DNA from: Pecten maximus
Taxonomy: Eukaryota
Length of the DNA: 64,000 nt
Reading direction: 5' to 3'
Assembly: GCF_902652985.1 (NCBI RefSeq)
Contig: NC_047016.1
Location: 40,114,001 to 40,178,000, forward strand
Part shown: one piece after another, positions 1 to 64,000 of the stretch
Layout of the letters: each line of letters begins with the position of its first letter
How positions within the stretch are numbered: the first letter of the stretch is position 1
Notes under the pieces: generated by a model
Seen by the model: the letters and a program-made list of their open reading frames with translations, nothing else
The model's database searches: none
What the model was told of the DNA's origin: nothing
Translations under genes and position numbers: made by a program

Positions 1-253
1 AATTAGGGTGAAGTGTCTTGCTCAAGGATACAATCATTATAGCAAAGACCAACCCATTTCTCAGCTTTCTGATATATAATAATTTTATTGTTGTTCCTAA
101 ACAGAAAATGAAAGATTAAGAGAGTGCAGATGTCACACACAAATGAGCATCCTGTTTTCTGTGAGATAAAATGACAACTACTGCATGGGTAGAATATTGT
201 AACATTTCATGGTATTGAAACAATTAAGAAGCCTTCTGTTGTTAAAAACATAC

Positions 254-3200
254 CCTCTGTTTCCTCATCTCCAGGATATCTTCTGTTCCATTGAAGAATC
301 CAAATTGACTAAAAAAAAGGTGTTACATGGTTAACATTAACAAGAGATTTTGTGAGCCAAAGAAAGAAATTATCTCCCCTTACTAATTTTTTTTTTTTGC
401 CTTGCTTACTTAAGAAAAATGGCTTTTAAAGATTTAATTGTAAACTGATCCGTGGACCAAGGTCATACATTGTAACTTGATAGTCCTTCATCTCAGCATG
501 CTTTTGAGGAAATAAATTACCCTGCACCTCTTGGTTACTTGTATATACATATCCTTGAAAGTGGGTCAAGGTCATTCATAGAACATTTGGTTTGTTTGTT
601 TTTGTTTAACGTCCTATTAACAGCCAGGGTCATGTAAGGACGTGCCAGGTTTTGGAGGTGGAGGAAAGCCGGAGTACCCGGAGAAAAACCACCGGCCTTC
701 GGTCAGTACCTGGCAACTGTCTCACGTAGGTTTCGAACTCGCAACCCAGTGGTGGAGGGCTAGTGTTAAAGTGTCTGTACACCTTAACCACTCGGCCACC
801 ACGGCCCCATTTTTTCATAGAACAAACTTGATAACTCATTAAAGAAGCATGGTTACTCACAAAATAACTGTTACAAAACTCTTGGATATTTTCAGTGTTT
901 ACAAAAAAATGAATGTACCTTGACTGCCATGGAGTAATCACTTGATCGTGAGGTCCACCGATTAACACAAGATTCTTCAGACGCAGAAAATTTTCTTTGT
1001 AATCTAAAATGAAAGATTTAAAAAGATGAAAAACTGTCTTACCAGAAAAAATATCTGAACATGAAGATGTTAAATGTTTCAGGCCGTAAGTAAATAACAG
1101 GTCATTTCCAGTTCTCTATTTTCAAACACAAAGTCCTAAAAAAATACATTTTGTTCAAGTATGTCAACAGTCATCATATCATATCAAGGACTATTATTGA
1201 AAACTTTTAGATTATTTATTTTTACAAGTGTTATAAAACAACTAATGAATCTTATAAGAATTACTAGTAATACAAGAGGCCTATAGGCCTAAACGCTCAC
1301 CTGCTGTGATTATAGCCCCATATCATTTTTTAACATCCCCCTACGAACCAAATAGAGGCTGATAGCTGCATGGCTGGTGGGCAGTATATTACCAAGGGTC
1401 TATCTCAAAGAATGTAAGGTTAAAATTTCTGGAGAATGTGATTCTGGAGATGGCAAAAAAATGGTGGATATCTTGCCCAAATATAATAACTGAAAAAGTA
1501 GGTCACAGTGACCATTTTTTTTCAATATTTGCTATCAACATTCCTTTCTAATCTTAGATGTCCATTTCTATTGCCCTAATGTAATAATTGAAAAAGTAGG
1601 TCACAGTGACCTAATTTTGCAATATTTGTTATCGGCATGCCTTTCTCATCCTAGATGTCCATTTCTATTGCCCTAGCATAATTACTGAAAAAGTAGGTCA
1701 CAGTGACCTAATTTTGCAATATTTGCTACCGGCATGCCTTTCTCATCCTAGATGTCCATTTTTATTGTCCTAATGTAATTATTGAAAGGTAGGTCAGTGA
1801 CCTAATTTTGCAATATTTGTTAACGGCATGCCTTTCTCATCCTAGATGTCCATTTCTATTGCCCTAATGTAATAATTGAAAAAGGTCACAGTGACCTAAT
1901 TTTGCAATATTTGTTATCGGCATGCCTTTCTCATCCTAGATGTCCATTTCTATTGCCCTAGCATAATTACTGAAAAAGTAGGTCACAGTGACCTAATTTT
2001 GCAATATTTGTTATCGGCATGCCTTTCTCATCCTAGATGTCCATTTCTATTGCCCTAGCATAATTACTGAAAAAGTAGGTCACAGTGACCTAATTTTGCA
2101 ATATTAGTTATGGGCATGCCTTTCTCATCCTAGATGTCCATTTCTATTGCCCTGATGTAATAATTGAAAAAGTAGGTCACAGTGACCTAACTTTGCAATA
2201 TTTGCTATCAGCAAGCAATTATCATCCTAGATGTCAGTTGATGTTGTCCTATCATTATTCCTACTTAGAGCAATGTAAAGACATAAATAGTATCAATGTG
2301 ACATGTTTTCCACTTGCACGGTATCACTACATAATATATATATATGTATATGACTAATGAATTAGAAAACTTTAGACTCTCTCATTTAAATTATCAGAAG
2401 TTTTCTGATCTTTACCATATTTACACACTAAAGCTAGACACTGGGTAACTGGGCAGCTCTGGAGATATGGCTCCATTCCACAGGGGCTTCCCAGACCTCT
2501 GCTGCCCTTTATCTAATTAATTTTATTGTTTTCCTGTGTGACCCTAAACCAGCAATATTATGGGTCATGCAGAGATTAAGCCAACAGGTTTTCTCATCAA
2601 AACTAATTGGTATCAGAGAGGAGAAAATCCAGAAGCCTAGTTATCTTAAACAAAGAAATGTTCTACAGAACCCCCCATTTGGGACCCCTAGCAGCAATGT
2701 TCACACTGAAGAGATATACAGTTGGTGCTGTTAGCAGCCAAGCTAGTCAGCTGCCAGTTCCCCCATTTTGGACCCCTAGCGGCAATGTTCAAACTGAAGA
2801 TATATACAGTGTATACAGACAGGTACAAACCATACAATTAAATTACAAAAAATGTAATTAAAAATCAACCACTCATTATACATACTCCAAATTAAACTCG
2901 TCTCTTTATCATCACAATCTGAACCTTGTTATTGAAAATCAACTCTAAATGATGTTCCAGTCATTAGATATCTTGTTCACAAACAAAAAATAAAGTACTT
3001 TTCCATAGCTCATCAGATGATAATTGCTGTGGTGGCCATCTTGTAAATTCTATGAGTTTTTGAAACAACACCTCTTATTCAGAAATGTCACTAGAACATT
3101 CCTAGAAAGTCTTCTTACTACGAAGCAAATAATATTAGAGTTATAAGGAAAAACATAATTTCAAAGATGGCGATCATGGCAGCCATCTTGAATTTTATTT

Positions 3201-6200
3201 TCACTTAATGAATACAAATATCTAGTCAGGACCTTCTAACTAATCATTCAATGCGAATTTCAACACTCTCGGTTAAAAAAAGTTAACGGACGACGGACGA
3301 CGCACGACAGACGCCGGATGATACCCCATAGCAAAAGCTCACATGAGCCTTCGACTCAGGTGAGCTAATAAAATGTTGGTATCAAAAGCAGGGTGCATTA
3401 AGTCTGAATGTGGATGGAAATCTCAGTGCCCAAGAAAACCCATCTCAGGCCCAAGTTTCAACATTCCTAAACATCAGGACATTTTATGCTTTAGCTTCAC
3501 AAAAATCTCCAAAATTTCGCTAGGTGGCATTTATTCCAAAAAGGCTATGAAAAACATGGTTACATGATTTTTTTTTTTTTTTTTTTTATTTATTTATTTA
3601 TTTGTTTATTTATTCATTTATTTGTTGTTTGTTTGTTTGTTACCTTTATTGTGTGCCGAGTTTGTATCATTGTCCAAAAGAGCCAGATAGACAGACTGAT
3701 TTCTGTACAGTTCCTCGTGGTGTGGATCTACAAATCAACAAGTCTTGTCAAAATAATCAAATATATAACTAAGTGTTTCAAAATACTAACGCACAATATA
3801 CATGTATTTAATTATTGCCAATCTTTAATACTGAAATCACAAGTTTTTAATATACGTTTTTAATAATTGAAAACAAAGATATAGATCTGATATAACAAGA
3901 GTTCTCACCATGCCAATAGTTACCAACAGACCACTGTTGTCCAGAACTTGTGTAGAAATACCTATAATTTCAATAAAAAAAAGATTTCACAATTCTTTAT
4001 ACAAAAAAAAATTGTTATTCACACCTAAAGGAAGTCAATAAACAATAAGAATCAATTTGAAGTTCAAGAATTTTTTCCCTCATTTATTCAATTAATTAAT
4101 ATGCATTTTCAAAAGGTGTCATATTATATGGATTCGAAGCAACTTATATTCTTAACTATGACACAGTATTTGCACATTATTTTCTTTAAATATGTTCAAC
4201 AGATTTACTTTATATCATCTAATATAGTCTGTATTATAATATCAATGTGTTTTGTTAAAAACCTTATGAATCAATACAAAAAAATGAAGGTATGTCACTT
4301 TTATACAATATAATAGATATTCAATAATTTTGTTATTTTTAAACTGAAACTGTTATTATCATTTTAAAATACATTTGTATCTTAAGTCTTAAAACTTAAA
4401 TTTGTATTAGAGAATGTATACTTTGTATCTGCAAGATAATGTCAAATTTGACAGTTATTCTTTTAGTACATTTTGTTGGATTATATGATCTAAAATAAAC
4501 ATTTTTCCATAAATGCCGGAAAATAACATCATAATTCACCTGTAAATTTCTTCTTTAATAAAGTGTGGAAATAAATATCTCAGATAGGCGGTGTCTGAAA
4601 AAAGAGATACATCCGTTATATTAGCTTCCAAAAATTACATTGAATCCACAGTACATTGTACATAGCTACTGAAGAACTTTCTTCCGTAAGTTCCTACTAG
4701 ATGAAGCATATCATTCATGGTATGTTTTATTCATTCTATGAATAAACTCTTCTAGATCTGATCATTTCAAATCATATTTGCTTTTGTCAGTGCATACAAA
4801 TGTTTTGTGATATAGGGGATTAAGAAGAGTCATGAAATATATAAAAATACCCCTTGACCAATATGAAATTCATGTATGAGATGACATAACTTGATAATGA
4901 GGATGTTGTGATTTGGTTTATTTTGTGAAACATCCTATTAACAGCCAGGGGAATTTGAGGATGTGCCAGGTTTTGGAGGTGGAGGAAAGCCAGAGTACCC
5001 AAGAAAAACCACTATACCAGGCAACTGCCCCACATGGGTTTCAAACTAGCAACCCTAGTGATAAAGTGCCCTGACACCTTGACCACTCGGCCACTACGGC
5101 CCCAGTGCAAATGTACATGTATATTGTGAACCATCTGAAATTTGATTACAAAGACTACATGTTTCTACATCATCTGCCCATCGCCAATTGTTGAACTTTT
5201 CCTGCTACAGTACATTATTCATATTAATAACTGCGAATGAAATATATATGGAAGGTTGGGACTGGTATAGGATCAATTTACAATTTCAGTTGTTGCTCAT
5301 ATCTAACCCCTGCCCCAACCCACCCCCTAAAGCTCATTGATGTTGATACTTCTGTTGCTGTTCATAGACTACTGGACTATCAGTCTGCCATGGTAATTAT
5401 TTATATTACTGTCAACCCCTAATGATTTTAAGTTAAAAGGTCATTTGATAACATCTTAAATACACAGTAGAAAATTATCCGTAAATGTGTGTGAGTTTCA
5501 CTTATCAAAATTGTGAATACGACAGAGCCTTAGGTCAGTGAAAATTGTCAGATATACTAACCTCCATATTGACCCGCCTGTGGTGAACTCAGGGATATAA
5601 ATGTATCAACATTGTGTCTAGTTACAGACAGCAGACCCCGACAAAGAAGTCCACCTGAAATATATAAGTTCATTTTTAATAATTTTAATAATTTTAGTGT
5701 AAATATGTTTAAGCCTTTTGAAAACAAACCAATATCTTTAATATATTTTTTTTTACCTTTAATTCAATTTACATTTTCATGAAAATCGCTTAAATGTAAA
5801 AACCATAACCAGGGAGAGCTTGCACACATCTATTGAATTTATGCAGGTACTTTTTGGTTGAAAAAATGGTATGCATCTTTTTTTTTCTTTCTAATATCTT
5901 ACTGGAGTTAGTCAATGCTCTCAAATTTAGGCCCTACTGATTTTGTGAATAAGTCTGAAAAAATAGATTTACTGTAACTATATAAAATCAAAATTTGACC
6001 TGCATATTATCATTATTCACGCATATCAATATGAAGTTAGTGTTTTTATTAGAAAAAGTAACACTCCTGTTACAGTATCCTAAAGAGTGTAAGAGCAGAA
6101 ACAAAATTATGATGGAAAGACAGCAGATGGTAACATTATTGTTATATATATACATGTACAGTCAAACCTGTCATATGTGACCTTCCAAGGGAGTCAATAA

Positions 6201-8112
6201 AAAGGGTCACATATGACAGGTGGTCTCTTAACCCAGGTTCAAGGAAAATGACCCGAAAAGGAAAGTTCATAATTATTCTGCCACATATGTAAAATTTATC
6301 AGCTACAAGTATCAGTACAAATATGAAAAGGAATTTCCTCAGTCATCAATTAAGATTGTGAATATAATAAAATCTGTAAGAGACCTGTCGAGGAAAATCA
6401 GTAAAAGCGGACAAGTTTGTCTGGTTTTTTTCTTAATTATGACTTCTGCTTCCATTTTAAAACTCAGAAAGTCGCTGAAAAAAGTCGCTTTTCAGCATGT
6501 GAGACACTGAAATGATGGTCATTAGTCGCGACTGACAGGTAGTCGCTTAATTCAGGTCACTAGTATAGTAAATAACGTTGGGAGGAAAAAATATGGTCGC
6601 ATATGAGAGGGAGTCGTTTAATTCAGGTGGTCGCTAAGGCAGGTTTGACTGTATATACATGCTGATGACAATGAATTGGGGTCAGGTCTAAAAACCTAAA
6701 GACAATAAACTATTAGACTTGAAATATAACATCTTTTGATATGACATGTAGAAATATACATGTACATCTTCCTACTTCAATAATCCAGATCTAGACCTAG
6801 CAATTCTTTAAACAGCGGACATATAGCATTGAGGTATTTTAAAATGCTATCCTAAGTGAATAACAAACCCTGTGAAAAGCATATGAGATGAACTCCGTCT
6901 GGATGATCCTTCATGATGTCCACGACTATGCCTTGGATTTTATATATTTGGGTCCATAATGGCTGCAAGCTCTGGTATCCGCTGAATGCATCAATAGTTG
7001 TCACATTGGTCCCTGGGTGAGCCTATTGTATAAAAGACAAAATAAAACACGTAGCACATTCAATATTACAGTATGTTGTTTTTTTCTGTTGTGTAGATAC
7101 AGTTGAGTGTAGAATAAAGGTTACACCCAAGTGCACTCGGAGTGCACTCCAGGTAAACTTGGAGTGCACTCCGAGTGGACCCTGAGTCTACCTGGAATCA
7201 TATATGACACCATGTCTGTCCCGGGTCTATAATCAGACTATATCATATATACATGTATTAATACTTTGATCCTTTAATATAATTTATATATAATAAATAA
7301 AATTTTACAAATTTCTTTTGTTCTGTTAATATTACTATTAACATGGTTTTAGTCTACTAGGAATATTTGTTTTATTGTTAATACATGGTAATAATGCCTA
7401 CTTGTCAAATTTATATTTATTAAGATCCATAAAAGACAGTTATACAATTTATGCTATAATCATATTTCTAGGAAAGTTTATTGCTTAATATTTCATTAAA
7501 ATGTAATTAAATTGTATTTCATTTTATCAAGCAATTGCCACACTACTCCAACAATGTTAGAGGTTTTACACGGCGAGATACTTTTGACAGGCGCCGTGTA
7601 CTGAGAACTGTAACGTGTATGTTGTATGAACTGAATTCTTGGATTAAGCCAGGTATTTGTAAAGTCCTAAATTAGTCCCACAGTCCAGTACATTATTCTT
7701 TCGACCTTATATTTCCAATGAAAATGTACATTTTTTTTGTAGCTACATTGTACATGGCCAAAAATGCATGCACTGAACGAATGTAGATTCATACCGCTAT
7801 GTAAATGCTAACAATTTTGGAACCAGTAAATCAGAACTATCAAAAGATACTAATATTGTTATAATTTAACATGTCAGCTGCATGCAGCCATTGCACAACA
7901 GCCTATACACCAATTGTATTACACTGAACTTGTAGGTCAGATTGCGAAACGAAAGTACAATTATGTAGGCTCCTACTTGCCTTTTCAATAAAAGCGGCGA
8001 GTGGTTTGACTTCATCAGGTGAAGCAAGAATTCCGTGCATGTAAATGACGGGTTTGTAACATAGACATAATCTAATGACTTCAAACAACGTCATAAACAG
8101 TAGACTTGTCAT
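254..8112 (-). CDS. PPT2: Lysosomal thioesterase PPT2 (palmitoyl-protein thioesterase 2), exons 1-8; final exon lies outside the window
   Basis: Exons 8112-7981, 7022-6869, 5654-5562, 4594-4540, 3961-3909, 3727-3644, 1003-919, 308-254 join in frame: hydrophobic leader + [10 protein letters not shown]...[13 protein letters not shown]...[18 protein letters not shown]...[23 protein letters not shown]...[14 protein letters not shown]...[32 protein letters not shown], matching PPT2 family motifs (nucleophile C-F/Y-S-Q-G-G). All junctions GT-AG except intron 1 (GC-AG). Confidence 0.95.
588..808 (-). mobile_element. tRNA-derived SINE in PPT2 intron
   Basis: Minus strand begins GGGGCCGTGGTGGCCGAGTGGTTAAGG (A box), B box GAGTTCGAAACC, central GTGGTTTTTCTCCGGGTACTCCGGCTTTCCTCCACC core (V/Meta-type), AAAC tail. 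Confidence 0.85.
1272..3370 (-). mobile_element. Helentron-like non-autonomous element (HINE/DINE-type) with internal satellite
   Basis: Ends ACAAGAGGCCTATAGGCCT...GCTCACCTG and GACG microsatellite + AGCTCAC...GGTGAGCTAA hairpin; same architecture as 58293-60497. Confidence 0.7.
1492..2250. repeat. 97-bp tandem repeat, about 8 copies
   Basis: GAAAAAGTAGGTCACAGTGACCTAATTTTGCAATATTTG... recurring at about 1501, 1599, 1696, 1792, 1884, 1981, 2078, 2175. Confidence 0.95.
4912..5103 (-). mobile_element. Second, more decayed copy of the same SINE
   Basis: Aligns to 588-808 (catcctattaacagccaggg...ccaggttttggaggtggaggaaagcc...accactcggccac). Confidence 0.8.
6159..6651. mobile_element. Tc1/mariner-type MITE
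   Basis: TIRs CAGTCAAACCTG / CAGGTTTGACTG flanked by TA on both sides. Confidence 0.85.
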
Positions 8113-8611
8113 GTTGAGCCGTTCTTCCTCTGTTGGCAACTGAAGCAATCAATGTCAGACAGATGCTCTGATCAGCGTTAGCCGGACACTTGAAAATGCA
8201 TATATTTTTCGCGGGAAATTATGGATTTTTCGCTCCATCGTTATTTAAAGTCTCATGTGGGTTGATGGAGCAGGATTGTTTGTCAGTTTATTTGACATAT
8301 ATATGGACTAGTCTAGCTCAATACAAACCACAACAGACGTTTCCTTCCTAGCTGCTTTTTTTTTAAACTTTGTAGGATAACTATAAGTCTTCAATTGCTA
8401 TCAAGCGGAGATCGACCCGTACGTTTACAAATATTACTAATTTACTAGTCTAGATCATTTTGTTTGGGGGGGGGGGGGGGGGGGGGGGGAGATAGGTTCT
8501 ATCTGCGTGTAATTTGTTCTTTACGTCATCTGACTAGTCTTTTTAAAGGTCCTTGTGCTATTATATTATGCATACTCAGTTGCAAGTGCAATAGCACTGT
8601 TGGCTATGGTG

Positions 8612-10117
8612 TATGGGGCGCCGTTTTACTATTTATTCCCATTTGGTGATATCACCTATTCAAATAGGTGATATCACCTATTCAAATGAGTGATATCACC
8701 TATTCGTTTCATTAAGTGATATCACCTATTCGAATAGGTGATATCACTTAAGAACTTTTCTAAGTGATATCACCTATTCGAATGAGTGATATCACCTATT
8801 CGTTTCATTAAGTGATATCACCCATTCGAATAGGTGATATCACTCATTCGAATAGGTGATATCACTTATTGAAACGAATAGGTGATATCACCAATTCGAA
8901 TAGGTGATATCACTCATTCGAATAGGTGATATCACTCATTCGAATAGGTGATATCACTTAATGAAACGAATAGGTGATATCACCAATTCATTTTTCAAAT
9001 AAGTGATATCACCTATTCGAATAGGTGATATCACTTAATGAAACGAATAGGTGATATCACCAATTCATTTTTCAAATAAGTGATATCACCTATTCGAATA
9101 GGTGATATCACCCATTCGAATAGGTGATATCACTTAATGAAACGAATAGGTGATATCACTTATTCGAATAGGTGATATCACTCATTCGAATAGGTGATAT
9201 CACCAATTGGAATAGGTGATATCACTTAAAAATATTCTTAAGTGATATCACATATTTGAATAGGTGATATCACCCATTCGAATAGGTGATATCACTTATA
9301 AAATTCTTAAGTGATATCATCTATTCGAATGAGTGATATCACCTATACGAATAGGTGATATCACTTATGAAATTTTATAAGTGATATCACCTATTCGAAT
9401 TGGTGATATCACCTATTCGAATGAGTGATATCACCTATTCAATCAGTGATATCACCTATTCGAATAGGTGATATCACCAATTCATTTTTCAAATAAGTGA
9501 TATCGACTATTCGTTTCATTAAGTGATATCACCTATTCGAATGAGTGATATCACCTATTCGTTTCAATAAGTGATATCACCTATTCGAATGAGTGATATC
9601 ACCTATTCGAATGGGTGATATCACTTAATGAAACGAATAGGTGATATCACTTATTCGAATAGGTGATATCACTCATTCGAATAGGTGATATCACTTTAAA
9701 AAGTTCTTAAGTGATATCACCTATTTGAATAGGTGATATCACTCATTTGAATAGGTGATATCACCAAATGGGAATAAATAGTAAAACGGCGCCCCATAGA
9801 TATCACCTGTTCGAATAGGTGATATCACTTAAGAATATTTTTAAGTGATATCACCTATTCCAATTGGTGATATCAACTATTCGAATGAGTGATATCACCT
9901 ATTCGAATGAGTGATATCGCCTATTCGTTTCATTAAGTGATATCACCTATTCGAATGGGTGATATCATCTATTCGAATGGGTGATATCACTTATTTGAAA
10001 AATGAATTGGTGATATCACCTATTCGAATAGGTTATATCACTGACTGAATAGGTGATATCACTGATTGAATAGGTGATATCACCAAATGGGAATAAATAG
10101 TAAAACGGCGCCCCATA
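8612..10117. mobile_element. MITE-like element filled with palindromic 22-bp GTGATATCAC-CTATTCGAATAG minisatellite
   Basis: Left end TATGGGGCGCCGTTTTACTATTTATTCCCATTTGG at 8612; exact inverse ending at 9798 and again at 10117. Confidence 0.85.
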
Positions 10118-11097
10118 ATGGCGGCAATCATGGATTAGGCCTATGGACTGACCAGAAAAATATCAACATTTGGTAAGGACCATCTCGGGATCATTTCAGG
10201 TAAGGTAGAACTTGAGAAGAAGTTTGAAATAAGTGTTGTTCAGGAAATTGAAAACTATGATTGCGCAAGCATGTTACAAAATGGCAACCGTGTCTGCCAT
10301 GTTTAGATTTTACGAGGCTGAAAAATAGCAACACTTTGTTGGCTACCCTTTCTAATCATCCTCACCGATTTCCAGCTCTATGGCACCAGTGTAAGAAGCG
10401 AAGTATAAAATGCGTTATTCATTTCAAGATGGCTGCCTCGGACCTACCCGAAAAATAACAATACTTAGATCTAGTCAGGGCCATCTCGGGAACATTCCAG
10501 GAAAGTTTCAGCTTTCAGTTCAGTGGAACTCGAGAAGTTTGAAATGTGAAAACGGACGGCGCATGACGACGGACGAAGTACGATTGCTATAAAATGGTCC
10601 CCCAAGAAATAAGAACAAGAGTATAAGAAATATAATGTTAAAGTTTATTTAGATAAAACAGTGTGGCACTAGTGATACTTGCAATTGTTAAAAAATCATA
10701 ACAGCTTTAATTATAGAACAATATAACAGTGTTGCTAAGTGACATTATAGAACCAAATGTGCTGATAATATACAAACACAACATAAGAATATGACAATAA
10801 ACAAACAATATTACGATAAACAAACAACATAACAATATGACAACATTATAAATACAACAATACAAAATGACATAGAAACACGCCGAAACAATGACAATAT
10901 ACAAACAATATATGATATACAAACACATTAATACAACAATATGACAACATGCAAACACAGCATCACACATTTGTGCTGATCAAACACTAATCAATTATAC
11001 GTAGCACTAACGTCTATGGATATCGGAATTACCGAGATTAACCTATCACATTATCAGTCTATCACACGCCCCTCCAGAGAATGCTGTAGTTGGTCTA

Positions 11098-12101
11098 TCA
11101 CACGCCCCTCCAGAGAATGCTGTAGTTGGTCGTAGACATCCTGGCTAGCTCGTCAGTCTCCACGGTCCTTCCCGATGTGGCTGGCATCTCCAAGTCTGGG
11201 TCTCCTCCCAGGGAAGTGAGGACAAGGGCAGATAACTCCTGGACCTGGCGATTCTTCGTGGATCGGTACTGGTCAAACATCCTGCGGACACCCTGGATGA
11301 TGGACTTGCGGGTCAGTAGGTGGAGAACAAGGCTGTGGGCATCGTCAAGTGTGGATAGGAAAAGTTGTCGGTCAAGGCGGGTCAACTGGTCATCTGGAAT
11401 AAAAGATTAAATACATGTATATGTTACTATGTTCAAAGACATTATTCAAGATAAGATCTATCGCACATTGTCCAATAAAAAAAAAAAAATAGAAACTGGA
11501 CATAAGAGTTACGACCGGAAATAAACACACAAGTGTTGATCCCTTTAAAAAAGTCTATATACCAGAAAAAAACCATTTGATTTATATTGAAATGATACAG
11601 TATAGAAATAATCTATTTATTTAGCATTTCTTTGTTGGTATGAAAAACGAACTTTCAACAATTTTAATTTAAACACCTTAAGAATGTGGAATTACGATTC
11701 ATTCTAAATATTTGGTTTGTACATGTATGGTGGAAGAACTTCCTAACTTGTTATTACATTATTACATATTTCATCACAATGTATGGATGGTTTTATTGAG
11801 AAACTAACTGAATTAAAAATAATAAGATAGGATATTTACCCTAACAATACAATTATCCTGAAGTGGGTTTGAGCAATTTAATTAAAGTTATTAAAAAGCG
11901 TTGAAAAAAATGAAGAAAAAATATAAGTTTGATATTGTGCTTTCTAAGAATTAATAATGTTTACATCAAAATAATAGCTTTTTTATCTTAACAATACATA
12001 CCTAAGAAGTTGACCTGCTTGGCAGCGTTGTCGTGGGCCAGTAACAGACTCTGGAGTTTCTGGGCGTAGTACACAACATCAGTAGAGGTCATCTCAGCCA
12101 T
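11098..12101 (-). CDS. Multicopy 131-aa orphan protein, copy 1 (2 exons)
   Basis: Exon 1 12101-12002 (MAEMTSTDVVYYAQKLQSLLLAHDNAAKQVNFL, strong Kozak ACCATGG, donor G|GTATGT), exon 2 11393-11098 (acceptor TTCCAG|, DDQLTRLDRQ...SILWRGV*); 396 nt, phase-1 intron of 608 bp. Confidence 0.88.
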
Positions 12102-12329
12102 GGTACAGGGTAGAGGTCAATTAGTGGGTAGTTCTGGCAGTAGGTATAGAGGCAATGTTGATATCAAATTAGAAAATCGTCTGCTTATATAGACAAGGCT
12201 TGATTTTGATTGGTCTCATCACTTAATCAGTTGCATTGGTCGGAAGAATTAACTCCTCCCATATTTTGATTATCTTAATTACACTTAAACAGTTTTACCG
12301 TTAAATGTGAGTAGATATTGTAACGGTGT

Positions 12330-12873
12330 TGAGATCAAAGGTTTCTTGTCCAGATATGGCTTGGTTTTACCGTACAGGTAATTAGAGGTGGAAATGGAGG
12401 TAAGATCAAAGGTTTCTTGTCCAGGTATGGCTTGGTGTTACTGTACAGGTAATTAGTGGTGGTACTGGAGGTAAGATCAAAGGTTTCTTGTCCAGGTATG
12501 GCTTGGTGTTACTGTACAGGTAATTAGAGGTGGAAATGGAGATAAGATCAAAGGTTTCTTGTCCAGGTATGGCTTGGTTTTACTGTACGGGTAATTAGAG
12601 GTGGTACTGGAGGTAAGATCAAAGGCCTCTTGTCCAGGTATGGCTTGGCGTTACTGTACAGGTAATTAGAGGTGATACTGGAGGTAAGATCAAAGGCCTC
12701 TTGTCCAGGTATGGCTTGGTGTTACTGTACAGGTAATTAGAGGTGATACTGGAGGTAAGATCAAAGGTCTCTTGTCCAGGTATGGCTTGGTGTTACTGTA
12801 CAGGTAATTAGTGGTGGTACTGGAGGTAAGATCAAAGGCCTCTTGTCCTGGTATGGCTTGGTGTTATTGTACA
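12330..12873 (-). promoter_or_regulatory. 71-bp tandem array upstream of copy 1; 8 units, 8 intact TCF/LEF sites
   Basis: AGATCAAAGG at 12332, 12403, 12474, 12545, 12616, 12687, 12758, 12829; unit also has TAATTA and two CAGGTA. Repeat is certain; regulatory role is inferred. Confidence 0.7.
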
Positions 12874-13444
12874 GTTGCAAATTGATTTGACTAAGTTGAC
12901 TATTGACTTAGGTATTCCAAGTGTTATATACAACATACAATAATGTACAGTTCATTACGGCGATGGAAAATCAAATAAATTATACATTTTTCATTACGTC
13001 CTTGTAGATTGTTTCTGCACTGACTAACGACAAAATGTGTCGGAATACAAAAAAAAAATATGGACATATGTTAAATTGAAAAGGTACGTGACAAAGAGAA
13101 GCCAGTTTTACGTTAGCAGGAAGTGACCGACTTAATAATATTGGAAATCAAGTTAACCATGATGTTTGGAACGTAATGTGAAATTAAGTTTTAGATATTT
13201 GCCTAAGTTACACAGTTCCTTTTTATCCTGAACGGTTAATAATTGAACCAGTTTATAAAATGATGGCCGATTCCAGTAATATTTCTTTATATATCTTTTA
13301 CGTAAATCAATATAAAGAGGACAGATAAGCATGAAATGAAATTCATCTTCTATCAAATTTTGAGTTCAGTTAATGCAAAATCCGTGTTCTATTGAAATAT
13401 TTTGGAATCTACCTTCTTCAATATGTAATTGATGAGACGATAAT

Positions 13445-14595
13445 CGAATAGGTGATATCACCAATTCATTTTTCAAATAAGTGATATCACCTATTCGAAT
13501 AGGTGATATCACTTAATGAAACGAATAGGTGATATCACCAATTCATTTTTCAAATAAGTGATATCACCTATTCGAATAGGTGATATCACCCATTCGAATA
13601 GGTGATATCACTTAATGAAACGAATAGGTGATATCACTTATTCGAATAGGTGATATCACTCATTCGAATAGGTGATATCACCAATTGGAATAGGTGATAT
13701 CACTTAAAAATATTCTTAAGTGATATCACATATTTGAATAGGTGATATCACCCATTCGAATAGGTGATATCACTTATAAAATTCTTAAGTGATATCATCT
13801 ATTCGAATGAGTGATATCACCTATACGAATAGGTGATATCACTTATGAAATTTTATAAGTGATATCACCTATTCGAATTGGTGATATCACCTATTCGAAT
13901 GAGTGATATCACCTATTCAATCAGTGATATCACCTATTCGAATAGGTGATATCACCAATTCATTTTTCAAATAAGTGATATCGACTATTCGTTTCATTAA
14001 GTGATATCACCTATTCGAATGAGTGATATCACCTATTCGTTTCAATAAGTGATATCACCTATTCGAATGAGTGATATCACCTATTCGAATGGGTGATATC
14101 ACTTAATGAAACGAATAGGTGATATCACTTATTCGAATAGGTGATATCACTCATTCGAATAGGTGATATCACTTTAAAAAGTTCTTAAGTGATATCACCT
14201 ATTTGAATAGGTGATATCACTCATTTGAATAGGTGATATCACCAAATGGGAATAAATAGTAAAACGGCGCCCCATAGATATCACCTGTTCGAATAGGTGA
14301 TATCACTTAAGAATATTTTTAAGTGATATCACCTATTCCAATTGGTGATATCAACTATTCGAATGAGTGATATCACCTATTCGAATGAGTGATATCGCCT
14401 ATTCGTTTCATTAAGTGATATCACCTATTCGAATGGGTGATATCATCTATTCGAATGGGTGATATCACTTATTTGAAAAATGAATTGGTGATATCACCTA
14501 TTCGAATAGGTTATATCACTGACTGAATAGGTGATATCACTGATTGAATAGGTGATATCACCAAATGGGAATAAATAGTAAAACGGCGCCCCATA
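13445..14595. repeat. Duplicated, left-truncated copy of the GTGATATCAC palindromic array
   Basis: Same variant order as 8967-10117, including both right-hand termini. Confidence 0.9.
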
Positions 14596-15575
14596 ATGGC
14601 GGCAATCATGGATTAGGCCTATGGACTGACCAGAAAAATATCAACATTTGGTAAGGACCATCTCGGGATCATTTCAGGTAAGGTAGAACTTGAGAAGAAG
14701 TTTGAAATAAGTGTTGTTCAGGAAATTGAAAACTATGATTGCGCAAGCATGTTACAAAATGGCAACCGTGTCTGCCATGTTTAGATTTTACGAGGCTGAA
14801 AAATAGCAACACTTTGTTGGCTACCCTTTCTAATCATCCTCACCGATTTCCAGCTCTATGGCACCAGTGTAAGAAGCGAAGTATAAAATGCGTTATTCAT
14901 TTCAAGATGGCTGCCTCGGACCTACCCGAAAAATAACAATACTTAGATCTAGTCAGGGCCATCTCGGGAACATTCCAGGAAAGTTTCAGCTTTCAGTCCA
15001 GTGGAACTCGAGAAGTTTGAAATGTGAAAACGGACGGCGCATGACGACGGACGAAGTACGATTGCTATAAAATGGTCCCCCAAGAAATAAGAACAAGAGT
15101 ATAAGAAATATAATGTTAAAGTTTATTTAGATAAAACAGTGTGGCACTAGTGATACTTGCAATTGTTAAAAAATCATAACAGCTTTAATTATAGAACAAT
15201 ATAACAGTGTTGCTAAGTGACATTATAGAACCAAATGTGCTGATAATATACAAACACAACATAAGAATATGACAATAAACAAACAATATTACGATAAACA
15301 AACAACATAACAATATGACAACATTATAAATACAACAATACAAAATGACATAGAAACACGCCGAAACAATGACAATATACAAACAATATATGATATACAA
15401 ACACATTAATACAACAATATGACAACATGCAAACACAGCATCACACATTTGTGCTGATCAAACACTAATCAATTATACGTAGCACTAACGTCTATGGATA
15501 TCGGAATTACCGAGATTAACCTTTCACATTATCAGTCTATCACACGCCCCTCCAGAGAATGCTGTAGTTGGTCTA

Positions 15576-16581
15576 TCACACACCCCTCCAGAGAATGCTG
15601 TAGTTGGTCGTAGACATCCTGGCTAGCTCGTCAGTCTCCACGGTCCTTCCCGATGTGGCTGGCATCTCCAAGTCTGGGTCTCCTCCCAGGGAAGTGAGGA
15701 CAAGGGCAGATAACTCCTGGACCTGGCGATTCTTCGTGGATCGGTACTGGTCAAACATCCTGCGGACACCCTGGATGATGGACTTGCGGGTCAGTAGGTG
15801 GAGAACAAGGCTGTGGGCATCGTCAAGTGTGGATAGGAAAAGTTGTCGGTCAAGGCGGGTCAACTGGTCATCTGGAATAAAAGATTAAATACATGTATAT
15901 GTTACTATGTTCAAAGACATTATTCAAGATAAGATCTATCGCACATTGTCCAATAAAAAAAAAAAAATAGAAACTGGACATAAGAGTTACGACCGGAAAT
16001 AAACACACAAGTGTTGATCCCTTTAAAAAAGTCTATATACCAGAAAAAAAACCATTTGATTTATATTGAAATGATACAGTATAGAAATAATCTATTTATT
16101 TAGCATTTCTTTGTTGGTATGAAAAACGAACTTTCAACAATTTTAATTTAAACACCTTAAGAATGTGGAATTACGATTCATTCTAAATATTTGGTTTGTA
16201 CATGTATGGTGGAAGAACTTCCTAACTTGTTGGATTATTACATATTTCATCACAATGTATGGATGGTTTTATTGAGAAACTAACTGAATTAAAAATAATA
16301 AGATAGGATATTTACCCTAACAATACAATTATCCTGAAGTGGGTTTGAGCAATTTAATTAAAGTTATTAAAAAGCGTTGAAAAAAAAGGATGAAGAAAAA
16401 ATATAAGTTTGATATTGTGCTTTCTAAGAATTAATAATGTTTACATCAAAATAATAGCTTTTTTATCTTAACAATACATACCTAAGAAGTTGACCTGCTT
16501 GGCAGCGTTGTCATGGGCCAGTAACAGACTCTGGAGTTTCTGGGCGTAGTACACAACATCAGTAGAGGTCATCTCAGCCAT
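15576..16581 (-). CDS. Multicopy 131-aa orphan protein, copy 2 (2 exons)
   Basis: Exons 16581-16482 and 15871-15576; same protein as copy 1; part of the 4.48-kb tandem duplication. Confidence 0.85.
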
Positions 16582-16809
16582 GGTACAGGGTAGAGGTCAA
16601 TTAGTGGGTAGTTCTGGCAGTAGGTACAGAGGCAATGTTGATATCAAATTAGAAAATCGTCTGCTTATATAGACAAGGCTTGATTTTGATTGGTCTCATC
16701 ACTTAATCAGTTGCATTGGTCGCAAGAATTAACTCCTCCCATATTTTGATTATCTTAATTACACTTAAACAGTTTTACCGTTAAATGTGAGTAGATATTG
16801 TAACGGTGT

Positions 16810-17353
16810 TGAGATCAAAGGTTTCTTGTCCAGATATGGCTTGGTTTTACTGTACAGGTAATTAGAGGTGGAAATGGAGGTAAGATCAAAGGTTTCTTGT
16901 CCAGGTATGGCTTGGTGTTACTGTACAGGTAATTAGTGGTGGTACTGGAGGTAAGATCAAAGGTTTCTTGTCCAGGTATGGCTTGGTGTTACTGTACAGG
17001 TAATTAGAGGTGGAAATGGAGGTAAGATCAAAGGTTTCTTGTCCAGGTATGGCTTGGTTTTACTGTACAGGTAATTAGAGGTGGTACTGGAGGTAAGATC
17101 AAAGGCCTCTTGTCCAGGTATGGCTTGGCGTTACTGTACAGGTAATTAGAGGTGATACTGGAGGTAAGATCAAAGGTCTCTTGTCCAGGTATGGCTTGGT
17201 GTTACTGTACAGGTAATTAGAGGTGGTACTGGAGGTAAGATCAAAGGTCTCTTGTCCAGGTATGGCTTGGTGTTACTGTACAGGTAATTAGAGTTGGTAC
17301 TGGAGGTAAGATCAAAGGTCCCTTGTCCAGATATGGCTTGGTGTTACTGTACA
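16810..17353 (-). promoter_or_regulatory. 71-bp tandem array upstream of copy 2; 8 units
   Basis: AGATCAAAGG every 71 bp from 16812 to 17309. Confidence 0.7.
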
Positions 17354-17633
17354 GTTGCAAATTGATTTGACTAAGTTGACTATTGACTTAGGTATTCCAA
17401 GTGTTATATACAACATACAATAATGTACAGTTCATTACGGCGATGGAAAATCAAATAAATTATACATTTTTCATTACGTCCTTGTAGATTGTTTCTGCAC
17501 TGACTAACGACAAAATGTGTCGGAATACAAAAAAAAAAATATGGACATATGTTAAATTGAAAAGGTACGTGACAAAGAGAAGCCAGTTTTACGTTAGCAG
17601 GAAGTGACCGACTTAATAATATTGGAAATCAAG

Positions 17634-19111
17634 TTAACCATGATGTTTGGAACGTAATGTGAAATTAAGTTTTAGATATTTGCCTAAGTTACACAGTTCC
17701 TTTTTATCCTGAACGGTTAATAATTGAACCAGTTTATAAAATGATGGCCGATTCCAGTAATATTTCTTTATATATCTTTTACGTAAATCATTATAAAGAG
17801 GACAGATAAGCATGAAATGAAATTCATCTTCTATCAAATTTTGAGTTCAGTTAATGCAAAATCCGTGTTCTATTGAAATATTTTGGAATCTACCTTCTTC
17901 AATATGTAATTGATGAGACGATAATCGAAATTTAGAAATAAACATCTAGAATAAATTTTGTTAATTAAATAACGTTGAAGAGTAAAAGATTCGATTAAAA
18001 CTTGCACAAAACCACTTTGATGAGCCTTCCATAAATTCACTCCTCGTTTGAATAAACATGTCCATTAAACGCTGCTTAAACAAGTGCAGAAATAATTTAT
18101 TATTATCTACGTTATGGCTCAACCAAACATTACTATAACCAGTAGAAATAAAAGATTTCTAACTTGGCAACGCCAGTTACAGCTTCTGTGATTACATTCA
18201 TTCATATCTACATACACTGACTTAAGTATACAGTTATCAGACTTAATTAATTCAAGCCACTATTTAATAATTCGACACTATGATATGCATAAGTAAAATA
18301 AAAAAAACAGTCAACTTAGATTCAATATTTAGAGACAGATTAATATTAAACAAACATTTTCGTCCAATATCAGCAATAGTAAGCCGAGTTTTATAAAATT
18401 AACTCGTCAAAATGTGACGCCAAGGTAATTAAATCTATCAAAAAATTCAATCGCATTGTTTTCGTTCGAATCTAATCTACCTCCATTCCTGAATACGACA
18501 ATTTTGATTTTCTCGGTATACGTAATTTCAACGACTCTAACATTCTGGAGAAGACCAGTTGAGTATTCAGAAGAAAAATCAGTGTCGTCAGCGTACATTA
18601 AAAAAAAAGATATTATTTCTGAGGAGTAATGCATCACATGACATGATAATTAATTCTTTTTCATAGTCATTGACGTACATTGAGAAGAGGAAGGGAGGTA
18701 ACCCCTCACCTTGCATCAAGCTTTATATAATGCAGAAAAAAAATCTGAAAGTTCAGATTTGTACAAAGCACCTGATTTTAAACTTTCATAAAGTGATTTC
18801 AGAATATCTAAAAGTTTTCCTCTTACACCACTTTGATACAATTTCATAAATAATTTATTTATATACACTATCAAATGTTTTACGATAGTCTACAAAACAG
18901 CAATAGAGCTTACGCTTTTTCCGTGCAGGGCAAATATAGCATCGTTTTTACCGTAACCCGGTTTAAAACCAAACTGGGTGTCAGTTATAATACTGTAATG
19001 GTCGGACAATTTCAGTAGCCTGTTGTTAAGCAAACTTGTAAAAGGTTTTGATAAATAACTTACCAACGTGATGCCTCTATAGTTATTTTCATCCTGCAAC
19101 TGCCACCGCAT
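17634..19111 (-). mobile_element. Decayed LINE (CR1/L2-like) reverse transcriptase
   Basis: Frameshifted fragments NYRGITLVS...QFGFKPG, QGEGLPPFLFSMYVND, LMYADDT, FNYLGVTF, EDEFHFMLICPLY; 3' tip also duplicated at 13153-13448. Confidence 0.9.
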
Positions 19112-21194
19112 TGTCGGAATACACCCACCATATATATTTTTGCTGTATACGGCAGTGACGGAAAACAGCTGTATTTTGGAATCTTAGCCACTTTTGTCTT
19201 TCTTAACCCTCGCCAAAATACAGCTTATATCTTAAGACACTGACCATGTATTCTCTGTGTATCGGTTTTTTCGCCCTATAAATGATGGAAAATTGTAAAT
19301 GGACAATAACATGTAGATAAATTAAATTAAGTGTAAATATACAATAGCATATAGATAAATTAAATTAAGTTTGAAAAGACAATAACATGTAGATAAATCA
19401 AATTAAGTGTAAATATACAATAGCATATAGATAAATTAAATTAAGTTTGAAAAGACAATAACATGTAGATAAATTAAATCTAGATTAAGTAGACAATAAC
19501 TACATGTATAAGCTATCAATATATAACATGATTAAGGATTACGTGGATAACTTATATATTTTACCTATCTAGTTATTGATTTGAAATGATTTTCCTGGTT
19601 GATACATGATATAGTACAGTATATCTTCAATTTTTGTATTATCCATCCCATCCTATTAACCGATTTCCCACAAATAAAGAAAATTAATAAACCAATTATA
19701 ACATTTTAATTTCGGTCGAATCATGGTTCGATCGATTTACATTTTTATATTGACCCCAGACTTCTCCCTCAATATTTTTTCTTTGGTCTATATAACCATG
19801 TATCGACCTCATCAAAATACTATATTTGTATCTAAGAACCTCATAACCATTCCATGGTGAATCATTGTAATTACCTTTTGTCCGTCGCGTTGTCCGCCCA
19901 CTGTGCCTCTTGTCCGTAAATGATTTACGTTTGCGACCAAAAAACATATACCTGTTTTGGGGAAATTCTGCTGAAGGAAACTGACAACGTCAGTGTATTT
20001 AATTAATACATGTTCTATATGATGCATACATGTAATATGCATATTTATCATATAATCGACAAATTTTCCAGTCAATTCGCCAATGTAACTGTACCCTGGT
20101 ACTAGCTTTGCCAGTAAAAAAAAGAAACAAAATGGCTGCCACCTTTTAAAAACCTGTGAAAATGTAATTTTTTAGTTTAATGATGCAAAAAACTCTGAAA
20201 TAGATTTTGTGAAACTCGTCTCGAAGTGTTGGAAGGCTATCAAAAAATAAAATAATCTAATTTAAGTTCATACAATCAGCTAGACGTTCTCCATGCAACT
20301 TTCCATTGCTTAATATTTACACATGATGTACATGTATGAAGATAAACGAATTTTATCTTCCTGTTCCATATTTTTTATATCAGTTTAAGTGGTTCACCTT
20401 CTTCAATTCTTCTGGAAGTTGTCTAAGAGAAATCCACCACCCCAAATTACACATATATTTCCTTAAATGGCCATGAATTCCGGTAATAATTGATAGTTAT
20501 ACTTTTGTATCGCTTTATTGGCTTTCATTCAAAAGATAGCGATGATTTCTTAGGTCATCTGACCCGACTGGTCAGGATGACCATTTGCCATCCTGTTTCG
20601 TCCGTCGTTGTCCATCATGCGTCTTAAACATTTATTGAAGACATTTCTTCTCAACTTGTTAGGAATGATCCCGAGGTTATGCTGACTAACGGGTTATTCT
20701 AAAATCCAAGATGGTCATCATGACCGCCATGTTGAAAAAGATTGAAAATCACATAACAGGAAAATGGGTGTTTACTAGTATATGATAGGACTAACGGGAA
20801 TTAAGTTATTTTTTGGACTAATGGACTTGACGTTTTCTACGGTAATCAGTTTCCAGGTTGAAGGGTCAAAAACATTTAGTGTCAGCGCTCTACCGGCAGG
20901 TAGCCCGAGTTTCCCCTGGCCCTGACACCATGTCTTCGGCATGGTGTCAAGGTCAGAGGAAACTCGGGCTACCGGTTTGGCCAAATTGTTGTGGTTGCAA
21001 GAGTAAGCAAAAACGGAAATGAAGAGAACAAACACAAAGCAAATGTCATGATATTTATTTAACAAGTGAAGCACTGCAGAGACATTGATTAATTATTACA
21101 CAATCGTTTTACAGATAAGATACAATAGAATAATATGTATTGCTGCTTTGTGACATATAATAGACCAAACCATTACAATGTGGCGATACACAAA

Positions 21195-21460
21195 TAATAC
21201 AATTTAACAATACATTACATAACAATTTAACACAATACATTACATAACAATATAACACAATACATTACATAACAATATAACACAATACATTACATAACAA
21301 TATAACACAATACATTATATAACAATATAACACAATACATTACATAACAATATAACACAATACATTACATAACAATATAACACAATACATTACATAACAA
21401 TATAACACAATACATTACATAACAATATAACACAATACATTACATTACAATATAACAATA
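21195..21460. repeat. 25-bp tandem repeat in presumptive 3' UTR of copy 3
   Basis: (AACACAATACATTACATAACAATAT)n, about 9-10 copies, between stop and AATAAA (21059-21054, minus). Confidence 0.9.
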
Positions 21461-21579
21461 CACACCATTACAATGTAGAAACACATTCTGTCCATGTCAA
21501 CACTATTAGTAGCACTATGTTTATAGATAGGAAATGTCGATCTCAAACAATCACATTATCAGTCTATCACATTATCAGT

Positions 21580-21723
21580 CTATCACACACCCCTCCAGAG
21601 AATGCTGTAGTTGGTCTATCACACACCCCTCCAGAGAATGCTGTAGTTGGTCTATCACACGCCCCTCCAGAGGATGCTGTAGTTGGTCTATCACACACCC
21701 CTCCAGAGAATGCTGTAGTTGGT
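21580..21723 (-). repeat. 36-bp tandem repeat spanning the stop codon of copy 3 (4 copies)
   Basis: CTATCACACACCCCTCCAGAGAATGCTGTAGTTGGT x4; two copies in genes 1 and 2, one in genes 4 and 5. Confidence 0.95.
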
Positions 21724-22725
21724 AGTAGACATCCTGGCTAGCTCGTCAGTCTCCACGGTCCTTCCCGATGTGGCTGGCATCTCCAAGTCTGGGTCTCCTC
21801 CCAGGGAAGTGAGGACAAGGGCAGATAACTCCTGGACCTGACGGTTCTTGGTGGATCGGTACTGGTCAAACATCCTGCGGACACCCTGGATGATGGACTT
21901 GCGGGTCAGTAGGTGGAGAACAAGGCTGTGGGCATCGTCAAGTGTGGATACGAAAAGTTGTCGGTCAAGGCGGATCAACTGGTCATCTGGAATGAAGAAA
22001 AAATCTGTTACACATTGTACAAAACAAAATACTCTAGCCGGGAACAAAATATAGCAAGCTGAACAGCATGTTGATTTCATATACTTCCGTAAATAAATCA
22101 GACCATATTGAAATTACTTGAATGGCATTATTTTCATATGCTACCATTAACATAAGTTATACTGAAATAATTCAGTAAAACAAAAGCTACCATTGTTATT
22201 TTCACGTAATAGGGATGTAATTTTGAACAAAGTCGTGTCAACAGCTGGTGTTAATTTGTAATTTTACCTTTCTCACTGTTATTGCTCTTTCGTTATTCGT
22301 TATCGATACACGCAACCTTAACCAGTTTTTTTCGTGGTTAAAACTTGCAATTTTATTATTTAACGAAGAACAGGTAACACTGCAAAGATACTGCCATGTT
22401 TGGTTTTTTTAAATTTCTGCAAAAGTAAAATATTCCAAATTATTTACAATTATCCTGAATTGAGTCAATATCATCTCAAAAACGTCAAAAGAAAAAATTG
22501 AGCAATAAAAAAATTCTTTCACGATTAAATGAAATTGCTGGAAGTTTGATATTGTGCTTTGTAAAACTAAAATACTGTTTATAATTTAAAAAAAAAAAAG
22601 AGTTATTTATCCCTACAATACATACCTAAGAAGTTGACCTGCTTGGCAGCGTTGTCGTGGGCCAGTAACAGACTCTGGAGTTTCTTGGCGTAGTACACAA
22701 CATCAGTAGAGGTCATCTCAGCCAT
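21691..22725 (-). CDS. Multicopy 131-aa orphan protein, copy 3 (2 exons)
   Basis: Exons 22725-22626 and 21986-21691; intact frame and splice sites; substitutions Q14K, T38I, L46V; 639-bp intron. Confidence 0.88.
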
Positions 22726-22967
22726 GGTACAGAGTAGAGGTCAAGTAGTGGGTAGTTCTGGCAGTAGGTACAGAGGCAGCTGTTGATATCAAATTAGAAA
22801 ATCGTCCGGTTTTATAGACACGGCCTGATTTTGATTGGTCACTTCATTAAGTCATTTTCATTGGTCATAATAATTAATAAACCACTCCCGTGCGTTGTGA
22901 AACGGTAATTTATCACTTCTTAATTACACTTCAAACAATTATACCGTTAACTGTGAGCAGATTTGTT

Positions 22968-23451
22968 AATGGAGGTAAGATCAAAGGTATCATGTCCAGG
23001 TATGGCTTGGTGTTACTGTTCAGGTAATTAGTGGCGGTAATGGAGGTAAGATCAAAGGTCCCTTGTCCATGTATGGCTTGGTGTTACTGTACAGGTAATT
23101 AGTGGTGGTACTGGAGGTAAGATCAAAGGTCCCTTGTCCAGGTATGGCTTGGTGCTACTGTACAGGTAATTAGAGGTGGTACTGGAGGTAAGATCAAAGG
23201 TTTCTTGTCCAGGTATGGCTTGGTGTTACTGTACAGGTAATAAGAGGTGGTACTGGAGGTAAGATCAAAGGTCTCTTGTCCAGGTATGGATTGGTGTTAC
23301 TGTACAGGTAATTAGAGGTGGTACTGGAGGTAAGATCAAAGGTCTCTTGTCCAGGTATGGCTTGGTGTTATTGTCCAGGTAATTAGAGGTGGTACTGGAG
23401 GTAAGATCAAAGGTTTCTTGTCCAGGTATGGCTTGGCGTTACTGTACAGGT
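22968..23451 (-). promoter_or_regulatory. 71-bp tandem array upstream of copy 3; 7 units
   Basis: AGATCAAAGG every 71 bp from 22978 to 23404. Confidence 0.7.
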
Positions 23452-23996
23452 CTTTTTCAAATTCCAGTTATCTAATTATTGTACATCTGATATATCAATT
23501 GTTAAGATAATTATCATTATTGGAAAACAAAAAGAAAGGAACAATGAAGAATAGATATGTATTAACAATAAGGTAGAATCTAAATGTTTGGTTTCGTATT
23601 ACACAAAAACTCATGACATGTATACTGTATCATTTAAATACACTATATACAATTATATGTAGGCAGGTCATTAACTAACTTATATTTCAGATAACTTAGT
23701 TATAAGTTATAAATCATTTTGTTTTCAGTAAGTAGGTATTTGTATAGAAAGTATAGTTTGATTTATTTCATTTGACATGTCAACAGAACCATATAATAAA
23801 CCATCTAAGAAAGCTCGGAGATTTAAGAGATTGGAGAAAAGTCACCATTATGAGTAGAAGATGTATCATCGTCATTATCATTATCTATTATTTATAGGTT
23901 GGTATTAAAGTAATAGTATCTGTCATTTATAGATAATGAAAATAGAGCAAGAATAGATCCTTGAGGAACGCCTGCACACACACACACACACACATG

Positions 23997-25495
23997 TATA
24001 TTGTAGATATATCATATATTGTAGATATATCATATATTGTAGATATATCATATATTGTAGATATATCATATATTGTAGATATATTATATATCGTAGATAT
24101 ACTATATATTGTAGATATACTATATATTGTAGATATATCATCATATAGCGTCATATGACCTCAACCTTATTGAGACGGAGACTAAACGGGACTTATTAAA
24201 ACTTGAAATTTGGTCCAATGAATGGCTTATGTCCTTTAATCCTAATAAAACCGAGGCCCTCGTAATATCAACTAGACAACTTCCTTTTGTTCCGTCCTTT
24301 ACATTCGACAATACCCCGATTAAAATAACAAACCACCATAAACACCCAGGAGTCATTCTTTCTGATGATTGTAAGTGGAACGTACATGTAGAATATATAG
24401 TCAATAAAGTAACTAAATATATAGCCACCCTCCGTAAATTAAAACTTATCTTAAACAGGAACACATTAGAAAAAATGTACCTTACCTATATACGACCATT
24501 ACTTGAATATGCATGTGAAGTATGGGACAACTGCGGTACAACAAACTCATTGCTATTAGAAAAGATAAATCTAGAGGCCGCAAGAATAGTCACAGGGCTG
24601 TCCATATTCACAAAAAAGAGTCCTTATATCTGGAAACCGGTTGGTTACCACTTTCGAAGAGAAGAGATGCTCGGAAACTTTCCTTATTCTATAGTAAATA
24701 ATCTGGCACCTACTTTTCTTATCGACCTACTACCAATGTATATTGGCAACATAGCTCCTTATAATTTACGAAATGCAGATTTATTTAGGGAACAACACTT
24801 TCGTCTACAACTATCAAAAAATCCTTCTTTCCTTCTACTTCAAAACTTTGGAATGACTTACATAACACTATCAGAAACTCGCCTACTTTAAGTTCCTTCA
24901 AATCTAATCTAAAAAAATCTATGACAGTAAACAATATATATGACAAGCATTTTATCAGTTATGGTCCTCGAAAACTAAATATTCTACACAACAGAATAAG
25001 AAATCGAGCAAGTGCACTAAGCTATGATCTTTTTAGAGCCAATCTCGTTGATTCACCTGCTTGCCAATGTGGACATCCCTGTGAAGATTCCCATCATTTT
25101 GTCCTTAACTGTCCCCTGTACAACAACTTAAGAGGAACTCTTATTGCTGATTTAACCTGGTACGGTCCTGTTAATGTAAATATACTTTGCAATGGTGACA
25201 CGAATATCTCCTCAACTGACAATATAAAAATCGCCAAAGTTGTGCAAAACTTCTTGAGTAGGTCGGGAAGATTCGACTAATCATCACTTCCTATCCCCCA
25301 CCCCCTTCTTTTCATACTATTTTCCTATAATAAAAAAACTTAATCCAAAATGCTCCATTTATCCATATAATATAAAAATGTTTTTTCTTCTAATCGATCA
25401 AGTATATTTGAATTCATTCCAAACATTTATATGTCGTGATCTTTCCCGATGCAGTCATTTAACTTTATATGTACCTATCTCCTCCTCCCTCCTGC

Positions 25496-25587
<92 letters not shown>

Positions 25588-26126
25588 TATTTTCGTTTCT
25601 TTATCGAATTTCTGAATATTTGTATATGCCATCATGTGACTATGTTATTGTTAATTATTTTGTTATTATTATGGGAGAAGTCGTCTATAAGTTGGAAAAA
25701 CTTGCTGACTAATCCCTTTGTCATTATTATATGTCAATAAAATATGTTTAAAATAAATATATCATATATTGTAGATATATCATATATTGTAGATATATCA
25801 TATATTGTAGATATATCATATATTGTAGATACATTTTGTATATCATATATTGTAGATATATCATATATGGTAGATATATTATATATCGTAGATATACTAT
25901 ATATTGTAGATATACTATATATTGTAGATATACTATATATTGTAGATATATTACATATTGTAGATATATCATATATTGTAGATATATCATATATTGTAGA
26001 TATATCATATATTGTAGATATATCATATATGGTAGATATATCATATATGGTAGATATATTACATATTGTAGATATATTATATATGGTAGATATATCATAT
26101 ATGGTAGATATATTATATATCGTAGA
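23997..26126. repeat. 20-bp minisatellite (ATATATTGTAGATATATCAT)n split by a LINE
   Basis: Arrays at 23997-24141 and 25759-26126. Confidence 0.9.
24142..25758 (+). mobile_element. 5'-truncated CR1-like LINE
   Basis: ORFs with WLMSFNPNKTE, HKHPGVILS, YIRPLLEYACEVW, CQCGHPCEDSHHFVLNCPLY; (CT)n at about 25500-25582; tail CAATAAAATATGTTTAAAATAAA. Confidence 0.9.
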
Positions 26127-26778
26127 TCCCTTGGGAGTGAGACAAGGGAATCTCAACCCGAGGGGAAAGATTCTTAAGTTACGAAACACGAGGAGATGAA
26201 AAATGTCTATCAATCCCATCCCTAGGCATCCATGGTATCACCCTTTTTTCTTCTTTTTCATGTATATAATGAGTTAGTTTGCGACAAAACTTATCACATA
26301 TGTTAGCAAATCTTCAATAACACCATTGATATGGAGACGAATTGAAGTTCTATTTTCATACCTAGTAAAGGTATAGATAATAATGTTCTTATAGGTAAAA
26401 TGTTAATTTTTTATCTCAATCTATTGTTATTTGATGTGAATAAGTAGATTCACTTCTTACTCATTTTAAACAGTATGCTGTTGGTTCACAAGTTGAAAAA
26501 CAAAATAAGCGATTGTTCGATGTTGAATGGAAATCTAAAATTTTATACTGTTCATCTGCACTACTTAATATTGATTCAAATGGAAAATTACAGGGCATCA
26601 ATAGTAAAGTAAAGGAAATGTTGACACTTGCAGATGTAAATAATGCAGATATTGATAATATTATCAGTGACATGTGAAAGTACCGACAGCTACTGGGTCA
26701 AATCTATTCAGAGTAATTCTTTCTTGGATAAATGAGAGTGATATTAGACAGGTGAGTCAACAATGAACGGTAAAAGAA

Positions 26779-26942
26779 TGTTTGTTGTGTGGATAGCCCC
26801 ATGAACAGTCAAGGTCATTTTGAGGTGGGGTTTCCTTGTAGTAGTTGGTGACTACATCACTGAGCAGCATACGGGAGGCCCGTCGCATGCCATCCAGAGC
26901 AATGAGACTGTGGTGTCGCTTCCAAAGGACACAACCACGACA
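26779..26942 (-). mobile_element. SINE fragment (CORE-like); related pieces at 1-35 and 49685-49765
   Basis: GTAGTAGTTGGTGACTAC...CATGCCATCCAGAGCAAT...AAGGACACAAC; inverse match at 49688-49763. Confidence 0.55.
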
Positions 26943-27847
26943 TGAAATAGGTTAAATTTCTTAAGTGCTAGAATGGTGTGTTAAAGGGGATCTGCGATCG
27001 TGAAAATATATATCTCTAAGTTTTATTTTCTTCGGCTTAACAACAGATCTGAGATGGAAAATGTAGTTATAAAAACAGTATTACAACATATACATGTTTA
27101 TTTACTGTTTAAAAACAAAAAAATAAACAACAAAAACAACACACACACACAAAAACGGTATTATTCTAGATGAAGCTTGAACTATCTATGTACTGGGTTT
27201 TTTCAGCTCACTTTTCATGTTTTCCCTGGGAAACAATGCAAATATCTTTATCCAGCTCTATGGTGGTGGTTTGATTCCTGAAATGATAATTAACATATCA
27301 AGCAAATGTGAAAGGACATGAGCAAAATTTTATGTTTTGTGCAAATTAATGTATTCTAAATATAACATGTTTCTATTTGTAATTTTACAACATTAAACAT
27401 ACACTTAAATATTGTCATGTGAATATTAGAATTGTCACAAACTTCACTCTATCAACCATGCGTACCTACACATTCGTACAAATTTACATTCATTACTTTT
27501 ACTTCAAAGTCTTTGTTTTTTACGAAAACATTTACTTTTTAAGTTTGAATTTAAGTTAAAATTTTAAGTTTAATTCCGTTGATGTTATTTACGTCAGTCT
27601 ATAAGACATCGATCATAGCCCAATATTTCTTGTCAGTATCGAGTTGGAAGTATTTTTAAGGCATCATAGCTATCGCCTGGATGATATAAATGTACACAAA
27701 AGTGGTAAGTGTTAAATAGTATGTGTATTGTAACTTCACTTCTACTTTTCAGATTATTTTATTTTGTACGATCTGGATTTCTTTTTTTTTAATTTTCGGT
27801 CAAAATAAATCACAATAACAACAATCACCATCTCAAGTTGGAGACCT

Positions 27848-28402
27848 TACCTGTATAGTAACACCAAGCCATACCTGGACAAGAAACCTTTGATCTTACG
27901 TCCATTACCACCTCTAATTACCTGTACAGTAACACCAAGCCATACCTGGACAGGAGACCTTTGATCTTACCTCCAGTACCACCATTAATTACCTGTACAG
28001 TAACACCAAGCCATACCTAGACAAGAGACCTTTTATCTTACCTCCAGTACCACCACTAATTACCTGTACAGTAACACCAAGCCATACCTAGACAAGAAAC
28101 CTTTGATCTTACCTCCATTACCACCACTAATTACCTGTACAGTAACACCAAGCCATACCTGGACAAGAAACCTTTGATCTTACCTCCAGTACCACCTCTA
28201 ATTACCTGTACAGTAACACCAAGCCATACCTGGACAAGAAACCTTTGATCTTACCTCCATTACCACCACTAATTACCTGTACAGTAACACCAAGCCATAC
28301 CTGGACAAGAGACCTTTGATCTTACCTCCAGTACCACATCTAATTACCTGTACAGTAACACCAAGACAAATACCTGGACAAGAGACCTTTGATCTTACCT
28401 CC
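27848..28402 (+). promoter_or_regulatory. 71-bp tandem array upstream of copy 4; 8 units, 7 intact TCF/LEF sites
   Basis: CCTTTGATCT from 27887 to 28386, one mutated (28029). Confidence 0.7.
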
Positions 28403-28484
28403 GTTACAATATCTACTCCCATTTAACGGTAAAACTGTTTAAATGTAATTAAGATAATTACAATTTGGGAGGAGTTAATTCTTG

Positions 28485-28545
28485 CGACCAATGAAATTGA
28501 ATAACTGAAGTGACCAATCAAAATGAAACAGTGTCCATAAAACCA
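28485..28545 (+). promoter_or_regulatory. Core promoter: two CCAAT boxes 26 bp apart plus TATA-like box (equivalents in all five copies)
   Basis: CCAAT at 28488 and 28514 then CATAAAA; copy 5 CCAAT at 36635 and 36661 then TGTATAA; copies 1/2 TATATAA and copy 3 TATAAAA on minus strand at the same offset; spacer between boxes diverges. Confidence 0.75.
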
Positions 28546-28625
28546 GACGATTTTCTAATCTGATATCAACATTGCCTCTGTACCTACTGCCAGAACTACC
28601 CACTACTTGACCTCTACACTGTACC

Positions 28626-29489
28626 ATGGCTGAGATGACCTCTACTGATGTTGTGTACTACGCCCAGAAGCTCCAGAGTCTGTTACTGGCCCACGACAAC
28701 GCTGCCAAACAGGTCAACTTCTTAGGTATGTATTGTAGGGATAATTAACATACATTTAGATTTTTTCTATACCTGTTTAATATTTCAAAATCTCAAAGTT
28801 TATTTTTTCATTTTCCCCATTGTTTGTATCTTTGCACTGTTTTCTGTATTTTAGCAGGAAAGAAAACTTTATAATAAATAAAATAAAATAAATAAATTAT
28901 TATTAACCAATATGTGAAAATAACACGATGGATTGTTATTTTTTTCCTGTATTATTTCAGTATAAATATCGTTTATATACTGGTAGTATATGTATATGAA
29001 AAAAATACAAACACATTAATTAATTCTTATCTTCCTGTCCTTTTACATATCTTTCAGCAATATGAAACATAGCTTATCTTCGTACAATGTTGCTATATAT
29101 TTAACTTCGTACAATATGTACTATATTTCATCTTTGTATAATATGTTTTATATTTGTAGAATGTGTAATATATTTTATTTTTTTTTCTTCCAGATGACCA
29201 GTTGACTCGCCTTGACCGACAACTTTTCCTATCCACACTTGACGATGCCCACAGCCCTGTCCTCCACCTACTGACCCGCAAGTCCATCATCCAGGGTGTC
29301 CGCAGGATGTTTGACCAGTACCGATCCACCAAGAATCGTCAGGTCCAGGAGTTATCTGCCCTTGTCCTCACTTCCCTGGGAGGAGACCCAGACTTGGAGA
29401 TGCCAGCCACATCGGGAAGGACCGTGGAGACTGACGAGCTAGCCAGGATGTCTACCACCAACTACAGCATTCTCTGGAGGGGTGTGTGA
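28626..29489 (+). CDS. Multicopy 131-aa orphan protein, copy 4 (2 exons)
   Basis: Exons 28626-28725 and 29194-29489; intact; L55P; 468-bp intron; AATAAA at 29945. Confidence 0.88.
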
Positions 29490-30258
29490 TAGACTGATAA
29501 TGTGATTGGTTAATATCGATAATTCCTGTGTCCATAGACGTTAGTGCTATTAAGTGTTTAATAATTGGTTTCTATACACTGTCATATTGTAAGTTAGCGT
29601 ATTGTTACATTGCATTGTTGTGTTTGTGTATTGTCATTGCATTGTTGTGTTTGTGTATTGTCATATTGCAATTTTGTGTTTGTGTATTGTCATTGTATTG
29701 TGTTTGTACCTTGTTACATTGTATTATTGTGTTTGTATATTGTCATTGTATTATTGTATTTGTACCTTGTCATATTGTATTGTTGTCTGTATATAACATT
29801 GAATTGTTAAGTTCGTTAACTGTTGTATTGTATTTTGTCATATTGTATTATTGTGGTTGTTTATTTTGTATTGTATGAGTAATATGATTTTATAATATTG
29901 AATAATTCTTTCATGTGAATCGCTAGTGCTACATTACTTTATTAAATAAATATTAACATAACAATATCATATCAATTTGTTGTTTATCTATTTATTCTTA
30001 TTTTCTTCCTGGAACGCTAGTCAGTAGCGAGTGACCTATTTCTTATCCTATATACAGAGAGTTCTTCATTCCCTCCCACGGGCGAATGCATGTATAGACA
30101 AAGAGATTTTAACCGTTGAAATCAGATATAGGTATAGTTGAATAAGATATATTTCTATTTACTCGAAAAATACAGATATCTATATATGCAAATAATATAT
30201 CTGTTAATTTCATCTAGTGTTTCTGTATATATGTGGGGAAAAGCAAATAAGTCTTAGA

Positions 30259-31026
30259 CAGTGGACTCTGTCTAAACCGGACACCTTTGGGACCACAAAA
30301 TAAAGCCGGTTTGTAGAGAGTTTCGGATTGTAGAGATTCTACTTGATATCGTCGTTGAATGCAAAAAAAAAAAGAACAGGTGTCGCTGTGCATAATTCAT
30401 GCATATACAAACTTCGAATTGAATAACATAATTTAATTCAACACTGGCAATATCACACTATATGTCCGTTACATCGGTTGAAAACAATCACTGATTGTTG
30501 TTTGTTTTAAGAGGCCTTCCACCGAATCCGAACAATCAACCGATTTGACACTTTCTATAAGTGCAGATTCCCAATCTGAGGAATTAGCCTCAATTTCTAA
30601 TTGGTCCTTAATGTTGGCGGCTGTCGTGAGATCCATGTTTGTTGATAATAGAAACGGAGTAATACAAAAGGTATGTCGTCACCATCATCTACGACTTCCT
30701 CATCCGGGTACGTTCGTGTAGTGAGGTCCGCGAAGGAGAAGCCAGCCAGCATGAAACATTTCTGAATTACGATACATTTACAAACATGTTACATTACTGG
30801 TATAAATTGACAAAAAAATGCATTCTTTATTGTACCTAACAACTGTTTAGGTGATTATCCAGTCGTAGCCACCTGTGGACAATGACGTTTAACGGTCAAT
30901 TAATAATATACTGTGCGGCAATTACAACTGTATAAACACTCGTCGGGAGCCCCTGAAGTCAAATTATTTGGCCGGTTTTGGCAAATATCCAGATTGGACA
31001 GAGTCCGGTTTGGACAGAGTGCACTG
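30259..31026. mobile_element. Tc1/mariner-type MITE
   Basis: TIRs CAGTGGACTCTGTCTAAACCGGAC / GTCCGGTTTGGACAGAGTGCACTG, TA on right. Confidence 0.8.
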
Positions 31027-31509
31027 TAAATAGGAATTTGTGTATGTATGTGTGAGTATGTAGAGGAGTATTTGTATTTTATGTACTTTGCATTGACGAA
31101 AAACTTGAATAAAAAGATCATTATAAAAAAATTCTACAGTTACGGTCGAAGATAACGGACAGCAGTCAGGTAATCTTGAGCATCCATATAAATTAATGTT
31201 GAAATAATCATGCACACACCCTATTTAATATATTATTGTATGCTGCTGGTTTTCTGTTGTATTTGCAGCATTATCATCGGTCACAGTTACTTAATCAACA
31301 GGAAAGGGTTACAACATTGCAAGAAAATTTGATGGGCGTTGCACGGAAATTATGTGAAACGGTACTTATGATGGGCGGATGTCGCTACATCTCAGGAAAT
31401 GAGTACTATAGTTTCCATGACTGATGATTGGAAACAATTATTTGATTGAAGTTTCCTTGATTTATGATAGGAAACAAACACTGCATTGAACTTATTGAGA
31501 TCTATATTA

Positions 31510-32071
31510 TGTCTGTACCCAGGATCCTCTTGATTATATTGAATTGTTACCAAACTTGTTGACTCGACATCAGAGGATGTCTGTATACCCAGGATCCCCT
31601 TGATTATATTGAATTGTTGTCAAACATGTTGACTCGACATCAGATGATGTCTGTTCCCAGAATCCTCTTGATTATATTGAATTGTTGTCAAACTTGTTGA
31701 CTCGACATCAGAGGATGTCTGTACCCAGGATCCTCTTGATTATATTGAATTGTTGTCAAACTTGTTGACCCGACATCAGAGGATGTCTGTACCCAGGATC
31801 CCCTTGATTATATTGAATTGTTGTCAAACTTGTTGACTCGACATCAGAGGATGTCTGTTCCCAGAATCCTCTTGATTATATTGAATTGTTGTCAAACTTG
31901 TTGACTCGACATCAGAGGATGTCTGTTCCCAGAATCCTCTTGATTATATTGAATTGTTGTCAAACTTGTTGACCCGACATCAGAGGATGTCTGTTCCCAG
32001 AATCCTCTTGATTATATTGAATTGTTGTCAAACTTGTTGACTCGACATCAGAGGATGTCTGTACCCAGGAT
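31510..32071. repeat. 68-bp tandem repeat, about 8 copies
   Basis: CCAGGATCCTCTTGATTATATTGAATTGTTGTCAAACTTGTTGACTCGACATCAGAGGATGTCTGTAC. Confidence 0.95.
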
Positions 32072-33608
32072 TCTCGTGATGCCTTTATATTGTATTTTAT
32101 GGTACGCCAATTGCGGTGTACATTTGCACTATTGTTTATTAAACTGTGGCCAAGATCATCCAATTATACATTTGTTGAATTGTTTCTTTTAATGTTGACC
32201 ATGTCATTGGGCTATGATAAAGATATCTATATATCTATTTCTAAATTAAAGTTGTCTTACATACAGTTATTCTGATTTGATTAATTAAAGATATATCTGA
32301 ATTGGAAATGTACATATCTGAAATGGCTTGGTATAAACGTGAGTTCGAGGGTAATGAAATTTCACCAATAAACAAATCTGTATTGAAAACAATGCCGATG
32401 TACAAGACAATTGTGGTAACAGTTTATTTAAGTGACAACATAACAAAATATGTGTGTTAAGGGAAGGAACCGCGATATATAAGAATTGCTAAATTCGTGG
32501 TCCTTAAAATGTTTGAAAGACACAGGGACCCCCTCTCGTGCCAAATAGTGTCGTTATGGCAGACTGATATTTCTGTTATTGTATTCATGTTAATGGGACT
32601 TCCTGTTCCGGTTATAACCGAGTCTAGGACACTGATTGTTTTAATCTCGAAGAGTCTAACTTCTTTATCTCGAAGTTAGCTGGAGCCATGAAAAATTTCG
32701 AGATATGCCGAGTATATTCGAAGTAACCTAGTATAGTTTATTTTAAATTGTTTACTGTTTGGACTGAATTTTTACTTCGATGTGAGCATGGTTTTCGAGT
32801 TATCACATTTCGATATAAAGAGGTCTGACTCATTTTTAAACGAACATTAATGTTCGGTTATTGCCATCAAGAACTGGACTGAGAAATATGACCATATTTG
32901 GTATCCACATTCACCAATACGCCATCTACTGTCTGTTTCAATGAAATATGGCTGCCCCCATTGCCTTACGCTTCACATGATTTACCTGCAAAAACATCTT
33001 CGTTTTATATACAATGTAGTAGTTTTACCGAAAATGTTGAATTATATTCAGTAGATGTTTTCAAGATGCATACGATTTGAGAAATGCATAACGCTAGCGA
33101 AATGTTAAGACTAAATGAACCTGAACTTTGCGAATAACTCCAGGTCAATATATTTTTGTAAACAACTATTGCGCAGGCGCATTCGTCTCCGGATGTTTAG
33201 AAAGTTTTGCTCTTCCGTGTTCATTCCAAAACGGCTGACATTATAGCATAGGTCTGCAAATATGTCCGCGATTTACTTAAATATGTATATTCTAGAATGT
33301 TACATCATTATCAACTTGGTGTGTATTTCTATAATTTAGAGAAAGAAATATATCAATAACGGCATACGAGACGATACATTGTATCATACTATAGGTTACT
33401 GTACGTGTTAACGGTGTTTGCGAGAAAGAACTGTATAGACTTACAATTAGGTGGCATTTGTGGTCAGGGTGACTGGTCATAGCGTTAACGTTGTCATCGA
33501 TTTCCATATACCAATTTCCTTTGACGAAAATGACCAATAAATCAAATGCAAATGATAATACATCAAATCAGAGACCTATATACTAACCAGAGACCTATGT
33601 CTCTGATG

Positions 33609-34158
33609 AAATCTACTGTGTTATACATCAAATCTACTGTGTTATACATCAAATCTACTGTGTTATACATCAAATCTCCTGTATTATACATCAAACATAC
33701 TGTATTATACATCAAATCTCCTGAATTATACATCAAATCTACTGTATTATACATCAAATCTCCTGTATTATACATCAAATCTACTGTATTATACATCAAA
33801 TCTCCTGAATTATACATCAAATCTACTGTATTATACATCAAATCTACTGTATTATACATCAAATCTCCTGAATTATACATCAAACCTACTGCATTATACA
33901 TCAATTCTACTGTATTATACATCAAATCTACTGTATTATACATCAAATCTACTGTATTATACATCAAATATCCTGTATTATACATCAAATCTACTGTATT
34001 ATACATCAAATCTCCTGTATTATACATCAAATCTACTGTATTATACATCAAATATACTGTATTATACATCAAATCTACTGTATTATACATCAAATATACT
34101 GTATTATACATCAAATCTACTGTATTATACATCAAACCTACTGTATTATACATCAAAT
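33609..34158. repeat. 21-bp minisatellite, about 26 copies
   Basis: (AAATCTACTGTATTATACATC)n. Confidence 0.95.
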
Positions 34159-34189
34159 CGTTGTTCGTTAAAAAACATAAAGTGCATTT

Positions 34190-34660
34190 TGTTTATTTTT
34201 GTTGTGTAATAGGATCGAGTCATTGTGGTTTGTACGGTAACTGTCACGCAGCTGACGAAGCATACGCTATCACGCCGTATACCGGGTTCGAATCCTGTTT
34301 GTCGGCGCTCGACAGGAATGTTTTTCGACTTTCTTGTCTGCTTTTTATTGTGTTGCAAGTTGTTCACCAATTGTACCCCGACTACAAAATTCGTTTATGT
34401 GTAGCAAAAATAATGTCAGTTCGAGGACGGAACCCTGAGGTACTCCTGAGGTTACTTTCGTCCAAACGGAAATGTCTCAAGTTCACTGACACTGGTTGTA
34501 AAACAGGACTCATCATATAACACTGAAAGTTTATATGTTTATTTTGATCATATTTCTCAGAAATTCATTTCTAGTTCTATGGCTAAAGCTGACGGGGGAC
34601 ATATCTGACCTGATTGATCCGTATCCGTTCTATTTCCGGTAATATGAAAAAGTCTTCCTT
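34190..34660. mobile_element. Old LINE RT remnant (minus) next to tRNA-like SINE head; homologous block at 39345-39880
   Basis: Minus strand reads SVWTKVTSGVPQGSVLELTLFLLHINE (RT motif); CCGGGTTCGAATC B box on plus; both features recur at 39345-39880. Confidence 0.65.
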
Positions 34661-35926
34661 AACTTATATGAATATGGTCATTTCACCTCCATTACTGGCT
34701 ATTTTATGTGGTAATAAAAACAAGTTATCTTAACGTTTGTACAATGCATTACTGACTGACCATATTGCGTGTAGTTTAAACTGTGTTTTATTTGTCAATT
34801 TCCATTTAACAATATATATACAACATATAAATTTCTACTTAAAGGGATCAAAAATAAGTGTCAATACACTTATATCTAGACACCTAGAATTATAGGTTGA
34901 CGTTACCTAACAGCATATACATGATAAAACACATCATCGTATCCTAATGGCAATAAAGTCTAATATGAAAACATCAGTTGGAATTTGATCAAATCATTAA
35001 ATACATTGTGGTTGATAGAAAGGGAGAAAAACGTGAAAGTGGGATTTTCTACTGCCATCTGGTTGTAGATATATATTGATTGTGGTATTAATCTCAAATA
35101 ATAGACGTACAAAATATGTACATGCTACGTTAGAAATGTTTGATTGTACAAGAAAATTTTCACAGCAAGGAATATCCTCGTGTTATCGTCGATGGAAAGA
35201 GAATCATCTCCCGACAAACGTATTGTTATGTTATAATTTATGGTATGGTTACAATATACTTATGTCGTAGATAGGAAAAATTATAACACGTTAAAAGAAT
35301 TGTGAAGTATTACTGGTTCTCATACCCATAAATAGATCGATTATGTCGAAAATATTTTAAAATGAAAACGGTGTCAGTTACGTATGGCTGGCACGAATAA
35401 TAATAGCCAACTTCAATAGTGTTATCCTAGAAAGTCTTAAAAACCTGTATTCGCAACTATATATAATTGTGTTTTTCATTCTGGCCAAAGTGTAAGACAT
35501 AGAATGTTTAAAAACTTATCTGTTAATTTTACCTTAAGGTCAAAAATATACCTTTCTAAAGTATCGTACAGGTGAACGCCGTCATTCCGTTGAAACAAGA
35601 AGATGGGAAAAGTTCTTAGGGAAGAACATGCTTGTGTATTGTGTGATTAATGATCTATTGGGGATGAATACCACTATGTTTTTGAATATGATTTTCTTTT
35701 TCGTATTGAAATATGTACATGTACGAATATTCCGTAATACTATATTCAGTATCAAAATACTATAAAATACTCTGAATTATTTTGTACTTATTTGAAAATA
35801 TTGAAAAACTATTCGCTTTTCTCCATTTTATTATGTTAATATTTCAGTTTCTGTGTTAACTATGCCGGTGTAAGCTTTTATTTACATTGATTTTTTGTCT
35901 AAGTGAGTATGAGATAATCTTTTGTT

Positions 35927-36549
35927 CTGTACAGTAAAAACAAGTCATACCTGGACAAGGGACCTTTGATCTTACCTCCAGTACCACCACTAATTACCTG
36001 TACAGTAAAAACAAGTCATACCTGGACAAGGGACCTTTGATCTTATCGCCAGCACCATCACTAATTACCTGTACAGTAACACCAAGCCATACCTGGACAA
36101 GATACCTTAGATCTGGTCTCCAGTACCACCACTAATTACCTGTACAGTAACACCAAGCCATACCTGGAAAAGAGCCCTTTGATCTGGTCTCCAGTACCAC
36201 CACTAATTACCTGTACAGTAACACCAAGCCATACCTGGACAAGAAACCTTTGATCTTACCTCCAGTACCACCACTAACTACCTGTACAGTAACACCAAGC
36301 CATACCTGGACAAAAGCCCTTGAATCTTACCTCCAGTAACACCACTAATTACCTGTACAGTAACACCAAGCCATACCTGGACAAGGAACCTTTGATCTTA
36401 CCTCCAGTACCACCACTAATTACCTGTACATTAACACCAAGCCATAACTGGACAAGATACCTTTGATCTTACCTCCAGTACCACCTCTAATTACCTGTAC
36501 AGTAACACCAAGCCAAATACCTGGACAAGAGACCTTTGATCTTACCTCC
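35927..36549 (+). promoter_or_regulatory. 71-bp tandem array upstream of copy 5; 9 units, 7 intact TCF/LEF sites
   Basis: CCTTTGATCT from 35963 to 36533, two mutated (36105, 36318), both in distal/middle units. Confidence 0.7.
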
Positions 36550-36772
36550 GTTACGATATCTACTCACATTTAACGGTAAAACTGTTTAAATGTAATTAAG
36601 ATAATTACAATTTGGGAGGAGTTCATTCTTGCGACCAATCAAATTGATCAATTGATTTGTCCAATCAAAATCAAGCCTTGTCTGTATAACCGGACGATTT
36701 TCTAATTTGATATCATTATTGCCTCTGTACCTACTGCCAGAACTACCCACTACTTGACCTCTACTCTGTACC

Positions 36773-37707
36773 ATGGCTGAGATGACCTCTACTGATGTTG
36801 TGTACTACGCCCAGAAACTCCAGAGTCTGTTACTGGCCCACGACAACGCTGCCAAGCAGGTCAACTTCTTAGGTATGTATTGTAGGGATAATTAACATAC
36901 ATTTAGATTTTTTTTCTATGTCTGTTCAATATTTTTTCCTCAAATATCAAAATCTATTTTTTTCCCAATTATTAGTTCTTAATCTTCCAATTTAGCGGTA
37001 TTAATATCTTTGCAGTGTTTTCTGTTCTTCGTGAAGTTTCCTTGGAATTGGTTGAGGTAACGTTCATTGATAAAGAATAATCAATTTTAGCAGGAAAGAA
37101 AAAATTATAATAAATCAAATAAAATAAAAAAAATTATCATTAACATGTGAAATATGTGATAATAGCACGATGGATTATTATTATTTTACTGTATTATTTC
37201 AGTATTAATATCGTTTGTTACTGGTAGCATATGAAAAAAATATAAATCAACACATTAATTAATTATCTTCCTTTCCTTCTCTTACCTATCTTTCAACAAT
37301 ACAATGTTGCTATATATTTTTTTTATGACAATGTGTACTATATTTTATCTTTGTATAATATATTTTATTTTTGTAGAATGTGTAATATATTTTTTATTTC
37401 TTTTATTCCAGATGACCAGTTGACCCGCCTTGACCGACAACTTTTCCTATCCACACTTGACGATGCCCACAGCCTTGTTCTCCACCTACTGACCCGCAAG
37501 TCCATCATCCAGGGTGTTCGCAGGATGTTTGACCAGTACCGATCCACCAAGAACCGTCAGGTCCAGGAGTTATCTGCCCTTGTCCTCACTTCCCTGGGAG
37601 GAGACCCAGACTTGGAGATGCCAGCCACATCGGGAAGGACCGTGGAGACTGACGAGCTAGCCAGGATGTCTACGACCAACTACAGCATTCTCTGGAGGGG
37701 CGTGTGA
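36773..37707 (+). CDS. Multicopy 131-aa orphan protein, copy 5 (2 exons)
   Basis: Exons 36773-36872 and 37412-37707; intact; 539-bp intron; AATAAA at 38782. Confidence 0.88.
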
Positions 37708-37877
37708 TAGACTGATAATGTGATAGTTTAATCTCGGTAATTCCTGTGTCCTTGGACTAGTGCTAATAAGTGACTATATTTTGCTATTTCTTTTATAAGG
37801 AGACGAATTAATATAAGCTTTAGGCTTGTTTTCGAATTCTTACATTCATGTAATGTGTACAACTTTGCATTTGCAAT

Positions 37878-38660
37878 GTGTTTGTATATTGTAACACAGT
37901 ATTTGTATATTGTAACATTGTATTGTTGTGTTTGTATATTGTAACACAGTATTTGTATATTGTAACACAGTATTTGTATATTGTAACATTGTATTGTTGT
38001 GTTTGTATATTGTAACACAGTATTTGTATATTGTAACACAGTATTTGTATATTGTAACATTGTATTGTTGTGTTTGTATATTGTAACACAGTATTTGTAT
38101 ATTGTAACATTGTATTGTTGTGTTTGTATATTGTAACATTGTATTGTTGTGTTTGTATATTGTAACATTGTATTGTTGTGTATGTATATTGTAACATTGT
38201 ATTGTTGTGTTTGTATATTGTAACACAGTATTTGTATATTGTAACATTGTATTGTTGTGTTTGTATATTGTAACACAGTATTTGTATATTGTAACACAGT
38301 ATTTGTATATTGTAACATTGTATTGTTGTGTTTGTATATTGTAACACAGTATTTGTATATTGTAACACAGTATTTGTATATTGTAACATTGTATTGTTGT
38401 GTTTGTATATTGTAACATTGTATTGTTGTGTTTGTATATTGTAACATTGTATTGTTGTGTTTGTATATTGTAACATTGTATTGTTGTGTATGTATATTGT
38501 AACATTGTATTGTTGTGTTTGTATATTGTAACACTGTATTGTTTTGTTTGTATATTGTAACATTGTATTGTTTTGTTCGTATATTGTAACATTGTATTAT
38601 TTTGTTCCTATATTGTAACATGGTATTTTTGTGTTTGTATATTGTAACATTGTATTTTTG
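37878..38660 (+). repeat. Compound 29/20-bp TTGTA-rich tandem array in presumptive 3' UTR of copy 5
   Basis: TTTGTATATTGTAACATTGTATTGTTGTG alternating with TTTGTATATTGTAACACAGTA, between stop 37707 and AATAAA 38782. Confidence 0.95.
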
Positions 38661-52233: not shown

Positions 52234-52450
52234 TACGGAAGGCGGTTTGTGCCATATGAAGTAAACTTTTACGTCGTAATTACGACTAAGCTATCTCGTA
52301 ATTACGACTTAGTTTGTCGTAATTACGACAGCTGTCTCGTCATTACGACTGAATATGTCGTAATTACGACATGAAAAGTCGTAATTACGACATACTGTCA
52401 TGATTACGACATGAAAAGTCTACTTCATGTGGCACTAACCGGCTTCCGTG
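52234..52450. mobile_element. MITE with internal palindromic GTCGTAATTACGAC repeats
   Basis: TIRs ACGGAAGGCGGTTTGTGCCATATGAAGTA / TACTTCATGTGGCACTAACCGGCTTCCGT. Confidence 0.8.
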
Positions 52451-52659
52451 CGTTTCAAGCCCATGTGTAATGTTATATAGAGTTTTATATATAATTGCCT
52501 TCCATACTATCCTCGGTCCAAGATAATAGCTCTACCGCTTATTAAGTGCGACTTTCACATGGGTCCGATCATGTTTTATCAGTGCGTTTCTGAGATATAT
52601 TATTTTTTACAGAATTTTAATCTAGACCCCCCCCCCCAAAAAAAAAAAACGTCCGAAAA

Positions 52660-53055
52660 TGTGCTATACACCAAAAGGGTAGGTCCAATTACACGTAGAC
52701 TGTAACAAATTACCAGGTCCCTGTGCTATACACCAATGGGGTAGGTCCAATTACACTAGACCGTAACAATTTACCAGGTCCCTGTGCTATACACCAATAG
52801 GGTAGGTCCAATTACACGTAGACTGTAACAATTTACCAGGTCCCTGTGCTATACACCAATAGGGTAGGTCCAATTACACGTAGACCGTAACAATTTACCA
52901 GGTCCCTGTGCTATACACCAATAGGGTAGGTCCAATTACACGTAGACTGTAACAATTTACCAGGTCCCTGTGCTATACACCAATAGGGTAGGTCCAATTA
53001 CACGTAGACTGTAACAATTTACCAGGTCCCTGTGCTATACACCAATAGGGTAGGT
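52660..53055. repeat. 62-bp tandem repeat, about 6.5 copies
   Basis: GTGCTATACACCAATAGGGTAGGTCCAATTACACGTAGACTGTAACAATTTACCAGGTCCCT. Confidence 0.95.
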
Positions 53056-53236
53056 ATCGCCACTGATGAAGATTAAAATTCGCTAGAAATACACCCCACC
53101 TCTTTCCTTCTTAAATAATCACCGGACTCTGTAGCAACTTCTCAGATCCCAACCTGTGGTACAGTTCACTAAAAGATTGCAAATAAATATTCATAAGAGA
53201 AATTATGGCGCGGGAAAGATGTTATAATTAAATATT

Positions 53237-53482
53237 TTTGCCTAGCCAAATTATTTTTGCCTAGGCAGAAATCGAATTTTGCCTAGGCAAATATATTTCT
53301 GCCTAAGCAAGAATAGTTTTGCCTCGATTTCTGCCTAGGCAAAATTCGATTTTTGCCTAGGCAATAATCGAAACAAAATTATTTTTGCCTAGGCAAATAT
53401 CGAATATTGCCTAGACTGAAATATTTTTGCCTAAGCAATATTCGATTTTCGCCTAGGCAAGAAATAATTTTGCCTAGGCAAT
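53237..53482. repeat. Palindromic TTGCCTAGGCAA minisatellite
   Basis: About 11 copies at roughly 21-bp spacing. Confidence 0.9.
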
Positions 53483-53484
53483 GA

Positions 53485-53975
53485 TATCTACCGTTTCAAT
53501 ATTTAGAGTGTGTGACGATAGTCGAATTTTAGTTATTTCTCTCAAGTATTCAACTGATATGGACTTTTTCAGATAATTCTGTAAACTATAATTGTTGTAA
53601 ACATGTTGATATAAAATTCCTTTAGAGGACAATATTTTTTTTTTCTACACACTCTTTCATATAAATCAAAACGTCTTTCCTTTGTCATTTGAAGATCATT
53701 AATGTCAACCTTTTGTGATTCCCATTTATATCCGAAACCTATTCTATGTAATTCTGCCTTGATATTCAACATCCATCTATCATTATTTTCTAACATGTCG
53801 TCATAGCAAGACTGTGAAATATAATTTCGGGAGTTTCTCAGTTTCATCCAATATTTCATAATTCTAATTTTTCGTAGCACTCTTAATGGATACCTACCTA
53901 CTTCAAGATAAACCACATCGTTACTTTTACTTTTACGTACACCAAGCAATTTATTACAAAAAGTAATATGTACTT
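53485..53975 (-). mobile_element. LINE 3' remnant
   Basis: LLGVRKSKSNDVVYLEVGRYPL...IMKYWMKL, typical post-RT region of CR1/L2-like ORF2. Confidence 0.75.
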
Positions 53976-55674
53976 AAAATGCTATTAATATATGTAGCAA
54001 ATACAGTTGTGTTCCAACGTTGAAATATTTTTTTCGGCATAGCCGTATAATATTCTTTTGTCCCCGGAAATGACGCGACAGGTAGCGTTACTGGTCAAGA
54101 TGAAGTATGTGATTGGTCAATGTAGCGGTAAATGCAAAATGCAGATATGCAGTTAAAAACGGAACAAAGTTAAGATTGAATGCAAGCTGAATAAGTGGAT
54201 GCATCTTTTCAAATGACACATTAATAAAATTATATTCCTGATTGAAATGCAGCCGTATTCAGTTTTCAACAAAAAAAAAAAAAAAACACACAAAAAAAAA
54301 CAACAAAAAAACAAACAAAGAGAAAAAAATATGTTCTCTCATATCTCGCCATGTTGGATAGAGTTTGCCCATGTAAGATAGCTATGTAAGATAAATCTAT
54401 CTTACATAGCATTTCACGCGCGCGGAGTAATCTGCTAGCAAGGGGGACAACTCTCACAACGTCGTCTGCTTGTGTTTACATCCGACAGTCCTTATCGTCG
54501 GTGTCGGTTTTGAAACGTTGGACTTAACTATAAAAATACATACATTCTTAGATAAATATATATCATATCAGCAGTAAATAAATAGGGCTACACGGTTAAA
54601 CGATTAGACATTTCATCTGAGCGAACATATAACTCCGTTACTGTAACAAACAGTAACACTTACAGTACAATACAGACTTGCCTACCCGACAGATTTGTCA
54701 TTTGTCATTAAAAACATGTAAACACACACAATCACCTGGCAATGACAGGAAGTAAAATAAAAGCCATACATAAAAAATATAAAAAAGAAAATGTCAAACG
54801 TCACAACCTATGAAATGGTTCCGTTTGCGTCAGCAGGGGGCCCTGGAATTTGTTTACTCTACTGTACTGTCAGTAACTGTTAGGCCTACTCAGTAACCTG
54901 TGTATTTGGAAGTTGGGAATTGGCTCTTAAATGAACGAACATTCGGTAAAAATGACACCCCTCGATGTTCATATAAAAATATTTATTTTAATTGTAACTC
55001 AGAGTCTATATTTGTGTAGAGTAACCATGAAAACTAACTGCCATCCTAGCCTTTCAATATGATCATCGTTAGCCTATCGACTGACCTACCTTCGTCATTC
55101 CATCAAGACAACCGGTTAAACACATATAATCCTATGTCACAGAAAAGATCGAATATTCGTATAGAGTCACTGTTCGCTGGTTCACACACGAAGTTGCCAA
55201 AATCACAGTGCATTTAAAATTACCAGCCACGAAACATCGCCGCGTCATGGCGATAACTCTCAATATCCTTGAACTATAAATGGAATTCCAATGACAGTCG
55301 TGACGTCATGCAGTGACGTAGTATTTTATAAAAAAAAATTGACTTGACATTTAAAAGTACAGTGTGTTCTGTGAAATGATTAAATATGTCGAGGTGCAAA
55401 TCAAATTATATGTGAAGTTGGAAAACTCATTTCAGCGTTGGCTTTCAGTATTGTTGATAGAACTTCTTTTTCTCGGATGTTGACAATTTGATCACGGCCA
55501 CGTAAAAGTCGGTCAAGTTACGGTTATTTTTATCGGCGAATTGTTCATTCGTTAATCACTTAACCACAAAATGAATGAAATTTGTGCGCAAACATAGTTT
55601 GGCAAAATAGGGTATGATCTTTCAGAATATCACAAGTATATTTCGCCAGAAATTCGGTAATGATATGAGAGAAA

Positions 55675-55831
55675 AAGACTCTTTCATTATGTGTGTATGT
55701 AGGATAGGGATATTCCACCCTCGGGATCACAAAATGTGGTAAAACCCTCGGCAAGCCTCGGGTTTCACCACATTTTGTGACCCCTCGGGTGGAATATCCC
55801 TATCCTACATATACACATATGAAAGAGTCTT
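55675..55831. repeat. Long near-perfect inverted repeat (about 70-bp arms)
   Basis: AAGACTCTTTCAT...GTAGGATAGGGATATTCCACCC...CACAAAATGTGGT / ACCACATTTTGTG...GGGTGGAATATCCCTATCCTAC...ATGAAAGAGTCTT. Confidence 0.85.
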
Positions 55832-58079
55832 ATATTATTTATATGAGCTTATCTATACACAAACTATGAATGCTGTCCCTAGTTGATGGTTTTAGTCAAA
55901 CCCACTAATTGATATAACTAGTCATTACGTGGTAGGGAACGCAATCAATCGGTCGGTTAAAGTGGGACAAAGAAAAATCCGAAGACCTGTTTCTTAAGAA
56001 GAAATTTCAGCTCGCCCCGCAGGAACCATCAGCATCAGAAACAAGTCAAAATGGTACACCTGATGTAACAAAGTTCTCTGGTGGCGCTAACATTTTAGAG
56101 CATTCAGGACATAAAAGATCAATACCAAATGTATGCATTTTATATACAAAATTTGCAAGATATATGTATTACATGAGAGGTTGAAGCAAATTCTAAATAG
56201 CACACAAAACTTATTTTCAATATAATTTCAAAATTAGTTGTCAAATAAAAAAGATGCCAGATACATATACTAATATAGACTTAAAAACTTAATATAGACT
56301 TAAAAGTGTTTCGATAAGTTTAAAATGAGCTTTGATACAAAAACGCTAAGTCCTAAACATAGGAAACTTAAATTAAAAGAAAACAAAATAGAATAATTCA
56401 ATAATATTTTTTTGTAACTTTACTCCACCTCTCTTGTCTTGAACAATCAGTCTATTTGGTATTGTACCTTCAAAATAGAGCAAATTATTTTCTAAATTCT
56501 CCTAATTTTCTTCTGTTTATCTCTCCTACCATTCCCTTTTACAATACATATTTATTTTATACAATTCAGATTATCTTTTTTATACTAAACAGATTATATT
56601 TTTAAATATGTCTCAAGTACACGTATTGGCTTTTTTGCAGTTAGACGTACATGTAAAACCATTTCAGGTAAAAGTAGATTTCAATTGATTCCACGAGGAA
56701 AAGGAGTATCTGAAAGCTCTTTTACACATGTCAGACAATCTAACAGCTATATTCAGATAGGTGCTGAATGTAATCTATATAGCATTGTTATATCTCCTAT
56801 CCCTTAAAAATGTATTCATTATCTTATATAAGATATGTTATCACGATAATATGCCGAAACACAATACAAAATAGAATTATAATTTAACTCATTCCATTAT
56901 AACAATTATACACAACGAGAAAAACTTTTTTTCCAAAAGATTTTTGTATGTGTGTCTGTGTATTTCGGCACAAATTGCACGAAACTTGTAGAAAAAATAA
57001 TCTGATACTTTCTCAATTAAGAAAAGTAAAATAAGCGCCTATATCATCTATTGTTAAACGTACATGTAGTGAATGAGCGAATATTAAAAAAATTGAGAAA
57101 ATATCTCATTTACATATTTAAATTGCTCATTTAAATATGATTTAAAATTTGGGCATAGTAACTTTATTTTTTTCTGGGGTCTGATCTAGCCCACCATCCT
57201 CCCTTTGATGCCACTACTTACAACCGGAAACCAGGGTGAAGTCTGATTTACATATTTGTTACTGCTAATCTTAAAATGAATAATAAAACATTAACCAAAA
57301 GAACAGGTCCGGAGTCATATATGCGCATAGAGTACAAAATTCACTATTGGAATTTTCCTCACTACATGGCAGTTGGCAAAATGCAGAAATGAATCAATAC
57401 TTTTAAGGAAATCGTTTGCTTTCAAACGTTAGGTGAACGTTACTATACATATGCTTAGGAATGTTATTGAATATAATGAAACACAGCTTTCTGAACGCAG
57501 ATAGACACAGAAATCTAATTTTCAAATGTACAGATTTTGATATTATATATGTACCCTTTGTCTGATCTTCAATGAAATTGGTAAATTAATGTATTTGTAA
57601 ATCATTAGGTTTGCACACCAACGCTGTCACGAATGTTTTGCCTTATATATGAAGGCTGCTAAATAGTGGGATTAACGTCTTCAAACGAGACCAAGTGTGG
57701 TTTTCCTGGCTTGCCTGGGTTGTCACATGAACACAGTTCCCTGGTAGTTAAGCTTCTGAACTCTGACCCCTATCAGAGAGAGTGTCCTAGGCTCGGCTAT
57801 AACCGGAACAAGGACATTAATCCTCGTCAATCAACCCCTATACGAGTATAATGATAATCGTTATAATTCCAACTTTTAACTTAACTCTAGAACAGTAAAA
57901 TAATCAACATTAATTTTAGGAATTACCAAGAAAAATGTGCTAAAGAACTAAGGACACTTTCCAAAGGTAATCCCAAGGCTTTTTGGAAACCACTTAATAA
58001 GTTCAGCCCAACAAAAAAGAAGAACCCGTGTGTACCTTTAGATATTTTTCATAGTTACTTTAAAAAAATCAATAATGGT

Positions 58080-58254
58080 NNNNNNNNNNNNNNNNNNNNN
58101 NNNNNNNNNNNNNNNNNNNNNNNNNNNNNNNNNNNNNNNNNNNNNNNNNNNNNNNNNNNNNNNNNNNNNNNNNNNNNNNNNNNNNNNNNNNNNNNNNNNN
58201 NNNNNNNNNNNNNNNNNNNNNNNNNNNNNNNNNNNNNNNNNNNNNNNNNNNNNA
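58080..58254. other. Assembly gap
   Basis: Run of N. Confidence 1.
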
Positions 58255-58292
58255 TTACGGAAGCTGAAGTATTGACTGCAGTTAAACAGTTA

Positions 58293-60497
58293 ACAAGGGC
58301 CCAATGGGCCCAAATCGCTCACCTGCAATGCAGTGATCTTTTCATATATGGATCCTGCAGTTATTTGAAAGCATGCTACAGGACCAATATAATGTCTCTC
58401 TGCACTTTGGCTTTTCACTAAAAGTCATTTAAAGATTTAAGCATACTTGATCGACGTGACCTTGAATGAAGGTCAAGGTCATTCATTTGAACAAACTTGG
58501 TAGCCCTTCACCCCAGCATGCTACAGACCCAATATCAACTCCCTGGGACTCTTGGTTATTGAGAAGAAGTTGTTTAAAGATTTTAGCCTTTTTGACCCCT
58601 GTGACCTTGAATGAAGGTCAAGGTCATTCATTTGAACAAACTTGGTAGCCCTTTACCCCAGCATGCTACAGACCCAATATCAACTCTCTGGGACTCTTGG
58701 TTATTGAGAAGAAGTCGTTTAAAGATTTTAGCCTTTTTGACCACTGTGACCTTGAATGAAGGTCAAGGTCATTCATTTGAACAAACTTGGTAGCCCTTCA
58801 CCTCAGCATGCTACAGGCCAAATATTAGGTCTCTGGGACTCTTGGTTATTGAGAAGAAGTCGTTTAAAGATTTCAGCCTTTCACCCCAGCATGCTACAGA
58901 CCAAATATCAACTCCCTGGGACTCTTGGTTATTGAGAAGAAGTTGTTTAAAGATTTTAGCCTTTTTGACCCCTGTGACCTTGAATGAAGGTCAAGGTCAT
59001 TCATTTGAACAAACTTGGTAGCCCTTCACCCGAGCATGCTACAGACCCAATATCAACTCCCTGGGACTCTTGGTTATTGAGAAGAAGTCGTTTAAAGATT
59101 TTAGCCTTTTTGACTCCTGTGACCTTGAATGAAAGTCAAGGTCATTCATTTGAACAAACTTGGTAGCCCTTCACCCCAGCATGCTACAGACCCAATATCA
59201 ACTCCCTGGGACTCTTGGTTATTGAGAAGAAGTCGTTTGAAGATTTTAGCCTTTTTGACTCCTGTGACCTTGAATGAAAGTCAAGGTCATTCATTTGAAC
59301 AAACTTGGGAGCCCTTCACCCCAGCATGCTACAGGCCAAATATTAGGCCTCTGGGACTCTTGGTTATTGAGAAGAAGTCGTTTAAAGATTTTAGCCTTTT
59401 TGACTCCTGTGACCTTGAATGAAAGTCAAGGTCATTCATTTGAACAAACTTGGGAGCCCTTCACCCCAGCATGCTACAGGCCAAATATTAGGCCTCTGGG
59501 ACTCTTGGTTATTGAGAAGAAGTCGTTTAAAGATTTTAGCCTTTTTGACTCCTGTGACCTTGAATGACGGTCAAGGTCATTCATTTGAACAAACTTGGTA
59601 GCCCTTCACCCCAGCATGCTACAGACCCAATATCAACTCCCTGGGACTCTTGGTTATTGAGAAGAAGTCGTTTAAAGATTTTAGCCTTTTTGACCCCTGT
59701 GACCTTGAATGAAAGTCAAGGTCATTCATTTGAACAAACTTGGTAGCCCTTCACCCGAGCATGCTACAGACCCAATATCAACTCCCTGGGACTCTTGGTT
59801 ATTGAGAAGAAGTCGTTTAAAGATTTTAGCCTTTTTGACTCCTGTGACCTTGAATGAAAGTCAAGGTCATTCATTTGAACAAACTTGGTAGCCCTTCACC
59901 CCAGCATGCTACAGACCCAATATCAAGTCCCTGGGACTCTTGGTTATTGAGAAGAAGTCGTTTAAAGATTTTAGCCTTTTTGACTCCTGTGACCTTGAAT
60001 GAAAGTCAAGGTCATTCATTTGAACAAACTTGGGAGCCCTTCACCCCAGCATGCTACAGACCCAATATCAAGTCCCTGGGTCTTTTGGCTATTTAGAAGA
60101 AGTCATCTAATTTTTTTTTAGCCTTTTTGACTCCTGTGACCTTGAATGAAAGTCAAGGTCATTCATTTGAACAAACTTGGTAGCCCTTTACCCCAGCATG
60201 CTACAGACCCAATATCAACTCCCTGGGACTGTTGGTTGTTGAGAAGAAGTCGTTTGAAGATTTTAGCCTTTTTGACTCCTGTGACCTTGAATGAAGGTCA
60301 AGGTCATTCATTTGAACAAACTTGGTAGCCCTTCACCCCAGCATGCTACAGGCCCAATATTAGGTCTCTAGGCCTTTTGGTTATTGAGAAGAAGTTGCTT
60401 GAATGGAAAGTTGACGCCGGACGGACGGCCGGACGGACGGACGACGGACGCCGCGCCACGGCATAAGCTCACTTGCCCTTCGGGCAGGTGAGCTAAA
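58293..60497 (-). mobile_element. Helentron-like non-autonomous element carrying a 145-bp satellite (13 full + 1 partial units)
   Basis: ACAAGGGCCCAATGGGCCC...GCTCACCTG at one end, GGAC/GAC microsatellite + AGCTCACTTGCCCTTCGGGCAGGTGAGCT hairpin at the other; 145-bp units (GTGACCTTGAATGAAGGTCAAGGTCA...) about 58455-60400. Confidence 0.85.
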
Positions 60498-62564
60498 AAA
60501 CAGCAAAGCCCCTGGTGTTGATACAATTTTAAATGAATATTTTAAAAATCTCACCACCTGAAATGATAAATATATATTGCAAACTTTTCAATTTTATTTT
60601 CAACACAGGTAAAATACCTGACAGTTGGACTATCGGTGTTATCAATTAAACCTATGTACATTTGTATAAAAACAAGGGTAACGAGGAAGATCCCGATAAC
60701 TATAGAGCAATAACCCTTATCAGCTGCCTAGGCAAACTGTTTACTTCGATATTAAATTCTAGATTAAATGCATTTAAAAAAAAATCTTATCTAAAAAAAA
60801 CAAGCAGGATTTCTAAAAAATTACTCTACGACGGATAACATATTTATAATGCATATATTGATATCAATATACCTTGCTAATAATAAGAAATTATACTGTA
60901 CTTTTGTTGATTTTCGGAAAGCATTTGATACAGAGTGGCGTATAGGTTTATGGGATAAAATGAGAAAGAGTAACATCAAAGGAACATGTTTTAGAGTTAT
61001 TCATAACATGTATGGTAATATAAAATCTTGTGTACAATATAACGCACAAACATCCGATTATGTTCCGTGTTAAGTTGGCGTTCGCCAGGGCGAAAATCTC
61101 TCACCGTTTCTTTTTTTCAGTATTTTTAAATGACTTGGAAGAATATCTGGCATCAGAAGGAGTTAACTCCCCTGAAACCATTACGCATAAATTATTTGAT
61201 AATCTACAAATATCTATGAAAATCTTTAAACTTCTGTATGCGGACGATATCGTTTTTTTTCTGAAACACCAGAGGACATGCAAAAGGCTCTAGACATATC
61301 TCAGAAATACTGTGATACATGGAAACTTCAGGTAAATATAAACAAAACAAAAGTTCTAGTTTTTAGTAAAAGGAAAAACCGACGAGTTTTTAACTTTGTA
61401 TTAAATGGGCAACTTTTAGAAATAACAGATACTTAGCATGTTGTCACCTTGAGATACAACGAAAATTTGTCATCCGCAATAAAGAGATTGGTTGACCAAG
61501 CCCAGAAGTCTATATACTCTATTTATAATAAAAAAAAGTACGCAATAATGCAATACCTATAGATTTACAATTGAAATTATTTGACTCGTTAGTTGAGCCG
61601 ATATTGTTATACGGTTCTGAGGTGTAGGGATATGAAAATACCAGTCAAATAGAACAAACACATTTGAAATTCTGTAAACGAATATTAAAAGACCGAAGTA
61701 GTACACCAAATTTTATGATTTATGGTGAATTAGGAATATTTCCACTTGTAGTGAATGTTAAATTGAGAAAGTTGTCTTTTTGGAATACACTTATACAGAA
61801 TGAGAAAAAAATAAGTACTGTAGTATGTTATATAAACTTATCTCAAAGTTACATAACGAAGGTGGTCATATATTTAAATGGTATCGTTTATTAAAAATAT
61901 TTTTGATGAATCTGGTTACTCAAACATTTTTATGAATAATATACAAATGACTGATGGTTTCTATAAATACTTAATGAAGCAACGTATCCAAGACCAGTTT
62001 ATACAGCAATGGTATTCAAATCATATGTAGGTTCCCCTTGGTCCCTCGTATTGCATTTTGGGACCAATTTGCCCTGAAAACAACCTGGCCAACAAACAGC
62101 CATTATCGCTAAATCTCAAATTTCATATATAGCTAGGATTCCCTTGTTTGAAAAGTACTTGAGGGATGTCTCAATTTGCACAGATTAGTAAAAGGAAGGG
62201 AAAAATAGAGAGAAGATCAATCTGACATAGAACCTATAAAGATCATTCAATGGTGGGCGGCTAAGATCCCTCTGGGGTCTCTTGTTAATTTCTTATTAGT
62301 TTCTATGCAATTTCAAATTTGAAGATACCATAAATATTTATATCATTGTTGCAATGATGCTTTTATTGTGTTATTGAAGAAAAATATATATGTTTAGAAG
62401 TCTTTCTGTCAATTCAATTTTAGTAATAATAGCGATAAATGTAATGTCAATATTTTCATTTGTCCATCTTGCCATGGATTGTATAGTATTTGGAAATCCA
62501 TGTAACACATTTTAATGTGTCTGGGTGACTAATTAAATCTTTATTATTATTAGTAGTAGTATCT

Positions 62565-62770
62565 ATACACTTCTGCCAGTGGTGTTTAAGGGCCTCAATG
62601 CCACTTTTATAGAACTCGTTTTCCTTCCCTGTTCATAAAGTCATCCACTGCATGTATGACATCATCATCGGACTTAAAGTGGGTGCCTGAAATATCTGTT
62701 TTCAGTTTTGGAAATACATGTAGATGAAAGTCTGATGGAGGAGATCAGGTGAATGAACCCAACTTCATAC
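62565..62770 (-). mobile_element. Mariner transposase C-terminal remnant
   Basis: Minus strand gives SPDLPPSDFHL..FPKLKTDISGTHFKSDDDV, matching the mariner YSPDLAPSDFHLF motif. Confidence 0.7.
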
Positions 62771-64000
62771 CATGGTCCCTGTAAATGGCTTCTGTGGGGT
62801 TTTACTGGACATGGAGGGGAACTAACACATCAAGTGTTCGAATATTTAAAATGGCCGTCTGTCACCTACTTCATCCTGATCAGACTCAAAATTGAATGAA
62901 CACAAACCTTAGTTCCTGACCCCAAGTACTTGTGGCTCACAATAATCAAGTGGATCGCTTTTCAAATAAGATATATATATTTGATCAAAGTACACCAGTA
63001 TTAATTCAAATTTGGCTCAACTCCATAAAACTTTTTTCTGTTTCCATGGAAAGTAAAAATCAGAAAATCACTGTTTACATTCCTTTCCAGGCTTCATCTT
63101 CAAAACTCCTCATTTAGTGTATATATTAGGTTGGTTCCTTTTTCTATGTGATGACCTTTCACTTTCCATTTTTCCTGTTACCACAGTAACATAGTCAATG
63201 ACACAAAATTACTGTTGACTTTCCTTGCCAGGCTACAACTTCAAAACCGTTCCATTAAACTCCACAAAACTTTCTGTTTATAAAAAGTTTAGTGCCCTAG
63301 TTGTGCCTTTTTAAGTGAAACACACAAAGGATCTCGTCAGATATAAATTCTTCTATAGATCATATTTTGGTTTACATCCCAACAACTGGGCTTAGTTACG
63401 GGACAATGCCATGCTTTGTGACTCCTCGTTGTAATATATTTCGGTCGATGGACGTTTCATTGAAATATAAGACCTGGAATGGTTTCTCCCCTTCTTATTC
63501 ATTTTTACATGAACAAGTAAAAGCAGAAAATATTTCATTCAATAAGACAACAAACAATCTATATGAATATGTATTTATTTATTGTTCTGAAATTTTGATC
63601 TTTGTTGATGTATATATATCTTTCTGGATTTCTAATGCTTGGTTTGTTAATTAAAACTCTTCTTTTTACTGTAACAATCCATTGAGAATATTTCACTGTG
63701 AAATGAAATGTATTGCCAAAAACCTTATAAACTTATTAATCCTTTTTTCATTTTGATGGACCACATACTGGTAGTGTACCTCCACATCAAAATCTTATGA
63801 TAACAGCTGTTAAGTGATAGTCAATACTTAAATTGACCAAATAAATATATGAATAAGTATTTTTTTCCTAGGAAAGTTTTGACACATCAGTTTGTTTTCC
63901 TGGTTTAATTGATGTCACAACCAGCTCGATCCATGCTATTAAATTTTTAAACATCTTTTCCATTTTGATCTCCTAGCTTCGGGCTGCAGCTTTTACTTGG

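What the first reader, a model, noticed from the sequence alone, without database searches (positions are those of the whole stretch)
27848..28402. 71-bp minisatellite is a natural 'TOPflash-like' homotypic enhancer
Seen: unit AGATCAAAGG-TYTCTTGTC-CAGGTAT-GGCTTGGTGTTACTGTA-CAGGTAATTAG-WGGTGGTACTGGAGGTA; 37 of 40 units across the five arrays keep AGATCAAAGG intact while the bases right after it (TTT/TCT/CCT/TCC) and the GGTGGWAMT segment vary freely. The gene-proximal unit always retains the site. Established: TCF/LEF consensus; TAATTA is a homeodomain core; CAGGTA is bound by ZEB/Zfh-type zinc fingers and matches Drosophila TAGteam variants (CAGGTAA/CAGGTAT), though Zelda itself is an arthropod protein. 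Inference: unit number (7-9) may be held near an optimum and act as an expression tuning knob.
Basis: partly seen in the sequence, partly recalled or inferred. Interest (0 to 1): 0.85.

Follow-up and report, generated by a model that had tools for sequence, protein, structure and literature searches.

The report
Conserved promoter minisatellite with TCF sites
A 71-base tandem repeat sitting just upstream of five copies of a small scallop gene has been kept almost unchanged in four scallop genera while neutral DNA scrambled, so it is very probably a working multi-copy gene switch whose oldest ingredient is a perfect binding site for the Wnt-pathway factor TCF.

Summary
The window (Pecten maximus) carries five arrays of a 71-bp unit, 40 units in all, and 37 of them have an intact AGATCAAAGG. 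Each array ends about 150 bp upstream of a CCAAT/CCAAT/TATA promoter of a spliced, expressed 131-aa orphan gene. The satellite occurs nowhere else in the 918-Mb genome.

The same array stands upstream of the orthologues in Argopecten (71 bp), Ylistrum (76 bp) and Mizuhopecten (62 bp). Introns there are near random and raw synonymous divergence (pS) is 0.31-0.48. Yet a 45-nt core of the unit consensus differs at only 0-3 positions, while a spacer changes sequence and length. This points to purifying selection combined with concerted evolution.

The TCF-type site is less variable than the spacer, but no less variable than the rest of the core. The unit is therefore a composite module, not a pure TOPflash.

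Non-repeated promoters of the closer paralogues and of oyster and clam orthologues also carry CCTTTGATC-type sites at -170 to -320 (11 found, 1.4 expected). More distant family members have none.

No Helper sites occur except in Argopecten, and no binding or Wnt-response data exist. My best reading is a reiterated promoter-proximal enhancer with an ancestral TCF-type input.

The scan's other notes on this stretch are from the same window.

The parts
27847..28402 (+). Array 4 of the 71-bp unit. It has 8 units, 7 with an intact TCF-type site, and reads CCTTTGATCT on the gene-sense (+) strand. It lies upstream of gene copy 4.
35927..36549 (+). Array 5. It has 9 units, 7 with an intact site, and lies upstream of gene copy 5.
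12332..12874 (-). Array 1. It has 8 units, all intact, and lies upstream of gene copy 1 on the minus strand.
16812..17354 (-). Array 2. It has 8 units, all intact, and is a near-identical duplicate of array 1. It lies upstream of gene copy 2.
22970..23451 (-). Array 3. It has 7 units, all intact, and lies upstream of gene copy 3.
28403..28625 (+). Proximal promoter and 5' UTR of copy 4. It holds CCAAT boxes at 28488-28492 and 28514-28518 and a TATA-like CATAAAA at 28536-28542. The 5' ends of the RNA contigs lie near 28550. This architecture is conserved in four genera.
28626..28725 (+). Exon 1 coding part of gene copy 4 (33 codons plus 1 nt).
   Evidence: splice joint in RNA contigs
28726..29193 (+). 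Intron (468 nt, GT..AG), removed in contigs of four runs.
29194..29489 (+). Exon 2 coding part, including the stop codon. The product is the 131-aa uncharacterised protein LOC117322064.
11098..12101 (-). Gene copy 1 (coding span).
15576..16581 (-). Gene copy 2 (coding span).
21691..22725 (-). Gene copy 3 (coding span).
36773..37707 (+). Gene copy 5 (coding span).

Best explanation
The 71-bp array is a promoter-proximal enhancer built by tandem reiteration of one composite cis-regulatory module. Each unit has a constrained core of about 48 nt and a 14-nt spacer that is free to change. In gene-sense order the core carries TAATTA fused to ACCTGTACAG, then an ACACCAAGCC block, a second TACCTGG block, and CCTTTGATCT. 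The array ends about 150 bp upstream of a CCAAT/CCAAT/TATA core promoter and multiplies the input of the factors that read the module. This would allow very high expression of the small helical orphan protein in some samples. The oldest element of the module is the CCTTTGATC(T) site, the optimal site for the HMG domain of TCF/Pangolin. It is most likely read by TCF, which would make the gene family a Wnt/beta-catenin target or, without the signal, a TCF/Groucho-repressed one. TAATTACCTG is a second old element, perhaps read by a ZEB/Zfh-type factor with zinc fingers and a homeodomain. What is shown: position, non-coding nature, uniqueness in the genome, selection on the core, concerted evolution, and motif sharing with paralogue promoters. 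What is inferred: enhancer activity and the identity of the binding proteins.
For: Position. Each of the five arrays precedes one gene copy. The promoter, with two CCAAT boxes and a TATA box, is conserved in eight sequences from four genera, and the last CCTTTGATCT is invariant. RNA contigs splice the intron in four runs and start near 28550, downstream of the array. Uniqueness. Three units of the array used as a query, and a 19-mer from the core, match only these five places in 918 Mb. Selection. Orthologous arrays exist in Argopecten, Ylistrum and Mizuhopecten. Introns there are 0.51-0.59 identical against 0.46-0.49 for shuffled sequence, and pS is 0.31-0.48. The 45-nt core consensus differs at 0, 0 and 3 positions (binomial P 6e-6 to 1e-13). 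Core blocks vary 3-10 times less among units than the spacer in Pecten, Ylistrum and Mizuhopecten, and 1.2-2.6 times less in Argopecten. Concerted evolution. Species-diagnostic changes are present in nearly all units of a species, and unit length is 62, 71 or 76 bp. A neutral array would therefore have drifted at the neutral rate. TCF-type site as the ancestral element. Sense-strand CCTTTGATC lies at -174 and -171 in two Pecten paralogues that are 38-40% identical in protein and have unalignable promoters (P about 0.001 each). A Mizuhopecten paralogue has four sites at -254 to -172, including AGATCAAAGG. Sites are also present in oysters and Mercenaria. Overall there are 11 WRE 8-mers in eight 600-bp promoters against 1.38 expected (0 of 2000 shuffles). 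TAATTACCTG is shared with two paralogue promoters in the same orientation. In Argopecten nearly every unit also has a Helper motif RCCGCC 11 bp from the HMG site. The motif definitions come from PMC4267635.
Against: There is no binding, accessibility or reporter data. Pecten, Ylistrum, Mizuhopecten and all paralogue promoters lack Helper sites. Invertebrate TCFs carry a C-clamp, and HMG-only multimers are silent in fly tissues (PMC4154663). The TCF block is not more conserved than the other core blocks. Five more distant Pecten family members and the Mytilus and Lottia genes have no WRE site within 600 bp. The prospective test was not significant (2 found against 1.43 expected). Minisatellites carrying this 10-mer occur at eight other loci, about as often as a control pattern. 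The tissue or stage of high expression is unknown, so no link to Wnt activity can be drawn.
Confidence: 0.55

Rival explanations
1. The array is a functional reiterated enhancer, but CCTTTGATCT is read by a factor other than TCF (another HMG/Sox-type or an unknown mollusc factor). The array would then be a tissue-specific, Wnt-independent enhancer.
For: All the conservation evidence is silent on which protein binds. Helper sites are absent in three of four genera and in all paralogue promoters. In flies, HMG sites alone do not confer Wnt response in vivo (PMC4154663). The very high transcript depth in one run fits a strong tissue-specific enhancer.
Against: The conserved 10-mer equals the optimal TCF site and fits CTTTGWWS (PMC4267635). 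From my own knowledge, the T at the second position of ATCAAAG is the TCF rather than the Sox preference. In Argopecten a Helper motif has spread to nearly every unit.
Confidence: 0.25
2. One reading: a homotypic TOPflash-like array in which the TCF site is the only functionally constrained element and the rest of the unit is filler.
For: There are 37 intact sites in 40 units. The site is invariant in the proximal unit of all species.
Against: About 35 further core positions are equally or more conserved within and between genera. TAATTACCTG(TACAG) is shared with paralogue promoters. Sites are 71 bp apart, far sparser than in the synthetic reporters.
Confidence: 0.07
3. The array is a neutral minisatellite that hitch-hiked with the tandem gene duplication. 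Its uniformity reflects recent duplication and gene conversion only.
For: Arrays 1 and 2 are near-identical. Units are homogenised within species. The genome is full of minisatellites, including others with the same 10-mer.
Against: The array persists in four genera whose introns are randomised. The consensus core shows 0-3 differences in 45 nt, against 14-21 expected at the synonymous rate. The spacer inside the same units does change.
Confidence: 0.03
4. The array acts at the RNA level or as a chromatin element. Examples are upstream or antisense transcripts rich in 5' splice-site-like CAGGTA/GAGGTAAGA motifs, a hairpin RNA, or a boundary between tandem gene copies.
For: The antisense strand folds better than shuffles (z -3.25). 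One run has low-depth contigs inside the array and a spliced contig starting in the last unit, while the intron is uncovered. Each unit carries three donor-like sites on the antisense strand.
Against: There is no Rfam match and the sense strand fold is ordinary (z -0.98). One arm of the predicted hairpin lies in the spacer, which is deleted in Mizuhopecten. In the run with very high expression the array has no coverage.
Confidence: 0.08

Closest known systems
TOPflash / Super-TOPflash synthetic Wnt reporters (multimerised CCTTTGATC sites before a minimal promoter)
   Same: The 10-mer is identical. There are 7-14 copies in one orientation directly upstream of a TATA promoter.
   Different: This array is natural, and sites are 62-76 bp apart instead of about 10-20 bp. 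Each site is embedded in a further conserved composite core of about 38 nt. No Wnt response has been shown. [quoted passage not shown]
Natural Wnt-responsive cis-regulatory modules of invertebrates (e.g. Drosophila nkd and Notum W-CRMs) with HMG plus Helper site pairs
   Same: The HMG site fits CTTTGWWS. In Argopecten an RCCGCC Helper lies 11 bp away in nearly every unit.
   Different: Helper sites are absent in Pecten, Ylistrum, Mizuhopecten and the paralogue promoters. The sites here are perfect and reiterated, not few and degenerate.
Tandem-repeat enhancers and promoter VNTRs (SV40 72-bp repeats, Xenopus rDNA 60/81-bp spacer enhancers, human INS and MAOA promoter VNTRs); named from my own knowledge
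   Same: A 60-80-bp (or shorter) unit is reiterated upstream of a promoter, and copy number is a plausible dose knob.
   Different: Those arrays are lineage-restricted or polymorphic within a species. This one has kept both its array state and its unit sequence across four genera with dS of 0.4-0.8.
Homotypic clusters of transcription-factor binding sites
   Same: There are many sites for the same factor(s) within 0.5-0.9 kb next to a promoter.
   Different: The cluster here is generated and maintained as an exact tandem repeat with concerted evolution, rather than by independent site gain.

Membership tests
Minisatellite (tandem repeat with 10-100-bp unit) | Head-to-tail copies of a 10-100-bp unit | tested here: met
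   TRF: period 71, 6.8-8.7 copies, 90-95% matches, five arrays
Minisatellite (tandem repeat with 10-100-bp unit) | Copy-number variation between alleles or individuals | not tested
   Only paralogous arrays (7-9 units) and other species (5-14 units) were compared.
Wnt-responsive cis-regulatory module bound by TCF/Pangolin | HMG-domain site matching CTTTGWWS | tested here: met
   There are 7-8 sites per Pecten array, 5-14 in most arrays of the other genera (3 in the short second Ylistrum array), and the 9-mer CCTTTGATC in nearly all. Consensus definition from PMC4267635.
Wnt-responsive cis-regulatory module bound by TCF/Pangolin | Helper site (RCCGCC) near the HMG site, as used by C-clamp TCFs of invertebrates | tested here: not met
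   Pecten arrays have 0, 0, 1, 0 and 0 Helper motifs, and Ylistrum and Mizuhopecten have none. Argopecten has 7-9 per array. None occurs in the paralogue promoters.
Wnt-responsive cis-regulatory module bound by TCF/Pangolin | TCF occupancy and beta-catenin-dependent activation | not testable with these tools
   No ChIP, CUT&Tag, ATAC or perturbation data were reachable. The sample identities of the RNA runs are coded.
Tandem-repeat or homotypic-cluster enhancer | Non-coding and adjacent to a promoter that is used | tested here: met
   Units of 62, 71 and 76 bp are not multiples of three. The array ends about 150 bp from the TATA box. Spliced transcripts start downstream of the array.
Tandem-repeat or homotypic-cluster enhancer | Sequence constraint beyond the neutral expectation | tested here: met
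   The core shows 0-3 differences in 45 nt against pS of 0.31-0.48, and introns are near random.
Tandem-repeat or homotypic-cluster enhancer | Enhancer activity in a reporter or in vivo | not testable with these tools
   This needs an experiment.
Dispersed satellite or transposon-derived repeat | Many gene-independent copies in the genome | tested here: not met
   Whole-genome DNA and 19-mer pattern searches match only the five arrays.
Known structured RNA family | Match to an Rfam covariance model | tested here: not met
   No match at E up to 1 on either strand of 27600-28700.

The most novel reading that the evidence does not exclude
This would be a natural multimer of optimal TCF sites that works as a Wnt/beta-catenin-responsive enhancer. 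It would have been kept as a tandem array with a selected unit sequence since the common ancestor of four scallop genera, and derived by amplification of a TCF-site promoter module that is ancestral to a mollusc-specific gene family. That would be the first natural counterpart of TOPflash, a rare case of a minisatellite under long-term purifying selection, and a ready-made endogenous Wnt reporter for bivalves.
Probability: 0.35. Interest if true: 0.8.

Novelty: new variant of a known kind. Interest (0 to 1): 0.62.

Why it matters
Minisatellites are usually treated as fast-evolving, mostly neutral DNA. Here the array state and a core of about 48 nt have survived in four genera whose introns are randomised. 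That gives a clean natural example of selection acting on a tandem-repeat enhancer together with concerted evolution.

The Wnt field holds that dense clusters of perfect HMG sites do not occur in natural targets (PMC4154663). This locus is a direct candidate exception. It can be tested with a simple reporter, with EMSA, and by GSK3 inhibition in larvae.

The locus also points to an uncharacterised mollusc-wide family of small helical proteins as possible TCF targets. It could also supply a compact strong promoter and enhancer for bivalve transgenesis.

Tried and rejected
- Pfam on the exons and on 30 family members gave nothing.
- The ESM Atlas gave only sub-threshold bacterial look-alikes.
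- The AlphaFold model (pLDDT 84.6) is a long helical hairpin plus a C-terminal helix. Foldseek against the PDB found only generic coiled-coil or ESCRT-III-like matches with E > 0.1. The protein's function stays unknown.
- A search for the TCF N-terminal domain (PF08347) in the genome found nothing, but it also found nothing in the controls, so it is uninformative.
- Literature searches by gene identifiers and by TCF/scallop terms found nothing on this locus.
- Divergence times could not be extracted from PMC11439060 because they are only in a figure.
- The antisense hairpin (z -3.25) was rejected as conserved structure because one arm lies in the spacer that Mizuhopecten lacks.
- Local alignment of the whole unit against paralogue promoters was not significant on its own (p 0.07-0.2). 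The signal is specific to the TCF 9-10-mer and to TAATTACCTG.
- The prospective motif test on more distant family members was negative.
Exons were searched by reference, and the full-length protein used was the database entry returned.

Full report
**What is there**

The window is Pecten maximus, chromosome-scale contig C2. TRF finds five arrays of one 71-bp unit, at 12332-12874, 16812-17354, 22970-23451, 27847-28402 and 35927-36549. The 10-mer AGATCAAAGG occurs 37 times, always inside the arrays, against 0.18 expected. Counting by site positions there are 40 units, of which three are mutated.

The arrays belong to a fivefold segmental duplication. Each lies about 225 bp upstream of the ATG of a two-exon gene, with three copies on the minus strand and two on the plus strand. 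The gene product is a 131-aa protein annotated only as uncharacterised (LOC117322063/4). The CTTTGATC strand of the site is always the gene-sense strand.

**Promoter and transcription**

Between the array and the ATG lie two CCAAT boxes (28488-28492 and 28514-28518) and a TATA-like box (28536-28542). This architecture, and the last CCTTTGATCT of the array, are conserved in eight promoters from four genera.

Contigs of four small public runs skip exactly 28726-29193 (GT..AG), so the runs contain RNA and the gene is expressed. In run X3 the exon k-mer depth is 1300-2290, with contig ends near 28550 and no coverage of the array. In run X6 the exon depth is about 10. That run has low-depth contigs inside the array and a spliced contig beginning at 28380, while the intron is uncovered. 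The main start site is therefore downstream of the array, and weak transcription of the array occurs in at least one sample. Sample identities are coded, so tissue and stage are unknown.

**Is it a dispersed repeat?**

No. Three units of the array used as a DNA query, and a 19-mer from the core allowing one mismatch, match only these five arrays in 918 Mb.

**Is the conservation more than recent duplication?**

The 40 Pecten units are not independent. Arrays 1 and 2 are 92-100% identical unit by unit. I therefore fetched the orthologous loci from other scallops. All three carry the same array in the same place: Argopecten irradians (71 bp, three arrays), Ylistrum balloti (76 bp, three arrays) and Mizuhopecten yessoensis (62 bp, about 14 units).

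As a neutral yardstick, the orthologous introns are 0.51-0.59 identical against 0.46-0.49 for shuffled sequence. Raw synonymous difference pS is 0.31-0.48 (dS 0.40-0.78), with dN/dS about 0.17.

Against this background, the unit consensus is identical between Pecten, Argopecten and Ylistrum at all 45 core positions (8-42 and 46-55 of my register). It differs at 3 positions in Mizuhopecten, giving binomial P from 6e-6 to 1e-13.

The length differences between species, and most substitutions, fall in the spacer (positions 56-71). It is largely deleted in Mizuhopecten and 5 bp longer in Ylistrum.

Species-diagnostic changes are present in nearly every unit of a species, so the arrays evolve in concert. 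Under concerted evolution a neutral array consensus still drifts at the mutation rate. The near-absence of change in the core therefore means purifying selection.

**Is the TCF-type site special within the unit?**

Among interior units, the 10-nt block CCTTTGATCT deviates from the species consensus at 1.4%, 11.9%, 2.7% and 0% of cells in Pecten, Argopecten, Ylistrum and Mizuhopecten. The spacer deviates at 6.0%, 14.6%, 19.2% and 17.2%. The difference is significant in three of four species.

The TCF block does not differ from the other core blocks in any species (p 0.13-0.8). The blocks containing ACCTGTACAG, ACACCAAGCC and TACCTGG are as well or better kept. The unit is therefore a composite module and not filler around one site.

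**Independent support for the TCF-type site**

The family is mollusc-wide, with about 130-aa proteins in oysters, mussels, clams and Lottia. The model is a helical hairpin with no informative structural match.

Two Pecten paralogues, only 38-40% identical to the window protein and to each other, have promoters that do not align. Both nevertheless carry a sense-strand CCTTTGATC, at -174 and -171 from the ATG (P about 0.001 each). Each also has a CTTTTGATCT variant further upstream.

A Mizuhopecten paralogue has four sites between -254 and -172, including AGATCAAAGG and CCTTTGATC, 60-150 bp upstream of its TATA box. It also has the 16-mer TTAATTACCTGTACAG at -422. TAATTACCTG also recurs four times, in the same orientation, in a tandem repeat 1.6 kb upstream of one Pecten paralogue. 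The oyster orthologues have a CCAAT/TATA promoter with two ATCAAAG sites near -300 and TGTACAGTAA beside them. Mercenaria has two WRE sites.

Across eight 600-bp promoters there are 11 matches to CTTTGWWS, against 1.38 in shuffles (0 of 2000). This is 11.6 times the density in the rest of the same loci, though that window was chosen after seeing the data.

A prospective test on further Pecten members was mixed. The closest member (L047, probably the orthologue of the Mizuhopecten paralogue) has two sites, including the perfect 10-mer. Five distant single-exon members have none. The total was 2 against 1.43 expected, which is not significant. Mytilus and Lottia also lack sites. The motif is therefore a feature of the closer two-exon clade and not of every homologue.

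**Points against a simple Wnt reading**

- Invertebrate TCFs use a C-clamp and Helper sites (RCCGCC). [quoted passage not shown]
- Pecten, Ylistrum, Mizuhopecten and all paralogue promoters lack Helper motifs. Only in Argopecten does ACCGCC, in place of ACCACC and 11 bp from the HMG site, occupy nearly every unit.
- A minisatellite carrying this 10-mer is not remarkable in itself in this genome. Eight other loci have one, about the rate of a reversed control pattern.
- No binding, accessibility or perturbation data could be reached.

**RNA-level alternatives**

There is no Rfam match. The sense strand folds like shuffled sequence. The antisense strand folds better (z -3.25), but one arm of that hairpin is in the spacer that Mizuhopecten lacks.

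**Verdict**

The array is very probably a functional, reiterated, promoter-proximal cis-regulatory element under long-term selection. The TCF-type site is a real and ancient component of it. However, the unit is composite rather than homotypic, and TCF binding and Wnt response remain inferences.

My odds are about 0.85 that the array is a functional cis-regulatory element, 0.8 that the CCTTTGATC block is a working site, 0.55 that TCF reads it, and 0.35-0.45 that the array is Wnt-responsive.

Copy number (7-9 in Pecten, 8-9 in Argopecten, 5-9 in Ylistrum, about 14 in Mizuhopecten) neither shows nor excludes an optimum.

Exons were handled by reference.

Noticed in passing
window 29599-29876 and 37877-38661; L030 7986-8788 and 11128-11794: The UGUA-rich 27-29-bp tandem repeats just downstream of the stop codon are also present, as a very similar 29-bp unit, downstream of the Argopecten orthologues. 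The 3' array is therefore conserved across genera as well.
   Followed up: partly
L032 5018-5266 (G000:C6, about 1.6 kb upstream of a distant paralogue): A 28/40/69-bp tandem repeat whose unit contains CTAATTACCTGG and ACACCTGGAC. These match two blocks of the 71-bp unit in the same orientation relative to the gene.
   Followed up: partly
G000:C4:10241809, C11:15478062, C11:18107335, C6:14612783, C3:40145484, C3:45357094, C2:53463928, C9:27214858: Eight other tandem repeats (units of about 25-75 bp) carry a periodic CCTTTGATCT. None lies beside a member of this gene family. A reversed control pattern gives a similar number of matches.
   Followed up: partly
L030 4989-5968 (minus strand): Argopecten has a head-to-head extra gene copy whose exon 2 match is split in two pieces (likely frameshifted). 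Its ATG lies only about 30 bp from the distal edge of an array, so it lacks a proximal promoter of its own.
   Followed up: no
window 27862-28246 and 28380-28723 (run X6): Run X6 has low-depth RNA contigs inside the array and a spliced contig that starts in the last unit, while the intron is uncovered. This indicates weak transcription through the array in one sample. The strand is unknown.
   Followed up: partly
window 8645-10084 and 13472-14562: Long arrays of a 22-bp unit built around the palindrome GGTGATATCACC, downstream of gene copies 1 and 2.
   Followed up: no
window 11057-11131, 15535-15609, 21578-21723: A 36-bp repeat spanning the stop-codon region of the minus-strand copies, with 2 copies in gene copies 1 and 2 and 4 copies in gene copy 3.
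   Followed up: no
window 30258-30373: A short stretch with high contig depth in all four RNA runs, with many loose ends and poly-A tails. It looks like the 3' part of a dispersed, transcribed repeat.
   Followed up: no
window 58080-58253; 46683-46734: A run of 174 N (left untouched) and a run of about 52 G.
   Followed up: no

Follow-up and report, generated by a model that had tools for sequence, protein, structure and literature searches.

Five intron-containing genes in Pecten maximus form a branch of an unnamed spiralian protein family with predicted histone-type stem-loops in its intronless members

The window, a 64,000-nt stretch of Pecten maximus DNA, carries five copies of a two-exon gene. 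ORF and CDS comparison gave each copy a CDS of 396 nt and a product of 131 aa, with a single phase-1 GT..AG intron after nt 100. All five frames are intact, as a preliminary description reporting no stops or indels in any copy had claimed. A 71-nt tandem array with TCF-type sites lies upstream of each copy. The features are as follows.

11098..12101 (-): copy 1, exons 12002-12101 and 11098-11393
12332..12874 (-): copy 1, upstream 71-nt tandem array with 8 TCF-type sites
15576..16581 (-): copy 2, exons 16482-16581 and 15576-15871
16812..17354 (-): copy 2, upstream 71-nt tandem array with 8 TCF-type sites
21691..22725 (-): copy 3, exons 22626-22725 and 21691-21986, residues K14, I38 and V46
22970..23451 (-): copy 3, upstream 71-nt tandem array with 7 TCF-type sites
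27847..28402 (+): copy 4, upstream 71-nt tandem array with 7 CCTTTGATC (TCF/LEF HMG-type) sites
28488..28541 (+): putative promoter of copy 4, CCAAT at 28488 and 28514, TATA-like box at 28536
28626..28725 (+): copy 4, coding exon 1
28726..29193 (+): copy 4, intron of 468 nt, spliced out in transcript contigs (2/4 runs)
29194..29489 (+): copy 4, coding exon 2, with P55
29945..29950 (+): copy 4, first AATAAA past the stop, putative poly(A) signal
35927..36549 (+): copy 5, upstream 71-nt tandem array with 7 TCF-type sites
36635..36690 (+): putative promoter of copy 5, CCAAT at 36635 and 36661, TATA-like box at 36685
36773..36872 (+): copy 5, coding exon 1
36873..37411 (+): copy 5, intron of 539 nt, spliced out in transcript contigs (3/4 runs)
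37412..37707 (+): copy 5, coding exon 2
38782..38787 (+): copy 5, first AATAAA past the stop

Copies 1 and 2 are about 99.5% identical, intron included. The exons are GC-richer than their flanks, as noted previously (CDS 0.54-0.55, introns 0.22-0.29, upstream DNA 0.37). The cluster neighbours PPT-like and GPCR genes, a retrotransposon remnant lies between copies 3 and 4, and minisatellites abound throughout the window. Transcript contigs crossed the splice junction of copy 5 in three of four runs and that of copy 4 in two, with UTRs specific to each of these copies. Contig depth, a weak guide to expression level, exceeded 1000 in one run, while another run of the same study had no contig match; in the comparison with copy 4, two runs, that one included, had no contig match, which is no proof of absence.

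Copies 4 and 5 differ at nine codons, exactly as first described: eight synonymous (15, 28, 38, 56, 69, 81, 121 and 130) and L55P. The probability of at least eight silent changes among nine is 1e-4 to 7e-4 (kappa 1-8), in what is among the most favourable pairs; copies 3 and 5 have three silent and three replacement changes and copies 3 and 4 five and four, and the numbers are small. Across all five copies, 10 of the 14 variable codons are silent-only and 4 change a residue (P 3e-4 to 3e-3, omega 0.13-0.19), and counting mutations gives 12 silent to 4 replacement (omega 0.11). The purifying selection suggested earlier is thus confirmed, with omega of about 0.11-0.19 lying far from the dN/dS near 1 that had been named as evidence against it. 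Together with the intact frames, splicing and homologues, it supports a real functional protein; the selection signal in itself is ordinary. P55 of copy 4 appeared in neither of the two transcript runs covering residue 55, and may therefore be a private allele or a sequence error.

The protein is not the orphan it was taken for: searches found 371 related proteins and 131 cluster representatives. Relatives occur across molluscs, which agrees with the suggested likeness to uncharacterised mollusc proteins, and also in an annelid and a nemertean. Orthologues in three other scallop genera are 79-88% identical, the intron position is kept in paralogues, and K14 and I38 of copy 3 are also found in two Ylistrum paralogues. 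Structure prediction (pLDDT 89) placed helices at residues 6-49 and 53-94, in line with the proposed N-terminal helical hairpin, and relatives are predicted to fold into the same hairpin. The C-terminus, previously described as low-structure, is not so throughout, as residues 115-128 form a predicted helix (pLDDT ~86) with a conserved motif. HHalign matched the window branch to an intronless subfamily (97.6%, E 3.8e-12, 79 ungapped columns), although coiled-coil periodicity can inflate such profile matches. By this comparison, the hairpin of the window protein is homologous to that of the intronless subfamily. The window branch keeps the hairpin but lacks the basic core RY..FRY..R, which is invariant in its relatives.

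No significant named relative was retrieved with Pfam, PDB sequence, ESM Atlas or Foldseek/VIA searches. Comparison with ESCRT-III/PspA gave a best Foldseek E of 0.067, Z of 10-11.7 tied with many unrelated hairpins, and no Pfam match. The matches to ESCRT-III/Vipp1 and the LSD1 tower are those of generic hairpins, and Pfam gave no support for a likeness to HR1 repeats or ICAT. A predicted complex with the ARM repeats of scallop beta-catenin scored 0.02 with alignments not used, a value uninformative either way. The beta-catenin gene itself gave 0 matches in a pattern search and was then located through Arm matches. Our searches found no literature naming the searched identifiers of these proteins, and five family motifs and identifiers had 0 matches in four supplementary files of PMC7441323 (first 400 letters per cell).

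The intronless subfamily has at least 150 genomic matches, with genes ending in a histone stem-loop and downstream element; the family has more genomic matches than histone H3. Many contigs carry these relatives in 1.55-kb tandem arrays. In the P. maximus genome, 9 of the 12 intronless places read have a sense-strand stem-loop shortly past the stop, with eight Rfam Histone3 matches above cut-off, and the purine-rich downstream element agrees in type and spacing with that of the same genome's histone genes. At loci from other animals, a strict finder detected the stem-loop at 36/70 (control 0/452) and a relaxed one at 43/70 (control 1/264), and Rfam gave Histone3 at E<0.05 in 11 of 20 such loci, two of them above cut-off. 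The window copies have a spliced intron and lack the 3' stem-loop, departing from histone-type mRNA genes on both counts: neither stem-loop with downstream element nor any Rfam match was found anywhere in the window, and the stem-loop is also absent from three distant intron-type paralogues. The Rfam U7 model found no U7 snRNA gene in the P. maximus genome. To our knowledge, the stem-loop/SLBP/U7 route has been described as serving histone messages, its RNA end signal being regarded as theirs alone, and our searches of openly accessible literature found no report of non-histone stem-loop genes. Among histones, the accessible parts of PMC10730174 and PMC13525598 distinguish replication-dependent genes from polyadenylated, intron-containing variants, the H3.1 versus H3.3 pattern. 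The unnamed family is spiralian; the window copies belong to its intron-containing branch, and its intronless members have predicted histone-type stem-loops.

The window protein has Arg at the third position from its end (R129 of 131). Of 98 intron-type-like sequences, 63 share this residue at -3, against 2 of 33 others; many of the 35 intron-type-like sequences without it look like partial gene calls. In an alignment of 58 sequences chosen as intron-type, R129 hardly varies. In the accessible part of PMC7458402, Arg at -3 is a Cul4-TRPC4AP degron. It is possible, if somewhat doubtful, that the window protein would be removed through such a C-degron; its tail departs from the family motif in having no Cys at -7. 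The Arg may instead be structural, helix 3 being predicted to be ordered. The whole motif might then be a helix that folds back or a partner-binding end, giving a stable three-helix module or an oligomer of ESCRT-III/PspA or LSD1-tower type. This reading, to which we give limited credence, draws on the helix at 115-128 (pLDDT ~86), on the conserved hydrophobic and Cys positions before the Arg and on top fold matches, albeit non-significant, to long hairpins. However, those matches are ties among generic hairpins, and the Arg keeps its distance from the true chain end at any linker length, as in terminus-recognition signals.

All 37 CCTTTGATC sites of the window lie inside the five arrays, where 0.67 would be expected by chance, the sites within one array being copies of one unit and not independent. 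Only these genes were found to carry the array, and its TCF-type site changes less than the rest of the unit (4/315 vs 106/2170). One CCTTTGATC site also lies 160-235 nt before the start in 3/3 distant intron-type paralogues, the only independent cases, whose upstream DNA lacks the 71-nt array though holding the 9-mer; it was found upstream of 0/9 intronless relatives and 0/1 H3, and the background rate is 1 in 300 kb. An HMG site needs a neighbouring Helper site (GCCGCCR) in many modules, though not all, and the 71-nt unit consensus has none. The accessible part of PMC4154663 gives the HMG consensus as SCTTTGWWSWW, states that HMG-only arrays are often unresponsive in vivo and describes dense clusters of perfect HMG sites as absent from natural modules. 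The array site fits this consensus near a promoter, as would be expected of a Wnt/TCF-responsive gene. We lean towards TCF-driven transcription, in which copy number and site number would together yield a strong burst. It seems rather unlikely that this is a real, dosage-amplified coiled-coil gene under other control (tissue, stage or stress), its array being an ordinary satellite with a chance TCF-like word. The richness of the window in minisatellites, the missing Helper site and the recurrence of part of the unit in an unrelated satellite with neither TCF site nor family gene would suit such control, and two CCAAT boxes with a TATA-like box could suffice for it. Against it stand the 9-mer at similar distance in all three array-less paralogues and an array identity of 89-94% between copies with non-alignable introns. 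TACCTG, a Zelda/ZEB-type word, was rejected as a regulatory word, as it belongs to an unrelated satellite that lies away from any family gene.

Silent sites differ by 1.5-9% between copies and most introns by 27-35%, so purifying selection alone is insufficient to account for the likeness of the copies. For copies 1 and 5, four-fold sites differ at 3/67 and introns at 154/455 (P 5e-8), while copies 4 and 5, with alignable introns, have no such gap (P 0.40). Because silent sites differ far less than introns, we consider it probable that the copies are old duplicates with exons kept alike by gene conversion, and the K14 and I38 that copy 3 has in common with the Ylistrum paralogues point to old duplication. 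Just one site fails the four-gamete test, and it is a CpG. Conversion would be unnecessary if the duplicates were recent, with indels quickly reshaping AT-rich bivalve introns and codon selection holding the silent sites. Informative sites are few, promoter divergence is as low as 11-18% (with four-fold sites not significantly lower, P 0.09) and GC3 is 0.67-0.69 in a genome near 0.34, all of which suits recent duplication. We nevertheless find it improbable, since the most diverged introns accompany the least diverged silent sites (copies 1 and 5, 4.5%; copies 3 and 4, 3.1%), the pair with alignable introns has 7.6% silent divergence, and copy 3 has its two residues in common with Ylistrum.

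That the copies travel as cargo with a mobile or selfish repeat, or that they are an artefact of assembly, as the relatives' tandem arrays, the near identity of copies 1 and 2 and the retrotransposon remnant might suggest, is largely refuted and most improbable given the conserved intron position, the orthologues in other scallops, the copy-specific UTRs and the lack of viral folds or of any transposon or viral family (transposase, RT, Gag) among 83 + 21 family proteins, a transposon match having been named beforehand as counter-evidence. At most, copies 1 and 2 could be an uncollapsed duplicate.

With gene conversion and TCF control as the preferred readings, the five copies may be a Wnt-inducible, short-lived, hairpin-acting intron branch of the stem-loop family, a proposal to which we give slightly less than even weight. 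Wnt/beta-catenin would switch the branch on via the upstream TCF-site array, the C-terminal arginine degron would keep the protein short-lived, and the hairpin would bind a partner protein. Because the hairpin is kept but the RY..FRY..R core of relatives is lost, we tentatively suggest that the protein acts as a modulator or decoy. More speculatively, and with little confidence, spiralians might run a non-histone family on the histone plan, pairing a massively repeated, stem-loop, replication- or oocyte-timed form with an intron-bearing, polyadenylated variant. The window variant, Wnt-wired by its TOPFLASH-like array and destroyed through its degron, would then be induced by the signal to antagonise the histone-timed form, and would connect beta-catenin signalling with an undescribed cell-cycle or chromatin process. 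If Wnt-responsive, the cluster could serve directly as an endogenous Wnt read-out in molluscs and would open the way to a lineage-wide protein and its target.

The gene models already exist in automatic annotation, the uncharacterised P. maximus LOC117322063 and LOC117322064 encoding proteins identical to those of the window; these and their pectinid orthologues are annotated without function, family or regulation. New here are the protein family and its two regulatory modes. Lophotrochin and trochin, from a screen for spiralian-specific genes (PMC7441323), are likewise lineage-restricted, conserved proteins. The coding-limited concerted evolution of KRTAP1, as far as described in the accessible part of bioRxiv 10.1101/282418, similarly leaves coding parts alike within a genome and flanks diverged; in the scallop copies, compared within one genome's DNA, an intron splits the probably homogenised region. 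Substrates of the Cul4-TRPC4AP C-degron also have Arg fixed third from the end in the available account, but that degron was defined in human cells, and the scallop motif includes a predicted helix. As in the TOPFLASH reporter and Wnt-responsive modules, so far as the source text describes them, seven or eight perfect HMG sites precede a basal promoter; TOPFLASH is synthetic, whereas the window array is natural, has no consensus Helper sites and has a response predicted from sequence. Histone genes, in the parts of the sources available, divide in the same manner as the family, into tandem intronless stem-loop genes and dispersed genes with intron and AATAAA. The family proteins are not histones, however, the window genes are of the intron and poly(A) kind, and any processing of their stem-loop relatives by SLBP and U7 is putative. 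A conserved non-histone family thus bears histone-type 3' signals, and in their place its sister branch has an intron and a dense array of TCF-type sites.

A two-exon gene occurs five times in the window: copies 1-3 lie on the minus strand, copies 4 and 5 on the plus strand. Each has a 396-base coding sequence for 131 residues, split by a phase-1 intron. A genome-wide DNA search matched these five copies only. Positions in the window are as follows:

633-8148, minus: left neighbour, a palmitoyl-protein-thioesterase-like gene
8600-17800: 4.48-kb duplication of ~99.5% identity, containing copies 1 and 2
11057-11131: 36-nt repeat in the 3' UTR of copy 1, twice
11098-12101, minus: copy 1
15535-15609: 36-nt repeat in the 3' UTR of copy 2, twice
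15576-16581, minus: copy 2
21578-21723: 36-nt repeat in the 3' UTR of copy 3, four times
21691-22725, minus: copy 3
24229-25280: decayed non-LTR retrotransposon piece, at the cluster's change of strand
28626-29489, plus: copy 4
36773-37707, plus: copy 5
41622-50944, plus: right neighbour, a rhodopsin-family GPCR
60795-61070: decayed non-LTR retrotransposon piece

The duplication is either a very recent event or an uncollapsed assembly. The 36-nt tandem repeat is a copy of the 3' end of the coding sequence, stop codon included, and is visible in transcript contigs.

The gene is under purifying selection. Copies 4 and 5 differ at nine codons, eight silently and one by L55P, exactly as the preliminary description had counted (P 1e-4 to 7e-4, silent sites making up roughly a quarter of the total). 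This pair is among the most favourable for such a signal; pairs with copy 3 show 3-5 silent against 3-4 replacement differences. Across all five copies, 14 codons vary, 10 of them only silently, giving an omega of 0.13-0.19 counted by codon and 0.11 counted by mutation, and this low value stands with or without gene conversion between copies. The GC enrichment of exons noted earlier also holds (0.54-0.55 versus 0.22-0.29 in introns).

The predicted splice junction was present in transcript contigs of three of four runs for copy 5 and two of four for copy 4. Depth exceeded 1000 in run X2, while X21, from the same study, yielded no contig, contigs being an unreliable guide to expression level. 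Codon 55 reads Leu in both of the runs reaching it, despite pieces of the copy 4 UTR among the contigs; P55 may therefore be private to the assembly. In run X3, spliced contigs continue 5' across the promoter and enter the 71-nt array (36416-36870), a hint of read-through or of transcription beginning further upstream. One annotated isoform (P0004) joins a copy-3-type exon 1 (K14) to an exon 2 of copy-1/2 type, the result of erroneous mapping or of splicing from one copy to its neighbour.

The ORF had been regarded as an orphan, a view overturned by profile searches, which retrieved 131 cluster representatives and, in a second round, 371 proteins. The named ones among 20 representatives looked up were from bivalves, gastropods and a nemertean, and an annelid appeared among the 120 second-round matches listed. 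Exon 2 matches the uncharacterised P. maximus proteins LOC117322063/64 at 98-100%, orthologues in Ylistrum, Argopecten and Mizuhopecten are 79-88% identical over their full length, and three distant paralogues elsewhere in the genome (27-39%) carry the intron at the same place. Pfam comparison of the family proteins gave no fitting family. Haliotis and Saccostrea encode near-identical multi-copy proteins resembling the intron type (P0149-P0159, P0143-P0145); amplification thus recurs in other molluscs. A Mya model (P0060) fuses the family domain to ankyrin repeats, possibly through mis-joining.

AlphaFold (99 sequences) predicts helices at 6-49 and 53-94, a linker and a helix at 115-128 (mean pLDDT 89); fold searches with this structure returned generic hairpins only. 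Divided by profile score, the 131 representatives comprise 98 of the window type and 33 of a more basic, strongly conserved type, predicted to fold into the same hairpin; the two profiles align over 79 ungapped columns (97.6%, E 3.8e-12). The basic type has an invariant Arg/Tyr core that the window type lacks. Conversely, Arg occupies the third position from the C-terminal end in 63 of 98 window-type against 2 of 33 basic-type proteins, many of the 35 window-type exceptions looking like partial gene calls. According to a review, R-3 is the degron read by Cul4-TRPC4AP (PMC7458402); by analogy, the tail of the window protein may act likewise, a possibility we lean slightly against.

Searched with a conserved-type oyster protein, this genome yielded at least 150 scored matches among 194 candidates, against at least 13 full-length H3 matches. 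Most of the family matches are intronless and belong to tandem arrays of 1.55-kb units (C15:12.91-12.93M, C10:43.45M, C12:1.27M and many unplaced contigs; loci L011-L030), each unit holding a family gene with a histone stem-loop end and, on the opposite strand, a tRNA-like element. A histone-type stem-loop lies 3' of the stop at 9 of 12 intronless places examined (eight Rfam Histone3 matches over the cut-off), changes occur on both sides of the stem, and the downstream element and its spacing are those of this genome's histone genes. In a further sample of 75 metagenome loci, 70 with enough DNA, strict and relaxed finders detected the stem-loop at 36 and 43 (controls 0/452 and 1/264). Intronless members at C2:40.80M, C12:3.76M and C4:26.65M (L051, L050 and L049) had no stem-loop match and add a third state, intermediate between the two branches. 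No stem-loop was found at the window genes, which carry an intron and AATAAA. According to the reviews PMC10730174 and PMC13525598, the stem-loop marks replication-dependent histone messages, variants being polyadenylated with introns; the window genes are the 'variant' form of this family. The open-access literature searched contained nothing on these genes and no report of non-histone stem-loop genes, and the family was not seen in the early text, first half of the gene table and four supplements of PMC7441323.

Four-fold sites diverge by 1.5-9.1% in all ten copy pairs, whereas introns diverge by 27-35% with 20-31 gaps in eight pairs (copies 1/2, 0.4%; copies 4/5, 12%); excluding copies 1/2, the divergence is 11-18% for promoters and 6-11% for arrays. 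Purifying selection does not explain this silent-site likeness, because selection on the protein cannot hold silent sites. K14 and I38 of copy 3 also occur in two Ylistrum paralogues, the remainder of copy 3 being Pecten-like. Since silent sites are alike beside diverged introns, and copy 3 shares these residues, the copies are probably old duplicates whose exons were homogenised by gene conversion. Against conversion, silent sites are not significantly less diverged than promoters (P 0.09), and the sole discordant site is a CpG. Silent distance is unusable as a clock among these copies.

Upstream of every copy, 7-9 units of 71 nt form a tandem array whose 3' edge lies ~230 nt from the start; two CCAAT boxes and then a TATA-like box come next. 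Such arrays were found at these genes only. All 37 CCTTTGATC sites in the window fall within the five arrays (chance expectation 0.67), and the motif matches the TCF HMG consensus given in PMC4154663. The independent test is the intron-type paralogues: the 9-mer lies 160-235 nt before the start in 3/3 of them, 0/9 intronless relatives and 0/1 H3 (background, 1 in 300,158 nt). The consensus Helper site is absent from the 71-nt unit.

In the most likely scheme, Wnt/beta-catenin-TCF would switch the cluster on via the arrays, five copies would yield a burst of small hairpin protein, the R-3 end would make it short-lived, and it would act by protein binding, probably modulating targets of its basic, histone-timed relatives. 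Judged from the sites, Wnt control is somewhat favoured; a decoy role is a tentative and rather doubtful suggestion.

Among known systems, the probable exon homogenisation resembles that proposed for KRTAP1, whose coding parts would be homogenised by gene conversion (bioRxiv 10.1101/282418). According to PMC4154663, HMG sites alone are often insufficient, and perfect sites packed as densely as in TOPFLASH are not found in natural modules.
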